A stretch of DNA of 64,000 nt from Bacteroidia bacterium (GTDB lineage Bacteria; Bacteroidota; Bacteroidia; NS11-12g; UBA955): positions 324,853 through 388,852 of the forward strand of contig JAMNXP010000001.1 of NCBI GenBank assembly GCA_023653095.1, in the 5' to 3' direction. Of the stretch, positions 1 through 64,000 are shown piece by piece. The notes beneath the pieces are model-generated. The model did no database searches and was not told where the DNA came from. It was given only the letters and a program-made list of their open reading frames with translations. The translations under genes were made by a program, and so were the position numbers. The stretch's first letter is position 1. The number at the start of each line of letters is the position of its first letter.

Positions 1-1
1 T

Positions 2-1186
2 GAAATATTTGATGGAAAACACGACAAGGAGTTTCCGTTGGTTATTTGGCAAACTGGTAGTGGTACTCAAAGCAATATGAACGTGAATGAGGTTATTGCC
101 AACAGAGCACATGTATTAACAGGAGGAAAACTTACAGATGAACATAAAGTTTTACATCCCAATGATGATGTAAACAAGAGTCAAAGCAGTAATGATACCT
201 TTCCAACAGCTATGAGTATTGCTGTTTTTAAACAGGTTATTGATTACACCCTTCCAGGTTTGCAAGCATTAAAGACCACTTTGAAGCACAAAGCAAGGGA
301 ATACAAAGATATAGTGAAAATTGGACGCACCCATTTTATGGACGCTACTCCTTTGACCTTGGGACAGGAATTCAGTGGATATGTTACTCAGCTTGACAAC
401 GGAATTGCCGCTATCAATCGTGCTATGAAACCCGCAGCAGAATTGGCTCTTGGTGGAACTGCAGTTGGAACGGGCTTAAATACACCTAAAGGATATTCAG
501 AATTGGTTGCACGTTTCATTGCCGAAGAAAGTGGATTGCCGTTTGTAACAGCAGAAAATAAGTTTGAAGCATTGGCTGCCCATGATGCAATGGTTGAATT
601 GCACGGAGCAATTAAAAGAGCTGCGGTTAGTGCATTTAAAATTGCCAACGACATTAGAATGTTAAGTTCGGGACCAAGAAGCGGCATTGGTGAGATTTTA
701 ATCCCTGAAAATGAACCTGGTTCGTCCATCATGCCCGGCAAAGTAAATCCAACACAACCAGAAGCGTTGACCATGGTTTGCGCACAAATTTTGGGTAACG
801 ATGTGGCCATTTCTTTTGGAGCGAGTCAAGGACATTTTGAATTGAACGTCTACAAACCCTTGATTGCTGCCAATATGTTGCAAAGTGCACGTTTATTAGG
901 TCAGGCTTGCCTGAGTTTCAATGATAACTGTGCCATTGGAATTGAACCGAATCACGAGAACATCAAAAAATTAGTAGACCAAAGTTTGATGTTAGTTACG
1001 GCTTTGAATACCCACATTGGTTACGAAAACGCGGCTAAAATTGCTAAAAAAGCGCACAAAGAAGGTACTACTTTGAAGGAGGCCGCTCTTTCTTTGGGAC
1101 TTTTAACTTCAGAACAATTTGATGAATGGGTGAAGCCTGAAAGTATGGTTGGAAACCCAGACGAAGTCATCAATTTATTTAAATAA
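2..1186 (+). CDS. fumC: fumarate hydratase class II, 5' end cut by window edge
   Basis: The frame is open from nt 2 ([31 protein letters not shown]). It carries the [11 protein letters not shown] signature loop of the fumarase/aspartase family. The track's TTG at 38 is an internal codon. Confidence 0.95.
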
Positions 1187-1195
1187 ATCGCCTAA

Positions 1196-2038
1196 ATGCC
1201 CATGATTCAATTGGTTGGACACTCCAAGAAGGTGGAAATTGTTAAGCCTTTGATCATGGGCATTTTAAATATTACCCCCGACTCCTATTACAGCGAAAGC
1301 AGAGTATTATCAGTTGAACATGCATTAAGGGTCGCAGAACAAATGCTCAAAGATGGAGCGAGCATCTTAGATATTGGAGGACAAAGCTCCCGACCCGGTT
1401 CAGATAGAATTTCATCCATGGATGAACTTAATCGTGTTTTTCCAATAGTCAAGGCTATTCGTAAACATTTTCCTGAGACATGGATCAGTGTTGATACTTA
1501 TTTCGCCGATGTTGCAAAGTCTTGCATAGATATTGGAGTTGAAATCATCAACGATATTTCTTTTGGTGAAGATGACCCGCAAATGTTATCGGCTATTGCC
1601 AATAGAGATATTACCTATATAGGAATGCACAAAAAGGGAAATCCTAAATTGATGCAACAAAGTCCTCACTATGATTCTGTTGTTGATGAGGTATTCCAAT
1701 ATTTAATTGATCGATCCAACGCTTTTAAAAAAGCGGGTGTGCAGAATATTTGGATTGATGCTGGGTTTGGATTTGGAAAAACTATAGACCATAATTATCA
1801 ACTATTTTTTAATCTGAATCTTTTTTGCCAATCCGAATTTGGTGTACTCGTTGGAATATCTCGCAAAAGTATGATTTACAAATTATTGGAAATCAATGCT
1901 GAAGAATCACTCAATGCAACCTCCGCTTTAAATCTATTGGCATTAGAAAAAGGTGCCAAAATTTTGAGAGTACATGATGTAAAAGCGGCAAAGGAAGTTT
2001 TGAAATTGCATGATGCTTTGCATAACTTTGCCCAATGA
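1196..2038 (+). CDS. folP: dihydropteroate synthase
   Basis: Pterin-binding DHPS motifs: GILNITPDSYY, LDIGGQSSRPG, GFGFGKT. Length is 280 aa. Confidence 0.9.
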   Translation: MPMIQLVGHSKKVEIVKPLIMGILNITPDSYYSESRVLSVEHALRVAEQMLKDGASILDIGGQSSRPGSDRISSMDELNRVFPIVKAIRKHFPETWISVDTYFADVAKSCIDIGVEIINDISFGEDDPQMLSAIANRDITYIGMHKKGNPKLMQQSPHYDSVVDEVFQYLIDRSNAFKKAGVQNIWIDAGFGFGKTIDHNYQLFFNLNLFCQSEFGVLVGISRKSMIYKLLEINAEESLNATSALNLLALEKGAKILRVHDVKAAKEVLKLHDALHNFAQ

Positions 2039-2688
2039 AAATTATTGCTCCATCAATCTTATCTGCCGATTTTGGCAATTTGAATCAAGACATTGATATG
2101 ATTAATCAAAGTGAAGCTCAGTGGTTTCACGTTGATGTAATGGATGGAGTTTTTGTACCCAATATTTCATTCGGCTTTCCGGTCATGAAATCACTTCAAA
2201 AACGGGCTGAAAAAACGTTGGATGTACATTTAATGATTGTTCAACCCGAAAGATACATTGAAGAATTTGCTAAAGCAGGTGCACATATCTTGACTGTTCA
2301 TATTGAAGCTTCAACCCACCTTCACCGAAGCTTGCAACAGATTAAAGCCGCAGGAATGAAGGCAGGCGTAGCATTAAATCCGCACACTCCCATCTCGTCA
2401 TTAATGGATGTTTTGGAGGATGTTGATTTGGTTTGTTTGATGAGCGTGAATCCAGGTTTTGGAGGACAAAAATTCATTCCAAATACTCTACAGAAAATAA
2501 AGGCTTTAAAAACAGAGATTGAAAGCAGAGGTTTAAATACGTTGATTGAAATCGATGGAGGTGTAACCCTAGACAATGCTCAATCCCTATTCAATGCAGG
2601 TGCAGATGTTTTAGTTGCTGGAAACACCGTTTTTTCGGCTGAAAATCCTAAGGCTACTATTTCACAATTGTTGGCCCTATCAAAATAA
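2035..2688 (+). CDS. rpe: ribulose-phosphate 3-epimerase
   Basis: Motifs PSILSADF, HVDVMDGVFVPN, MSVNPGFGGQKF and IEIDGG. Its start overlaps the folP stop by 4 nt (ATGA). Confidence 0.93.
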   Translation: MKIIAPSILSADFGNLNQDIDMINQSEAQWFHVDVMDGVFVPNISFGFPVMKSLQKRAEKTLDVHLMIVQPERYIEEFAKAGAHILTVHIEASTHLHRSLQQIKAAGMKAGVALNPHTPISSLMDVLEDVDLVCLMSVNPGFGGQKFIPNTLQKIKALKTEIESRGLNTLIEIDGGVTLDNAQSLFNAGADVLVAGNTVFSAENPKATISQLLALSK

Positions 2689-2697
2689 ATCCAGGCA

Positions 2698-5157
2698 TTG
2701 CAGCGTTTAGATGCCAAAGTGAAGATATTCTCTCTATTAGCGGTTGTATTTCTTTCGCTGCCTGTTTATTCTCAGTCGAATATCTACAAAGCTAAAGTTG
2801 TAGGTTGTACAAATTGTTCCCTGATTAAAATTATTGACTCTGAAGGCGATATTTTAGCTTCTGCTGATTCTATTGGAAGATTCGAGTTTGATTTACCTTA
2901 TGAACCCTTTCTATACTTTGGTAGATTTGGTAATTCAAAAGAAAAATTATTCGGAAAGTACGCCAGAAAAAGTTCGCTCAGTGATTCAATTACTATGGGT
3001 ATTGGGTTGGATTTAATTGGACAAGTAGAAGTAAATGTTGAAGGTTCTACCCCGTTCATGGATGAGATTAAAATACGTGAATTATCCCTAAACGCAGGGG
3101 TTGGATCCGGTGTAGAGAATTTAATCAAAACATTAGGTGGTGTTAGTAGTAATAATGAACTTTCATCGCAATTCTCCGTTAGAGGCGGAAACTTTGATGA
3201 AAATCTAATTTATGTCAATGATATTGAAATTTACAGACCTCAACTAATTCAAAATGGACAACAAGAAGGCCTGAGTTTCATCAATCCGCAGTTGGTAGAT
3301 AAAATCAAATTTTCCGCTGGGGGATTTGAATCGCAATACGGTGATAAAATGAGTTCGGTATTGGATGTGCAGTATATCAAGCCTGACTCAACGCGCGCTT
3401 CAGTTTCTTTAGGTACGATGATCAATAGCTTCACCGTTGAAGGTTCATCAAAAAAGATATCTGGATTACTATCGATTCGACATTTCACAAATTCACTGTT
3501 GACGGGAACCTTAAACACAAAAGGTACCTATTCCATGAATTTTGCAGATGTACAGTCATTTGTGAAATGGGATATTTCCAGAAATTGGTCATTGGATTTC
3601 TTAGGTAATATTGCTGGCAACGCTTTTCAGTTGATTCCTGAAAGCAAAACCACTGAATTTGGAACCATTCAGAGTGCGTATCAATTAAATGTATTTATGT
3701 TTGGCCAAGAGAACCTAAATTACAACTATTCTCTGGGTGCGCTAACAATGAATTATCGTCCTAATTTGAGGCAGAGCTTCAAATGGATTGCGAGTGCTAC
3801 AGCCATAAACGAAGAAGAGCATTTTGATATTCAAGGGGCCTATAATTTATCTGAATTAGATCGTGATTTCGGTTCATCTAATTTAGGAAAACCATTAAAA
3901 ACCCTAGGGTATGGGTATTATCTAGATCACGGTAGAAACCAAATGCAAAGCCGAATTTTCAATTTTTCACATCTCGGAAATTTCGGAAAGGTTAATGCGC
4001 GCACTCAAACCAAATATGGCATTAGATTGAACAAAGAGTTCATTGTAGATAGGTTCTATGAATGGCTTTATATGGATAGCGCTGATTACAATTTAGCACC
4101 ATGGTCATTTGCAAAAGACACAATCATTCTCGATGACATTACGAGATCCAATAATAGCTTGACTTCTACTAGAATCAACGGATTCATTCAAGTTAAGCAT
4201 TTTATAGATAGAGGTAAGAAATTATCATTGAACGCAGGTTTTAGAGCTTCATGGTGGTCAGTCAACCAGGAATTATTGTTGATGCCAAGAATATCTTTAT
4301 TTTATGAGCCCAACAAATTAGTAAAATATGAATCCAAAGATTCAAGTAAAAAACTCCCTGTAACCTACAGGTTTTCATTTGGAGCATATCATCAACCGCC
4401 CTTTTACAGGGAAATTAGAAGTTTGAGCGGCACATTAAATCCAAACACTAAAGCTCAAAAATCATTTCATTGGGTATTGGGAATGGATCGAGTTGTTACG
4501 TTGTGGAATCGCAGGTTCAAATATACCAGTGAAGCTTATTACAAACACCTTAGTGATTTGATACCCTATTATTACGATAATATCAGAATCAGATATTTTG
4601 CTGAGAACACATCTACAGGTTATGCTGCGGGATTTGACAATCGTTTATACGGGCAATTCAATAAGGGATTGGAAAGTTGGTTTACATTGAGCTTGCTACA
4701 AAGCAAGGAGAGAATTACTTACACCGATGCGAATGGGAATGCAGTAACTTCCGATTGGTTGAGAAGACCAACAGATAGACGTGCTAATTTTGCTGTTATT
4801 TTCCAAGATAGATTAAAACAAAATCCGAGTATAAGAGTCAATTTAAGTATGGTCATTGGAACAAACATTCCTTATTATTTAGATGGAATGGCTCGATATT
4901 CAAGCACACCGAGCATTGTACCACCCTACAGAAGGGTTGATATTGGATTTAGTAAGACTTTCAGGGAACTAGGTTCTAAACCTACAAAATTCAGTTTCAT
5001 CAAGCAATCTTGGCTATCGATTGACATTTTCAATTTACTTGACATCAACAATGTCATAGCATACAGTTGGGTAAAAGACTTAGAAAACAATCGATATGGC
5101 GTACCTGAGTATTTGACTGGACGCAGATTGAATGTGAGGTTGTTTATAGGGTTTTAG
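2698..5157 (+). CDS. TonB-dependent receptor-like outer membrane protein with an N-terminal carboxypeptidase-regulatory-like domain
   Basis: Signal peptide KIFSLLAVVFLSLPVYSQ. Plug-like segment FSVRGGNFDENLIYVNDIEIYRP. A long Gly/Tyr/Asn-rich barrel region ends in a terminal aromatic residue (LFIGF). The true start may be the GTG at 2719. Confidence 0.75.
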   Translation: MQRLDAKVKIFSLLAVVFLSLPVYSQSNIYKAKVVGCTNCSLIKIIDSEGDILASADSIGRFEFDLPYEPFLYFGRFGNSKEKLFGKYARKSSLSDSITMGIGLDLIGQVEVNVEGSTPFMDEIKIRELSLNAGVGSGVENLIKTLGGVSSNNELSSQFSVRGGNFDENLIYVNDIEIYRPQLIQNGQQEGLSFINPQLVDKIKFSAGGFESQYGDKMSSVLDVQYIKPDSTRASVSLGTMINSFTVEGSSKKISGLLSIRHFTNSLLTGTLNTKGTYSMNFADVQSFVKWDISRNWSLDFLGNIAGNAFQLIPESKTTEFGTIQSAYQLNVFMFGQENLNYNYSLGALTMNYRPNLRQSFKWIASATAINEEEHFDIQGAYNLSELDRDFGSSNLGKPLKTLGYGYYLDHGRNQMQSRIFNFSHLGNFGKVNARTQTKYGIRLNKEFIVDRFYEWLYMDSADYNLAPWSFAKDTIILDDITRSNNSLTSTRINGFIQVKHFIDRGKKLSLNAGFRASWWSVNQELLLMPRISLFYEPNKLVKYESKDSSKKLPVTYRFSFGAYHQPPFYREIRSLSGTLNPNTKAQKSFHWVLGMDRVVTLWNRRFKYTSEAYYKHLSDLIPYYYDNIRIRYFAENTSTGYAAGFDNRLYGQFNKGLESWFTLSLLQSKERITYTDANGNAVTSDWLRRPTDRRANFAVIFQDRLKQNPSIRVNLSMVIGTNIPYYLDGMARYSSTPSIVPPYRRVDIGFSKTFRELGSKPTKFSFIKQSWLSIDIFNLLDINNVIAYSWVKDLENNRYGVPEYLTGRRLNVRLFIGF

Positions 5158-5223
5158 TATTTAGTCGTTAGTCTTTGGACTTTGGTCTTTGGTTTTCAGT
5201 GGTCGGCGGTCAGCTATCAGCCG

Positions 5224-5291
5224 TCAGATGTCAGCTCTCGGTGGCTGGCAAAGGGTGGATTCATTGCTAACCGCTGAGAGCTGAAGTCTGA
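5224..5291. terminator. long imperfect hairpin between convergent genes (possible terminator or structured element)
   Basis: Arms tcagatgtcagctctcggtgg (5224-5244) and ccgctgagagctgaagtctga (5271-5291) pair over 21 positions, with 3 G-U wobbles and 1 mismatch. On the plus strand the hairpin is followed by cttttatt. It lies 11 nt past the stop of the minus-strand gene. Confidence 0.35.
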
Positions 5292-5301
5292 TAAGCTTTT
5301 A

Positions 5302-8300
5302 TTAATTCGCTTCTGGGTCACCAGGGGCTGGTGCGATTTTAGATTTACAATCTTTCAACTGGGTTTGAAGAGATGAAACTTCAGATTTCAATCTAGTGAT
5401 TTCAGCGTTGTTTTTCTTGATGATTTCACCCAATTTGCCCATATCATCATCCATTTGAATAATTTGAGCTTTTAGCTGTTCGTATTCATCTGTATGCTTA
5501 GCCTTTTCCTGATTACACTGATTTAAAGATGCTTGAATTTGAGCTTTAGCATTGTCACAATCATCTAATTTGGATTTCAAAGTTTGAATTTCAGAGTTCT
5601 TTGAAGCTAATTGTTTTTGTAAATCCGCAATTTGTGCTTCTAATTGAGCATTATTATTAGATGAAGATGCAGTTGCTTGAATTGCCGCTTTTTCATCGTT
5701 GCATTTCTTTAATTCGGCTTGCAAAGCAGAAACTTGGGCTAGTGCTGAAGTTGTTGATTTCTTCGCTTCGGCGAGTTGCGCTTCGAGAGAGGCAATTTTG
5801 GCGTTTAAGGCAGTTACGTCTGAAGAAGATTTCTTCGCTTCAGCGAGTTGCGCTTCGAGAGTGGCAATTTTAACTTTGTAGGGACTGCAATCTTCACCCG
5901 ATGCTGGCAATGGGGTGTTATTGATTTTGTCAGAAAGTGCTTTTTTCTCTGCTGTTAATTGCGCGACCTGTTTTTTTAGTGCCTCGTTTTCGGCAGTTAG
6001 TTGAGCATTTTGGGTTTTGATTGGCGTGCAATCTTCAGAAGCAGATATTTTACTGCTAGCGGCAGTTAATTTTTCTTGACAAATTTTATTTTCAGACTCA
6101 AGATTCTTGATCTTTAGCTCTAAAGCTGCTTTTTCAGATTTCAATAACGCCACCTGCCTGTCACACTCATTGATTTTATTGATTAAATCTGTATTGGCTT
6201 TGGTTGCATCAATTTGTGAGCCTGACTTAGTTTTTTCAAGGGCTAAATCTGATTCACATTTCTTCTTTTGGTTCTCCAAAAGGTTGATGCGATCACCTAA
6301 AGTTGAATTTTGAGATTTTAATGCTTCAATTTGAGCTTTATTTCTTAGGGATTCATTTTCGAGGGCTAACTTTTCATTTTTCAACGTAGCTATTTCTAAC
6401 TTCAATACAGAAGTCTCAGTACAACATTTCTTGGCTTCATTCAATTGGGTTTGAAGAGCGGTTTTCTCTGCAATGCAATCCGAAAGCAATTTATCTGAAA
6501 GTCCAGAAGAGGTTGCCTTTATCTGGTCTTTAAGATTAACGATTTCAATGTCTGCTTTTTCTTTTTGTCCTTTCCAAACAAGTATTTCGGCTTGGGCCCT
6601 ATCATTTGCTTCTTGGAGTTTCTTTTTCTCTTCGTCGCATTTCTTTTCAGTTGCTGCTATTTGAGCTTTCACTCGTCCTAATTCTTCGTAGCTATTCTTC
6701 AAGTCTGCTTTGGCTTTTTCAACATCAATTTGAGCTTGAGTTAGCTGTTTTTTGCATTCATCGCAATTATTTGTAGGTGAAGGAATTGGAGAATTTTTCA
6801 GTTTTTTTAGCTCCTCTTCTTTGGCTTTTATATCTGCTAAAATTTGTGCTTCGCGTTTCTTCCATTCAATAGCATCAGCTTTGAATTTATCTAATTCTTT
6901 TTGAATGTTGTCTTTTTCTAGAGCAATTTGAGCTTTCGATTTTTCGCAATTTGCTTTGTCCTGCTGTAATTTGTCGTTCTCTTTTTTAAGTTTATCTGCT
7001 TCGGCGGAAATTTTAGCTACTTCCGGATTAACCTTATTTCTTTCGGTTACAACGGTGGTATCGTTAATGGTCTTTTTAACCACTATTTTAACCGTATCAT
7101 ATTGGTAGGTAGTGTCGTATTCGGTTTCTCTTTGAGTGAAAGAGTACCAATCACGTCTGTTGTAGCACCCTCCTATTTTTGATCTAAATCCAAAATAGAA
7201 ACTTGCACCGGTATAATTATTGTTTGCAACGTAATTACTCAATCCATACAGATTATCAGAACCGATGGTAACTGGACCCATTCTCACGTAAGCACCCACT
7301 TGTTGTTTTGTGTAATCGTGTGACAAAGTCAACGGAAATCCATATTCTAAATTCTCAGATTGGAATCTCGGAACTACGCTCAAGTATGAAGCACGTCTAA
7401 GTCCCACGGAATTCCACTGTCTTAAACTATGAGTCCAATATGCACCGAGATGCCATCCCCCGAAAAAGCGTTTATCAAACTGCACATTAAAGGCAACCGG
7501 TGAGTAACTCAAGAATTCATATTCTTCGTTGGCGCCCAAATCACCAAACAATCGATTATGGAGATCATCCAATTTATTGTCGCCCTGAGTGTATTGACCG
7601 TTCTGAATGATTAGCGGATCAATTTTCCAAACTTGATTACCGGTTGAAAGGATTTCGCTTGCACGTCCCCAATAAGAAATAAAGCCCAAATCAGTGATGC
7701 TAGCGCCCCATTTCCAAGAATATTGAAGACTTTTTTCGCGATCACACATAGAGTTGCTTAAGCGCTTCATTCCTGCATTGGGACGATATTCATACATTAC
7801 CCCTACATCCATACCTGCACCAGCACCTTCTACAATGTCAAATTTCCCACCAAAAGGATTAATGAGGGTTCTCATGTTTCCCGCTGAAGTAAGCAAACGA
7901 GCGTTCATCTGATTGATGGTTAGTTGCGTGGGACTATTGATCGTAAAAGAAATATCATCGGCCCCAAGGTGACCAACTCCCATTCCTAGTAACAATTTGG
8001 ATGTTAATCCCCATCTCCAAGAATGTTGTTTTGAAGTATTATTGAAACCAGAGAAGGTCATATACCATTCTTGATATCTCTCTGTATTCATTGAGAAATG
8101 GTTCTGATTGATGGTTTGTCCAACTTTGTTATTTACTTGTGGCATACCATAACGCATGATTCCGCCCAGATCGGCGTCTAATCCGTTGATTGAAAAACCA
8201 GAAACAGCTTTCATACCAAATCCCATAGCTCCAAAAGATCCCAAGGGAAAGAAAATGGACGGTCCCCAAACTTCGTTCAGGTAATTCAGATTCCAATTGT

Positions 8301-8622
8301 CTTTTCCTAAATTGGTTGGTAGCCAATCTTGGTTAAATGCTAAGGTTCCGTTTGTGTTGACTAATTCTTCAGGATAATTGCCGTTTGCCCATTGCCCTAG
8401 ACGAAACGGAGCATTGTATGACATGAAGTTATTCTCAGCATTCACTGAACCACCCCACCAGTTGATGTAAAGGCGATTTCCCGGGTTGGTTCTAGAAAGA
8501 GCCGGATTCAAGGAGAAGGAATAGGGACTGTTAAAGTCTCCAACCATTAATCCAAGTGGATGCTGAGCAATTGATGTTGACAGTATTCCGAAGGAAACAA
8601 GGGCCGCAAAAATCTTTTTCAT
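5302..8622 (-). CDS. outer-membrane-barrel-like domain (~500 aa) fused to a ~585 aa Cys-punctuated coiled coil; function unknown
   Basis: Signal peptide MKKIFAALVSFGILSTSIAQ. The N-terminal half is Gly/aromatic/Asn-rich with alternating-strand character (for example GASFYFGFRS). The C-terminal half is K/E/A/Q/L-rich heptad-like sequence through to the end (KIAPAPGDPEAN). It lies 49 nt downstream of the type-B CTD adhesin gene on the same strand. Confidence 0.8.
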   Translation of the reverse strand: MKKIFAALVSFGILSTSIAQHPLGLMVGDFNSPYSFSLNPALSRTNPGNRLYINWWGGSVNAENNFMSYNAPFRLGQWANGNYPEELVNTNGTLAFNQDWLPTNLGKDNWNLNYLNEVWGPSIFFPLGSFGAMGFGMKAVSGFSINGLDADLGGIMRYGMPQVNNKVGQTINQNHFSMNTERYQEWYMTFSGFNNTSKQHSWRWGLTSKLLLGMGVGHLGADDISFTINSPTQLTINQMNARLLTSAGNMRTLINPFGGKFDIVEGAGAGMDVGVMYEYRPNAGMKRLSNSMCDREKSLQYSWKWGASITDLGFISYWGRASEILSTGNQVWKIDPLIIQNGQYTQGDNKLDDLHNRLFGDLGANEEYEFLSYSPVAFNVQFDKRFFGGWHLGAYWTHSLRQWNSVGLRRASYLSVVPRFQSENLEYGFPLTLSHDYTKQQVGAYVRMGPVTIGSDNLYGLSNYVANNNYTGASFYFGFRSKIGGCYNRRDWYSFTQRETEYDTTYQYDTVKIVVKKTINDTTVVTERNKVNPEVAKISAEADKLKKENDKLQQDKANCEKSKAQIALEKDNIQKELDKFKADAIEWKKREAQILADIKAKEEELKKLKNSPIPSPTNNCDECKKQLTQAQIDVEKAKADLKNSYEELGRVKAQIAATEKKCDEEKKKLQEANDRAQAEILVWKGQKEKADIEIVNLKDQIKATSSGLSDKLLSDCIAEKTALQTQLNEAKKCCTETSVLKLEIATLKNEKLALENESLRNKAQIEALKSQNSTLGDRINLLENQKKKCESDLALEKTKSGSQIDATKANTDLINKINECDRQVALLKSEKAALELKIKNLESENKICQEKLTAASSKISASEDCTPIKTQNAQLTAENEALKKQVAQLTAEKKALSDKINNTPLPASGEDCSPYKVKIATLEAQLAEAKKSSSDVTALNAKIASLEAQLAEAKKSTTSALAQVSALQAELKKCNDEKAAIQATASSSNNNAQLEAQIADLQKQLASKNSEIQTLKSKLDDCDNAKAQIQASLNQCNQEKAKHTDEYEQLKAQIIQMDDDMGKLGEIIKKNNAEITRLKSEVSSLQTQLKDCKSKIAPAPGDPEAN
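5756..5871 (-). repeat. two 44-bp near-identical direct repeats with a 72-bp period inside the coiled-coil CDS
   Basis: 5756-5799 gatttcttcgcttcggcgagttgcgcttcgagagaggcaatttt versus 5828-5871 gatttcttcgcttcagcgagttgcgcttcgagagtggcaatttt (2 mismatches). They encode I-A-[ST]-LEAQLAEAKKS twice. Confidence 0.9.
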
Positions 8623-8671
8623 AGTTTAAACGAATTCACAAATTTATGTGAATCACAGCATAAACCATGCC

Positions 8672-8929
8672 TTAACGTATCACCTGAATGTAACCCTTGA
8701 ATTTTATATCTTGTTCAGTGTGTTTTAAATAGTAAAAATAAACCCCATTTTCAAGTTCTTTACCATTGGAGTCTGAGCCATTGAATGAGTTATCGTAGGG
8801 TGATTTTTTCAAGATTACAGCACCTTGACGGTCCATGATTGTCACTTCGTACTTTTCAAATTCAGGCAACATATCAATGCGCCAAGTTTGATTTAATGCA
8901 TCTCCGTTAGGGCTAATAATATTCGGTAA
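8672..8929 (-). other. type-B T9SS C-terminal sorting domain (gliding motility-associated CTD, TIGR04131-like)
   Basis: LPNIISPNGDALNQTWRIDML...YEVTIMDRQGAVILKK...NGSDSNGKELENGVYFYYLKH...FKGYIQVIR fits the PNGDG.ND / I.DR.G / G.Y.Y / G.V.LIR pattern of this family. Confidence 0.75.
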
Positions 8930-11900
8930 CTTAACACTGTAAGGATCTAACACAGTTATACAAACGGTATCTGTACCAATGCATCCATTCGCGGCTTTTC
9001 CATAAACTACATAACAAATAGAAGTTTGTGGCTCAGCCAATACAACATCACCAATTGAATCGCTCAAACCAATGAACGGCCTCCAAGAATATGATTGTGC
9101 ACCGTTAGCTGTTAAGAAAACTCCATATCCTTTGTAAATAGAGGTATCTGAATTCGTAGAAACACTGTATGAATTCACAGTTGTCACTATAGAGTCTTTG
9201 TCGCTGGTACAAAAACCGTCATTTTGAGTTAAGTAAAATACTTGTCGTAATAGTGTGTCTACTCTGGGTATTGGCGTAATATCTGTTCCTGAAGTATCAT
9301 CTAGAGATGAGTACCAATTGATGTTTGAACCACTAACTTTTAAAGAATGCGGTTGATTAAGACAAAGTGTTAAAGGTGAGACAAACGTTGGCTTAGACGG
9401 CAATTCTCTCACTTGAATCGTCATTTTACTCCTTGAAGACAAACAACCTAGTGGACTTAAATATTGGGCATACCTGATAATGGAATCACGTTTAGCCATA
9501 ATTTTATATTGCGATCCTGTATCTAATACCAATCCACTGGTGTCAGACCATTTAATGATAAATCCTGGAATGTGTTGCACAATTAAAGTTATTTCTTGTT
9601 TATCACATACTGTAGTATCTATAGAAATTGGTGGTTGTAAATTTTGATACCCAACTACGGCAGAGTCTTCGGAAATGCAGCCATCCCTACCTACAATTTG
9701 AACTTTATATTGACCTGTTAGTAATCCAAAAATGGAATCCCCAGTGGTATTATTTGACCAATTGAAAATATCTATCATTCTGTCTCCAGTGTAAGTTAAT
9801 TTTAGACTTCCATCACTGGTATTTATGCATCGGGCATCATATGAGGAAATGGTAGTGCTATCACCGATAATAATACCTTTTAATTTAATTGGAGTTAAAG
9901 GTCCTACACATCCGTTTTTGTTATTGAAAGCATAATATCCAGTAAACGAGTCTCCAATCTGACGATTAAACTTAAATGAATTGGTGTTTGTTTTTAATGC
10001 TGATTTGTTTTCATCGAACCAATCAGCAGAATAATTAACTGAATCAGCATTGAATAGTGTAAAAAGATTGTACGATAATGCACAGTATGCGGTGTCAATA
10101 ATCTGAGGTTGTGGACTGAAAATATTGGCTTTAACAATAACTGAATCAATCCTAGAACAACCTTTAACATCCGTAGCTGTAATAAAATTCAATCCTGATT
10201 TCAAATTCGAAACAGAATCTGATGTAGCTCCATTTGACCACTTCCAAGATTTGAAAGCATTTAAACCGTTGTATTTCACTTTTGCCCTTCCGTCAAACGA
10301 AGTTGAACAAGTAGCATTATAGGTGGATATATTTAATTTCAAAGGGGTAAAAGTGACTTTACACGTATCGTATTTCCAACAGGTATCTCCACGATAGGTA
10401 AATGTTACTTTAACCCAATATTCCCCGGAAGATTTTACTTTCAGGCTAGATTTGGTGGAGCCGTCATTCCACAAGTAACCAAAGGCCCCTTTGTAGAAGT
10501 TTGTATTTAATGTAATTGAATCGTCTTGGCACAAGATGGTGTCAGGACCAATTCCCAAGTTTTGTTTGGTGGTATTTTCGAAAATCCAATTTTTATTTCC
10601 TGAAACGTCTACACTGTTTGATCCAATTTTTTGTTGAACTGGTGACAACGCTAGTTGATCTCTCATTTCCACAAAATCAATCAAGGTAATTGTTGTGGAA
10701 TTAAATTTCAACGTATCTTCATTATTTACCAAATTAGATTGAATGGTGATGGGGAAACAAGAATTCCCTACAGCATCAAACAATTTATTGACGGTAAAAC
10801 TCTTTTGATTCTCAAATTTATAGATTCCTCCAGGGTTCAACTCTAGAGTGTCAAACCTTTGGTATCCAAGGAAATCGCATTCATTTTCATACTTTGCATA
10901 CCTAATGGTGGCATGTTTGATGTGATTCCTATTTTCTATATTAGGGTTTGCATCTGAGTATTGACCATACACTTTCTCTTTTGCATGGAGTTTTCCAATT
11001 TTTGCATAAGGAATACTCAATTCTTGAAGGTAACTTTCGAAGTACAATTCATTGAATTCTAAACTGTCCGTTGCTCTAAAAAAGTCAGTACCTTGGGGAT
11101 TGCTGCATTTATCAAGGAATGAAATTTTGTTGAATTTTACTCTCGGATAAGTAGACATATGATAAAACGCCTTTCTCCAATCTTGTCGTTTCATGGCTAA
11201 ATGAGATCGATCAGCAGATAAATAAAAGTTCTTTCCGTGAACTTCCCATCCGTAATCTGGAGGATTATTGGCTTCTACATAGCTTCCAACCATGTTCCAA
11301 TGTCTATCAGCTTCACCATACGAATAGTATTTTCTCATTCTTACATAATTCCCTTGAGTGATAAATGTTCCTGAAGTATGCATGATACCCCATTGATCTC
11401 TATCACCTATGACTTGCAAAGAATCATACAAACGCCAAGTGCCTGTTCCAACAATATTCAATCTTACAATTGGCTTAAAGTAGGGATAAATTGCATTTCC
11501 AGTATCAGTGGCTTCTAAATTCACAAAACCCTCGAATTTATAATCAACGTTGGGTCTAAGTCTTAAATCTCCAAAGATTTTCAATGTACTGGTGTATGGA
11601 CCTTTTAATATTGCCGGTCTCACGGTAAAATCCCAAGTCATGTTGTTGCAACTGGCATTTTCTACATCGATGTAAACTATTTCACCGTTCTTGCTGAATG
11701 AATTACCGTCGAAGATAACATTATCTAATTGACTAGGAATACAACCTGAAGGAGAGCCACCCGAAGTCAATGACCAATGATAGGGATTGCTCCACATACC
11801 TGAATCATTCACCCAATAATAGGTTCTTCCGGTTAAAAGAGAAATATTCCAATTCTTATTTCCTCCTCTATCTGAAGCGTTTTTTGCCATGTATTTGGTA

Positions 11901-14380
11901 GTACCCAAACCTTCGATATCTTGAAGAGCCAAATAATCACCGTGCGCAGTGTCCATTTTATATTCGAAAGAGGTTAATTCACCTTTTTCACTGGATGTAA
12001 GCGAAATCAGTCCTCTGCAATTTCCTTTTATACCTAAATATTTATTGACTGTTTGAGTATTTCCTTTTTGAAATTGGTTGGCTGAGCCAGGGTAAAAAAT
12101 CAGACTATCAAAAAGTGTATTACCATACATAGTTACATCTTTATGGTATCTAGCAGTATTGATTTTTGAACCTTGGGAATTCTGATAAAGCACCTTCTCA
12201 AAACAGTTTAACCTATTAACTACTGCCCTTTCAATAGAAAGTTCACCCACGTAACTTTTGAGATTTAACTCCCCAAATCCTGCGCTATCGCTGATTCTGA
12301 TCATATCCGTTCCTTGGGGATTTTGGACAAGATCCTGAAAACTTACCTTATTATATTTTACGTAAGGATATTTTGCAACATGGAAGAACACTTTTCTCCA
12401 ATCAGACCTAAAGATTTGAATGTGATAATTGGTAGAATCCATTTTGAATTTACTTCCCTCAACATACCACGCTGGCTCCCATGCGTCTCTTGAATACCAG
12501 TTTGATTGTCCCATTTTGATTTCACGAGAGCGATGACCTGTACTTACAAATTTCTTAGTATTAATTGGTCGTCCGCTGGTAACAAAAGTTCCAGATTTTA
12601 ATGTTAAAGCTTCGTAGTTTATTCCGTCATTAAAACCGAGAACGGTTAATGAATCAAACAATCCCACTCCACTAATGGCAGATTCACAGTCAATTTCGAG
12701 TCGAGAAAATGGAAAATTCGCAGTTCTTAAAGAATTCACAGCGGCTTCAAAATTGTTAATGATCCATCTACCTTTCATGTCGTTTTCAGGCTTAGAATAA
12801 AACAAGATGTTTCCCGTGGTTCTGAGCGTATTAGAATCCGTTGAATGGAATACACTGGTATTAGCAGTTGCTGCATAATTAATCTGAAAGCAAGTGTTTT
12901 CTCTAAGATCGAGAAACAAAGTATCTAAATTTGTTGTAAACGAATTTTTGTCAAAAATCACGTAGTCTATCGGCCCAGGGATGCAAGCTTGTCCGGCACC
13001 GCCGCTTGAAGTTGACCAATTGCTCGGATCTGACCATTTCCCTGTCTGTCCTACCCAGAATAGAAACTTTGCCGTTAAGTTGAACGTGCTACCCAATCCC
13101 GAAACAGTTGAAGTAGTGATGTGGTTAAAGGCTGTAACAGATGAAGAACCCGTGAATTTCAAATGATTTAATCGGCAATAATCGATATTTTGAGTAGAAG
13201 GAGTATTGATAATGAACTCCGCTTTAGTACCCGGAGTATTGCTTCTGATGTTTACATGTCTTCCACATGACCCCATCCAATCCAAGTGTTTATTGACCGT
13301 GATAATTTGTCCACCACCAAATTCATAGGTTGCACCACCCTTTAATGAAAGTGTATCTACGGTAAAACTTCCATCAATAAATGAAGAATTGCGCAATACA
13401 AATTTCCCAATTTTCGCAAAATTCAATCTCATATTATCTACGCGTTCGTGACAAATCAAGGTTTTAACATTGATTCCACTAAACTCAGCATCATTAACAG
13501 TACTCTTTATTTCAATTTTATTAAAACTAGTAGAATCGCTACAATTGAAATTGTCGCCAATCATATCTTTTGGATACCTATACTCAACTCTTAAATTGTA
13601 AAAAACCGATTTAGGACTTTGCACCATATGGAAAAAGTGTTTTCTCCAGTCTTTATACAATAAGTTGATCTGAGATATTCCAGCGTCTAGATGGAAGTTA
13701 TTGTCTTGCGCATACCACCCTCCTTCTCCATCAACCAAATTCACAATTGAACTTCCCAAAGTTAGTTTTCTCCAATTATTACCGGTAGAAATAAATGATC
13801 TTAGTTGTAATACCTTGTTATTTGATTTAAAATGACCGCTGTAAAGTACAAGTCCCCAACCATTTACATCTCCATATAATTTCAATGAATCTTGCAAAGT
13901 CCATTCGCCATTAAGTCCCTTAAATTCAAACTTCTGAATTTTAAAATTGGCAGTGGTGATTTTATTTCCGGTGGACGTTGCTTCGAAGGTGAAAAATCCA
14001 TCGAAAGCAAAATCCATATTTTTATCTAACTGCAAATCTCCATAAATACGGATGAAGTAGCTTTTATCGCTGCTGGTGAATTTGGGTTTATTCTTAACCC
14101 CATTCCAAATCAAACTCTTACAAACGGCATTTGAAACATTTAAATTCACCGATTCACCGGTTGATGAAAAAGAATTGGCATCAAAGAAAACATCATCTTG
14201 AAAAGTAGGAACTTGATTATGGTAGGTGTTTCCGCCTGATGTTGTAGCCCAATGGGTCAAATCTGACCAAGAACCACTACCACCAACCCAATAATAATTT
14301 GCAGCGGATAATTGGGAAGATGCCCAGATCAAAAGATTGAATACTAATAGCCCTTTCAATTTATTCAATGTTATCTTCAT
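8672..14380 (-). CDS. giant cell-surface adhesin-like protein with a type-B T9SS C-terminal domain (SprB-like cargo)
   Basis: An ATG at 14380 gives MKITLNKLKGLLVFNLLIWASSQLSA as signal peptide; the track starts at the TTG at 14395. It contains three ~410 aa modules, then Cys-framed SprB/Ig-like repeats (CSTSFDGRAKVKY...DVKGCSRIDSVIV; CINTSDGSLKLTY...GRDGCISEDSAVV), then the C-terminal sorting domain. Confidence 0.85.
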   Translation of the reverse strand: MKITLNKLKGLLVFNLLIWASSQLSAANYYWVGGSGSWSDLTHWATTSGGNTYHNQVPTFQDDVFFDANSFSSTGESVNLNVSNAVCKSLIWNGVKNKPKFTSSDKSYFIRIYGDLQLDKNMDFAFDGFFTFEATSTGNKITTANFKIQKFEFKGLNGEWTLQDSLKLYGDVNGWGLVLYSGHFKSNNKVLQLRSFISTGNNWRKLTLGSSIVNLVDGEGGWYAQDNNFHLDAGISQINLLYKDWRKHFFHMVQSPKSVFYNLRVEYRYPKDMIGDNFNCSDSTSFNKIEIKSTVNDAEFSGINVKTLICHERVDNMRLNFAKIGKFVLRNSSFIDGSFTVDTLSLKGGATYEFGGGQIITVNKHLDWMGSCGRHVNIRSNTPGTKAEFIINTPSTQNIDYCRLNHLKFTGSSSVTAFNHITTSTVSGLGSTFNLTAKFLFWVGQTGKWSDPSNWSTSSGGAGQACIPGPIDYVIFDKNSFTTNLDTLFLDLRENTCFQINYAATANTSVFHSTDSNTLRTTGNILFYSKPENDMKGRWIINNFEAAVNSLRTANFPFSRLEIDCESAISGVGLFDSLTVLGFNDGINYEALTLKSGTFVTSGRPINTKKFVSTGHRSREIKMGQSNWYSRDAWEPAWYVEGSKFKMDSTNYHIQIFRSDWRKVFFHVAKYPYVKYNKVSFQDLVQNPQGTDMIRISDSAGFGELNLKSYVGELSIERAVVNRLNCFEKVLYQNSQGSKINTARYHKDVTMYGNTLFDSLIFYPGSANQFQKGNTQTVNKYLGIKGNCRGLISLTSSEKGELTSFEYKMDTAHGDYLALQDIEGLGTTKYMAKNASDRGGNKNWNISLLTGRTYYWVNDSGMWSNPYHWSLTSGGSPSGCIPSQLDNVIFDGNSFSKNGEIVYIDVENASCNNMTWDFTVRPAILKGPYTSTLKIFGDLRLRPNVDYKFEGFVNLEATDTGNAIYPYFKPIVRLNIVGTGTWRLYDSLQVIGDRDQWGIMHTSGTFITQGNYVRMRKYYSYGEADRHWNMVGSYVEANNPPDYGWEVHGKNFYLSADRSHLAMKRQDWRKAFYHMSTYPRVKFNKISFLDKCSNPQGTDFFRATDSLEFNELYFESYLQELSIPYAKIGKLHAKEKVYGQYSDANPNIENRNHIKHATIRYAKYENECDFLGYQRFDTLELNPGGIYKFENQKSFTVNKLFDAVGNSCFPITIQSNLVNNEDTLKFNSTTITLIDFVEMRDQLALSPVQQKIGSNSVDVSGNKNWIFENTTKQNLGIGPDTILCQDDSITLNTNFYKGAFGYLWNDGSTKSSLKVKSSGEYWVKVTFTYRGDTCWKYDTCKVTFTPLKLNISTYNATCSTSFDGRAKVKYNGLNAFKSWKWSNGATSDSVSNLKSGLNFITATDVKGCSRIDSVIVKANIFSPQPQIIDTAYCALSYNLFTLFNADSVNYSADWFDENKSALKTNTNSFKFNRQIGDSFTGYYAFNNKNGCVGPLTPIKLKGIIIGDSTTISSYDARCINTSDGSLKLTYTGDRMIDIFNWSNNTTGDSIFGLLTGQYKVQIVGRDGCISEDSAVVGYQNLQPPISIDTTVCDKQEITLIVQHIPGFIIKWSDTSGLVLDTGSQYKIMAKRDSIIRYAQYLSPLGCLSSRSKMTIQVRELPSKPTFVSPLTLCLNQPHSLKVSGSNINWYSSLDDTSGTDITPIPRVDTLLRQVFYLTQNDGFCTSDKDSIVTTVNSYSVSTNSDTSIYKGYGVFLTANGAQSYSWRPFIGLSDSIGDVVLAEPQTSICYVVYGKAANGCIGTDTVCITVLDPYSVKLPNIISPNGDALNQTWRIDMLPEFEKYEVTIMDRQGAVILKKSPYDNSFNGSDSNGKELENGVYFYYLKHTEQDIKFKGYIQVIR
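10575..14302 (-). repeat. three tandem ~411-414 aa protein modules within the giant adhesin (divergent at DNA level)
   Basis: Module heads are NYYWVGGSGSWSDLTHWATTSGG (Trp codon at 14288-14290), FLFWVGQTGKWSDPSNWSTSSGG (13055-13057) and TYYWVNDSGMWSNPYHWSLTSGG (11813-11815). Each also has a DWRK.F[FY]H motif and an N[FL]..DG/NSFS segment. Boundaries are approximate. Confidence 0.7.
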
Positions 14381-14509
14381 GTTTACTTTTTTCAATATTA
14401 ATCAATCTCTTAACGACATCCAAAATGGCTTCGTGAATGGTCGGTATATTTGATTCTTTCAACGAAGATTCATTTATTAAGTGCTCATTTTTCGTAGATT
14501 CGCGGTTTT

Positions 14510-16264
14510 ATGAAGCTATTTCTAAAGTATTTTGGAGTTTTCTTGTTAGGTTTTTTCTCGTCAATTGTGCTATTGGTCATCCTGATTGCTAATTCTGTTG
14601 CCAAATTTGGAAGCGAAAAAGAAACGGAACCTCTTTCAACGAATACTTGGTTAACTCTCAATTTGCCTTCGGTTTTAAATGACAAATCTGAGTCTGACCC
14701 TTTTGGAGAATTATTTGCAGGATTTGCAGGTCAAGAACCTGTTGGATTAAACCAAATAACGACTGCCATAGAAAATGCTCAAAATAATGAAAATATTACG
14801 GGTATTTTATTGGACCCAGGTTTTTTTGCTAGCGGATTTGGACAAGCTGAGGAAATTAGAAATGCACTAATAACTTTTAAAAATTCTGGCAAACCTCTTG
14901 TTGCCTATTCAGAGAACTACACCGAGCAAGGTTATTACATTGCCAGTGTTTGTAATAGAATATTCTTGAATCCAAAAGGTCTTATTGAGTTCAACGGTTT
15001 ATCCAGTGGAATTGTCATGTATAAAGGCATGCTTGATAAACTTGGGGTTGAATTTCAAGTGTTTAAAGTAGGTAAATTCAAGGGGGCTGTTGAACCATTC
15101 ATCCAAAATCAACTTTCTGAGGAAAACAAAACCCAAATCAAGGAATATATAACCAGTATTCATAATCATTCTCTTTCAAAAATTGCAGAATCAAGAGGAA
15201 TTTCTATAGATTCTCTCAAATCTATTTCCAATAATGGACAAGTATTTTTATCTGCCCATGCTGAAAAATTCAAATTTGTAGATCAACTCGGATACAAAGA
15301 TGAAGTTGATTCATGGATTGAGAAGAAATACAAAACAATTAACCACATTTCGTTGCGTAAATTCTTAAAGAATGAAGTTGAGTATAAATATTCTGAAAAT
15401 AAAATAGCCATACTTTATGCTGAAGGTGAAATTGTAAGTGGAGTTTCTTCACAATCAGGGGGCCAAATAGCAAGTGATGATTTGGTAAAGGAAATTAGAA
15501 AAATTAGAAATAATGATCAAATTAAAGCTTTGGTGCTTCGCGTGAATAGTCCTGGTGGAAGCTCTTTGGCAAGCGATATTATTTCCAGAGAAATTGAACT
15601 TACTAAAAAGAAAATGCCTGTAATAGTAAGCTTTGGCAATGTGGCTGCATCAGGAGGTTACTACATTTCGTGTTTGGCTGATAGTATTTTTGCTCAACCC
15701 AACAGTATTACTGGAAGCATTGGGGTATTTGCCTTATTTCCAAATACACAAAAGCTTTACAAAGAAAAGTTTGGACTCACATATGAATCTGTAAATACCG
15801 GAGATAATTCTGAGTTATGGAGACCGGACCAGGGCATTAGCGGTGTTCAGGGTGCCAAAATTCAAGCCATGGTTGATCAAATTTATGATGATTTTTTATC
15901 TGTGGTATCCAAAGGAAGAAAAATGAATAAAGGGGCGGTTCACGAAATTGCTCAAGGAAGGGTTTACAGTGGTTTAAGAGCCCAAGAACTTGGACTGATA
16001 GATGGTATTGGTGGAATTGATAGAGCGATAAAATCTGCTTCTAAGAAAGCAAACTTAAAGGAATATAAGATTACGATTTACCCCGAACCAAAAAATCCGT
16101 TTGAGGCATTGTTGGGTGATGAAGTTAGTGAGGCTTTCGCAAAACAGCAAATTAAATTTGCTGAAGATTTGGGTATACATTCCTCTGTGATTCAAGAGTT
16201 ACAGGCCATAAAATCTATGTACGGATTTCAAATGAGGTTACCTTGGTCGATGGATATTAGATAA
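14510..16264 (+). CDS. sppA: signal peptide peptidase SppA, 67K type
   Basis: 584 aa with an N-terminal TM segment and two ClpP/crotonase-like halves. Motifs VNSPGGS and GNVAASGGYYIS. Confidence 0.9.
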   Translation: MKLFLKYFGVFLLGFFSSIVLLVILIANSVAKFGSEKETEPLSTNTWLTLNLPSVLNDKSESDPFGELFAGFAGQEPVGLNQITTAIENAQNNENITGILLDPGFFASGFGQAEEIRNALITFKNSGKPLVAYSENYTEQGYYIASVCNRIFLNPKGLIEFNGLSSGIVMYKGMLDKLGVEFQVFKVGKFKGAVEPFIQNQLSEENKTQIKEYITSIHNHSLSKIAESRGISIDSLKSISNNGQVFLSAHAEKFKFVDQLGYKDEVDSWIEKKYKTINHISLRKFLKNEVEYKYSENKIAILYAEGEIVSGVSSQSGGQIASDDLVKEIRKIRNNDQIKALVLRVNSPGGSSLASDIISREIELTKKKMPVIVSFGNVAASGGYYISCLADSIFAQPNSITGSIGVFALFPNTQKLYKEKFGLTYESVNTGDNSELWRPDQGISGVQGAKIQAMVDQIYDDFLSVVSKGRKMNKGAVHEIAQGRVYSGLRAQELGLIDGIGGIDRAIKSASKKANLKEYKITIYPEPKNPFEALLGDEVSEAFAKQQIKFAEDLGIHSSVIQELQAIKSMYGFQMRLPWSMDIR

Positions 16265-16284
16265 TTATCGATAACCCTACATTT

Positions 16285-16316
16285 TTGGAAACTTTCACAA
16301 GCAAAATAGTTTCCAA
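16285..16316. promoter_or_regulatory. perfect 9-bp inverted repeat, candidate TetR operator
   Basis: TTGGAAACT (16285-16293), a 14-nt spacer, then AGTTTCCAA (16308-16316). It sits immediately upstream of a perfect TAAATTTG box at 16332-16339 and the TetR start codon at 16349. Confidence 0.3.
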
Positions 16317-16331
16317 TGGTTATTAATTCGG

Positions 16332-16339
16332 TAAATTTG
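16332..16339 (+). promoter_or_regulatory. Bacteroidota -7 promoter box (TAnnTTTG) for the TetR-efflux operon
   Basis: TAAATTTG matches the consensus perfectly, 9 nt before the ATG at 16349. No clear TTG -33 element is present. Confidence 0.35.
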
Positions 16340-16348
16340 CGGCGGATT

Positions 16349-16963
16349 ATGACTGAGCGGGCTGAATTGTCACAACGTATTATTGAAACTGCTGAAAAAC
16401 TGTATTTTGATTGCGGAATTAAAGCTGTTTCGATGGATGATGTTTGTCAACAGCTTGGAATCTCAAAAAAGACTATATATCAAGTATTTAAAGATAAGGA
16501 ATCTTTGGTAAAAGACGTTGTTTTCAATCACTTTGAGCAAATTGAATCTGAAATTTCTAGAATAGAGAGTCAAGAATCACATCCCATAAAACAATTATTG
16601 CTTACCGCTGAATTTGCTATTGAACAACTCTCAAAGGTAAATCCTGTAATGAATCAGGATTTGAAGAAATATCACCCAAATATTTACTCTGAAATGGTAT
16701 CAAATCGAGGGGCATTTATTGAGAATCATTTACTAAAGAACATTCAATTGGGCAGGGAATTAGGTTGTTACCGATTGAATTTCAATTCTGAAGCAATTGC
16801 TCAAGCATTTTCATTACTACTCTATGCAACCACTGATGCCATTAGTAGAGGAGAAAGCAAATTCCAACCAAAGATCATTGATGATATCATTGTATATCAT
16901 TTGAGGGGAATTACCAATGAGAAAGGAACTATTTTTTTAGAAACAAACCACACACATGAATAA
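16349..16963 (+). CDS. TetR/AcrR family transcriptional regulator
   Basis: N-terminal HTH (AVSMDDVCQQLGISKKTIYQVFKDKESL), ~200 aa all-helical, first gene of the efflux operon. The track start at 16316 is less likely than MTERAEL at 16349. Confidence 0.85.
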   Translation: MTERAELSQRIIETAEKLYFDCGIKAVSMDDVCQQLGISKKTIYQVFKDKESLVKDVVFNHFEQIESEISRIESQESHPIKQLLLTAEFAIEQLSKVNPVMNQDLKKYHPNIYSEMVSNRGAFIENHLLKNIQLGRELGCYRLNFNSEAIAQAFSLLLYATTDAISRGESKFQPKIIDDIIVYHLRGITNEKGTIFLETNHTHE

Positions 16964-18341
16964 ATATATTCTCACATTTTGCCTTTTATTAGGCAGCCTT
17001 ATGAACAATGGCTTTGCACAAAGCGATAGTTCTTCGGTTGGAATGTCGCTTTCTTTAAAGGAAGCCATGGAAACTGCCGTAAAAAACAATTATGAACTTA
17101 AAAAAGCAGGATTTGATGTGAAGATTTCAAATGAAACCGTCAAGCAAACGGTGGCTATTGGATTGCCGCAGGTTTCTGCTACTGGAAATTATCAGAGTTT
17201 TGTTACCATACCTGGACAATGGATCAAGAATTTTGCTCCCACCCCAGGTGCTCCTGACTATATTTTCCTACAGTTCCAACAAAAATATGTGAGTTCAGGC
17301 TCTTTAGGTGTCAATCAACTTTTATTTGATGGATCGTATTTGGTAGGACTAAAAGCCACACAAGAATTCCTCAATATGAGTAAATACTTAGAAGCAAAAA
17401 CCAAATATGATGTGCAGGTTAGTGTATGTAAATCTTATTTGATGGCTGCAAGTACCCAAATGAACTTGGAGTTGATTCGATCAAATATTAAGGCGGTAGA
17501 AAAAACATTGAATGATGTTAAAGCTCTTAATAAAGAAGGATTTACGGAAGACCTTGATGTAAAAAGACTTCAATTGTCCTTGAATAATTTAGTGGTTCAA
17601 GAAAAGAAGATTGTGAATGTGATCGAAACGTTAATGAATTTATTGAAAATTCAAATGGGGATTGATGTTTCACAAAAGATTGTATTGAGTGACAACATTG
17701 AAAAAATAAATTCCATTTTCACCGTTAATGTTGATGGTGAAATTTCCTTGAATTCAACCCAGAATAGACCCGAATTTAACATCATCAAGCAAAGCATTCG
17801 TCTGGGTGAATTAGACAGAAAAAGATACCAAATGGGCATGTTGCCACGTTTGGTGGGATTCTATCAACACCAAGAAAATACTCAACGTCCTGAGTTCAAC
17901 TTTTTCAAAGATCAAAGTTCATTGACGATAAATAACAGTTGGGTTCCTTCTGATGTGGTGGGATTGCAAATACAGTGGACGCTTTTTGATGGTTTAAGCA
18001 CGGCCTCCAAAATAAGAGAAATCAAATACAAAACCGATAAAGCGAAAACTGATTTAGCAGCATTCAGTAATGCGGCATTTGCCGAGGCTGTAAATGCTCA
18101 AAATACCTATATCAATCAATTAGATCAAGCCGCAAGTCAAAAGCAAAATATGGATTTGGCTCAAGAGATTTACAAGATGGCCAACTTGAAATTTGCTGAA
18201 GGAGTGGGTAGTTCATTGGAAATCGTACAAAGTGAAACGGAATTGAAAAACGCTCAAATCAATTATTTAAATGCTTTATACGATTTGGTTGTTGCTAAAA
18301 TTGATTATCAGAAGTCATTGGGATTGGGAATTAATTTTTAA
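16956..18341 (+). CDS. TolC family outer membrane efflux protein
   Basis: Signal peptide followed by two repeated coiled/barrel halves typical of the OEP family. It overlaps the TetR stop by 8 nt and precedes the MFP and RND genes. Confidence 0.85.
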   Translation: MNKYILTFCLLLGSLMNNGFAQSDSSSVGMSLSLKEAMETAVKNNYELKKAGFDVKISNETVKQTVAIGLPQVSATGNYQSFVTIPGQWIKNFAPTPGAPDYIFLQFQQKYVSSGSLGVNQLLFDGSYLVGLKATQEFLNMSKYLEAKTKYDVQVSVCKSYLMAASTQMNLELIRSNIKAVEKTLNDVKALNKEGFTEDLDVKRLQLSLNNLVVQEKKIVNVIETLMNLLKIQMGIDVSQKIVLSDNIEKINSIFTVNVDGEISLNSTQNRPEFNIIKQSIRLGELDRKRYQMGMLPRLVGFYQHQENTQRPEFNFFKDQSSLTINNSWVPSDVVGLQIQWTLFDGLSTASKIREIKYKTDKAKTDLAAFSNAAFAEAVNAQNTYINQLDQAASQKQNMDLAQEIYKMANLKFAEGVGSSLEIVQSETELKNAQINYLNALYDLVVAKIDYQKSLGLGINF

Positions 18342-18345
18342 CAAA

Positions 18346-19482
18346 ATGAAAACACAAAAATATATAATCAATGGATTGGTGCTTTTAGGAGTATCGTTTA
18401 TTTCAAGTTGCGGAGGTGGTTCTTCAACAACGAAGGAAACTAAATTGGAAGAATTAAAAAAGATTCAATCTGAAATTGCCGCGCTTCAAATGAAAGAAGC
18501 GGCCTTAAAAAAGGAATTGGATGTTAAGGTTACACAAAGATCAAAATTAGTAGAATTAGATACTATTGCATTGGGAACTTTTACAAGTGCTCTTAGTTTG
18601 GAAGGTGTGGTTGATGCCAAAAGCAGTACAGTAGCTACTTCAAAAGTTCCAGCTGTGGTTTCTGAGGTTTTAGTTTCAGAAGGTCAATTCGTAAAAAAAG
18701 GACAAATACTTGCTCGTTTGGAACAAAGTTCATTATTGAAAAGCAGATTGGAAATCGAGCAACAATTGAGTTTTGCTAAAACCTTGTACGAGAAACAAAT
18801 GAGACTCTGGAAAAATGGAATTGGTACAGAAGTACAATATCTTTCAGCAAAAAATCAAAAGGAAGCATTGGAGAAAAGCCTCAATACTTTGGATGCAAAC
18901 ATTGATATGTATAATATCAAATCTCCCATTGATGGAAGTATTGAAGCCGTTGATATTAAAGTAGGACAAACAGCAGCGCCAGGCATGCCTTATTTTAAGG
19001 TTATCAACATGAGTACTGTTAAAGTAGTTGCTCAGGTTTCAGAATCGTATTCAGGAAAAATCAATAAGGGTGATAAGGTTAAAGTTAATTTACCTGATCT
19101 AAATAAAGAGATTTCTGGCACTGTTTCATTTGCAAGTAAATTCATTGACCCTTTAAACAGAACATTCAAAGTAGAAGTTTCATTGGGTAATATTGAGCAA
19201 ATTAAACCCAATATGATTGCGAAAGTAGAGATTGAAGATTATGCAAATAACAAAGCTATATCTGTACCTACAAATGCAATTCAAATTACGGAAAATGAAT
19301 CTTTTGTGATGATTTTGGTTGATAATTCAGGTAAATATACAGCAAGCAAACGCTCTGTGAAAATGGGTAAATCAAACAATACTCATTCAGAAATAGTTGC
19401 AGGATTAAATGTTGACGACATGATCATTGTGACGGGTTTTCAAGAGCTAGCGGAAGGACAAGCGGTAGAAATTGCAAAATAA
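18346..19482 (+). CDS. efflux RND transporter periplasmic adaptor (membrane fusion protein), lipoprotein
   Basis: MKTQKYIINGLVLLGVSFISSCGG contains a lipobox, followed by coiled-coil hairpin and barrel-sandwich hybrid motifs. The track's start at 18271 overlaps TolC and is rejected. Confidence 0.85.
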   Translation: MKTQKYIINGLVLLGVSFISSCGGGSSTTKETKLEELKKIQSEIAALQMKEAALKKELDVKVTQRSKLVELDTIALGTFTSALSLEGVVDAKSSTVATSKVPAVVSEVLVSEGQFVKKGQILARLEQSSLLKSRLEIEQQLSFAKTLYEKQMRLWKNGIGTEVQYLSAKNQKEALEKSLNTLDANIDMYNIKSPIDGSIEAVDIKVGQTAAPGMPYFKVINMSTVKVVAQVSESYSGKINKGDKVKVNLPDLNKEISGTVSFASKFIDPLNRTFKVEVSLGNIEQIKPNMIAKVEIEDYANNKAISVPTNAIQITENESFVMILVDNSGKYTASKRSVKMGKSNNTHSEIVAGLNVDDMIIVTGFQELAEGQAVEIAK

Positions 19483-19486
19483 AGTC

Positions 19487-22400
19487 ATGTCGAAATTCAA
19501 AGAATTTAAACCCACGAGTTGGAGTATAGATAATAGAACTAGTATTTATATTCTGACCTTTTTCATCAGTGTAGCCGGAATTTTTGCTTATGTAAAATTG
19601 CCGAAGGAGCAATTTCCTGACATTGTTATTCCTACCATTGTTGTTCAGACTGTTTATCCTGGATCCTCTCCAAAGGATATAGAAAATTTAATAACTAAAC
19701 CTTTAGAAAAGAAAATCAAATCCATTTCTGGGGTAAAAAAACTCAGCAGTCAATCAAAACAAGATTTCAGCATCGTTACCGTAGAATTCAACACCGATGT
19801 AGATGTTGCGCAAGCAAAATCTAAGGTTAAAGATGAGGTTGATAAGGCAAAAAGTGATCTTCCTTCTGATTTAAAAATTGAACCGTCGGTAATGGAAGTT
19901 AACTTTTCGGACATGCCAATTTTGTATGTTAATATTTCCGGAAATTACTCACTTCAAGACTTGAAAAAATACGCCGAAATGGCAAAAGACAAAATTGAGT
20001 CGTTGCCAAGTATAACGAGAGTTGATATGGTTGGCGCATTGGATCGTGAAATTCAAGTTGATTTGGATATGCCCAAAATGATTGCGGCAGGTATTACTAT
20101 TGATGATGTTTCTCGTGCAATTCAATATGAAAATATGCGAATTTCTGGAGGCAATATTGATATGGATCAAATGCAAAGATCCATCAGCGTGAGTGGTGAA
20201 TTCAAAAATGCCGAAGAAATTGCCAATGTTGTAATAAGATCAAATACGGGTTCAACTTTGTTTTTGAAGGATGTAGCAACCATAAAAAATGGTTTTAAAG
20301 AGAAGGAAAGTTATGCACGCTTAGAGGGCAAGAACGTAATTACCTTGAACATAGTAAAAAGAGCCGGGGAAAACCTAATTGAAGCTTCTGATAATTGCCG
20401 TGTATTGATTGAAGAACTTCAAAAAAACGGTAGTTATCCAAAAGGTTTGGATGTTGTTTTTACTGGTGACCAAAGTACACAAACTAGAACCACCGTTCAC
20501 GACCTAATCAATACCATCATTATTGGATTTATTCTAGTTACCTTGATCTTAATGTTTTTCATGGGTGCAACCAATGCAATATTTGTGGGATTGGCCGTAC
20601 CCTTATCGTGCTTTATTGCATTCCTGATCATGCCTACAATAGGATTTAGTTTGAATTTTATTGTATTATTCTCATTCTTATTGGCTTTAGGAATTGTAGT
20701 TGATGATGCGATTGTGGTTATTGAAAACACCCATAGAATCTACCAATCAGAAAATTTAAGCATCATTGATTCTGCAAAGAAAGCGGCTGGTGAAGTTTTC
20801 TTACCTGTTTTCTCTGGAACTTTAACCACTATTGCACCTTTCATTCCCCTAGCCTTTTGGCAAGGAATTGTCGGGAAGTTCATGTACTTCTTACCCGTAA
20901 CGTTAATCATAACCTTGTTAGCATCTTTATTGGTAGCCTATATCATTAATCCAGTATTTGCAGTTGATTTCATGAGTAAGGAGCACGGTGAAAAAAATAG
21001 CAAGCCCAATCAAAAGGCCTTTATCAAAAGCACTAAGATTTGGGCTGTTATAATTACCTTTTCATATTTGGTTTTTGGCTTTGGCTTTGGCAATCTCATG
21101 TTGTTGTTCTATTCGCTATATGCGTTGCATCATTTTTGGTTAAAAAGAATCATTGATAATTTCCAAAACCAACATTGGCCTAAAGTTCAAAATCAATATT
21201 CTAGAATGGTTACTTATACCCTTCAAGGAAAAAGAAGTATCTATATACTTTTGGGAACCGTTTTGTTATTATTCGGAAGCTTTTTTATTACAGCATTGAG
21301 AAAACCTGGAGTAATCTTCTTCCCTTCAGCTGATCCTAATTTTACATACGTATACCTCACTTTACCTACTGGAACTCATGCAAAGCACACTGATAGTATA
21401 GTTAGAATAGCTGAGAAGAAAGTATTTGCTCTTCTCGAAAAAGACAACAATCAGGAATTGGTAGCCAGTGTAATTTCCAATGTGGCCGTTGGTGCTACGG
21501 ATCCAAATTCTGGTGACAGAACAATCAGCAGCAATAAGGGTAAAATTACAGTAGCATTCGTCGAATTTGCAGATAGAAACGGTAGAAGTACACGTAAAGT
21601 ATTAGAATCTATAAGAGAAAGTATTGGCTCCATGCCGGGAGTGGAAATCATTGTTGAACAGGAAAGAAATGGCCCGCCCGTAGGAAAAGCGGTTAACATT
21701 GAAATTAGAGGTGACGAATTTGAGTCATTGGTGAATACAGGTTCTAACCTCAAACGCTTTCTGGACAATAAAAACATTCCGGGTGTTGAAGAATTAAAAA
21801 GTGATTTTGTTAGTTCAAAACCAGAGTTAACGATTGTTGTAGACCGAGAAAGAGCCAATCGTCTTGGCATTTCTACGGCCCAAATTGGTGGACTTTTGAG
21901 AAATTCAATTTATGGTGTAGAAGCTTCGAAGTTTAAAGATGAAAATGATGACTACCCTATAATGGTAAGACTGAAAAAGGAATCTTCAAATAATTTAGAA
22001 GCACTACTTAACACCCGAATTGCATACAGAGATATGGTTACTGGGGGAATGTTACGTCAAATACCCCTTTCAGCCGTTGCCTCTGTTGAACCCGCAAATA
22101 CATATGGGGGAATCACTCGACTTAACCAAAAACGAGTGATAACATTGGCTTCTAATGTGCTTGATGGTTATGCCCCGAATGAAGTTGTAGAGAAAGTAAC
22201 AGAATCAATTGAAGACTACAAATCTAAATTCCCCAATGAACAAATAGAAATTGAACTAACTGGTGAGCAAGAAGAACAAAAGAAAACTGCAGCCTTCTTA
22301 GGAACCGCAATGATGGCTTCAATTGCTTTAATCATTGTTATTTTAGTGACGCAGTTTAACTCAATCACTAAGCCTATCATAATTCTTAGCGAAATTATTT

Positions 22401-22903
22401 TTTCAATCATTGGTGTATTAATAGGTTTTGCAATATTTGATATGGACTTCTCTGTTATCATGACCGGTATTGGAATTGTAGCACTTGCGGGAATTGTGGT
22501 GCGAAATGGTATTCTAATTGTAGAGTTCGCAGATCTTATGAGAGAAAATGGCATGACATTGAAAGATGCATTGATTGAAGCAGGAAGAACTCGTATGACT
22601 CCAGTGTTATTGACAGCAGCGAGCACAATTTCCGGTTTGATTCCACTAGCGGTTGGTTTAAATATGGATTTTGTGACTTTATTCACTGAATTAAATCCAC
22701 ATTTGTATTTTGGAGGTGACTCTGTAGCTTTCTGGGGACCCTTAAGCTGGACCATGATTTATGGTTTAACTTTTGCAACCTTCTTGACCTTATTCTTAGT
22801 ACCATCTTTATATTATCTCAATGAAAAATTCAAACAGCGAGTGTACGGTTGGTTCGGAGTTTCATACGATCCTGATAGAGAATTAAAGCCAAGTAAAAAA
22901 TAA
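19487..22903 (+). CDS. efflux RND transporter permease (AcrB/HAE1-like)
   Basis: About 1140 aa and 12-TM AcrB-like. Motifs LALGIVVDDAIVVIEN and VALAGIVVRNGILIVEF. The ATG at 19487 follows the MFP stop; the track's TTG is at 19472. Confidence 0.9.
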   Translation: MSKFKEFKPTSWSIDNRTSIYILTFFISVAGIFAYVKLPKEQFPDIVIPTIVVQTVYPGSSPKDIENLITKPLEKKIKSISGVKKLSSQSKQDFSIVTVEFNTDVDVAQAKSKVKDEVDKAKSDLPSDLKIEPSVMEVNFSDMPILYVNISGNYSLQDLKKYAEMAKDKIESLPSITRVDMVGALDREIQVDLDMPKMIAAGITIDDVSRAIQYENMRISGGNIDMDQMQRSISVSGEFKNAEEIANVVIRSNTGSTLFLKDVATIKNGFKEKESYARLEGKNVITLNIVKRAGENLIEASDNCRVLIEELQKNGSYPKGLDVVFTGDQSTQTRTTVHDLINTIIIGFILVTLILMFFMGATNAIFVGLAVPLSCFIAFLIMPTIGFSLNFIVLFSFLLALGIVVDDAIVVIENTHRIYQSENLSIIDSAKKAAGEVFLPVFSGTLTTIAPFIPLAFWQGIVGKFMYFLPVTLIITLLASLLVAYIINPVFAVDFMSKEHGEKNSKPNQKAFIKSTKIWAVIITFSYLVFGFGFGNLMLLFYSLYALHHFWLKRIIDNFQNQHWPKVQNQYSRMVTYTLQGKRSIYILLGTVLLLFGSFFITALRKPGVIFFPSADPNFTYVYLTLPTGTHAKHTDSIVRIAEKKVFALLEKDNNQELVASVISNVAVGATDPNSGDRTISSNKGKITVAFVEFADRNGRSTRKVLESIRESIGSMPGVEIIVEQERNGPPVGKAVNIEIRGDEFESLVNTGSNLKRFLDNKNIPGVEELKSDFVSSKPELTIVVDRERANRLGISTAQIGGLLRNSIYGVEASKFKDENDDYPIMVRLKKESSNNLEALLNTRIAYRDMVTGGMLRQIPLSAVASVEPANTYGGITRLNQKRVITLASNVLDGYAPNEVVEKVTESIEDYKSKFPNEQIEIELTGEQEEQKKTAAFLGTAMMASIALIIVILVTQFNSITKPIIILSEIIFSIIGVLIGFAIFDMDFSVIMTGIGIVALAGIVVRNGILIVEFADLMRENGMTLKDALIEAGRTRMTPVLLTAASTISGLIPLAVGLNMDFVTLFTELNPHLYFGGDSVAFWGPLSWTMIYGLTFATFLTLFLVPSLYYLNEKFKQRVYGWFGVSYDPDRELKPSKK

Positions 22904-22912
22904 CCTATCAAC

Positions 22913-22947
22913 AAAAAGGGCGGCCCTGAATGAGCCGCCCTTTTTTT
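22913..22947. terminator. bidirectional rho-independent terminator
   Basis: aaaaa-GGGCGGC-cctgaatga-GCCGCCC-ttttttt. It lies between the convergent RND gene (+) and the lon-operon tail gene (-). Confidence 0.7.
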
Positions 22948-22963
22948 ATGTTTCATGAATTTA

Positions 22964-23896
22964 TTAATCCAATACGAAGGTATTTTTTTGTCTAAGTAAT
23001 CCTCTTGTCCAGAGTTCAGTTGTGTATTTACCCTTTTTCAATTTACCTGCAAGAGTACCAGAATTTGGGAACTTCCACTTTACTTTTTGAAGAGCACCAT
23101 CAAAGGTTATGTTATCAAGCATGGTTGTTACTTGTGACTTGTCTTGCAATTTCTTGTTTGTCACGCTCAATACACCCCCATCTGGATCTAGTAAACGAAT
23201 GGTTACTTGTTCTTCCACTACGGTTGTAACCATTGGATTTTCGAGAACATCAAAAGTGATGGTGAATTTGTCTACTTTTTTCGCTTTATTGGTTAGCTCA
23301 CGTTTCTCGCTAAAGGCTGAAGTAATAAGAGTTCCAAATTGCGGCATGGCCCCTTTTTCTAATCTCTCCTTAAGTTCTACGTTTTCTACGCTCAAAGCTT
23401 CTTTTTCGTTCTTTGCTACTTCAACATCCGTAATTAACTGATTTCTTTCAACCACGATGGTATCAATCTGACCAGTAAGGTGCTTAATTCTTTGCTTAGC
23501 TTCTTCAAGTTGTTTGCGAATCCCTGTTAAATTAACCTTCGAATTATCTTTGGTTGATACATTAATATCTCCACCACCAACATTGGTAATTTGAGTCAAT
23601 TGTCTGCGCAAACGGTTAATTTCACGGTAAGCAGCAAGTATCTTAGGATTGTTATCTCCTTCTAATTCAGTTACTTTGTTTACCAATGTGGTATTTTCTG
23701 CCTGTAAACTCGCAACAACCGCATTCAACGAATCTTCCATTTTCAATAGTTCCGCTTGCATTGAATCTCTCATTGCTACTAATTCTAATTGCTTTTTTGC
23801 AACTGAGTCTTGGTTGTTGTAATAGAGAAATGCATTTGTTCCAGCTGACAACAATAAGAGTATCAACAAGATAATAACTACACCTGTTCTTTTCAT
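22964..23896 (-). CDS. membrane-anchored coiled-coil protein with a C-terminal beta-rich domain; function unknown
   Basis: N-terminal TM (GVVIILLILLLLSAG), ~170 aa of heptad-like sequence, then a ~110 aa beta-like tail. It is the last gene of the lon-led co-directional array. Confidence 0.6.
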   Translation of the reverse strand: MKRTGVVIILLILLLLSAGTNAFLYYNNQDSVAKKQLELVAMRDSMQAELLKMEDSLNAVVASLQAENTTLVNKVTELEGDNNPKILAAYREINRLRRQLTQITNVGGGDINVSTKDNSKVNLTGIRKQLEEAKQRIKHLTGQIDTIVVERNQLITDVEVAKNEKEALSVENVELKERLEKGAMPQFGTLITSAFSEKRELTNKAKKVDKFTITFDVLENPMVTTVVEEQVTIRLLDPDGGVLSVTNKKLQDKSQVTTMLDNITFDGALQKVKWKFPNSGTLAGKLKKGKYTTELWTRGLLRQKNTFVLD

Positions 23897-23935
23897 AGTT
23901 TATTTAATCTTACAATATTAAGGAATTCAACCGAC

Positions 23936-25267
23936 TTATTGAGCACGATGGATATAATCCTCAACTGATTGGAGGTTTGAACCTATGTATAATATTCGGT
24001 TTTTACGATCTAACAAGATAAACTGAGGCATCTTTTGAATGCTCAATTTTGAAATGGTTCTTGAATCGGCAATGAGTTGTTTCACTTTAAGTGAAAACCT
24101 TGAATTATAACCCGTTATATATCGAATACTGCCTCCAAAATTCAATAATAAGGCGTCAAATTTGGGATTTGAAGCATTTTTTCTCAGGATTTGATGCAGT
24201 GCAGATGAATCTTTTTCAAAATCTGAATTAATGGCACTCCAAACATAAATCAATTTAACTTCTGCTTTTTTATTAAATACCTTCGTAATCCTTCTTCTTT
24301 TTAATTTGCGCTGTAAATCAACCTTTTTAGTGCTTTTGGGTGTGATAAATGCTTTAACTTTTGGTAGTTTTTTACCAATTGAAATTCTATTTTTCGATCC
24401 ACCTAATTCTCTAAATTCCAATTGATACTCACCTCCTGATTTAAGAATATTGAATTCATAATCCCTACCCTTCCAGGGAACACGATTGGCCTTTGATAGG
24501 GGCAAAGAGTTGTCTGCATTAAATATACTATCACTTTCTGATAGGAGAATCAAATCATTCTCATCGGTAAACGATCCATTGAAATCTTTGTCTAATACAC
24601 CCACAAGAGCACTTTCTAATGAATCTCCAATTGATGTATATAAAACTGCTTTTCTATTGGCCTTGAGTGAATAATTACTTCCCAAATAATGTCTTGGACC
24701 AATCAGTTCCTTCATGGCAGTATCATTCATCTGAGCAAATTTCCGGAACTGAGGCACTGGAAACCATTGCAAATTGTAGCCTCCTCCAAATGAATCTAAC
24801 TGAAGAAACCACTTTCCTGCACCGATAGATTTCAAATTTGGTTTAGGGTCATTTGCAAAATCACCGTCATCGTTAAAATCAACCCAAATATCTAATTTAT
24901 GGTTGGTTCTTTGGAGCAAGTAATCCGGGATAATAAAAGCCAAAAATTCTTTCTTTTTTGATTTTATCTCAAAATTCCGATATAAATAACCGTAGGCCAC
25001 TGATTTCCATTGATAGGAAGATTCATCATTGGGAAGGATTACTTTAGTAAATGCTGTTTTTACCTTAAAAATATCAGCGCCTGTTAAATCTACTGGCTCA
25101 TACATGATAGCGTCTTGCAATTCAAACACGGGTATATGTCCCATAGATTGAAAAGAAGATTTTTCATAGCCAATTTTGTTTAAAGTCTTTTCAGTTGGTG
25201 ATTGGGCACCGAGAGATAAAAAAGAAAACATCCCCCAGATAAACACGTATTTCAAGGGGTGTTTCAT
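23936..25267 (-). CDS. secreted hypothetical protein with a C-terminal thioredoxin-fold-like domain lacking CxxC
   Basis: Signal peptide MKHPLKYVFIWGMFSFLSLGAQS. The C-terminal ~120 aa resemble the TlpA/ResA layout (KLIYVWSAINSDF ... MPQFILLDRKNRILYIG), but the active-site position reads SAINS rather than WCxxC. Confidence 0.6.
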   Translation of the reverse strand: MKHPLKYVFIWGMFSFLSLGAQSPTEKTLNKIGYEKSSFQSMGHIPVFELQDAIMYEPVDLTGADIFKVKTAFTKVILPNDESSYQWKSVAYGYLYRNFEIKSKKKEFLAFIIPDYLLQRTNHKLDIWVDFNDDGDFANDPKPNLKSIGAGKWFLQLDSFGGGYNLQWFPVPQFRKFAQMNDTAMKELIGPRHYLGSNYSLKANRKAVLYTSIGDSLESALVGVLDKDFNGSFTDENDLILLSESDSIFNADNSLPLSKANRVPWKGRDYEFNILKSGGEYQLEFRELGGSKNRISIGKKLPKVKAFITPKSTKKVDLQRKLKRRRITKVFNKKAEVKLIYVWSAINSDFEKDSSALHQILRKNASNPKFDALLLNFGGSIRYITGYNSRFSLKVKQLIADSRTISKLSIQKMPQFILLDRKNRILYIGSNLQSVEDYIHRAQ

Positions 25268-25407
25268 TATTTACAAAAACGAATCAACATAACAATCACG
25301 GCGAATAAGAACATGAAAATAGATATCTTATTAATGCTGTGCATCATTCTGAGATTGAAGCTAGGTTTATTGCCTGTTGATTTCTTAAAAGTAAGATAAT
25401 CAATCAT
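25267..25407 (-). CDS. small (46 aa) single-TM protein, absent from the ORF track (below its size cutoff)
   Basis: My own translation of the minus strand gives MIDYLTFKKSTGNKPSFNLRMMHSINKISIFMFLFAVIVMLIRFCK*. The ATG is 29 nt after the lon stop. Its TAA overlaps the ATG of the next gene (TAATG), which suggests translational coupling. Confidence 0.45.
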   Translation of the reverse strand: MIDYLTFKKSTGNKPSFNLRMMHSINKISIFMFLFAVIVMLIRFCK

Positions 25408-25436
25408 TTTTTTGAATACCATAAGGTCAAAGTTAA

Positions 25437-27899
25437 TTAATTTTTATTCAGAATTATGGGATTCTTCACTTTCTCAGGAGTTAGGGCTAAATCTAAGACC
25501 TCAAACATATTGTGCACATAGTGGAAAGTCATGCCTTTCAGGTAGTTTTGATCAATGTCTAGAATGTCTTTTTCATTCTGCAAGCAGAGAATAATTTCTT
25601 TGATTCCGGCGCGTTTAGCGGCTAAAATTTTCTCTTTGATACCGCCTACGGGTAATACCTTCCCTCTCAAAGTTATTTCACCTGTCATTGCTAGGTGAGA
25701 TTTCACCTTCCGTTGAGTAAACAACGAAGCCAAAGATGTTAACACCGTAACCCCTGCTGATGGGCCGTCTTTCGGTATAGAACCAGCAGGAAAATGCACG
25801 TGTATTCCCCATTTCTCAAATACTTCTGGAGAAATTTCTAAATAATCAGCGTGTGATTTGAGGAAGGTATGAGCCAAGCTAACGCTTTCTTTCATAACAT
25901 CTCCGAGTTGACCTGTTACTTTTAATTCAGGTTTACCTGGGATCAAAGTGCTTTCAACGAATAGAACAGAACCTCCTAATGGACTCCAAGCCAAACCAGT
26001 AACTACACCTGCAGTGTGATTATTTTCATACATTTCAGGTTCCATTTTCTCCGCACCTAAAATTTGTTCAACTTCTTTCGGGCCGATGTTTACTTTAATT
26101 TCTTCATCAGAAGATGCAATGGATTTTGCAGTTGATCTTGCCAAAGCTGCAATTTTCTTATCTAAACCACGTACTCCGCTTTCTCTGGTATAATTCTCTA
26201 TGATGTAGGAAATCCCTGCATCACTTACTTTGAATTGTTTACCGGTTAATCCGTGAGCTTTTCTCTGCTTGGGAACCAAATACTTCTTCCCTATTTGCAG
26301 CTTTTCTTCCATCGAATAACCCGATACCTCAATAATTTCCATTCGGTCAAGTAAGGCAGGCTGAATGGAGTCTAAAGAATTTGCTGTTGCTACGAAAAGT
26401 ACTTTACTGAGGTCATAGTCCATCTCCAGATAGTTATCATAGAAATTGGTGTTTTGCTCGGGATCAAGCACTTCTAGTAAGGCAGAACTTGGATCTCCCC
26501 TGAAATCACGTCCTAATTTATCGATTTCATCTAACACAAATACGGGATTTGAGCTTTGAACTTTTTTTAAGTTTTGCACTATTCGACCTGGCATAGCACC
26601 AATGTAGGTTTTTCTGTGACCACGAATTTCAGACTCGTCATGCAAACCCCCTAAACTCATTCTAATGTATTTACGTCCTAAAGCCCTAGAGATACTTTTA
26701 CCTAAAGATGTTTTACCCACACCTGGAGGTCCATAGAGGCAAATGATGGGGCTTTTCATGTCGCCTTTAAGTTTCAAAACGGCGAGATATTCAAGGATGC
26801 GATTTTTGACTTTTTGCAAACCGAAATGGTCTTCATCAAACACTTTTGCAGCATGTTTTAGATCAAAGTTATCATGGGTATAATCTTCCCAAGGAAGATC
26901 TAAAAGCAATTGTACGTAGTTGAGTCCAACGGAATAATCGGGAGAAGCTGGATTTACCCTTTGCAAGCGATCAAGTTCTTTTTCAAAGTGTTCACGAACC
27001 TCTGGTTTCCACGACTTAAAGAGTCCTTTTTCACGAAGATTTTGAATCTCTTTATCTGGAGAGTCGCCCCCTAACTCTTCTTGGATGGCACGAATTTGCT
27101 GATGAAGGAAATACTCTCGTTGTTGTTTATCAATGTCGGTCCTAACCTTGTTTTGAATTTGATCTTTCAATTCCAACATTTGTAGTTCCTTAATCACGAA
27201 CTCCAATACTTTTTGGGCTCTTTCCTTGGGATTAGTAGATTCGAGGATACTTTGTTTTTCAGGAACGGTGATGTTTAAATTAGAGGCCACAAAATGAATC
27301 AAGAAATTACTTGAGTCAATATTACTGATGGCAATAGAGGCTTCACTCGGCAAATTTGGAGACAGATTGATAATTCTATTGGATATATCTTTTACCGAGG
27401 AAATGATGGCTTTGTACTCTTTGTCATCTTTGATTTTATCGTCAGCCACAGGAAAAACTTTTGCTCTTAGATAGGGCTCATGATGAACAATTTCGCCAAT
27501 TCGAAGTCTTCTTTTACCTTGTATAATTACCGTTGTAGTTCCATCGGGCATTCTCATTAGTTTGATGATCTTGGCCACTACCCCAATTTCATATAAATCA
27601 GAAGCACCAGGATCTTCAACTTCGGCATTCTTTTGGGCAACAACGGCGATGGTTTTATCGGCCTTGTTTGCATCTTTTACTAATTTGATACTCTTATCTC
27701 TTCCAACGGTAATAGGAAATATTACTCCAGGAAAAAGCACCGTATTTTTTATAGCCAAAACAGGAAGTTCTTCTGGAACCTCCATTTTATTGCTCTCGTC
27801 TTCTTCTTGTTTCGAAAATAAAGGCAAGAATTCAGGTGAATCGTCTACATTGTCTTCATCTCCGTTGAAGTGAATGAAGCTATTTTTCTTTCCAAACAT
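25437..27899 (-). CDS. lon: ATP-dependent Lon protease (LonA)
   Basis: Walker [10 protein letters not shown], catalytic PKDGPSAG, and the LON N-domain. The probable start is MFGKKNSF at 27899; the track's extension to 27956 is rejected. Confidence 0.95.
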
Positions 27900-27914
27900 G
27901 TTTGTTGCGAAGAT

Positions 27915-27929
27915 ACAAGACGCGTGCCA
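27915..27929 (-). promoter_or_regulatory. sigma-54-type -24/-12 element (TGGCAC-N5-TTGT) upstream of lon
   Basis: The minus strand reads gtgTGGCACgcgtcTTGTatcttcgcaacaaacATG. It matches TGGCACG-N4-TTGC except for C->T in the -12 GC. I could find no TAnnTTTG box in the lon upstream region. Confidence 0.3.
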
Positions 27930-27981
27930 CACATTCAAAACCCGACATTCTGTCACCCGTGTAATTTTTTTTTCACCAATG

Positions 27982-28011
27982 TTGAATTTAACTTGGATTT
28001 ATCGACATTTG
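27982..28011 (+). promoter_or_regulatory. Bacteroidota sigma-A-type promoter for the lipoprotein gene
   Basis: TTG (27982-27984), N19, then gACATTTG (28004-28011; one mismatch to TAnnTTTG). It ends 20 nt before the ATG at 28032. Confidence 0.3.
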
Positions 28012-28031
28012 TAAAAACCAAAAAAAGAAAC

Positions 28032-28868
28032 ATGAAATTTAAATTATTTACATTAGCGTTGGCATTACCTGTAATGTCATTTCTAGCGTCTTGCGGTGGC
28101 GAGGACGAAGCAGCCAAGCCTACCATTACATTAGAGTCTGGCGGAATTACTGCTAATAAAGATGTTGAGGCTGGTTCAAAAGTTTCATTCAAAATCAAAG
28201 CTGTTTCAGCTTCTGGAACTTTATCAGGTGTAACCATCATCGCTACTTACGGCACTAAATCAGTTACAGTACTTGATACAGCAACTGGAGCGGCTGACAT
28301 GATCTTTACCAAAACGATTGATGCCATAGGATCTCCTGGAGACGATGTCAAATATACATTCACTGCAAAAGATGGCAATGGTGCTAGCAGTTCAGTAGCA
28401 GTTACCTTGTCGGTTATACCTATCATGGCTTCATTGGATGGACAAAGTGGATTCCAAATTTACAATGCAAATTCTAGCGGATTAACCACATCATTTGATT
28501 TGGCTAAAGGTCAACCTAATCCTGGAGCTTTACCCCTTAAAGATATCATTGATGGAACTACTTCTGGTTCTGCACAATGGTCTAAATCTTGGGCTTCTGC
28601 AAATGGTTCTACTTTCTGTAAAGTGAGTGCGAATGATTGGGTAAACGGTAATTCAACCGATTACTTATTCAACCTTTGGAAAGCGAACAAAGACAAGATG
28701 ACAGCAACCTACACCAACTTAACCAAAGATGATGTGATTTTGGTTCGTTCTGGTCAAGTTCTAGATTTCAATTTGTTTATCCTTAAGATTACAGGCGTAA
28801 CTGATTTGCCAGCAGTGGGTAATAACAACGATTTCGCCCAATTTGATTTCAAAGGCGTTATTTTGTAA
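28032..28868 (+). CDS. lipoprotein of unknown function
   Basis: MKFKLFTLALALPVMSFLASCGG contains a lipobox, followed by an Ig-like Ser/Thr/Ala-rich N-domain. It is a monocistronic unit with its own terminator. The track's N-terminal extension (27870) overlaps lon and is rejected. Confidence 0.7.
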   Translation: MKFKLFTLALALPVMSFLASCGGEDEAAKPTITLESGGITANKDVEAGSKVSFKIKAVSASGTLSGVTIIATYGTKSVTVLDTATGAADMIFTKTIDAIGSPGDDVKYTFTAKDGNGASSSVAVTLSVIPIMASLDGQSGFQIYNANSSGLTTSFDLAKGQPNPGALPLKDIIDGTTSGSAQWSKSWASANGSTFCKVSANDWVNGNSTDYLFNLWKANKDKMTATYTNLTKDDVILVRSGQVLDFNLFILKITGVTDLPAVGNNNDFAQFDFKGVIL

Positions 28869-28890
28869 GAATATTTTTTGCACATTTTCC

Positions 28891-28923
28891 AAAACCCCCG
28901 TTCAATACGGGGGTTTTGTTTTT
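28891..28923 (+). terminator. rho-independent terminator
   Basis: aaaaCCCCCG-ttcaata-CGGGGG-ttttgttttt, 23 nt after the lipoprotein stop. Confidence 0.7.
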
Positions 28924-28939
28924 AATTCGTGTCTGATTT

Positions 28940-29914
28940 ATGGAAATTAAAAAAATAGGAGTTTTTACCTCAGGGGGAGATGCACCAGGAATGAATGCTT
29001 GCGTGAGAGCGGTTGTTCGTGCTGGCGTTCATTTTGGAGTGGAAGTATACGGAATACATGGCGGCTATCAGGGTATGATTGAAAATGAAATCACTCCCAT
29101 GCAAGCATCTAGCGTTGCCAATATCATTCAATATGGCGGTACCATTTTGAAAACAGCTAGATCAAAAGATTTCATGTCCCCAGAAGGAAGAAAAAAAGCA
29201 TATGAGAACATCCGTAATCATGACATAGACGCGCTGGTTTGTATTGGTGGAAATGGAACCTACACCGGAGCAATGACCTTCCAAAATGAATTTGGTATTC
29301 CTTGCATTGGTTGTCCGGGTACCATAGACAATGATCTTTTTGGAACAGACTACACCATTGGATTTGATACGGCAATTAATACGGCTTTAGATGCCATTGA
29401 TAAAATCAGAGACACGGCTGATGCGCACAACCGAGTATTTTTCATTGAAGTTATGGGAAGACACTCAGGTCACATTGCGCTTTACGCCGGTATTGCAGGT
29501 GGGGCTGAGGGGATTTTCATTCCTGAAAAGGAAAATGAATTTGAAGACATCTCAAATACCTACATAAAAAAGTCGCGCAACAAGCAATTTTCTATCTTCG
29601 TAGTAGCAGAAGGTGAAGAAGACGGTCATGCGTATGAAATTGCTAAGAAATTCCAAGAGAGATTCCCCGAAACAGATTCAAGAGTCACTGTTTTAGGACA
29701 TATTCAACGTGGTGGTAAGCCATCAGCGAACGACCGTATTTTAGCTTCAAGATTGGGAGCGCATGCCGTTAAATCACTGCTAGAGGGACAAAATGGCGTT
29801 GCTGTAGGTATTATTAATAATCAGGTTACTTTCACACCCTTTTATAAGGCTATTTATGAGAAAAAAGACATCAATGAGAATCTTTGGATCATGAATAACA
29901 TCTTGACTCGTTAA
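28940..29914 (+). CDS. pfkA: ATP-dependent 6-phosphofructokinase
   Basis: Motifs GVFTSGGDAPGMNA, IGGNGTYTGA, PGTIDNDL, MGRHSGHIAL and LGHIQRGG. Confidence 0.92.
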   Translation: MEIKKIGVFTSGGDAPGMNACVRAVVRAGVHFGVEVYGIHGGYQGMIENEITPMQASSVANIIQYGGTILKTARSKDFMSPEGRKKAYENIRNHDIDALVCIGGNGTYTGAMTFQNEFGIPCIGCPGTIDNDLFGTDYTIGFDTAINTALDAIDKIRDTADAHNRVFFIEVMGRHSGHIALYAGIAGGAEGIFIPEKENEFEDISNTYIKKSRNKQFSIFVVAEGEEDGHAYEIAKKFQERFPETDSRVTVLGHIQRGGKPSANDRILASRLGAHAVKSLLEGQNGVAVGIINNQVTFTPFYKAIYEKKDINENLWIMNNILTR

Positions 29915-29915
29915 A

Positions 29916-31583
29916 ATGATAAAAAAACTCAGCATCAAAAATTTTGCTCTAATTGAAAATTTACAATTAGAATTTCAAACTGGGTTGACATCAATAACAG
30001 GTGAAACCGGTGCTGGAAAAAGTATTTTACTTGGTGCTATCGGTTTGATTTTAGGAAATCGTGCAGATACATCATCTATCAGCGAAGGAGCAGATAAATG
30101 CATAATTGAAGCTGAATTTGATTTAACCAATCATAATTTGAGTGCCATTTTTGAGAGTTTAGACCTTGATTATGAAAACCCTTGCATCATTAGACGGGAA
30201 TTAACATCTCAAGGTAAATCAAGAGCCTTTATCAATGATACCCCTGTTGGTTTGGCCGATTTGAAAACGATAGGAAGTAATTTGGTAGAAATTCAAACTC
30301 AAAATACCACTACCCTTGTATCTCATAAGTCTGAACAGCTCAAACTTTTAGATGATTACCATTACGGAAATTCACTTTACCATGAATATTCAGGTTTGTG
30401 GAAGTCTTATTTGAATAAATCAAAACAATTGGAACAAACTCGTATAAAGTTGAATGATTTAAAAGCTCAAAACGACTTTAAGTCCTTTCTATTTAATGAG
30501 ATAGAAAATTTCAATCTGAATATTGATTCTGATTCCAAAATGGATGATGAACTACAGTTACTGTCTGAAGTTTCAGAAATTAAATCTGCATTAAACGGTT
30601 TAAAAGATCTACTTTCAGATTCTGAATACTCTGTTCAAAATAACTTGATTTCAAGCGCTGGTTTATTGAAGCCCTATTCAGGTAATTCAGATATTCAAAT
30701 GTTATGGCAAAGATTGAAAATTCTTCAAGAAGAAGTGATGGATATCTCAAGAGAATCTGAACGTTTCAATGATCGTTTAAGCGAAGACCCTGAAAGATTG
30801 GCTTTATTAAACGAACGCTCCGCTGAGTTAGATCGTTTATTGAAAAAACATCAAAGTACAACCGTTGTTGAATTATCTCAAAAATTTCAAGTCCTTGGAC
30901 AAGAATTAGAATCAACAGAAACATTGGAACAACATGAAATTGAGTTGACTTCGGAAGTTTCCAAATTGCATGTTGAACTTGTGAATTTGGCAAAAAAACT
31001 CCATAATTTAAGATTTTCAGCTTCGACTGATTTAACACAGCGTGCAAAAGTAATTTTAGGGCAATTGGCCATGCCTCATGCTCAAATTGAATTTGAAATT
31101 GAATTTAATGAGACATTATTGAATGATAAAGGGGCCAATCAGGTCACTCTTTTGTTTAATGCCAACCCGGGAGGAAAACTTCAACCCGTGGAATTGGTTG
31201 CATCAGGAGGTGAGTTATCAAGATTGAATTTTGCATTCAGAAGTCTAATTTCTGGAAGCAAGTATCTTCCAACGCTTATTTACGATGAAGCAGATACTGG
31301 AATAAGTGGTGAAATTGCAGGCAAAATGGGCTTGTTATTCAGGCAACTCGGACAAAGACATCAAGTGGTATGTATATCGCACCTTCCACAAGTGGCTGCC
31401 AGCGGAGATCATCAATTTGAAGTTTATAAACAAATAGAAGGTTTAAAAACCCATACATCTATACGCGTTCTGAATGAAAATGAGCGTGTTAACAGCATTG
31501 CCAAGATGCTTTCTTCTTCTGAATTGACGGCCGCGTCTGTAAACAATGCAAAGGAACTTTTAAAAATCCAGAGCGCTTCCTGA
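29916..31583 (+). CDS. recN: DNA repair protein RecN
   Basis: N-terminal Walker A GETGAGKSIL, a long central coiled coil, and the C-terminal SMC-like signature ASGGELSRLNFAF followed by LIYDEADTGISG. Confidence 0.9.
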   Translation: MIKKLSIKNFALIENLQLEFQTGLTSITGETGAGKSILLGAIGLILGNRADTSSISEGADKCIIEAEFDLTNHNLSAIFESLDLDYENPCIIRRELTSQGKSRAFINDTPVGLADLKTIGSNLVEIQTQNTTTLVSHKSEQLKLLDDYHYGNSLYHEYSGLWKSYLNKSKQLEQTRIKLNDLKAQNDFKSFLFNEIENFNLNIDSDSKMDDELQLLSEVSEIKSALNGLKDLLSDSEYSVQNNLISSAGLLKPYSGNSDIQMLWQRLKILQEEVMDISRESERFNDRLSEDPERLALLNERSAELDRLLKKHQSTTVVELSQKFQVLGQELESTETLEQHEIELTSEVSKLHVELVNLAKKLHNLRFSASTDLTQRAKVILGQLAMPHAQIEFEIEFNETLLNDKGANQVTLLFNANPGGKLQPVELVASGGELSRLNFAFRSLISGSKYLPTLIYDEADTGISGEIAGKMGLLFRQLGQRHQVVCISHLPQVAASGDHQFEVYKQIEGLKTHTSIRVLNENERVNSIAKMLSSSELTAASVNNAKELLKIQSAS

Positions 31584-32045
31584 GTTCTTGAGATTTTCAA
31601 AAAACTGGTCTATTTTAGTTGGTGCATTTTTAGCTGCGGTTGTTGCTAACTCGTCACACCGCTCGTTCTCTTTGATACCAGCATGTCCCTTTACCCAATT
31701 TAATTCTAGCTGAAATCCTTTACGAGTTTCTAAAAAGAGCTTCCACAAATCGGGATTTTTTACGTTTTTGAATCCTTTTCGCACCCACACCTCTAGCCAT
31801 TTTTTCTCAATGGAATCACAAACATATTTACTGTCCGTAAAAACCTTAATCGGTATTGATTTGTCCTTTATATTCTGAAGTGCCACTATTACAGCCAATA
31901 ACTCCATTCGGTTGTTGGTTGTTAATCTATACCCTTCGGAAATTTCTTTTCTATGACTTCCATAATACATCACCACTCCAAAACCACCGGGGCCAGGATT
32001 ACCCAAGGCTGCCCCGTCAGTATAAATTGTTATCCAATTCGACAT
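31560..32045 (-). CDS. rnhA: ribonuclease HI
   Basis: IYTDGAALGNPGPGGFG, TNNRMEL, W.KGHAG...NERCDELA. Its 3' end overlaps the recN 3' end by 24 nt (convergent). Confidence 0.9.
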   Translation of the reverse strand: MSNWITIYTDGAALGNPGPGGFGVVMYYGSHRKEISEGYRLTTNNRMELLAVIVALQNIKDKSIPIKVFTDSKYVCDSIEKKWLEVWVRKGFKNVKNPDLWKLFLETRKGFQLELNWVKGHAGIKENERCDELATTAAKNAPTKIDQFFENLKNSGSALDF

Positions 32046-32083
32046 ATAAAAGATACTACAGTAAAAGTTTCTTCAAAGATGAA

Positions 32084-32091
32084 TAATTTTG
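32084..32091 (+). promoter_or_regulatory. -7 promoter box 4 nt upstream of the cinA start codon
   Basis: TAATTTTG matches TAnnTTTG perfectly, then cttt, then ATG at 32096. Confidence 0.35.
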
Positions 32092-32095
32092 CTTT

Positions 32096-33343
32096 ATGAA
32101 TGCTCAAATAATTACAATCGGAGACGAATTACTCTTGGGACAAACAATAGACACAAACAGTGTTTATTTGGCTCAGTTCTTGAATCCGTTGGGTATTCAA
32201 ATTTCCAAGAAAACAGCCATTTCAGATCGCAAAGAAGACATAATCAATACGTTAAATTTAGCCCTTTCAGAGGCTGATGTGATTATTATCACTGGAGGAC
32301 TAGGACCCACTAAAGATGATATCACAAAGAAAACATTAGCAGATTACTTTAAAACCGGATTCAGAATTGATCAGAACGTCTTAGGCCACTTAGAAAACAT
32401 TTTCAAATCACGGGGACGTGAATTATTGGAATCCAATAAATTGCAAGCAGAAGTTCCTGAAATATGCGAAGTCCTTTTCAATCATGAAGGCACAGCACCT
32501 GGAATGCTTTTTAGAAGTACTTTTAACGGAAATAAGCGATGGATATTCTCACTTCCAGGTGTTCCAAATGAAGTAAAATACATTTGCGAATATTCCATGA
32601 AGCCCATTTTACTGTCAGAGATTGAAGGAACTGTTTTGAGAAATAGAACTCTTTTGACCTTAATGCAACCTGAGAGTTTGCTATCTAGAGATTTGGAGGA
32701 TTTCGAACAACAATTACCCCGAAATTTAAAACTAGCCTATTTGCCTAGTTTCAACCTTGTCAAACTAAGATTAACCGAGCAGGCATCAGGGTTAGAATCT
32801 ACTTTTAACGAACATTGGATTCAATTAAAAGAGATTTTGGGAGACCGCGTATATGCTAAAGGAGATGTATCCGTTGTTTTACCCATAGTGGAATTTGCCA
32901 GACAAAACGGTTTAAAAATAGCCACTGCTGAAAGTTGTACCGGTGGATTTATTGGCAATCAAATAGTTAAAATGCCCGGAATATCTGATGTTTTCGAAGG
33001 AAGTGTGATTAGTTATTCGAATTCAATCAAGACACAGATTTTAGGAGTTAACCCAAATCTTATTGAAGAAAAAGGTGCAGTTAGTGAAGAAGTTGCCAAA
33101 GAAATGGTTGTGGGTGTTTGTGAAAATTTCAACTGTCAAATAGGCATCTCAACTTCCGGCATTGCTGGTCCTACTGGAGGAACTCCTGAAAAGCCAGTTG
33201 GATTGGTTTATATAGGAATAAAATACCTAGATCAAGTCATTGTTAAAAAGCAGCAAATCCGAGGAAACAGAGAGCAATTCATGGAACGCGTTCATAATGT
33301 GGCTTGCTTTTATTTAATGCAGTTGATTCGTGAAAGTTTCTAA
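32096..33343 (+). CDS. cinA: CinA family protein (MoCF-binding domain plus nicotinamide-nucleotide amidohydrolase PncC domain)
   Basis: MNAQIITIGDELLLGQTIDTNS, TGGLGPTKDDITK, and a C-terminal ATAESCTGG PncC motif. Confidence 0.88.
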   Translation: MNAQIITIGDELLLGQTIDTNSVYLAQFLNPLGIQISKKTAISDRKEDIINTLNLALSEADVIIITGGLGPTKDDITKKTLADYFKTGFRIDQNVLGHLENIFKSRGRELLESNKLQAEVPEICEVLFNHEGTAPGMLFRSTFNGNKRWIFSLPGVPNEVKYICEYSMKPILLSEIEGTVLRNRTLLTLMQPESLLSRDLEDFEQQLPRNLKLAYLPSFNLVKLRLTEQASGLESTFNEHWIQLKEILGDRVYAKGDVSVVLPIVEFARQNGLKIATAESCTGGFIGNQIVKMPGISDVFEGSVISYSNSIKTQILGVNPNLIEEKGAVSEEVAKEMVVGVCENFNCQIGISTSGIAGPTGGTPEKPVGLVYIGIKYLDQVIVKKQQIRGNREQFMERVHNVACFYLMQLIRESF

Positions 33344-33364
33344 AGAGTTTCAATCTGTGTGATG

Positions 33365-33372
33365 TAAATTTG
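33365..33372 (+). promoter_or_regulatory. -7 promoter box 8 nt upstream of the guaA start codon
   Basis: TAAATTTG matches TAnnTTTG perfectly; the ATG is at 33381. Confidence 0.35.
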
Positions 33373-33380
33373 CACTATAA

Positions 33381-34919
33381 ATGGCTGAGAAGATTCTTAT
33401 TTACGATTTTGGTTCACAGTACACACAATTGATTGCGCGTAGACTCCGAGAACTAAATATTTATTGTGAAATTCACCCCTACAATTCAATTGTAACTGTT
33501 GATTCAAATACAAAAGGTGTCATTTTAAGTGGAAGTCCTTGTTCTGTTAATGATACTGACACACCCGATATTGACTTTTTAGAAATCAGTTCTAAAGTGC
33601 CTTTGTTGGGTATTTGTTACGGTGCACAATTGATGGCAAAAAAACTAGGCGGTATTGTTGGAAAAAGCGAACACCGTGAATATGGAAGAGCCAATATGAT
33701 TCAAACGGGCGAAAACAACGCTTTATTAGATGGTTTAAGTTTCGAGAGTCAAGTTTGGATGAGCCACGGTGACACTATTACACAGTTGCCTGAAAACACC
33801 AAAATCATTGCCAAAACAGATTCTATACCCGTTGCTGCTTTTGAAGTCACAAATCAATCCAACGAAGTTTATGGAATTCAATTCCATCCTGAAGTTTATC
33901 ATAGTACGGAAGGATTAGAACTGCTCAGAAATTTCGCATTTAATATTTGCAAATGCATTGGAGATTGGACTCCAGGGCATTTTATTGATGAATCTGTTTC
34001 AAACTTGCAATCCATTATTGGAGATTCTGACAAAGTCATTCTTGGTTTGTCTGGCGGTGTAGATAGTTCGGTAGCAGCAGCATTGTTAAACAAAGCCATT
34101 GGCAGCCGTTTAACCTGTATTTTTATTGATAACGGCCTCCTAAGAAAGAATGAATTTCAAGAAGTGCAACAGAGTTATGTGTCGCTTAACTTGAATTTAA
34201 TTGCTGTAGACGCTTCTGAGGAGTTTTATAGTGCTTTAAAGGGACTTTCAGATCCCGAAGCAAAAAGAAAAGCTATAGGTAGAGTATTTGTTGAAGTCTT
34301 CCAAAGGGAGGCTGAAAAGATTCAGGATGCAAAATGGTTGGCTCAAGGCACCATTTATCCTGATGTCATAGAAAGTGTTAGCGTTGGTGGCCCCTCTGTT
34401 ACCATTAAAAGCCATCACAATGTAGGTGGTTTGCCTGAAAAAATGCACTTGAAAGTAGTTGAACCTTTGAGAAGCCTCTTTAAAGATGAAGTTCGCAGAG
34501 TGGGCAAAGCCATTGGATTACCAGATACATTATTGAATCGCCATCCGTTTCCTGGACCTGGCTTGGGAATTAGAATTCTCGGAGAGGTATCCAAAGAAAA
34601 AGTAGATTTATTACAACAAGCTGATTATATTTACATTAGCAAATTAAAGGAATCAGGTTGGTATGATAAAGTTTGGCAAGCAGGAAGCATTTTACTCCCT
34701 GTATACAGCGTTGGTGTAATGGGCGATGAAAGAACCTATGAACAAGTTGTCGCACTCAGAGCTGTAAGCAGCACTGACGGAATGACCGCTGATTGGGTGC
34801 ACCTACCCTATGAATTATTAGCTGATATTTCAAACAGTATCATCAACCGTGTAAGAGGAATAAACAGAGTTGTTTACGATATAAGTTCTAAACCTCCGGC
34901 AACCATAGAATGGGAATAA
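33381..34919 (+). CDS. guaA: glutamine-hydrolysing GMP synthase
   Basis: GATase domain ([13 protein letters not shown]), ATP-PPase motif GLSGGVDSS, and the C-terminal dimerisation domain ending in PPATIEWE. Confidence 0.95.
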
Positions 34920-36001
34920 AACACAAACAAAGCGCCTTATTTTTAAGCTTGATTTTAACCTTATCTAACTTGGTTAATGCTCAATCAAGTAATTTCAAAA
35001 TTGGTATTTTGTTGCCTTTTCAATCTGAAAATACAGATGCCTCTGCAAAAAATGCCGAAGCTATGCTTGATTATCTCGCTGGAGTAAGAATTGCATTAAA
35101 TGAATTAGACGGTTTTGGATTTAAGGGCCAAGTTTTTGTTTGGGATCTTAGCACTAGAGACTCTTTAGATGTTGTTAAATTAGCAAAAAGCGCACAATTT
35201 CAAGAATTGGATGTTTTCATTGGGCCCATATCACAAAATATGGTATCAGCAATTGCTCCTCATGTGAAAAATTCAAAATTAACATGGGTTTCTCCACTGA
35301 AAAATTTAAAACTTCCCAACACCAATACACATCTTAACTTTTTTGGGCCTGATTCAATTAGAATTAAAGGTGTTTTGGAAGGACTAAAAATAAGATTTCC
35401 AAGATATAAATATTTAATCGTTGGAGACCCGAAGAATCCTGAATTCACCATTTATCAAAAAATGGCAAAAAGGGTTTTACCATCTAAGCGCGTATCTTAT
35501 CACACCATAAAGAACGGAACAATTTCACCAAAATTGCCTACAGGTGATAGTTTGATCATCATCAATACCCATTTACCTCAGTCATCAAAATCTATTCAAA
35601 TAAAATGGCTAGATAAAAAAACAGCTTCATATTTAGTTGGGAATTTAGATTGGTTTGCTGATTTCTCTCAACAATCAAATGTAGATGAATCCAAAATAAT
35701 TTATCCAACCATTAATTTCACTTCTCCTTCAGATAGCGCACTAATTGAATTTGCCCAAAATTATCGAACCATTAACTTGAGCGAACCCAGTCGTTTCGGT
35801 TATCAAGGTTATGATCAAATGACCTTCATTGGATTGAATATGTTGGCCTTTGGTTCTAATTACTTAGCCAATACACCCAATAGCGAATTTATTGGATTGA
35901 TTAATACCATTAAGCCATATAAAACCAACGCTACAAATTGGTATAACGAGGGCATTCGCTTCATTCGATTTGAAGGAACAAAAAGGGTTTTAATCAGATA
36001 A
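34910..36001 (+). CDS. secreted protein with a type-1 periplasmic-binding-protein-like layout; function unknown
   Basis: Signal peptide [26 protein letters not shown]...[16 protein letters not shown] is reminiscent of LivK-like PBP1 folds. This is motif-level resemblance only. Confidence 0.45.
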
Positions 36002-36013
36002 TTCTATCAGTTT

Positions 36014-37123
36014 ATGAATGGATTTTCTTCTCCCTATTTTCAAAAACAACTGAAAATAGCCTTTGAAATCATAGAAAATTTCAAGTTCAACGAGCCATTT
36101 CATATTCATTTAAAGAAGAAATTCCAACAAAATAAGAATTGGGGCAGTAAAGACCGGAAAAACTATAGAAATATCTGTTATATCATACTTCGAAACTACC
36201 CTCTTTTTAAAGATTTGGATGCAGACAATAAAATTCGGCAGTTCAACCAATTATCTGAAGGTACTTTAAAGTTTAATGCTTTTGATGAGTTATCTACTTA
36301 TGTTGATGAGAATATCAACCAATTTGATTTAAATCAAAGCTTTAATCAAATAGCACCTGTTTTTTTTGTACCCTATTTTCAGGCTAAAACCCCTGAAAAT
36401 CCTAATTTTTCGCAACTTTTGGGATATGTTGGACAAATAGAAGATACCAATAGTTTGATCTTTGATGGTAGCAGTAATCTAGAAGCGTATGTATCCAATA
36501 AATTGGGATACATTCAAGATTATTCTAGTTCAGCCGCCATCAGAAAAATTTCTACATTCTGCGATGGCGCATTGGTTTGGGATGCTTGTAGTGCATCTGG
36601 TGGAAAAAGCTTGTCCATATTGCAATATTCCAAGCCCCAAAAACACTTTTGCAGTGATATTAGACCAGAAATCATTAAGAATTTAATAAAACGCTTTGAG
36701 CTCTCCCCTTATAATCAACCTGAAACTTTTGTTCTAGATGCTCAAAATTCCACTCATAATTCAATCCAATTTACAGGTCAAAAGAACATAATTATTGCTG
36801 ATTTACCTTGTTCAGGCTCAGGAAACTGGCGAAGAAATCCAGAAAACCGATGGACTTTCAACGAAGAATTATTGAGTAAATACCAAGACCTACAACGAAG
36901 TATTTTCACCAGTCTTTTTAAGCAATTACCTGTGGGCGGCTATATTTATTATATGACTTGTTCCATATTCAAAGCAGAAAATCAGAAGAATATAGAATAC
37001 CTAAAAAATGGAAATGAAGGCCTAAAAATTGAATTTCAAGAGTATTTTGGAGGTATAATAAAAGGATATGATAGTCTATATTCAGACTATATTTTTGGTT
37101 GCTTAATTCAAAAAACTCAATAA
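36014..37123 (+). CDS. RsmB/NOP2-family SAM-dependent RNA cytosine-C5 methyltransferase-like protein
   Basis: DACSASGGKS (SAM pocket), ADLPCSGSGNWRRNPE and YMTCSIFKAEN (the two catalytic Cys motifs). Confidence 0.6.
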   Translation: MNGFSSPYFQKQLKIAFEIIENFKFNEPFHIHLKKKFQQNKNWGSKDRKNYRNICYIILRNYPLFKDLDADNKIRQFNQLSEGTLKFNAFDELSTYVDENINQFDLNQSFNQIAPVFFVPYFQAKTPENPNFSQLLGYVGQIEDTNSLIFDGSSNLEAYVSNKLGYIQDYSSSAAIRKISTFCDGALVWDACSASGGKSLSILQYSKPQKHFCSDIRPEIIKNLIKRFELSPYNQPETFVLDAQNSTHNSIQFTGQKNIIIADLPCSGSGNWRRNPENRWTFNEELLSKYQDLQRSIFTSLFKQLPVGGYIYYMTCSIFKAENQKNIEYLKNGNEGLKIEFQEYFGGIIKGYDSLYSDYIFGCLIQKTQ

Positions 37124-38103
37124 GCCCACTTCAAATAAAGGGCACCCCAAGTAAATCCACCACCGAAAGTACTTAGTATTAGGTTATCACCTTTTTTAAA
37201 TTGACTTTCGAAATCAAATAAACATAGCGGCAATGTACCAGCGGTTGTATTTCCGTACTTTTGAATATTTATTAGCACCTTTGACTTGTCTAATCCCATT
37301 CTTTCAGCAGTAGCATCAATAATTCTAAGATTTGCTTGATGAGGGACTAACCAATTAACTGTATCTGAGGTTAAACCATTTCTGTTCATTACTTCATAAC
37401 TAACATCTGCCATATTCGTAACTGCAAACTTGAAAACGGTTTTACCTTCTTGGTAAACATAGTGCTGCCTTGCCTCAACGGTTGCCGCCGAAGGGGGCAA
37501 TAAAGAACCGCCTGCACGTTGTTGTAGAAATTCTCTTCCAGAGCCATCGGTATGTAACATTGAATCAATAACCCCGTAACCATCGAGATTAGGTTCAAGA
37601 AGAACACAACCTGCACCATCACCGAAAATAATACATGTATTTCTATCGGTATAGTCAACAATCGCACTCATTTTATCGGCTCCAACAACCAAAACCTTTT
37701 TGTATTTACCAGATTCAATGAACCGGGCACCGGTTTCTAACGCGTATAAAAAACCTGAACAAGCGGCTCCAATATCAAATGACCAGGCGTTTTTTGCTCC
37801 TATTTTATCTCCGATCACATTGGCAGTAGCTGGAAAAACATAATCGCCTGTTACAGTTGCACAAATGATTACTTCAATCTCTAGGGGATCAATATTCTTC
37901 TTTGAAAGCATTGGGAGAATTGCTCCCACAGCAAGGTCTGAGGTAGCTTTACCCTTCTCGTTTAAAATATGTCTTTCTTCTATTCCTGTTCGCGTTCTTA
38001 TCCACTCATCGGTAGTATCTACCAATTTTTCTAGATCTTTATTAGTTAGGATATTATCAGGAACATAACCACCTACAGCGGTAATTGCAGCATGAATACA
38101 CAT
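37117..38103 (-). CDS. fabH: 3-oxoacyl-ACP synthase III
   Basis: GAACSGF (active-site Cys), VPHQANLRII, GNTTAGTLPL; 328 aa. Confidence 0.92.
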   Translation of the reverse strand: MCIHAAITAVGGYVPDNILTNKDLEKLVDTTDEWIRTRTGIEERHILNEKGKATSDLAVGAILPMLSKKNIDPLEIEVIICATVTGDYVFPATANVIGDKIGAKNAWSFDIGAACSGFLYALETGARFIESGKYKKVLVVGADKMSAIVDYTDRNTCIIFGDGAGCVLLEPNLDGYGVIDSMLHTDGSGREFLQQRAGGSLLPPSAATVEARQHYVYQEGKTVFKFAVTNMADVSYEVMNRNGLTSDTVNWLVPHQANLRIIDATAERMGLDKSKVLINIQKYGNTTAGTLPLCLFDFESQFKKGDNLILSTFGGGFTWGALYLKWAY

Positions 38104-38105
38104 GA

Positions 38106-39080
38106 TTAATTTGTTGATTTTTGAGTTTCAGTAATTAAAGTTTCGAAAGCATCAGAAACTCTTCCGCAATAATTAGATATTACAGAATTCCTGCACAATT
38201 CTACCATTTTCACGAATGTTTCCGCTTTGGAAATTCCATGACCAACAACAACGGGAGCTTTCACACCTAGAATTAAACCTCCACCATGATTTTTAAAATT
38301 CAATTGATTCAAGAATTCATCATTAACTCCTCTTTTGAAAAGCTTGTAGAAAAATCCCTCAATGACCTTAACAATAACATTTCCGGTAAATCCATCACAA
38401 ACCAAAACATCAAAACCATCATCAAAAACATTTCTCCCTTCAATATTTCCAATGAAGTTAACTTGCTTGGTATGCCTTAGTAATTGATGAGCTGCACGCG
38501 TTAAAATACTTCCTTTTTCATCTTCTTCACCAATATTAATCAAACCCACTCTAGGTGTTTGGATGTTTAATATTGACTCTGCATAAAGACTACCGAGCAA
38601 AGCAAACTGTTGAAGGTGTTCTGGTTTGCAATCTGCATTGGCACCAACATCAAGGATTACACCGTGATTTCCTGAAGGCTTGGGGACGGAAGCCAGTAAA
38701 CAAGGTCTATCAACGCCATTTATTGCCTTAAGGATTTGTATAGAACCAACCAACATAGCGCCGGTATTACCAGCACTTAGAAAGGCTTGAATATTACTTT
38801 GTGCTAAAAAAGCGAATCCTTGAAAAATACTAGAATCTCTTTTAGATGCAATTGCTTTCACAGGATGCTCGCTCATCTCAATCACTTCAGAGCAATGAAC
38901 CACTTGAACTCCATCCAGAACAAGATCATTATCAGCCGCAACACTTCTAATGACATCTGAATCTCCAAAAAGCACTATTTCAACATCTGTGAAAACCTTT
39001 CTAGAATCAAGTGCTCCTTTAATAGCTTCGAGTGGACCGTGGTCGCCACCCATAGCATCAACCCCAATCCTCATTCTCAA
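38106..39080 (-). CDS. plsX: phosphate acyltransferase PlsX
   Basis: IGVDAMGGDHGP, SAGNTGA, DGFTGNV. It sits in the conserved rpmF-plsX-fabH order. Confidence 0.92.
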   Translation of the reverse strand: MRMRIGVDAMGGDHGPLEAIKGALDSRKVFTDVEIVLFGDSDVIRSVAADNDLVLDGVQVVHCSEVIEMSEHPVKAIASKRDSSIFQGFAFLAQSNIQAFLSAGNTGAMLVGSIQILKAINGVDRPCLLASVPKPSGNHGVILDVGANADCKPEHLQQFALLGSLYAESILNIQTPRVGLINIGEEDEKGSILTRAAHQLLRHTKQVNFIGNIEGRNVFDDGFDVLVCDGFTGNVIVKVIEGFFYKLFKRGVNDEFLNQLNFKNHGGGLILGVKAPVVVGHGISKAETFVKMVELCRNSVISNYCGRVSDAFETLITETQKSTN

Positions 39081-39266
39081 TTACGCTTCGTTTCTACCCT
39101 TCATCACCTTAACACCGCGATACATACCTGTTTCGAGGTTAACACGGTGATAAAGAGAGATATCTCCAGTAACCGGATCTGCAATCATAGGACGAACTTC
39201 TAACTTATCATGAGTACGACGTTTGTCTCTTCTAGTCTTGGATATTTTTCGTTTAGGATGTGCCAT
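39081..39266 (-). CDS. rpmF: 50S ribosomal protein L32
   Basis: [20 protein letters not shown]-terminus; 61 aa. Confidence 0.9.
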
Positions 39267-39275
39267 AATTCTATT

Positions 39276-39824
39276 TTATTTCTCTTTATTATTTAATAAT
39301 TGTTTTAACTTTTCCCATCTTGGATCTACGCTTTCCTCTAAATTGTCTCTATTCTGATTAATGATACGAGTAACCGAATCATCACAACTTTTATTTTCAA
39401 GTGTTTCACAAGATTTTACCATTGGAATACAAGGTAAAAACGACTCATAAATACTTGAAGCTAGATTCAATTCAAAATCTGAAGAGCGTAAATAAATCAA
39501 TTGTAAGTTAATGTCATCATTTGATACTGTTTCAACTTCACTGGAATTCATGTGAGCAATTACCTTAAAATCAGGCTTCACATTAAAATTCACAGAATTC
39601 AAACATCTATCACATGTAGATATCAAAGACCCCTCACCCTTAAGATCAATAACGAGCATTGAATCACTCTTTGTTATTAATGCAAAAAACGTAACAGAAG
39701 CACCCCTTATTTCTTGATTTCCAAAATATTCAAAGAACGTATCGTTAACTTCATATGTAAATTGATGCTCACCATTTGGTAGTTTGACAAAGGTCAAATT
39801 GAAATAGTTCAAATCAAAGGACAT
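39276..39824 (-). CDS. YceD/DUF177 family protein
   Basis: It occupies the conserved position upstream of rpmF and has a CDRCL-type Cys motif (STCDRCLNSV). The probable start is MSFDLNYF at 39824; the track starts at 39878. Confidence 0.7.
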   Translation of the reverse strand: MSFDLNYFNLTFVKLPNGEHQFTYEVNDTFFEYFGNQEIRGASVTFFALITKSDSMLVIDLKGEGSLISTCDRCLNSVNFNVKPDFKVIAHMNSSEVETVSNDDINLQLIYLRSSDFELNLASSIYESFLPCIPMVKSCETLENKSCDDSVTRIINQNRDNLEESVDPRWEKLKQLLNNKEK

Positions 39825-39884
39825 ATCGATAAACGAAGCGCAAAGATAATGCTTATTTTCTAAATACACAACGCTCACTTATAC

Positions 39885-39911
39885 AAAAGAAAAAGGCCTC
39901 TTTTTGAGGCC
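39885..39911 (-). terminator. rho-independent terminator after gldN
   Basis: The minus strand reads GGCCTC-aaaaa-GAGGCC-tttttctttt, 32 nt after the gldN stop. Confidence 0.6.
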
Positions 39912-39942
39912 CTTTCTATGTACTTTTCAAAATTTTATTAGA

Positions 39943-41019
39943 TTAATACTCCCAAAGATCGTGTTCAAAAATGAATAAGTCATTTTTGATCTTCTCAGCT
40001 TCTAGTAGAACAGCAACTCCATCATCTTTAAAATCAACTTTACTTGAAATGTAAAGATCATCATAGTCTGTTTGTTTTACTACGTAACTGTCAAACAAAC
40101 GATGCAAATTTAGTTGTTGATCCCAATTTAAACGCATAGCATCATTGTATCTATTGAAAACTTGGGATTTAGCTAGCGTAGGACGGCAATCGTCCATCAG
40201 CAACCAAAAAGGCTTACTTTCCCCAACTTGTTTCTTTTGTGTAGTTCCATCTGGTAATTGCACATCAATTACTTCAGGTTTGATGGGAGCGATACCAATA
40301 ATGATAGGTTTCATTTCACCGTGTTTATAGTCAAACACCCAATCTTCCATGATTTCAAATTTCTTGATGTCATAATATTTGAATGTCACCACAACCATAG
40401 AATCGACATAATCATCTGCAGTAGCTTCCTCAGCAGCTATACCAGGAGCTAATACAGGAACTTTGTCTAAACTAGAAACAATTTCCAGAATCTTTTCTGG
40501 AGTAACAACTCTCCTGAACGAATCGTTCGCATAAGCTCTAACTAAACCTTTAGTACCTAATTCCCAAAATACTTGGGTAATAGGACTTCTTGGCCAAGTC
40601 CAGTTCTTATTAAGCTTTTGGCGTAAATCAATTACTCTCCAAACTCTTTTTCTGAACTTAACATCAGCCTGACGAAGATAAGGTCTACGAATCAAGAGTG
40701 AATCTCCTTGTACAAGAGAAAGGTTTGTATCTTGATTGACGTACTCAGGCTCATAATGTGCTTGAGGTGCATCATCGTAGTGTGTACCAATTGCTTCAAT
40801 TACAACCTTTGGCGCTTCTGTAGGTTGTGAAGTTGGTGTAGAAGCGGATGAAGATCCAAGATTCACTTCCTTGTTTGTGGATTTCCCACCTTTACCAGTT
40901 ATAGTTTTCTTTGGTTCATCTTCACCACTACCCCATCCACCGCCCCAATCTTGGGCGCTCAATGGTAAACTAGTACTTACTAGTCCTAAAATTAAAGCTA
41001 TGCGAAAAATCTTTTTCAT
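39943..41019 (-). CDS. gldN: gliding motility / T9SS periplasmic ring protein GldN (PorN)
   Basis: Signal peptide, position directly after gldM, and family-like body (RKRVWRVIDLRQKLN, FWELGTKGLV). The N-terminus carries a Gly/Ser/Thr-rich low-complexity insert. Confidence 0.85.
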   Translation of the reverse strand: MKKIFRIALILGLVSTSLPLSAQDWGGGWGSGEDEPKKTITGKGGKSTNKEVNLGSSSASTPTSQPTEAPKVVIEAIGTHYDDAPQAHYEPEYVNQDTNLSLVQGDSLLIRRPYLRQADVKFRKRVWRVIDLRQKLNKNWTWPRSPITQVFWELGTKGLVRAYANDSFRRVVTPEKILEIVSSLDKVPVLAPGIAAEEATADDYVDSMVVVTFKYYDIKKFEIMEDWVFDYKHGEMKPIIIGIAPIKPEVIDVQLPDGTTQKKQVGESKPFWLLMDDCRPTLAKSQVFNRYNDAMRLNWDQQLNLHRLFDSYVVKQTDYDDLYISSKVDFKDDGVAVLLEAEKIKNDLFIFEHDLWEY

Positions 41020-41023
41020 ATAA

Positions 41024-42787
41024 TTATTTTACTTGTGCACTTGCGTTATCAAGTAGACGACTTGTTCCATCAGGACCTACAGCTGTAATATCGGTAAATG
41101 TCATCAAATCACCTGAACCTAACATTCCTAGAATACCTTTTACAGGCTCTAAACTAGCTGAGCTACTTTTAGCGAAACGAGGTCCATTTGTTCTACGACC
41201 AACAGCCATGAATTTATAACCAGTTACTTTAAACTTAACTCCTTCGTATACGAAACCATCTAGAACTGCCGTAGCCGCTTGTTGATACTTCAAGGCTTCT
41301 AAAGAAACAGAACCTTTAAATTCAACACCACCACAACGGAAACGTGGATCTGGAACTCGATTCACTTTGAACACCTTCTCACCCATAGATTTTACTCTAC
41401 CATCAGGAAGTTTCACTGCAACTTGAATCTTAACTTTAGCATCTTGACGGCTTGGTACACTTACAGAATACTTACCTTTAGATCCAACAATCTTTGCATT
41501 GGTAGGACCGTCTTTTTCATTAACGACACGAACCAAATACTGTGATGGGTCTATTCCACCAACCGATACTGACACTGGATTTTCTAAACCGACATAGAAC
41601 ACAGCCAATGCATCTGCAGAAATTGCAGCAGATGGAGCAAAAGCAGTGAATTCAGCTTTAGCGTCTATAGATTCAGAACCACCACCTGGTTTAGGAACAA
41701 CTATCTTCACAGACATATTGTTGGTCCCGGGAGATTGCGGGGTAACTTTATATTTACCTACACCTGCCTCAACAGGAATACTGTTTCCATTAACAAAAAC
41801 TTGCATTTGGGCTTTCGAGTTATACGCTGCCAATAAAATATCAGCTTCATAAGTCTGTCCGGTAACCACCGCTCCTGTTTTAGCAGATACTACCGGAATG
41901 ATAGCATCAAATTTAAAATCGGCAGCACTGACTGATTCAGCAAGAGTTTGACAAATTTCAGATTCTAACAATTTTGCATCATTCTCAATCTTTGACATGA
42001 TTGCAAATACCGCAGCCAAAGGGGTACTGTGCATGTATACTTCAGCCCAATTTAACTCTTTGCCTTCATGATCTTTGATTTTACCTGATTTGTTAGAAAG
42101 TGGATCTTTCACATCACCCGCCAACAAAGAAGTCTTTTGAGAAATCTCAGTTAACTTACTTTTAAGGAAAGAAACTGTCTCAGGATTTTTACCTAAATTA
42201 GGGTCCTTTGATGCCTTATTTAAAAGGTCTAATAACTTAGCTCGAGTATCATTAATTGCAAATTCAAGATCTTTACCACGTTTGCCCGCTAACTCCTCAT
42301 TGAAATAACGAACGTGATCATCTAAATTGTCACCTGATTTTAATTCGGGCATCTCACCTGATTTTGTTTCTGCCCATGGATAAGCTTTAAAGAATTTAAA
42401 TTCGTTTTTCTTCTCCTCATCAATATTGAAAGCATCTACAGGGTTTAGTTCAGTCTGTTTAGGATCAGTTGCACCCAATGAATATCTCAATAAATCTGTT
42501 TTAATGGTATGAATACTTTCAACAAAACCTTTAGTGATTGTGATCGCATTATTGGTAAGCTTTAGCGCTGAAGCCGCAGCCACATTCTCCCCTGACAATT
42601 TCTGCAAGCTCTCAACCATTTTCACTGTCTTTAAGTCAATATTTGCCGTTGACTTCTTAAGTGAATTGTCGATTACCGTAAATGCCAGCAAGATTTCTTT
42701 TGTAACGTTCAACGCCAAAAGAGCAGTCAACACGAGATACATCATGTTGATCATCTTCTGACGTGGACTTTGTTTTCCACCTGCCAT
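41024..42787 (-). CDS. gldM: gliding motility / T9SS motor-associated protein GldM (PorM)
   Basis: MAGGKQSPRQKMINMMYLVLTALLALNV is the hallmark N-terminus with its TM segment. C-terminal Ig-like domains follow. 587 aa. Confidence 0.9.
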   Translation of the reverse strand: MAGGKQSPRQKMINMMYLVLTALLALNVTKEILLAFTVIDNSLKKSTANIDLKTVKMVESLQKLSGENVAAASALKLTNNAITITKGFVESIHTIKTDLLRYSLGATDPKQTELNPVDAFNIDEEKKNEFKFFKAYPWAETKSGEMPELKSGDNLDDHVRYFNEELAGKRGKDLEFAINDTRAKLLDLLNKASKDPNLGKNPETVSFLKSKLTEISQKTSLLAGDVKDPLSNKSGKIKDHEGKELNWAEVYMHSTPLAAVFAIMSKIENDAKLLESEICQTLAESVSAADFKFDAIIPVVSAKTGAVVTGQTYEADILLAAYNSKAQMQVFVNGNSIPVEAGVGKYKVTPQSPGTNNMSVKIVVPKPGGGSESIDAKAEFTAFAPSAAISADALAVFYVGLENPVSVSVGGIDPSQYLVRVVNEKDGPTNAKIVGSKGKYSVSVPSRQDAKVKIQVAVKLPDGRVKSMGEKVFKVNRVPDPRFRCGGVEFKGSVSLEALKYQQAATAVLDGFVYEGVKFKVTGYKFMAVGRRTNGPRFAKSSSASLEPVKGILGMLGSGDLMTFTDITAVGPDGTSRLLDNASAQVK

Positions 42788-42829
42788 TTCTTCTTAGATT
42801 ATTTTAATTTAATATAAGGTTGGAATTTA

Positions 42830-43486
42830 TTACTTGTTGCCGCCCATAGCGCTCAACATATTGCCATAAATGTTGTTCAAGTTTGACAAATTCTTGTTCA
42901 AATCTTCGATTTCAGATTTGAATTGTGCTGTAGCATGTTCAGTTGCTGTAATGTTACTTAAGACACCAGAAAGACTACTAGAGAATGAACCTAAAGAATC
43001 TGATACAACTGCTGAACTTTCTGAAATGCTGTTCATGTTAGCTGCTGCCTTATTTGCGCTTTCAGCGTATTCATTAGTTGCTACTGCCGCACTTGACATA
43101 CTTGCCATGTCTTTTACATTAGTGCTCAAAGACTGAAGTCCAGTACCAAGGCTTTCAATCAACTCAGGACCTACCTTAGCCTGAGCCAACATGCTGTCTA
43201 ATTGTTGAGAAACGCTGCTACCTGCTGATGATTTTCTTGCAGTTGGCTCGCCACCTGCTAATTCTGGATATACTAATGTCCAATCTGGTTCTGAATGTAC
43301 TGGTTCAAATGCAGAGATTGCGAAAATTGCTGCTTCAGTCAAAAGACCTACTGACAACATAAAGTTCGCACCTGCTAAGTGCAAAATTTTGAAAAGTGCT
43401 CCTACAATAACGATTGCCGCACCGAAACCATAAACGAAGTTCATGGTTGTCTTCCACTTCTTTGATTCAAAAAAACTTTTGCTCAT
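42830..43486 (-). CDS. gldL: gliding motility / T9SS motor protein GldL (PorL)
   Basis: Two N-terminal TM helices with the conserved Glu (GAAIVIVGALFKILH; LLTEAAIFAISAFEP); 218 aa. Confidence 0.9.
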   Translation of the reverse strand: MSKSFFESKKWKTTMNFVYGFGAAIVIVGALFKILHLAGANFMLSVGLLTEAAIFAISAFEPVHSEPDWTLVYPELAGGEPTARKSSAGSSVSQQLDSMLAQAKVGPELIESLGTGLQSLSTNVKDMASMSSAAVATNEYAESANKAAANMNSISESSAVVSDSLGSFSSSLSGVLSNITATEHATAQFKSEIEDLNKNLSNLNNIYGNMLSAMGGNK

Positions 43487-43532
43487 TTTAATTTTTAATT
43501 AGTTTGGTTATTTTGTTTTAGTTGTTATTTAA

Positions 43533-45050
43533 TTATTTGCTGTCTAGGTTAGAACGTCCGATGTATTCTTGTACACAACGAAATCCAACATAACATTTGC
43601 TTGTATCCTGATATTCGTAAGTTCTTGCACCACACTCGATAAAGTAGCCTACGTCTTTCCAAGAACCGCCTCTAATTACTTTACGCTTACGAGAGATTGG
43701 GATTTTCTTGATTTTATCTTGTTCAGCAGCGTTCATAGAATGTTCTTTGATGTAAATGTCGTAGTTACCGTTTAAGTCATGTACAATTGAGTTGTTGGTT
43801 TCATCCCATGCTGTAGATGTCCATTCAGCAACGTTTCCTGACATATTGTATAATCCGAAATCATTAGGGAAATAAGAATCTACACGAACTGGATAAACAC
43901 CACCGTCACTTGCTCCATAATCGCCACGCATAGGTTTGAAGTTGGCAAGCATACAACCTTTGCTGTTTCTTGCATAAGGACCACCCCATGGGAATCTGTT
44001 TCCGATTCTTCCACCTCTAGCAGCATACTCCCACTCGTATTCAGTTGGCAATCTGAAGTCTTCTGTATTGGGAAGACCCATTTTAGACCAATAAGAAGTT
44101 TTTAATTTAGTTCTCCAATGACAGAAAGCTCTAGCTTGGGCCCAGTTAACACCTACTACAGGGTATTCATCGTATTTAGGGTGCCAGAAATAGTTTCTAG
44201 CCATTGGTTCGTTGAATGAGTAAGTGAAATCTCTGATCCAACAAAGAGTATCAGGATAAACTAAAACATCTTCGTCAACCAAAAACTCACTTCTGTTTTT
44301 AGGATTATACTTGTCTCTGTCTGTATTTGCTGCCAATACAAGATCAATCCACTGATAATGATAAACCAACTTACGAGTATCGATTTGACGTTTGAATTGG
44401 AAACGCTCGTTTCCTTGGTAACACATTTTTTGATACAGAATCGCATCGAAATTTTCACCACTCTTTGCACGGTATTTCCAATCTAATGGTTCATCATAAT
44501 TGATGAATTTCATTGGATTGCCGTCGTTATCAAAAGCGTTTGGATCATATTCAAGATCTTGATCATCGTCAATCCTAGAATAGAACAAAGCTGCTCCAGT
44601 TGCAGGTTCAGTAGGCTTTTTAGCAAGTTCTAAGTGCACACCTTCACCCGTTTCTTCGTTTAATATGGTACGAGCCAAAGAATCAATAACGAAGTCCACG
44701 AATTGGCGGTACTCGTTGTTAGTGATTTCGGTTTCATCCATCCAAAAACCAGAAATGGTCATTTGTTTGTTTGGTTCTAGGTAAGACTGAAATACGTCTT
44801 GGGTTCCTTGACCTGTATGGAAGGTTCCTGATTTAACATAAATCATTCCTGGAGGTTGTGGGTGAAACCAAGGACTTCTGCCTTGAACTCCGATCAGATC
44901 TCCTGTATCGCTAGGACAACCAGCGATAAACATGGAAACAGATACCATAGCGGCGTAAAAGAATTTGCCTTTACCTAATACACCAAGGTTGATGCTCCTA
45001 TTTTTCATTCTTGAAATGAAACCGTTCATTGGGTTTTTCATCATTATCAA
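43533..45050 (-). CDS. gldK: gliding motility / T9SS lipoprotein GldK (PorK), formylglycine-generating-enzyme fold
   Basis: Lipobox SMFIAGC and an FGE/sulfatase-modifying-factor-like body (GNVAEWT, RGGSW, VGFRCV). Several alternative Met starts lie between 45008 and 45050. Confidence 0.9.
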   Translation of the reverse strand: MIMMKNPMNGFISRMKNRSINLGVLGKGKFFYAAMVSVSMFIAGCPSDTGDLIGVQGRSPWFHPQPPGMIYVKSGTFHTGQGTQDVFQSYLEPNKQMTISGFWMDETEITNNEYRQFVDFVIDSLARTILNEETGEGVHLELAKKPTEPATGAALFYSRIDDDQDLEYDPNAFDNDGNPMKFINYDEPLDWKYRAKSGENFDAILYQKMCYQGNERFQFKRQIDTRKLVYHYQWIDLVLAANTDRDKYNPKNRSEFLVDEDVLVYPDTLCWIRDFTYSFNEPMARNYFWHPKYDEYPVVGVNWAQARAFCHWRTKLKTSYWSKMGLPNTEDFRLPTEYEWEYAARGGRIGNRFPWGGPYARNSKGCMLANFKPMRGDYGASDGGVYPVRVDSYFPNDFGLYNMSGNVAEWTSTAWDETNNSIVHDLNGNYDIYIKEHSMNAAEQDKIKKIPISRKRKVIRGGSWKDVGYFIECGARTYEYQDTSKCYVGFRCVQEYIGRSNLDSK

Positions 45051-45085
45051 TTTTTTCTTAATCAGATATTTTTATTCCGAAGTTG

Positions 45086-45115
45086 CAAAAATATGGATTT
45101 CGTTGAATTTTCCAA
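45086..45115 (-). promoter_or_regulatory. Bacteroidota sigma-A-type promoter for gldKLMN
   Basis: The minus strand reads TTG (45115-45113), N19, then TATTTTTG (45093-45086; perfect TAnnTTTG). It ends 35 nt upstream of the first gldK ATG. Confidence 0.4.
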
Positions 45116-45177
45116 GTTTTTGAACCTTTCAATATTTCTTAACGTAAATTTTAAATGTTTATTGTGTGTGGATAACA

Positions 45178-46311
45178 TTAATCAGATTTAGGGTCACGAA
45201 TCATGTAACGTGGGTGACGATAAATCTTTGGTGGACGATCAGGAAGCTCAAAATTAAAGCAATAGTTTACTTGAATTTCATGAGTTCCGTAACTTGTTCT
45301 ATATACATTAGATAATGTGATATCATAAGAATAACCCACGCGCAAATTGCTTCTTTCGGCCATAGCTCCAGAGGGTAATGGAACATAATAACCCAACATT
45401 AAACTCAATGCGTCTAGACCAGCACCGTATCCACGAAGGTTCAATCCGCCTGAATACAATGAGTTCCATGTAACCATTCCTTGAAGATCAAGTTCGGGCT
45501 TGATAAAACCACCGTTCTCTCCCATTGCCGATTTTAGCATAAAAGCGGGTTCTAAAGTTAAAGCGCCGTTGCCTAAAAAATTTTCTTGTTTGTATCCGCC
45601 CATAACATATAAGTGACGTGCCGTAGTCACTTTAATATTGCCACTAGAACCGTATTGAAAAGTTTGCGGTACCAAATGGGTCAATGAAACGCCCGCCCAT
45701 GCACCGTCCATAATGTTTGGATTTTGATAATATGCACCGGCACCAAAAGTAACACGGGTATCTGCGACTCTAGCATCGGGGATAAATGGATCATTGGGAT
45801 CATGGTATCTGAGCTTAGAACCATCTAATGCCTTTGACAATGAAGTGAATTCAAGTCCTAAGCGAATATCAGAACCATCAGGCAAGGTATATGCTCCTGA
45901 AAACCCACCTCTCATGTAGGTATTCTCTTCGTAAGCAATGTTATCTTGCATAAAAGCACCGTACAATCCACCAATATTAATTTTTTCACCTTTAATATTC
46001 AGGGTTATGGGAGCACTGAAACCGATACCTGTGGTTTGAGGAGCTATATTGTTGACGAAATCCTCATTAATAGGAGTACCTCTCTTAGTTTTTATGCTAG
46101 AGGTTTGATCTTCATAACCAATCCATTGTTGATGGTTGATTGCATTCAGACAGAAATTACCAGAAGCACCAGCGTATGCTGGATTAAAAAGTAATCTGTT
46201 ATATGCAAAATGGGTAAAGTTAGGGTCCTGTTGGGCCCTCACATTAGATGCAACTAGCATAAAAGCTGCCCCTATCCATAGTTTGTAGTTTCTCATCGTC
46301 AATCTGCGCAT
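45178..46311 (-). CDS. porP: T9SS membrane protein PorP/SprF family
   Basis: AQQDPNFTHFAYNRLLFNPAYAG is the family's N-terminal signature; the barrel-like body ends in IQVNYCF. The start is likely at 46311 or 46296 rather than the track's 46359. Confidence 0.85.
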   Translation of the reverse strand: MRRLTMRNYKLWIGAAFMLVASNVRAQQDPNFTHFAYNRLLFNPAYAGASGNFCLNAINHQQWIGYEDQTSSIKTKRGTPINEDFVNNIAPQTTGIGFSAPITLNIKGEKINIGGLYGAFMQDNIAYEENTYMRGGFSGAYTLPDGSDIRLGLEFTSLSKALDGSKLRYHDPNDPFIPDARVADTRVTFGAGAYYQNPNIMDGAWAGVSLTHLVPQTFQYGSSGNIKVTTARHLYVMGGYKQENFLGNGALTLEPAFMLKSAMGENGGFIKPELDLQGMVTWNSLYSGGLNLRGYGAGLDALSLMLGYYVPLPSGAMAERSNLRVGYSYDITLSNVYRTSYGTHEIQVNYCFNFELPDRPPKIYRHPRYMIRDPKSD

Positions 46312-46472
46312 GATTTCCGTAACAATTTCAAATATGAGCCAAATACTACACTTTAACAAATATTTTTTGAAACTCGTCGCAAAAAACAGTGTGGATTACA
46401 AGAGCATAACTCATTAAACTGTCTAATATATAAATCACCATATTTGTAGACATAACTAAAAATAAATATAGT

Positions 46473-47828
46473 ATGCCCAATATATTAGTGATTGATGATG
46501 AAGCACCTATCAGAGAAACGTTGAAGGAAATCCTTGAATATGAGAACTTTGAAGTGACATTGGCTGAGAATGGTGAAAAAGCCTGGCAAATCATTCAAAA
46601 AAATGACTTCGATGTGATTTTATGTGATGTAAAGATGCCGGGTATAGATGGTGTCGAATTGTTAGAAAGAGTTCAAGCCCTCAAGCCAGAAATTCCTATG
46701 GTTATGATTTCCGGACACGGAAATGTGGAAATGGCTATAGAGAGTACAAAAAAAGGTGCCTATGATTTCATCACCAAGCCACCAGATTTAAATAGGTTAT
46801 TAATCACATTAAGAAACGCTATTGATCGAAATAACTTGGTGGTTGAGACAGCTGTTCTTAAAAGAAAAGTAGCCAAGACCTTTGATATCATCGGAGAAAC
46901 TCCTGCCATTCAGAAAATTAAAGAGACCATTGAAAAGGTTGCTCCAACAGAAGCTAGGGTTTTGGTTACAGGTGAAAACGGTACAGGAAAAGAATTGGTT
47001 GCCAGATGGATTCACGAAAAAAGCACACGTGCAAGTATGCCATTAATTGAAGTTAACTGTGCTAGTATTCCAACTGAACTGATTGAAAGTGAACTTTTTG
47101 GACATGAAAAAGGCAGCTTTACATCCGCCATAAAGCAAAGAATAGGAAAGTTTGAGCAAGCCCATGGTGGAACCTTATTTCTCGATGAAATAGGTGATAT
47201 GAGTATGGCAGCACAAGCGAAAGTTCTGAGAGCCATACAAGAAGGAAGAATTTCAAGAGTAGGTGGCGATAAAGAAATTAAAGTGGATGTGAGAATAGTT
47301 GCTGCAACCAATAAAAATTTACTGGATGAGATTGAAAAGGGTAACTTTAGAATGGATTTATACCATAGATTGTCGGTGATATTGATTCATGTGCCCACAC
47401 TCAATGAAAGAGTAGATGATATTCCATTGATTGCAAATAAGTTTTTAGGTGAAATTTGTCAAGAAAATGGGCTCCTTGGAAAGAAATTCACCGAAGACGG
47501 TTACCGGGCCTTGCAAGATGTAAATTGGTCTGGAAATATTAGAGAACTGCGAAACGTTGTTGAGCGATTGGTTATTCTCTGTGATAAAGAAATCACAGGC
47601 GATGATGTATACTCATACAGTAATCCTGCCCAAAGAGGTTCCGACCCTTTTGGCGTAGTAGACAATTATGCAACGCTTCAAGATTTCAGAGATTGGGCAG
47701 AAAAAGTATTCATTGAGCGCAAGCTTATCCAAAATAACTGGAATGTTGCAAAGACCGCCACTGAAATTGATATTCAGCGCAGTCACCTTTACAATAAAAT
47801 TGACAAATACACCTTAAAACGGAGATAA
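46473..47828 (+). CDS. sigma-54-dependent Fis-family response regulator (NtrC-like enhancer-binding protein)
   Basis: Receiver domain (ILVIDDE...DVILCDVKMPGIDG), AAA+ domain (VLVTGENGTGKE, ESELFGHEKGSFTSA, GGTLFLDEIGDM), and a C-terminal Fis-type HTH (NWNVAKTATEIDIQRSHLYNKI). Confidence 0.9.
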   Translation: MPNILVIDDEAPIRETLKEILEYENFEVTLAENGEKAWQIIQKNDFDVILCDVKMPGIDGVELLERVQALKPEIPMVMISGHGNVEMAIESTKKGAYDFITKPPDLNRLLITLRNAIDRNNLVVETAVLKRKVAKTFDIIGETPAIQKIKETIEKVAPTEARVLVTGENGTGKELVARWIHEKSTRASMPLIEVNCASIPTELIESELFGHEKGSFTSAIKQRIGKFEQAHGGTLFLDEIGDMSMAAQAKVLRAIQEGRISRVGGDKEIKVDVRIVAATNKNLLDEIEKGNFRMDLYHRLSVILIHVPTLNERVDDIPLIANKFLGEICQENGLLGKKFTEDGYRALQDVNWSGNIRELRNVVERLVILCDKEITGDDVYSYSNPAQRGSDPFGVVDNYATLQDFRDWAEKVFIERKLIQNNWNVAKTATEIDIQRSHLYNKIDKYTLKRR

Positions 47829-48827
47829 TTGGGTTTGATAAAGCCAACAAACATAGGCACAGATATTTTTAAAGCTGCTGAATTCCTTCGAAACAATGAA
47901 ACGGTGGCAATTCCCACTGAAACAGTATATGGGTTGGCAGCCAATGCTTTGAATGAAGAGGCTGTCGCTAAAATTTTCGAGGTGAAAAACAGGCCGTTTT
48001 TTGATCCGTTGATTGTTCACATCAAAAACGTTAGCCAAATATCCCTATATGCTCGTGATGTTCCAAATTTAGCGCTGCAGTTAGCTGAAGAATTTTGGCC
48101 TGGGCCGCTTACATTGGTCCTTAAAAAACAAGGCATTGTACCTGATCTTGTTACTTCGGGTGGAGATACAGTTGCCTTGAGAATGCCAAATAATGAAATG
48201 ACTTTGGAACTTTTGAACAAGTTAGATTTTCCCTTAGCTGCGCCCAGTGCAAACCCCTTTACCTACGTTTCACCCACTTCTGCTGCTCATGTTTTGGATC
48301 AATTGGATGGTAAAATTCCTTATATATTAGACGGTGGAAACTGCCAAGTTGGTATTGAATCTACTATTGTGAGAGTTTTGGAAGATACCATCGAAATATT
48401 GAGGCCAGGTGGTATATCAGAAGATGCTTTGAGAGATTTTCTGCCTGATGTAAATGTCGTTGAATTTCAAGAAATTACATCCTCTCCTATTTCTGCTCCA
48501 GGTCAATTGGAACATCATTATTCACCCTTTTGTAAATTATACCCTGCAGAAATTTATTCCCAATTGAATGTCAGCATAGATGCAGTCATTTATTGGAGCA
48601 AAGATTCGAAGAAAAAATCAAACTCAACCATGGAAGCATTTTACTTAACTGAAGATGGCAATTTCCTCGAAGGGAGTAAAAACCTGTTCGCATTGTTGCG
48701 CAGGCTAGATAAAGAAAACTTTAATAATGTGTTATTTGAATGGGCTCCAAACGAGAATTTGGGTGTTGCGATTAATGATCGACTCAAGCGCGCGAGCGCA
48801 AAAAGGGTATCAATAATCAAAGATTAG
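47829..48827 (+). CDS. tsaC: L-threonylcarbamoyladenylate synthase (Sua5/YwlC-type, YrdC domain plus Sua5 C-domain)
   Basis: VAIPTETVYGLAANA, RPFFDPLIVH, GPLTLVL, APSANPF. The start codon is uncertain (TTG at 47829 or 47835). Confidence 0.85.
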   Translation: MGLIKPTNIGTDIFKAAEFLRNNETVAIPTETVYGLAANALNEEAVAKIFEVKNRPFFDPLIVHIKNVSQISLYARDVPNLALQLAEEFWPGPLTLVLKKQGIVPDLVTSGGDTVALRMPNNEMTLELLNKLDFPLAAPSANPFTYVSPTSAAHVLDQLDGKIPYILDGGNCQVGIESTIVRVLEDTIEILRPGGISEDALRDFLPDVNVVEFQEITSSPISAPGQLEHHYSPFCKLYPAEIYSQLNVSIDAVIYWSKDSKKKSNSTMEAFYLTEDGNFLEGSKNLFALLRRLDKENFNNVLFEWAPNENLGVAINDRLKRASAKRVSIIKD

Positions 48828-49693
48828 ATCTGAATATCAGAATCATCCAGTTCTTCGGTGATAAATTCTAGGGTATTGTCAAGAATGAACCAAAAATCTT
48901 GCGGTGCTTCAGATAAATCCTTCATGGGGTGTTTGCAGCCAAATGTATGATCTTGATTTTCAATTTCAATTTTTATACTGTGGTCACAAGCTGCATAAAG
49001 ATTTCTGGCTGCCTCAATGGGAACCACAATATCTGAATTTCCGTGAATCATTAACCACGGTTTAGTCAAGATGCCTGCTGCTGATAGAATGTTATATTCT
49101 TTGCTGTGCATTTCAAGATCTTGCCAAATAATGTAATTCAAAGGCATTTCTTGTTGGGTTCTGGCATTCATTATTTGAACGGTTTCTTGGGACTTCCATT
49201 CGTTTTTATCGATAGCTTTAAACAAAGACTCATAACTATCGATGGCTGACCAAGTCACTATTTTGTCTACATAATCAGGAAATTTTGAGGCGAATAAAAT
49301 CACGTTAGCACCTCCTCTGCTATGTCCGAGCCAGGAAATCTTTTCAGGATGTAGGTTGTATTCTTGGCAAGCTTCGTTTACCAGCCAAAGTGCGATAGAT
49401 TCCATATCGCGAAGTTCCTGGGTGACCGTATTATGAGCAAATCTTGGGAGATCATCAAAATCTCTGCGATCAACTCCATTGTGGGTGAAGTTAAACGTAA
49501 CGACAGCTGTGTTTTCTGTTACCAGGAAATCATGCAAATGCGGAACAAAGGCCCAATCTTTAAAGCCCTTGAATCCGTGCACATAAATGATGGTTTGAAT
49601 TCCTTCACTGGAGGGAAATTCGGGTAAAAACAAATCGACGGCCATGTTATGACCGTCGATTGTTGTAATTACCGATGAAATTTTTCGGTTCAC
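48824..49693 (-). CDS. alpha/beta hydrolase fold protein
   Basis: IIYVHGFKGFKDW, nucleophile elbow GHSRGG, and late His (QDHTF). The GTG start at 49693 lies 4 nt after the tRNA-Leu 3' end. Confidence 0.65.
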   Translation of the reverse strand: MNRKISSVITTIDGHNMAVDLFLPEFPSSEGIQTIIYVHGFKGFKDWAFVPHLHDFLVTENTAVVTFNFTHNGVDRRDFDDLPRFAHNTVTQELRDMESIALWLVNEACQEYNLHPEKISWLGHSRGGANVILFASKFPDYVDKIVTWSAIDSYESLFKAIDKNEWKSQETVQIMNARTQQEMPLNYIIWQDLEMHSKEYNILSAAGILTKPWLMIHGNSDIVVPIEAARNLYAACDHSIKIEIENQDHTFGCKHPMKDLSEAPQDFWFILDNTLEFITEELDDSDIQI

Positions 49694-49697
49694 GCGG

Positions 49698-49781
49698 TGC
49701 CCAGGACCGGAGTCGAACCGGTACGAGGGTTAGCTCACTGGTGTTTGAGACCAGCGCGTCTACCGATTCCGCCACCTGGGC
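49698..49781 (-). tRNA. tRNA-Leu (anticodon CAA), type II with a long variable arm, no encoded CCA
   Basis: Folded by hand. Acceptor GCCCAGG/CCUGGGC; anticodon stem CUGGU/ACCAG with loop CUCAAAC; variable arm GAG..CUC; T arm ACCGG-UUCGACU-CCGGU; discriminator A followed by CCG. Confidence 0.9.
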
Positions 49782-49798
49782 CTCTCATTTGAGGAGTG

Positions 49799-49828
49799 CA
49801 AAAATACAATAATTTTCAATTATTACAA
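49799..49828 (-). promoter_or_regulatory. Bacteroidota sigma-A-type promoter for tRNA-Leu
   Basis: The minus strand reads TTG (49828-49826), N19, then TATTTTTG (49806-49799). It ends 17 nt upstream of the tRNA 5' end. Confidence 0.4.
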
Positions 49829-49834
49829 AATTTA

Positions 49835-50347
49835 TTACTCAATTAGCACAGAATTATGCCTTTTCCATTCAATGATTTCCATGTTAGAAATGCTTCCTTG
49901 ATTGATTTGAAACCTCAATGCCGTTCTAACTTGATGAAAACCATGCAATCCGCAGGCACCAGGATTCAAATACATCCAACCAAAGATGGGGTCATTTTTT
50001 ACTTGAAGAATGTGTGAATGTCCGCAAATAAATAATTTAGGTTTGAAGTACGCGGCCTTACCTATGATTTTAGGATTGTACTTTCCGGGTTTACCACCAA
50101 TGTGAGTCATGAAGACCTTTACCCCTTCAATTTCGAATTGATTGATTACGGGGTGATAATTTTTCACGTCGGTGCCATCAATATTACCATGAACACCTCT
50201 GAGTGTTTTCTGGCGTTTCAGAATATCTTGATGCATATCGAGGTTAAGCCAATCTCCGGCATGCCAAACTTCATCGGCCCATTCAACATGTTGAAGAATG
50301 CCTTCATCTATATATCCGTGATTATCACTGAGCAGAAGTATTTTCAT
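49835..50347 (-). CDS. metallophosphoesterase family protein (YfcE-like)
   Basis: MKILLLSDNHGY, AGD, GNIDG and CGHSH motifs. The start is taken at 50347; the track starts at 50374. Confidence 0.75.
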   Translation of the reverse strand: MKILLLSDNHGYIDEGILQHVEWADEVWHAGDWLNLDMHQDILKRQKTLRGVHGNIDGTDVKNYHPVINQFEIEGVKVFMTHIGGKPGKYNPKIIGKAAYFKPKLFICGHSHILQVKNDPIFGWMYLNPGACGLHGFHQVRTALRFQINQGSISNMEIIEWKRHNSVLIE

Positions 50348-51590
50348 ATTTTCTCCAACTTTTAAATAATTCAACTGTATTCAGTCCAACTATAATTGAA
50401 ATGATAGAATACCAAGGAAGCAAGTATCTAGCAGCTCCTACAGGTCCCAATAATAGGAGATAACATCCAAAAGCCATTAAAACTATGAACGTTGCAGAAT
50501 CGATTGGCTTCTTTTTAGAAAGCAAAAAAGTAGACGCTACCAATAACATTATTTTTAACAATCCAATTAAGGCGAATATTGCCATATAGACCCACTCGTA
50601 AATAGGTCGTTTTTGTTTCTGGGGATTTCCATCGTTAACACCTAAAAATCCGGATGATTTAGGCCAATTCCAAAAGACCATGGCGTCATATCTGCCCGGA
50701 TCGATAAGGGTTTGCAAGGATCCTTTAAAATGTATCCATGCATAATGAACAGGATAATTTAGAATTGATTCTTGGGTTTTGGATTTCATGAATGAGTCTA
50801 CCACCCTATTTACATGAATGTTTTTCTTTATGAATTCTGATTCGACCGAATATACTGAATCAACAACTTCAGGATTCATGACTTGATGCAGCAATAATTT
50901 CCGGTTATAATAATAGGAATTGGTGGTCCCCATGGAGGTATAGGTTGGTAATTGATGTTTTTGAAGATTAAAGAATGTCCATCCCCCGAAAAAGAAAAAA
51001 GGGAACATCATTTTGATCCAATTGCGCTCGTGATTCAATAAAAACTGTATCACTGGAAGAATGAGTAAATAAAAGAAAATGGGCTTAAGTCCGATGATAA
51101 ATGCCACTGTAAGGCCGGTATTTTTTCTTAGAAGAAGCTGTTTGAATATGATCAATAGCAATAATTGCGCGAGTATATCTGGCAGCTCTAGGGCCGTATA
51201 ATAGAATTGAAGGGGGTAGCTTACTAATAAAATCAAGACCCAATTAAATTGTTTTTCGGCATTCAAAACTTGGAGAATTTGGTATACCAAAACTGGAATA
51301 TACAGTGACGCCATTAATTGGATGGCTCTAAGTGAAAAGATGCCGGGCGAATCTGTAAATGGGAATTCAAGAAAAGAAAGCGCCGGATAAAGCGGTGACC
51401 TTCGCAATTCTGCCAATGGTGTATCTGAAATTTGGACTTTTGATATCCAACTTAATGCTGTTTTGATGTATTCGGCAGTGTCTAACAACTCTGCAGGAAT
51501 GAAATAATGCCACACTACAGCTGATAATGCAGCAATTGAATACACTTTCGCCCAAGTTTTAGAATAGGTATTTTTAATTTGAGCAATCAT
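50325..51590 (-). CDS. polytopic membrane protein, possibly a GT-C-like glycosyltransferase; function unknown
   Basis: About 10 or more hydrophobic segments plus a soluble loop of ~110 aa. The layout resembles ArnT/PMT-type enzymes, but I recognised no diagnostic motif. Confidence 0.5.
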   Translation of the reverse strand: MIAQIKNTYSKTWAKVYSIAALSAVVWHYFIPAELLDTAEYIKTALSWISKVQISDTPLAELRRSPLYPALSFLEFPFTDSPGIFSLRAIQLMASLYIPVLVYQILQVLNAEKQFNWVLILLVSYPLQFYYTALELPDILAQLLLLIIFKQLLLRKNTGLTVAFIIGLKPIFFYLLILPVIQFLLNHERNWIKMMFPFFFFGGWTFFNLQKHQLPTYTSMGTTNSYYYNRKLLLHQVMNPEVVDSVYSVESEFIKKNIHVNRVVDSFMKSKTQESILNYPVHYAWIHFKGSLQTLIDPGRYDAMVFWNWPKSSGFLGVNDGNPQKQKRPIYEWVYMAIFALIGLLKIMLLVASTFLLSKKKPIDSATFIVLMAFGCYLLLLGPVGAARYLLPWYSIISIIVGLNTVELFKSWRKYENTSAQ

Positions 51591-52099
51591 TTATAAAGCC
51601 ATTGTAAAATAATGGAAATGATGGTTGTGAACAAAAATAGAGCTAGTTTAACTTCAAACTTTTGGGTCTTATACACTAATATAGACAAACCGAAAATAAG
51701 TATTGGTAAAAGAATGTGACGGATCTGAAACGGAGGTCTAAATTTAAAAGGACTTATATATTGAAAAGTAGTATTGTTACTTTCCAAGGCAAAACGTGCA
51801 TTTAAATAAATTGGGGTCAAATATACATAGGCCATTTGACCGGGTGTAACTCTGTAATAGGTGGCCTCATCAACTTCCACTTGAATCACTTGGCCCGTTT
51901 GAGGATCAGTTAATATTAGAGAGAAATCGAGTTGTTTATTGATTTTAATTTCTTCTTGTAAATCAAGTGCCAAATCAGTGTTGGCAACCTCCATATTTTT
52001 GATTAATGGTGGAAGAACTTCATCGAGAATATGTAAAAGCGAGATAAAGCAGAATAACACTGCCAATAACGAGGCGAAACGAGAGAGTTTGACTTCCAT
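51587..52099 (-). CDS. hypothetical membrane protein
   Basis: One N-terminal and two C-terminal hydrophobic segments flank a ~90 aa domain. Its stop overlaps the next gene's start by 4 nt. Confidence 0.5.
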   Translation of the reverse strand: MEVKLSRFASLLAVLFCFISLLHILDEVLPPLIKNMEVANTDLALDLQEEIKINKQLDFSLILTDPQTGQVIQVEVDEATYYRVTPGQMAYVYLTPIYLNARFALESNNTTFQYISPFKFRPPFQIRHILLPILIFGLSILVYKTQKFEVKLALFLFTTIISIILQWLYK

Positions 52100-52114
52100 T
52101 TCGCCTTTATAAGC

Positions 52115-53485
52115 TTAAATTTCTGTGTTACTATCCCACTGTTCGAGGTAGTCTGCTACTTTTCTAACGAACATACCACCAAGCGCACCGTCAACCACTC
52201 TATGGTCATAACTATGGCTTAGATACATCATATGTCGAATAGCGATTACATCACCGTGTTCAGTTTCAAGTACTGCGGGTTTCTTACGAATAGCACCAAC
52301 GGCCATAATGGCTACTTGGGGTTGATTGATTACAGGAGTTCCAAATACATTTCCAAAGGAACCTACGTTTGTAACCGTGTAAGTACCGCCTTGAATTTCA
52401 TCTGGGCTTAATTTGTTGTCACGAGCTCTAATGGCAAGTTCATTAACGGCTCTTGTGAGGCCTAAAAGGTTCATTGAATCAGCATTTTTAATTACGGGCA
52501 CAATGAGGTTACCATTTTTCTGAGCTACAGCCATTCCTATATTGATTGACTTTTTCTTGATGATTTTATCTCCATCAACCGAAACATTGATCATTGGAAA
52601 ATCTTTGATCGCTTTAGAAATAGCCCACAAGAAAATGGGGGTAAAAGTGATGTTTTGTCCTTCGCGTTTCTTAAACGAATCTTTAACCTTGTCTCTCCAT
52701 TTTACCAAATTGGTCACATCCGCTTCAACGAAACTCGTTACGTGTGGAGATGTATGCATACTCATCACCATATGATCTGCGATAAGTTTGCGTACTCTAT
52801 CCATCTGAATGATTTCATCTCCATTATCCAGAGATTTAGCCACAGGTAGCTGATTGTTGGTTGCTGGTACTGGACTTGGTGCGGCTTGTACTTGGGTTGA
52901 AACTGGAGCAGCAGTAACTACATGAGCTTGAGTTTGAATGGCAACATTACTTCTGTTGTTCAAATAAGTAAGAATATCTGATTTAGTCACTCTGCCTTCT
53001 AATCCTGTACCCGGTATTTTCTCCAATTCATTGAAAGATATTCCTTCTTGAGAGGCGATATTCATCACCAATGGAGAATAGAATCTCGATCCAGAACCTT
53101 TTGTAATTGGGTTTATTGTTTGTTCGACAGCGGCTTGAACTTGATTTTCTATGACATTTACTGCTTCTGCTACTACTTCAGGCACTATATTAGCAGTGCT
53201 TTCATTAATGGGAGTTGTTGAATTAGCAGCACTCGCGCTCGCACCTTCTGCATCAATAAATGCTATGGGCTCACCTACTTTAACAACGTCTCCATCTTGA
53301 AACAATTGCTTAGTCAGAATACCTTCTTCAGTGCTAGGGATTTCGTTATCTACTTTATCTGTAGCGATTTCAACCAGTGGTTCGTCTTTAGCAACGTGAT
53401 CACCTACATTTTTCAACCAGCGAATCACAGTTGCTTCGCTGATACTTTCACCCATTTTGGGAACGAGGATTGGTTTTTCTGCCAT
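52115..53485 (-). CDS. 2-oxoacid dehydrogenase complex E2 (dihydrolipoamide acyltransferase); substrate class unresolved
   Basis: Lipoyl domain (VEIATDKVDNEIPS), E3-binding domain (SPLVMNIASQEGI), Ala/Pro/Gln linkers, and catalytic domain with SHSYDHRVVDG. Confidence 0.9.
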   Translation of the reverse strand: MAEKPILVPKMGESISEATVIRWLKNVGDHVAKDEPLVEIATDKVDNEIPSTEEGILTKQLFQDGDVVKVGEPIAFIDAEGASASAANSTTPINESTANIVPEVVAEAVNVIENQVQAAVEQTINPITKGSGSRFYSPLVMNIASQEGISFNELEKIPGTGLEGRVTKSDILTYLNNRSNVAIQTQAHVVTAAPVSTQVQAAPSPVPATNNQLPVAKSLDNGDEIIQMDRVRKLIADHMVMSMHTSPHVTSFVEADVTNLVKWRDKVKDSFKKREGQNITFTPIFLWAISKAIKDFPMINVSVDGDKIIKKKSINIGMAVAQKNGNLIVPVIKNADSMNLLGLTRAVNELAIRARDNKLSPDEIQGGTYTVTNVGSFGNVFGTPVINQPQVAIMAVGAIRKKPAVLETEHGDVIAIRHMMYLSHSYDHRVVDGALGGMFVRKVADYLEQWDSNTEI

Positions 53486-53530
53486 AGGAATTAAAGTACA
53501 AATTTCGTATTTTTCCTTGGGTTCGCCAAC

Positions 53531-54442
53531 TCAAATTTCAGAACCAATATCTACAATCTTCATAAGTGCCTCAATTTCAGTTTGTTTTTCACTGTCATGT
53601 TGATCACCATAAGCGAAATGTAGATTTCTAAGTACCCGTTTAAAGATGTCAATTGGAGTGCATGGCTGGTAAAATTGGGTTTGTTTTTCTACTTTAATCA
53701 CTTTCAAAAAGGCATCAATGCTTTCTTCTGCAAAGATTTGTCCTTTACTAAACGGATTTATATAAAATAAAACTTTGCCACTAAAATTTTTCAGATTTAT
53801 GTCTTCAGGTTCATAAAAACCGTTGGTTTTCATGTCTGAATGCAATTTACCATAGGCTAAAATAAAATGTTGAGGGAGGTTAACTCCAAACAATGGAATT
53901 CCAAGGCTATTGGCAATCTGTATATACAGCATGGCCAATGAAATGGGATTCCCTTTTTTAGTCTCCATAACCCTAGTTATCAAAGAATTATCTGGTGAAT
54001 GATACTGTGTATTATTTCCTGTAAAACCATATTCTTTGAATATAACATGATTCAAAATTTGAATTTGATCTAATGGATTTTCGACACCCGATAATTTCAC
54101 CCACGCATCAATTTTTATTCTATTCAAATGGGCCTTGATAATTCCCTCGCTTAGCCCTGGATATTGAACTCTACTGGCTAAAACCCAAGCCTGTAGGGTA
54201 TTTCTTTGATCATCAAGGAGCCAATCGTTCACCGCCGAATGAAGTGCTTTTCTCTGAATGAGTTTAAGAATTAATTCAATTTGATTGGAACAGTCTTCAA
54301 ACTGTTTTGACAAGTACGCTTCTTCTAGGTCAGATAAAATCTCATCGCCCGATTCAAGAAGTTTATTTTCAACAATTTGAACCACTTCTTCATCTGAATC
54401 ATCCAATAGTTTCAGCAGAGCATGAAGTTCGTTTTTCTCCAT
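53531..54442 (-). CDS. SirB1/transglutaminase-like family protein
   Basis: KGNPISLAMLYIQIANSLGIPLFGVNLPQHFILAY resembles the SirB1 N-terminal transglutaminase-like core. The start is taken at MEKNELH. Confidence 0.55.
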   Translation of the reverse strand: MEKNELHALLKLLDDSDEEVVQIVENKLLESGDEILSDLEEAYLSKQFEDCSNQIELILKLIQRKALHSAVNDWLLDDQRNTLQAWVLASRVQYPGLSEGIIKAHLNRIKIDAWVKLSGVENPLDQIQILNHVIFKEYGFTGNNTQYHSPDNSLITRVMETKKGNPISLAMLYIQIANSLGIPLFGVNLPQHFILAYGKLHSDMKTNGFYEPEDINLKNFSGKVLFYINPFSKGQIFAEESIDAFLKVIKVEKQTQFYQPCTPIDIFKRVLRNLHFAYGDQHDSEKQTEIEALMKIVDIGSEI

Positions 54443-54455
54443 TTCAATAAGGCAA

Positions 54456-57011
54456 TTACTTTTTTGCTGCATTCTTCATAGCAACTTTCTTCTTTGGAGC
54501 AGCTTTAGCACTAGACTTAGTAGCTGTTTTTGTAGTTTTTGTTGACTTTGAAGTTTTAGAAACTATATCTTTCGCCAATTCTTGAATAACTGCATAAGAA
54601 ACGTCTTCAACTGCCATTCCTTTGGGCATCTTGATATTTTCTTTCCCGTATTTTATGTAAGGACCGTATCTACCATCCTGAACTGAAACATCTTCATTTT
54701 CAGTGAAAGTTTTTAAGATTTTCTTATTATCGGCTTCCGCTTTTTTAGTTATTAACTCAATGGCTGAGTCTAATGTGATTTGGAATGGATCCTGATTTTT
54801 GGGGATACTCGCAAATAAATTCCCATGTTTGACGTATGGTCCGAATCTACCCGCTCCTACAGTCACCTTTTTATCTTGATAAACACCAAGATCTATTGGA
54901 AAACTTGGTTTTGAAAAGTGATCATCCAAAAGCGCAGTAATTGAATCTTGATTCAGACTCATTACGTTGATTTCCTTAGAAAGATTGATGTATTTATCAG
55001 CTAACTTCAAATATGGGCCATAACGACCATTACCAACCACAACTGGCTCTCCCTTGTAATCGAAACCATTGTTCAATACTGAAAGCAATTGAATGGCATC
55101 ATTAAATGTCACAGATTCCAATCGTTGGGTAGACAACAAACTAGCATAAACGGGTGTTTCTGTCTCTTCTCTGCTTCCTAATTGAACCATGGGTCCGTAC
55201 TGCCCCATTCTAACCAATACCGTTTTACCGCTTATTGGGTCAATACCTAAAATTCGTTCCCCATTCACTCGAGATGCTGTTTCAGAAACAGATTGTAAAT
55301 TGGTTTTGAAGGGACCATAAAATTCTTCCAGCATATTTTGCCAGCTTTTAAGTCCTTCGGCAATTTCATCAAATTCTTTTTCAACGGCCGCCGTGAAGCC
55401 ATAATCCATGATATCAGAAAAATGGCTTGCCAAGAAATCGGTCACAAGCATTCCTATATCGGTAGGAAACAATTTGTTTTTCTCCGCTCCATAATTCTCT
55501 TTGATGACCTGATCCGTCAAATCTGACCCCTTAAGCGTAAGGATTTTAATTGAACGCTGTTGAGCTACTCTTGATTCAGTTTGGATATATCCTCGTTGTT
55601 GAACAGTTTTGATGGTTGGTGCATAGGTTGAAGGTCTACCAATGCCTAATTCCTCCAATTTTTTAACCAATGCTGCTTCAGAATACCTAGGTGGATGTTT
55701 ATCGTATTTCTCAGTGGCTACAACCGAATGATTAACCAATGCTTCATTTACAAACATTGCAGGCAACATACCTTCTTGGTCTTGATCATTCTCATCGTCG
55801 GTACTTTCTAAATACACTTTGAGAAATCCTTCAAACTTAACTACCTCACCTTCGGCTTTGAAAATGCTGGTATTCTTGTCATTGCCAATATTCACGACGG
55901 TTTTCTCCAATTCTGCACGCGACATTTGCGAAGCTATTGCACGCTTCCAAATTAATTCATACAGCTTTTTTTCTTGGGGATTAGAACCCGCTGAATGATT
56001 ATTGAAATACGTTGGCCTTATGGCTTCGTGTGCTTCTTGAGCACCAGAAGTTTTTGTATTGAAATTACGTGGATTCGAGAATTTCTCTCCGTATGCAGAT
56101 AATATTTCATTTTTTGCACCCTCAATGGCTGTACCACTAAGGTTAACAGAATCTGTTCTCATGTAACTGATATGTCCGTTTTCGTATAGTTTCTGTGCAA
56201 TTTGCATAGTACGAGTAACGTCATATCCGAGTTTCCTTGAGGCTTCTTGTTGTAGGGTTGAAGTTGTAAACGGAGGTGCTGGATTTCGGTAAGTTGGTTT
56301 AACTTCAATAGTATTCACCTGGAAATGAGCGCCTTTTAATGTCTCTAAGAAGTTTTTAGCTTCCTCGCTAGTTTTAAACCGTTGAGGTAAATCGGCTTTA
56401 AATTTTTTACCTTTCGACGTTTCAAATTCAGCACTTACCTTAAAATCTGCTGTTGTATTGAATTCGGTGATTTCTCTTTCGCGTTCAACAACCAATCTAA
56501 CCGCTACCGATTGTACGCGGCCCGCACTCAAACCCGTTCTAACGCGAGTCCATAAAACGGGAGATAACGAATACCCCACAATTCTATCTAAAATTCTACG
56601 CGCTTGTTGAGCATCTACCAGAAATTGATCAATGTCTCTGGGATTTTCAACGGCTCTTAAAATAGCGGGTTTAGTAATTTCATTGAAAACAATTCTCTTT
56701 GTTGGGATTTTTTTAAGCCCTAATTCTTCGTAAAGGTGCCACGAAATAGCTTCACCCTCGCGGTCCTCGTCCGTTGCTAACCAAACAATTTCCGATGATT
56801 TTACAAGTTTTTTTAGTTCACGAACCAGTTCTACCTTATCATCAGAAACCACATAATGCGGTTGAAAGCCATTTTTGATATCTATGGCATTGTTCCCGTC
56901 AACTAGGTCACGTATATGACCTTTACAGGAAACAACTTTAAAATCAGAGCCTAAAAACTTTTCAATGGTTTTGGCTTTTGCGGGTGACTCTACGATAACG
57001 AGGTTCTTCAT
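54456..57011 (-). CDS. topA: DNA topoisomerase I (type IA)
   Basis: Toprim domain (LVIVESPAKAKTI, ATDEDREGEAISWH), active-site region ISYMRTDS, repeated C-terminal GRYGPY(I/L)K motifs, and a Lys-rich tail. Confidence 0.95.
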   Translation of the reverse strand: MKNLVIVESPAKAKTIEKFLGSDFKVVSCKGHIRDLVDGNNAIDIKNGFQPHYVVSDDKVELVRELKKLVKSSEIVWLATDEDREGEAISWHLYEELGLKKIPTKRIVFNEITKPAILRAVENPRDIDQFLVDAQQARRILDRIVGYSLSPVLWTRVRTGLSAGRVQSVAVRLVVEREREITEFNTTADFKVSAEFETSKGKKFKADLPQRFKTSEEAKNFLETLKGAHFQVNTIEVKPTYRNPAPPFTTSTLQQEASRKLGYDVTRTMQIAQKLYENGHISYMRTDSVNLSGTAIEGAKNEILSAYGEKFSNPRNFNTKTSGAQEAHEAIRPTYFNNHSAGSNPQEKKLYELIWKRAIASQMSRAELEKTVVNIGNDKNTSIFKAEGEVVKFEGFLKVYLESTDDENDQDQEGMLPAMFVNEALVNHSVVATEKYDKHPPRYSEAALVKKLEELGIGRPSTYAPTIKTVQQRGYIQTESRVAQQRSIKILTLKGSDLTDQVIKENYGAEKNKLFPTDIGMLVTDFLASHFSDIMDYGFTAAVEKEFDEIAEGLKSWQNMLEEFYGPFKTNLQSVSETASRVNGERILGIDPISGKTVLVRMGQYGPMVQLGSREETETPVYASLLSTQRLESVTFNDAIQLLSVLNNGFDYKGEPVVVGNGRYGPYLKLADKYINLSKEINVMSLNQDSITALLDDHFSKPSFPIDLGVYQDKKVTVGAGRFGPYVKHGNLFASIPKNQDPFQITLDSAIELITKKAEADNKKILKTFTENEDVSVQDGRYGPYIKYGKENIKMPKGMAVEDVSYAVIQELAKDIVSKTSKSTKTTKTATKSSAKAAPKKKVAMKNAAKK

Positions 57012-57026
57012 GAATGTGGAAATAAA

Positions 57027-57269
57027 TTATTGAGCTGAAAAAATGATTGTTCTTGAATAAGTACCGGTTTCTGTAGTGAGTTTAACAAAATAGATTCCGT
57101 TTTGTGTGTTTTTGGGCGCTTCAATTTTAAATTCTTCAGTTCCCAAGTTAAGGGACCCTTGAAAAATGTCTTGAATTTTACGACCCGAGTAATCATATAA
57201 TGCTAAAGATGCATTTTGAGTTGGAACTGATGAATTAATACTGAAGGTTGCGAATTCATTGGTGGGATT
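57027..57269 (-). other. type-A T9SS C-terminal sorting domain (Por_Secre_tail, TIGR04183-like)
   Basis: FQLYPNPTNEFATFSI...LALYDYSGRKI...NGIYFVKLTTETGTYSRTIIF. Confidence 0.7.
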
Positions 57270-59135
57270 TGGATATAATTGAAATTTAAATCCTTCCTTT
57301 TCAAGTGTACTTTCACCGGCAAACCATTGACCAATATTGATATTATCTATATAAACGGGGTTTCCACCTGCACTTTGAATTTCAAATTTAAAAATCACAT
57401 TGGTTTTATTTCCGTAGCCGATGTTATCTAAATTGCCAATACCGTGTCTTTTCCAATGACTTGGTGAAGATGGTACCCAATTAGAGGTATAAGAAGCACC
57501 CGTGTATGAAAGTGCGGTTCCAGATCGTTCGTAAATTTTCTTGAAAGTGGCTCCACAATCATCGGATGCATAAACTCTCAGAATTTCGGTTACATCAGCT
57601 TTAGATTGCGTGTAAGAGCAATAAAAAGTCATTTTACCCCCTGAACCACCCGGAATTTTGGTCATATCAATATTTGGAGTTACGAATGTGTAAAGGTTTC
57701 CAACATTGGTGCTATTGGTTGCGATATTAGCTACATAACATTTAGAGCCAGTGAACGCTGTTTTATTGGTTACTGCAAATTGATATGGAGATGGCGATAG
57801 ATTTTTGAAACCTAAGCTTTCTGGGTCAGCGCCTTCAAAACCTTCCTCGTAATTTGGAACAAGTGAGCCATTTTTGGGTAAAACAGTGATGTAATTATCT
57901 TTTTTAATGGTATTAGTACCTTTTGAATTTTGCGCGAGTAATGAAACCGTATAAACACCAGGAGTTTGATATATAACCGTAGGGTTAATATCAGAAGATG
58001 ACGGAGTTGATGCGCCGGTAAAAGTCCAACTTCTCACAGTAGGTGCACCTTTGCAACTCAGATCAAAAAATTGAACTGGGCTGCCCGCACAAATTACTCT
58101 TGTACTTGAATTAAAATCTGCCACTGGTGTTACAGATGATTTGGTTACGCCTGTAGCCAATAGGTTTGACGCTGTCACATTAGAAGATCTTGGTGTGCTC
58201 TGAAGTTCACCGTGCATGATGGCTATTTGATCAAAGGTGAAGACCGACATACAATCACCTCTGGAATAATCCATGAAATTCTCCCACATATCGGGTAAAT
58301 TTGGATTGTCATTACTACAAGAATTACTATTAGTTGGGCAGTTAGCATTGGTAAAAGTACTCGCAACTGGAGGAGTGTCATCGCACAAATCGCCGCCATT
58401 ACAACCACTTTGAAACGTATGATATAACCCTAGCCAATGACCAACTTCGTGTGTCAATGTTCTTCCAAAATCATTGGGGTCAGCAGTTCCAATGGTACCC
58501 ACTCTATCGTGTCTTATTACAATGCCATCTTTAGTGAATCTGGCAGAACTTGGAAAAACAGCGTAACCCAAAACGGTTCCACCAGATGAAGACGAAGAAA
58601 CAATATTGTCTACAACCCAAATATTCAAGTATTTTTTATAATCCCAATATACTAAATCCTTTACCGGCTCCTCATCCATGTCCATTTGCAAGCCTACTGT
58701 AGTTTCTACACGATTGATTCCATCGAAACATTTCCCATTTGGATCAACTGACGCCAGTACAAAGGCAATATCTGCAGAACCAACAACATTCTTAAACGGT
58801 TCTCTTAGTTTTGCGATAGTAGAACCTTTGAAGCTGAAATCTTCATTTAAGACACGCATTTGGTCGAGAATCTGCTCTCTAGAAATATTATTGTCTCCAT
58901 TAGTGTGCACCACGTGAAAAACGACGGGAATGGTATATTTTATGGCTCTTTTTTGAATGGATCTATAGTTTTTTTGAAATTCAGCCACTTCTGCAGGTCT
59001 ATTTTGTTCCAAGATTCGTAATTCAGGATGCTTTTTGGATATATTCTGAAGGTGTAAATCAGACCCACAAACATGTTGTCCATAAGACAAATAAGTGTTT
59101 GCAACGGCAATAGATAATAGAATGAGACGTTTCAT
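57027..59135 (-). CDS. secreted M43 (pappalysin/ulilysin-like) zinc metalloprotease with PKD-like domain and type-A T9SS CTD
   Basis: Signal peptide MKRLILLSIAVANTYLSYGQ (ATG at 59135). Metzincin motif HEVGHWLGLYHTF. A PKD-like segment (VICAGSPVQFFDLS...YTVSLLAQN). Por_Secre_tail-like C-terminus. Confidence 0.8.
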   Translation of the reverse strand: MKRLILLSIAVANTYLSYGQHVCGSDLHLQNISKKHPELRILEQNRPAEVAEFQKNYRSIQKRAIKYTIPVVFHVVHTNGDNNISREQILDQMRVLNEDFSFKGSTIAKLREPFKNVVGSADIAFVLASVDPNGKCFDGINRVETTVGLQMDMDEEPVKDLVYWDYKKYLNIWVVDNIVSSSSSGGTVLGYAVFPSSARFTKDGIVIRHDRVGTIGTADPNDFGRTLTHEVGHWLGLYHTFQSGCNGGDLCDDTPPVASTFTNANCPTNSNSCSNDNPNLPDMWENFMDYSRGDCMSVFTFDQIAIMHGELQSTPRSSNVTASNLLATGVTKSSVTPVADFNSSTRVICAGSPVQFFDLSCKGAPTVRSWTFTGASTPSSSDINPTVIYQTPGVYTVSLLAQNSKGTNTIKKDNYITVLPKNGSLVPNYEEGFEGADPESLGFKNLSPSPYQFAVTNKTAFTGSKCYVANIATNSTNVGNLYTFVTPNIDMTKIPGGSGGKMTFYCSYTQSKADVTEILRVYASDDCGATFKKIYERSGTALSYTGASYTSNWVPSSPSHWKRHGIGNLDNIGYGNKTNVIFKFEIQSAGGNPVYIDNINIGQWFAGESTLEKEGFKFQLYPNPTNEFATFSINSSVPTQNASLALYDYSGRKIQDIFQGSLNLGTEEFKIEAPKNTQNGIYFVKLTTETGTYSRTIIFSAQ

Positions 59136-59154
59136 TTTCGCTTGCAAATAAAGT

Positions 59155-59613
59155 TTAAAAGTGTGGTACATGGATAAATCTGTCATAAAAATGAGATGTA
59201 TTTTGTGAATAACTAGTGTGAAGAGAACAAGATATAGGGTGTTTGAAATGATATATATATTTTCCATAGGAAAAATAAACCACCGCCAAAAAATCGATTT
59301 GGTACCGTTTTATATGTGGATTAATTTTTCTGAAGTTCTTCATGGCTGATTTTAGGTTTTCCTGTTTTTTACGGTTGAATTGCCGGTCAAGTAATTGTTG
59401 AATTTCCGGAAATAATGCGCCAAAAAGTGGTCTGTTTATGAATCGAGTTTTGACCTCGGTGAAATGACAACAACCACTGGAGAATGAAATAATATCAACT
59501 TCGAATTTGCCGGTTCTCCAATTTTGTTCCATGATTTTATGCCCATTTGAAATCAACCAATCTCTAGCTTCGGCCTCTCCCATTCTTCCCCAAAATTGAT
59601 TATTCAAGTTCAT
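59155..59613 (-). CDS. yraN: YraN family (UPF0102) endonuclease-like protein
   Basis: GRMGEAEARDWLISNGHKIMEQNWRTGKFEVDIISF....HFTEVKTR matches the YraN core. The start is taken at MNLNNQ (59613). The C-terminus is longer than typical for the family. Confidence 0.65.
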   Translation of the reverse strand: MNLNNQFWGRMGEAEARDWLISNGHKIMEQNWRTGKFEVDIISFSSGCCHFTEVKTRFINRPLFGALFPEIQQLLDRQFNRKKQENLKSAMKNFRKINPHIKRYQIDFLAVVYFSYGKYIYHFKHPISCSLHTSYSQNTSHFYDRFIHVPHF

Positions 59614-59673
59614 TGCGCCCCTTTTTATGATGCAATTATAAAGGGGTGAGTCATAGGTTCCTAATGATAGTAT

Positions 59674-59681
59674 TAACTTTG
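59674..59681 (+). promoter_or_regulatory. -7 promoter box 4 nt upstream of the lipB start codon
   Basis: TAACTTTG matches TAnnTTTG perfectly, then ctaa, then ATG at 59686. Confidence 0.35.
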
Positions 59682-59685
59682 CTAA

Positions 59686-60363
59686 ATGGATTTTTGCGTT
59701 TTTCACAAATTAACGAATGAAGGTTATTCCATTACGTGGGACAAACAAAAACAATTGTTTCTGCAGTTAATTGACAATAAAAAGTTAGGCGCGGATCTTC
59801 CTCACCATTGCATCAGTGTTGAACATCCTCATGTGTACACCTTTGGACTGCATGCAAAACAAAACAACATGTTGGCTACACCTCAAATGCTCCAAAAAAT
59901 GGGCGCAGAAACATATGAAATTGAGCGTGGGGGTGACATTACTTATCACGGACCAGGACAATTGGTAGTTTATCCCATTTTAGATTTAGAAAAATTGGGC
60001 ATAGGTCTGAAATCGTATGTGGAAGGATTGGAGTCTTGTATCATTTCGGTTTTGAATGATTTTGGAATTAATGCTGGTATCATTAAAGGCCGTGTAGGTG
60101 TTTGGGTGGACATTGGATCGTCATCAGAAAGAAAAATTGCCGCAATTGGCATTAAAAGCAGCCGATATGTTACTATGCACGGAATTGCTTTGAATGTAAA
60201 TACAGACCTTAGCATGTTCAATCACATTGTTCCTTGTGGCATAGTTGACAAAGGGGTAACTTCGATGGAGAAAGAATTGAACGAAAAAATTGATCTGTTT
60301 GAAGTAAATCAAACATGGATAAAACATTTTTGTCGTAAGTTTGGACTATTAGAAAAAAAATGA
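59686..60363 (+). CDS. lipB: lipoyl(octanoyl) transferase
   Basis: RGGDITYHGPGQLVVYPIL, KIAAIGIK (catalytic Lys region), HGIALNV, PCGI. Confidence 0.88.
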   Translation: MDFCVFHKLTNEGYSITWDKQKQLFLQLIDNKKLGADLPHHCISVEHPHVYTFGLHAKQNNMLATPQMLQKMGAETYEIERGGDITYHGPGQLVVYPILDLEKLGIGLKSYVEGLESCIISVLNDFGINAGIIKGRVGVWVDIGSSSERKIAAIGIKSSRYVTMHGIALNVNTDLSMFNHIVPCGIVDKGVTSMEKELNEKIDLFEVNQTWIKHFCRKFGLLEKK

Positions 60364-60962
60364 AAAAGCCTAATTATTTAGTTATTGGAATCATCGCCCT
60401 AATATTCACGATGGTTACCTACAGTTGTTCAAGCTACAATGGTTTGGTAGATCTTGATACAGAGGTTGAAAACACTTGGAATAACGTTGAAACACAGTAC
60501 CAAAGAAGGGGTGATTTGATTGAAAACTTAGCCAAGACAACCATGAAATCAGCGGAAGTTGAAAAAAGCATATTATCTGAAGTGATTTCAGCGAGAACTG
60601 CCGCTAAAGAAATTAAATTAACTCCTGATCAATTGACACCTGAAAACTTACAGAAATTCCAAAAAGCACAGGATAACTTAAACAGTGCCTATAGCAGAAG
60701 CATCAATGTTTTATTTGAACGCTATCCAGATTTGAAAAGCATGCAGAACTTTGCAAAGTTGAACGATGAAATTTCAGGTACTGAAAATAGAATTAGTACT
60801 GCCAGAACTGATTTCAACGAAGCCATCATGAAGTACAACAAAAAAGTGCGCAGATTCCCGAGTAATATTTTTGCAAATATATTTGGGTTCGAAAAGAAAG
60901 AAGGATTTAAGGCAGACGAAGGCAATGAAAAAGCGCCAGATATGTCTGAAATCTTGAAATAA
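60360..60962 (+). CDS. lemA: LemA family protein
   Basis: N-terminal TM/lipobox-like segment (TYSCSSYN), then V...W.NVETQYQRRGDLI.NL and the ENRI..AR..FN..I..YN motifs. Confidence 0.88.
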   Translation: MKKPNYLVIGIIALIFTMVTYSCSSYNGLVDLDTEVENTWNNVETQYQRRGDLIENLAKTTMKSAEVEKSILSEVISARTAAKEIKLTPDQLTPENLQKFQKAQDNLNSAYSRSINVLFERYPDLKSMQNFAKLNDEISGTENRISTARTDFNEAIMKYNKKVRRFPSNIFANIFGFEKKEGFKADEGNEKAPDMSEILK

Positions 60963-60968
60963 TACTTA

Positions 60969-61439
60969 ATGTCAAGAATGTTTCCATTTTTACGCAAATT
61001 TTCGCTTGCTGGTCAAATCAACGGTTCGTTGGTGAGCGAAGCTATTGCGAAAGTTGAAACAACTACTTCGGCTGAGATCAGAGTACATTTTACCACCTGC
61101 CCATCGAAATTATCATTGTTAGACGAAGCTCAAACCATTTTCAATCAGCTTCAAATGCACAAAACAGAGAATAGAAATGGGGTACTCTTATTTCTTAGAT
61201 TAAAGTCAAAAGAGATTGCAGTTATTGGAGATGAAGGTATACATCAGAAAGTAGGTACTGATTTCTGGGAAGCTGTTAAAGAGGAAATCATTGAAACGAT
61301 TCACAGCAACAACTTGAATGATGGAATTGTGAGAGGTGTTGAAGTGGTGGGCAGGCAATTAGCGAAACATTTCCCACCTTCGGCTGAGAATCCCAATGAA
61401 CTTTCGAACGAGGTAACCAGTTCTACCGGCTTTTTTTAA
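60969..61439 (+). CDS. TPM domain-containing protein
   Basis: About 150 aa (SAEIRVHF...NRNGVLLFL...EIAVIGDEGI) placed after lemA, as in the conserved LemA-TPM arrangement. Confidence 0.65.
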   Translation: MSRMFPFLRKFSLAGQINGSLVSEAIAKVETTTSAEIRVHFTTCPSKLSLLDEAQTIFNQLQMHKTENRNGVLLFLRLKSKEIAVIGDEGIHQKVGTDFWEAVKEEIIETIHSNNLNDGIVRGVEVVGRQLAKHFPPSAENPNELSNEVTSSTGFF

Positions 61440-61448
61440 TTTATCTGA

Positions 61449-62201
61449 ATGCGTTTTATTCTTTTTAGCTGCTTATTTCTGTTGAATCATGCGGTTTTTG
61501 CTCAGCAAAAACTCCCTGAATATGTTAATTACGTCAATGATTTTGCTGATGTACTCAGCAATGATGATGAACATTATCTCAATAATGAACTACTTAAACC
61601 ATTTACCGATTCTACCAGCGTTGAAATTGCCGTAGTCATTGAGAAATCTTTGAATGGCGTTGATGTCTTCGATAGAGCCATGTTCATAGCTAGAGGTTGG
61701 AAGATTGGCGATGAAAAATTAAACAGCGGAGTACTTGTATATCTGGCTGTAGACGATCGAAAATACCACATTGTTACCGCTGATAAAACGCAAGGATTAC
61801 TTACCGATGGTGTTGTGGGTGAAATTGGGAGACAAGAACTCGTTCCTGGATTGAAAAAAGGAGACTATTTCAATGGAATCAGAAATACCGTTTATGCGTT
61901 AGCTCTCACTGTCAAAGAAGATTTTAAGGGCAAAACCCGTGAAAAGAAGAAGAAAGAAGAGTTTCCGTATGCGGTAATTCCTATCTTATTTTTCATCCTG
62001 TTTTACCTCATTTTTATTCGCAGAGGCGGCGGCGGTGGATTTTCTCGAAGGGGATTTTACAGCCCCCCTGTTTTTTTCTGGGGAAGCGGTTTCGGCGGAG
62101 GCAATTCACACGGAGGTTTTGGTGGAGGCAGTGGCGGCGGATTCGGTGGATTTGGCGGCGGCGGCGGATTTAATGGTGGGGGTGCCGGCGGAAGCTGGTA
62201 A
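61449..62201 (+). CDS. TPM domain protein with TM segment and Gly-rich C-terminal tail (YgcG-like)
   Basis: Signal peptide, V.DFA.VLS start of the TPM domain, VEIAVVI, a TM segment (AVIPILFFILFYLIFI), then a GGGGGFSRRG...GGFGGGSGGGFGGFGGGGGFNGGGAGGSW tail. Confidence 0.75.
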   Translation: MRFILFSCLFLLNHAVFAQQKLPEYVNYVNDFADVLSNDDEHYLNNELLKPFTDSTSVEIAVVIEKSLNGVDVFDRAMFIARGWKIGDEKLNSGVLVYLAVDDRKYHIVTADKTQGLLTDGVVGEIGRQELVPGLKKGDYFNGIRNTVYALALTVKEDFKGKTREKKKKEEFPYAVIPILFFILFYLIFIRRGGGGGFSRRGFYSPPVFFWGSGFGGGNSHGGFGGGSGGGFGGFGGGGGFNGGGAGGSW

Positions 62202-62221
62202 TTTTCGTAAATTCGCGGTTT

Positions 62222-64000
62222 ATGTCGGATTTCCAGAATGACATCCATACTCCTGGGCCTGAAAAAGGCATCATTGAAGTAATTGGTGCAAGAGAACACA
62301 ATCTTAAAGAAGTATCGCTGGAAATTCCACGCAAATCTTTGGTGGTTTTTACGGGTCTATCGGGATCAGGAAAAAGTTCACTCGCTTTTGATACCATTTT
62401 TGCTGAAGGCCAACGAAGATATTTAGAAAGTTTCTCTGCCTATGCCCGACAATTTGTTGGGAATATGAAACGCCCTGACGTTGATAAGATTAAGGGATTG
62501 AGTCCGGTAATTGCCATTGAACAAAAGACGGTTTCTAGAAATCCCAGGTCTACTGTTGGAACCGTTACCGAAATTTATGATTTTCTGCGCTTACTTTATG
62601 CTAGAGCGGGTGAAGCTTTTAGCTATTTGAGCGGAGAAAAAATGGTTCGCTTTTCAGAAGAACAAATCCAAGAATCAGTATTAAAGTCCTTCGAAAACCA
62701 AAAAATCACCCTTTGCGCCCCGGTCATTAAGGGTAGAAAAGGGAATTACCGCGATTTGTTTGAGCAAATTAAAAAACGCGGGTTCAATAAAGTGTATGTA
62801 GACGGTGTGGTTATGGACATCACCACCGGTATGCAATTAGACCGCTACAAAATTCACGATATTGACATTGTCATTGATCGTTTGGAAGTCAAATCTTCAT
62901 CGCCACTAAGGCTAAACGACAGTGTAAAAACTGCTCTAAAAGTGGGTGATGGTTACCTTACTGTGTTGGATGAAAAAGGCATTCCCTACCCTTTTTCGAA
63001 GTTTTTAATGGATCCTAAAACGGGATTAAGTTATGCCGAGCCTCAGCCCAATTCATTTAGTTTCAATTCTCCTTATGGGGCTTGTCAAGCTTGTGAGGGA
63101 CTTGGAGTGAAATCTGAGGTGAACCTTGAATTCATCATACCTAATCCTAAAATATCTATTAACAAGGGCGGTATTGTTCCGGTGGGTGAACTCAGAGAAA
63201 ATTGGACATTCCAGCAATTGCGCAGCATCGCTAAGATGTATAAATTTAGTTTGGCTGACCCCATTGAATCGCTGACAAAAGAACAATTAAACGCCGTTTT
63301 ATACGGGGTTGAAGATCCCATTGAAATCAAAATAAACAGCGGTGAAAATAAAGGCCGAACTTATGAGAGCACCTTTAAGGGTGTTATAAAAATTGTTTCA
63401 GACTCTTATTTTGAATCTGATGATGATAGAATGCAACAATGGGCCGAAGAATTCATTCACGAAGTTAAATGTCCGGAATGTCAAGGTGCGAGATTGAAGC
63501 AAGAATCACTGCATTTCAAGATTGGAAATAAGAATATTTCGGAGTTGTCTTCCATGAATATTTCTGATCTCCATGATTGGATTATGCAGGTGGAACCGCT
63601 TTTAACAGACAGACAAAAAAGCATTGCTACCGAACTTTTGAAAGAAATTTCAGCTAGATTGTCTTTTTTGGTGGGTGTTGGATTGGGATATTTGAGCTTG
63701 AATAGCCCAGCAAAAACTCTTTCTGGGGGTGAAGCACAAAGAATTAGATTGGCCACCCAAATAGGTTCTAAACTGGTTAACGTCTTGTATATCTTGGATG
63801 AGCCGTCTATTGGATTGCATCAGAGAGACAATGAAAAACTGATTCAGAGCTTAAAAGATTTGCGTGATATGGGCAATTCTGTGCTTGTAGTTGAGCACGA
63901 CAAAGACATGATGTTGGCCAGCGATTGGCTGGTTGAAATAGGTCCTCATGCCGGCAAAAAAGGCGGTCAAATCATCGCGAGTGGGACCGTTTCAGATTTC
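62222..64000 (+). CDS. uvrA: excinuclease ABC subunit A, 3' end cut by window edge (not in the ORF track)
   Basis: My own translation from the ATG at 62222 gives MSDFQNDIHTPGPEKGIIEVIGAREHNLKEVSLEIPRKSLVVFTGLSGSGKSSLAFDTIFAEGQRRYLESFSAYARQF, later CQACEGLG, CPECQGARL, LSGGEAQRIRLA and LDEPSIGLH. The frame stays open to nt 64000. Confidence 0.95.
   Translation, partial: MSDFQNDIHTPGPEKGIIEVIGAREHNLKEVSLEIPRKSLVVFTGLSGSGKSSLAFDTIFAEGQRRYLESFSAYARQFVGNMKRPDVDKIKGLSPVIAIEQKTVSRNPRSTVGTVTEIYDFLRLLYARAGEAFSYLSGEKMVRFSEEQIQESVLKSFENQKITLCAPVIKGRKGNYRDLFEQIKKRGFNKVYVDGVVMDITTGMQLDRYKIHDIDIVIDRLEVKSSSPLRLNDSVKTALKVGDGYLTVLDEKGIPYPFSKFLMDPKTGLSYAEPQPNSFSFNSPYGACQACEGLGVKSEVNLEFIIPNPKISINKGGIVPVGELRENWTFQQLRSIAKMYKFSLADPIESLTKEQLNAVLYGVEDPIEIKINSGENKGRTYESTFKGVIKIVSDSYFESDDDRMQQWAEEFIHEVKCPECQGARLKQESLHFKIGNKNISELSSMNISDLHDWIMQVEPLLTDRQKSIATELLKEISARLSFLVGVGLGYLSLNSPAKTLSGGEAQRIRLATQIGSKLVNVLYILDEPSIGLHQRDNEKLIQSLKDLRDMGNSVLVVEHDKDMMLASDWLVEIGPHAGKKGGQIIASGTVSDF

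Follow-up and report, generated by a model that had tools for sequence, protein, structure and literature searches.

Gene layout and barrel domain

The gene studied here lies on the minus strand at positions 5302-8622 of a 64,000-nucleotide stretch of Bacteroidia DNA (the window) and encodes a protein of 1106 residues, which consists of a signal peptide, a DUF5723 β-barrel, a short β-rich linker and a helical tail of 564 residues, 16 of them cysteines; all features of the gene given below are on the same strand. The signal peptide was read from the sequence as residues 1-19 (MKKIFAALVSFGILSTSIA, then QHPLGL; 8566..8622). A signal peptidase I site is predicted after residue 19, which would leave Gln as the mature N-terminus, and the "AQ" junction was kept across the orthologues. 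The sequence TAAATTTG (8639..8646), 17-24 nt upstream of the ATG and within the 49-bp gap to the upstream gene, matches the Bacteroidetes -7 motif TAnnTTTG, and from the published Bacteroidetes consensus motifs we take it to be a putative promoter. Scans for sigma-70 promoters and for terminators gave background level only.

The barrel domain (residues 20-485; 7168..8565) was assigned from Pfam and from an AF2 barrel model. The match to PF18990 (DUF5723) had E = 2.2e-24 and, at 87.3 bits, exceeded the gathering threshold of 26.8 bits; it spanned residues 52-456, which correspond to profile positions 10-376 of 376. The AF2 model had a pLDDT of 58.8 and a pTM of 0.63, and its best fold matches in Foldseek were TodX, FadL and TbuX, and also PorV, with E values of about 5e-5 and TM scores of 0.3-0.4 at a model pLDDT of 59. 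Although TodX and FadL lead these weak fold matches, the 1106-residue protein had no match to Pfam Toluene_X, the FadL/TodX family being recognised by a 14-stranded barrel, an N-terminal hatch and sequence membership. A PDB sequence search with the barrel profile returned nothing meaningful. C293 (7744-7746) is conserved in the DUF5723 barrel domain.

The linker (residues 486-532; 7027..7167) opens with C486 (7165-7167), which is invariant in the family alignment A3 together with D509, D521, and T522, and continues with short (R/K)DT(I/V) β-strand repeats; AF2 placed strands at 500-507, 510-519, and 522-530 with low confidence. The coiled-coil rod (residues 533-1096; 5335..7026), delimited by AF2 secondary structure and heptad register, is followed by the flexible C-terminal tail APAPGDPEAN (residues 1097-1106; 5305..5334), whose last residue is Asn, and by the stop codon (5302-5304).

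Heptad register and cysteines of the tail

Counted from N529 (NKVNPEVAKISAEADKLKKEN) to the C-terminus, the tail has 578 residues, among them 90 Lys, 76 Ala, 61 Leu, 59 Glu, 44 Gln, 43 Ser, and 39 Asn. A preliminary description of this DNA had placed a heptad-like coiled coil of about 585 residues, attached to a barrel-like protein, at 5302-7030; the PF18990 barrel and the AF2 helices bore out this architecture, and the extent was about right, the computed one being 5302-7038. AF2 predicted the tail to be helical, not disordered, the alternative against which it had been proposed to check it. Six helices of 37-114 residues, each about 5.5-17 nm long, were predicted (533-610, 620-728, 738-851, 866-902, 913-985, and 991-1096), with Pro/Gly/Ser hinges between them (611-619, 729-737, 852-865, 903-912, and 986-990); the Pro-containing breaks NSPIPSPTNNC and NNTPLPASGEDC described earlier are both present. 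The summed length of the helices is about 84 nm, so the earlier remark that one helix of this size would be too long for the periplasm holds as to length, but the hinges divide the tail into six helices.

The AF2 run on the tail was of the monomer only (pTM 0.27), and Foldseek of this model against the PDB gave nothing significant, the best match having E = 0.098 and all being generic helical hairpins; the model is thus uninformative on the oligomeric state. A PDB sequence search with the tail also returned nothing meaningful. Matches to SMC, Rad50, crescentin, and other named coiled-coil families were all far under the cut-off (for example, SMC_prok_B 54.9 vs 567 bits; Rod_CreS 19.4 vs 100 bits) and were compositional coiled-coil matches. 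Since the tail contains no tandem DNA repeats of note, its repeated LEAQLAEAKK peptides do not reflect recent DNA duplication.

The heptad register was assigned by an in-house Viterbi scoring scheme, which is not a validated predictor and in which Cys was scored neutrally. With this register the "a" positions of the tail were occupied by Ile, Leu, Lys, Val, and Asn, the "d" positions by Leu, Ala, and Cys, the "e" positions by Lys and the "g" positions by Glu and Gln. In the core, the "a" layer carried β-branched residues, Asn, and Lys, whereas the "d" layer was Leu with few β-branched residues. Pairs between g(i) and e(i+5) were attractive in 25 cases and repulsive in 5, and 715 attractive against 144 repulsive pairs (5:1) were counted across the family, while the control offsets of -9, -2, +12, +19, and +26 gave ratios of attractive to repulsive pairs of 0.8-1.2:1.

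The 16 cysteine codons of the tail lie within 5347..6948. Our recount agreed with the 16 cysteines at 14 sites described before, CDEC and CC each being taken as one, and all of the cysteine contexts quoted then (NCEKSK, NCDECKK, KCDEEKK, and others) were found. Neighbouring cysteines are 1-62 residues apart; among the 14 sites the spacing is 14-62, to which the earlier estimate of 25-60 was an approximation. Ten cysteines (C559, C623, C733, C789, C820, C848, C974, C1022, C1036, and C1092) were at "d" positions, five (C620, C662, C716, C865, and C912) at "a" positions, and C734 at an "e" position. Thus 15 of the 16 were in the core (binomial p = 8e-8), a number that none of 100,000 random placements reached. 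The same preference was seen for 53 of the 59 cysteines in four orthologues and for 379 of 433 (88%, p ~1e-145) in 29 family representatives with pairwise identity of at most 50%. In these representatives the core cysteines were divided 314:65 between "d" and "a", so that 73% of all 433 were at "d", and Cys made up 12% of all "d" positions.

Cysteine accounted for 2.4-2.8% of the residues in the tails of the family against 0.27% in the N-domains, a roughly 9-fold enrichment that persisted across lineages with only about 23% N-domain identity. As the preliminary description had proposed to check, the cysteine pattern proved to be conserved among homologues: core-position cysteines were present in every family member examined, and the last one, C1092, was conserved in at least 90%. 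Between close orthologues, single cysteines were swapped one by one with Leu, Ile, Val, or Ala, and the number of cysteines was odd in 17 of the 29 tails. Positions close to a hinge held 54% of the cysteines but only 32% of all core positions (p = 9e-12). In a helix-start motif, (S/G)EDC(S/T)P(Y/I)KxK(I)AxLEAQL, Cys provides the first residue of the core ("a") past a hinge; two copies, at C865 and C912, are present in the tail (5887..6030), the motif also occurs in P0003, P0005, P0006, and P0007, and the consensus of alignment A3 carries "EDCxPxKxK". In none of the 15 orthologues tested were mirror-symmetric cysteine pairs more frequent than when cysteines were placed at random in the core.

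Family and gene neighbourhood

A word-indexed homologue search found only 8 relatives, and an exhaustive profile search was needed to reveal the family. The N-domain profile detected 2024 relatives among the representatives, and the coiled-coil subfamily was defined here by a DUF5723 barrel, the (R/K)DT(I/V) linker, and a heptad tail of at least 400 residues with Cys at "a" and "d". The protein and about 35 representative clusters fit this definition; all clusters are named hypothetical or DUF5723, except one misnamed "Zn-ribbon protein", and they come from uncultured lineages only (freshwater Bacteroidota). When the last 250 residues were used to look for the tail module joined to other N-terminal domains, only one fragment was returned, the word index being saturated by low-complexity candidates.

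A single-copy syntenic orthologue was located in 45 MAG loci by a genome scan built on 10 closer sequences. The synteny partners were sppA, efflux genes, rpe, folP, and fumC, which gave no functional clue. Outside the three closest relatives, about 40 orthologous loci have the gene on its own and divergently oriented to sppA; the T9SS cargo (CHU_C) gene that neighbours it in the window is a lineage-specific insertion. Tails of the orthologues were 390-776 residues long, and nearly all complete orthologues ended in a stretch rich in Pro, Gly, Thr, and Ser, followed by GGN, PN, or EAN.

Topology, oligomeric state and possible role in the envelope

The tail is most likely periplasmic and not surface-exposed, because in DUF5723 paralogues the equivalent C-terminal place is taken by TSP type-3 repeats and a peptidoglycan-binding domain of the OmpA type. 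This arrangement (DUF5723, TSP_3, and OmpA, PF00691) was found in P0049, P0079, P0123, and P0147. In these paralogues, as in classical OmpA-type proteins, the C-terminal extension is periplasmic, and the paralogue barrel is homologous to the N-domain of the protein; the paralogue extension consists of the repeats and an OmpA_C domain of about 100 residues, whereas the present family has a coiled coil of 400-800 residues without OmpA. The protein itself lacks PF00691, and Pfam and NCBIfam recognised no peptidoglycan- or partner-binding domain at the distal end of the tail and no SLH domain in the protein.

The surface-exposed stalk among the earlier suggestions was disfavoured both by the OmpA domain of the paralogues and by the lack of T9SS CTD or autotransporter features. 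It is most improbable that the tail is a stalk or adhesin that passes through or beside the barrel as in inverse autotransporters, or that the protein is coupled in function to the adjacent type-B cargo of the T9SS as a PorP/SprF-like anchor. Type-B cargo genes usually precede a PorP/SprF-like gene; a gap of 49 bp separates the gene from the upstream one for a 1907-residue CHU_C / T9SS type-B CTD protein, the T9SS core genes porP and gldKLMN are within the window, and the barrel model is weakly PorV-like. However, the CHU_C gene was found in only the three closest relatives among the 45 loci, and Pfam assigned DUF5723 and not PorP_SprF (PF11751) to the protein, while detecting a true PorP at 45178-46359. 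A PorP/SprF-like link to the upstream cargo was rejected on these two grounds, the insertion and the absence of a PF11751 match. No T9SS CTD (TIGR04183, TIGR04131, PF13585) was found in the protein. Autotransporters (type Vc trimeric, type Ve inverse) are recognised by a match to a 12-stranded translocator barrel family and a surface passenger; autotransporter, intimin, and YadA models of Pfam and NCBIfam had no match in the protein, and the fold matches were FadL-like and not to autotransporter barrels.

With moderate confidence, we regard the tail as a parallel, in-register coiled-coil homodimer with homotypic d-d' disulfides, held in the periplasm on an outer-membrane barrel. The core cysteines, the 5:1 g-e complementarity, the composition of the "a" and "d" layers, the odd cysteine counts, and the absence of mirror symmetry together argue for a parallel homodimer rather than stapled hairpins, and since nearly all of the cysteines face the core of such a parallel coil, the two chains are probably joined by a disulfide ladder. 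In parallel coiled coils the juxtaposed disulfide pair is d-d', whereas in antiparallel ones it is a-d' (PMC6146289). Intrachain stapling of antiparallel hairpins, with the tail folding back at the Pro/Gly hinges into a compact bundle of periplasmic size, would remove the length problem and would use the hinges between the six helices; a few cysteine pairs are roughly mirror-placed about a hinge (C620/623 with C848; C848 with C865), and the AF2 monomer model folds back with weak resemblance to helical-hairpin proteins, all at E > 0.09. Fold-back in monomer AF2 runs is a known artefact, and the a-d' pairing of such hairpins predicts an a:d ratio of about 1:1, against the 65:314 found. The gain and loss of single sites between close orthologues and the g(i)-e(i+5) pattern, a parallel signature, also stand against the hairpins, which we consider very unlikely; antiparallel dimers and hairpin stapling were rejected on the mirror-symmetry test, the a:d ratio, and the odd counts. 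Of the three options raised in the preliminary description (hairpins, inter-chain cross-linked fibres, and a surface stalk), inter-chain cross-linking is thus the one favoured by the "d"-biased cysteines, the odd counts, and the charge pairs.

The g-e' complementarity is also found in parallel trimers and tetramers, and a parallel coil of higher order, or a sub-membrane mesh in which the cysteine layers, CxxC and CC included, join more than two chains or neighbouring rods laterally, would agree with it. The doublets C620/C623 and C733/C734 resemble the interchain cysteine rings of COMP, matrilin, and fibrinogen, and the periplasmic coiled coils of OmpM, SlpA, and Lpp are trimers. In a trimer, however, one Cys per layer would leave one unpaired thiol per layer, and "a" positions rich in Ile, Val, Asn, and Lys with Leu and few β-branched residues at "d" are the classical signature of dimers. 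By these core-composition rules and the logic of cysteine pairing the coil is probably a dimer, and a trimer, tetramer, or mesh is unlikely. Reduced cysteines, serving as small hydrophobic core residues or as redox or metal sensors and forming no ladder, would yield identical sequence statistics when buried, and their interchange with Leu, Ile, Val, and Ala is that of any core residue. Against this reading, which appears quite unlikely, are the share of Cys at "d", its enrichment over the barrel domain across distant lineages, and the bias toward segment ends, suggestive of a role as clamps; moreover, d-d' thiols lying opposite each other would be expected to oxidise once the protein is exported. 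The oxidising compartment implied in the preliminary description is reasonable.

For the parallel homodimer the following model can be proposed. After Sec export and cleavage of the signal peptide, the DUF5723 barrel, with a FadL/PorV-like fold, would be inserted in the outer membrane, leaving the C-terminal 620 residues suspended in the periplasm. Two chains would zip up parallel and in register into a two-stranded coil of six helical segments with a contour of about 84 nm, interrupted by the Pro/Gly/Ser hinges. Because the cysteines occupy core positions, mostly "d", each would lie opposite its own copy in the partner chain, and in the oxidising periplasm homotypic d-d' and a-a' disulfides would form a covalent ladder with about 14 rungs. 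Many of these would lie directly before or after hinges and there hold the register fixed. The outcome would be a segmented rod, covalently dimeric, held by two outer-membrane barrels and ending in a flexible Pro/Gly end with the conserved terminal Asn. The CxxC (620/623) and CC (733/734) sites do not agree with a simple one-rung model.

A close structural parallel is eukaryotic PLVAP, which, like our model, is a membrane-anchored, extracytoplasmic, parallel two-stranded coil, as seen in the crystal structure of its CC1 (PMC10083539). Its interface cysteines form symmetric homotypic interchain disulfides, five in 89 residues, which compensate for non-canonical heptads and produce a long, stiff fibre (PMC10083539). 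The PLVAP-like class of parallel, in-register dimers is recognised by Cys at core "d"/"a" positions, g-e' complementarity, and demonstrated interchain disulfides; the first two were found in the sequence of our protein, for which the disulfides are predicted. PLVAP differs in its single-pass type II anchor in place of a β-barrel, lacks sequence homology, has 9 Cys in about 390 residues against 16 in 578, and functions in the capillary diaphragm, which is unrelated. The phage lambda spanins Rz/Rz1 (PMC5295617; Berry et al. 2013), which are non-homologous, have only 1-2 Cys per chain of about 150 residues and act in lysis and membrane fusion, Rz being anchored in the inner membrane and Rz1 being a lipoprotein. 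A literature search for multi-rung homotypic disulfide ladders in coiled coils found only PLVAP and the one- or two-rung phage spanins.

Among bacterial envelope proteins, OmpM of Negativicutes, SlpA of Deinococcus, and Ompα of Thermotoga likewise combine a barrel and a long periplasmic coiled-coil stalk in one polypeptide, and serve as outer-membrane tethers in envelope architecture (PMC10628300, PMC9388160). Their stalk is N-terminal and trimeric, with a wall-binding SLH end and no cysteine ladder, whereas that of our protein is C-terminal, probably dimeric and cysteine-laddered, about 3-5 times longer, and without an SLH or peptidoglycan-binding domain; the OmpM/SlpA order (SLH, coil, porin barrel) is reversed. 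Lpp resembles our model as a structural, periplasmic coiled coil anchored in the outer membrane, with its functional residue at the distal C-terminus. It has 58 residues and is trimeric and lipid-anchored, with a Cys-free coil whose C-terminal Lys is cross-linked to peptidoglycan, unlike the terminal Asn here, for which no attachment chemistry is known. Bacteroidota lack Braun's lipoprotein according to the literature on tethering systems.

The tail would most likely act as an envelope strut or tether, beneath the outer membrane or linking it to the cell wall. Service as a simple perpendicular spacer is unlikely, because an 84-nm rod far exceeds the width of the periplasm and the tails of the orthologues vary in length from 390 to 776 residues. 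If the ladder is real, it would be, as far as our literature search reached, the first bacterial coiled coil with a multi-rung ladder of homotypic disulfides, and protein engineers could take it as a natural template for coiled-coil rods that are very stable and locked in register. As a tentative possibility, the family may form an unrecognised envelope skeleton, in which pairs of barrels are joined by a periplasmic rod of 60-115 nm with about 10-20 homotypic disulfides, a prokaryotic counterpart of the PLVAP fibre that would lie beneath the outer membrane or traverse the cell wall and replace or complement OmpA- and Lpp-type tethers in uncultured freshwater Bacteroidota, with the terminal Asn tail perhaps being an attachment or docking signal. 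The stabilisation and spacing of the outer membrane in Bacteroidota are poorly understood, and a barrel-anchored, disulfide-laddered coil would, if true, be a new architectural solution.

Domain layout and family relationships

The 1106-aa protein was encoded at 5302-8622 on the minus strand, with the coiled coil in the 3' part of the ORF. A signal peptide of typical form was read from the sequence at the N-terminus (MKKIFAALVSFGILSTSIA followed by QHPLGL), and the Pfam match to DUF5723, which covered residues 52-456 and scored 87 bits (cut-off 26.8), assigned the protein to this family. The AF2 model of the N-terminal domain, calculated from a six-sequence alignment, was a beta-barrel (pLDDT 58.8, pTM 0.63). 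Its best PDB matches were the FadL-type channels TodX, FadL, and TbuX, with the type 9 translocon subunit PorV also among them, and all of these matches were weak (E ~5e-5, TM 0.3-0.4); no sequence-related solved structure was found for the DUF5723 barrel. Two cysteines belonged to this part of the protein, C293 (7744-7746) in a barrel loop, which was at least 90% conserved, and the invariant C486 (7165-7167) directly behind the last barrel strand. An intrachain disulfide between the two may hold the tail in place where it leaves the barrel. The linker between the barrel and the coiled coil (residues 486-532, 7027-7167) consisted of short (R/K)DT(I/V)xx repeats, in which AF2 placed three short beta-strands at low confidence within residues 500-530, and D509, D521, and T522 were invariant in ten orthologues. 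One possibility is that the linker serves as a dimerisation neck.

A word-indexed search returned just eight relatives of the protein, and an exhaustive profile search found 2024 DUF5723 proteins among 1.84 billion representatives. Most of these were barrels of ~480-520 aa without an extension, and two types of C-terminal extension were observed in the others. The architecture studied here was shared by the ~35 best-scoring clusters (900-1360 aa), while a second group of 700-960 aa, ending in 'GRQKNRRVE...', carried thrombospondin type-3 repeats and an OmpA peptidoglycan-binding domain according to Pfam. Because OmpA_C domains function in the periplasm, the DUF5723 barrel would have its C-terminus on the periplasmic side, and the coiled-coil tail, by homology, would be there too. 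All named cluster members were called 'hypothetical' or 'DUF5723 family', and in the scarce literature naming DUF5723, proteins with this domain are described as components of the outer membrane or of vesicles. Family searches gave no membership of the protein in the PorP/SprF, OmpA, OmpM/SlpA, autotransporter, T9SS cargo, or SMC-like families.

Core-position cysteines and proposed pairing of the tail

The preliminary description of a coiled coil of ~585 aa with 16 Cys at 14 sites was accurate to within a few residues: the tail ran for 578 residues from N529 to the end, chiefly K, A, L, E, Q, S, and N, and contained the cysteine contexts and both Pro-rich breaks that had been quoted. Its helical, heptad-based nature was borne out by the AF2 monomer model of residues 484-1106, in which six helices (533-610, 620-728, 738-851, 866-902, 913-985, and 991-1096) were separated by hinges of 5-14 residues, and by a heptad register assigned with a simple Viterbi scheme. 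Cys was scored as zero at every position in this scheme, and so had no influence on the register. The “a” positions contained I (25%), L (21%), K (13%), V (8%), and N (8%), and the “d” positions contained L (37%), A (14%), and C (12%), with K (31%) at “e” and E (31%) and Q (20%) at “g”. The contour length of the tail would be ~84 nm, compared with 58-115 nm for orthologue tails of 390-776 aa.

Ten of the 16 cysteines were located at “d”, five at “a”, and one at “e”. The placement of 15 of 16 at the core positions had a binomial p of 8e-8 and was reached by none of 100,000 random placements. The same held for 53 of 59 cysteines, at any register-shift penalty, in four orthologues with tail identities of 20-31%, and across 29 cluster representatives 379 of 433 cysteines (88%) were at “a” or “d” and 314 (73%) at “d”, where Cys made up 12% of all residues. 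The Cys frequency in these representatives was 2.4% in the tails versus 0.27% in the barrels, and the distances between successive cysteines modulo 7 were most commonly 0 or 3. The core placement of the cysteines is thus real and statistically robust. The last cysteine, C1092 in 'LKxC', was at least 90% conserved, and a (G/S)EDC(S/T)PYKxKIAxLEAQL motif was found repeatedly across the family. When close orthologues were compared within their groups, variable Cys columns changed singly, with L, I, V, or A as the replacement. There was also an enrichment near hinges and register breaks, with 54% of cysteines no more than 8 residues away from one, compared with 32% of all core positions (p = 9e-12).

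In parallel in-register coiled coils, the g(i) and e(i+5) residues are in contact between the helices. These pairs were attractive in 25 cases and repulsive in 5 in the protein, and in 715 and 144 cases, respectively, in the 29 representatives, with attractive-to-repulsive ratios of 0.8-1.2 at the control offsets of -9, -2, +12, +19, and +26. Juxtaposed d-d' residues carry the disulfides when the helices of a coiled coil run parallel, and a-d' pairs are required when they run antiparallel (PMC6146289). The Cys ratio of ~5:1 between “d” and “a” agrees with a parallel but not with an antiparallel arrangement. Stapling of intrachain hairpins or an antiparallel dimer by the tail cysteines is further opposed by the odd number of Cys in 17 of 29 tails, by the frequency of mirror-symmetric Cys pairs, which in each of the 15 orthologues examined did not exceed that of random placement at core positions, and by the single gain and loss of Cys sites. 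All three features suit a parallel in-register homodimer, since each Cys lies opposite its own copy and any number or spacing is satisfied. Two chains, rather than three, are suggested by the core composition, with Leu at “d” and beta-branched residues, Lys, and Asn at “a”, and because in a trimer with one Cys per layer one thiol would have no partner. The chains may also assemble into higher-order structures or networks, above all at the CxxC and CC sites.

Among the arrangements proposed in the preliminary description, hairpins are disfavored by these cysteine patterns, and a surface stalk by the periplasmic OmpA domain at the matching C-terminal place of the paralogues. Cross-linking between chains is now preferred, given the core-position cysteines and the parallel-type charge pattern. 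Core cysteines in a parallel coiled coil were not part of that description, and with them the preferred interpretation becomes a periplasmic ladder of covalent links between chains.

Genomic context

Scanning one genome per species identified 45 loci with an orthologue, all in MAGs and mostly from lakes and rivers. These MAGs were labelled Bacteroidia, Flavobacteriales, or Bacteroidota, several with obviously wrong placeholder names. Some records of Bacteroidota loci (L004-L048 in our numbering of the orthologue-bearing loci) were titled 'uncultured Rhizobium sp.', 'uncultured Bifidobacterium sp.', 'Chitinophaga pinensis', or 'Chryseobacterium gleum'. These taxon labels in public records are evidently either placeholders or mistakes. 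Comparison of the neighbouring proteins of the window with the loci by tblastn showed strict synteny, with tolC, tetR, and sppA divergent from the DUF5723 gene on one flank and, on the other, a convergent gene for an 819-aa Plug-domain protein followed by rpe, folP, and fumC. The 819-aa protein (2698-5157, plus strand), the most constant neighbour across all loci, matched the TonB-dependent-receptor Plug domain only weakly (E = 8e-7) and gave no hit to any barrel family. A TAAATTTG motif 17-24 nt upstream of the ATG is compatible with a promoter of the DUF5723 gene's own.

Just upstream was the gene of a 1907-aa T9SS type-B cargo with CHU_C and Ig_7 domains (8672-14395, minus strand) and about three long internal repeats starting 'YYWVG..G.WSD..HW'. 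No PorP/SprF-like gene lay beside it. Among ~40 related MAG loci compared, it stood between sppA and the DUF5723 gene solely in the three closest relatives, a distribution that identifies it as a recent, lineage-specific insertion, and it was therefore rejected as a partner. The window also contained a complete T9SS core operon on the minus strand (39943-46359), comprising PorP/SprF (45178-46359), a GldK-like protein with an FGE-sulfatase domain (43533-45050), GldL (42830-43486), GldM (41024-42787), and GldN (39943-41019), so a type 9 secretion or gliding apparatus is present in the organism. No Pfam match at E <= 1e-5 was obtained for four ORFs of 310-443 aa at 22964-25267, 27870-28868, and 34910-36001.

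Proposed role in the cell envelope

The computed features were a signal peptide, barrel, linker, and helical heptad tail with core cysteines mainly at “d” and parallel-type charges, encoded by a conserved, syntenic gene. Two tails would pair in the periplasm through ~14 homotypic disulfide rungs made by the periplasmic oxidation machinery, and the rungs would clamp the register at the hinges. A rod of this length would not fit upright across the periplasm, and would have to run at a slant or else follow the inner face of the outer membrane or of the cell wall. The distal end held just a Pro/Gly-rich stretch and a conserved terminal Asn (5305-5334). Nearly all orthologues (loci L001-L048) likewise had a Pro/Gly/Thr/Ser-rich C-terminus with Asn as the last residue (GGN, PN, or EAN), and more distant family members ended in S/G/N/T-rich low-complexity sequence followed by RR. 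No known sorting motif fitted the orthologue C-termini; the conserved Asn tail may be a docking or attachment signal.

The closest structural precedent for the tail is the eukaryotic PLVAP. In its extracellular domain, two chains form a parallel coiled coil and are linked by five symmetric disulfides over 89 residues (PMC10083539). Examples from the bacterial periplasm are the lambda spanins Rz and Rz1, which form homodimers via one or two homotypic disulfides (PMC5295617). The outer-membrane tethers OmpM, SlpA, and Ompalpha also combine a barrel with a periplasmic coiled coil, but they are trimeric, with the stalk N-terminal to the barrel, an SLH domain at the end, and no Cys ladder. Owing to the peptidoglycan-binding domain at the matching place in the paralogues, a structural role as an envelope strut, tether, or sub-membrane skeleton appears most likely, although speculative. 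The protein would represent an outer-membrane-anchored periplasmic coiled coil of an entirely uncharacterised family from uncultured organisms.
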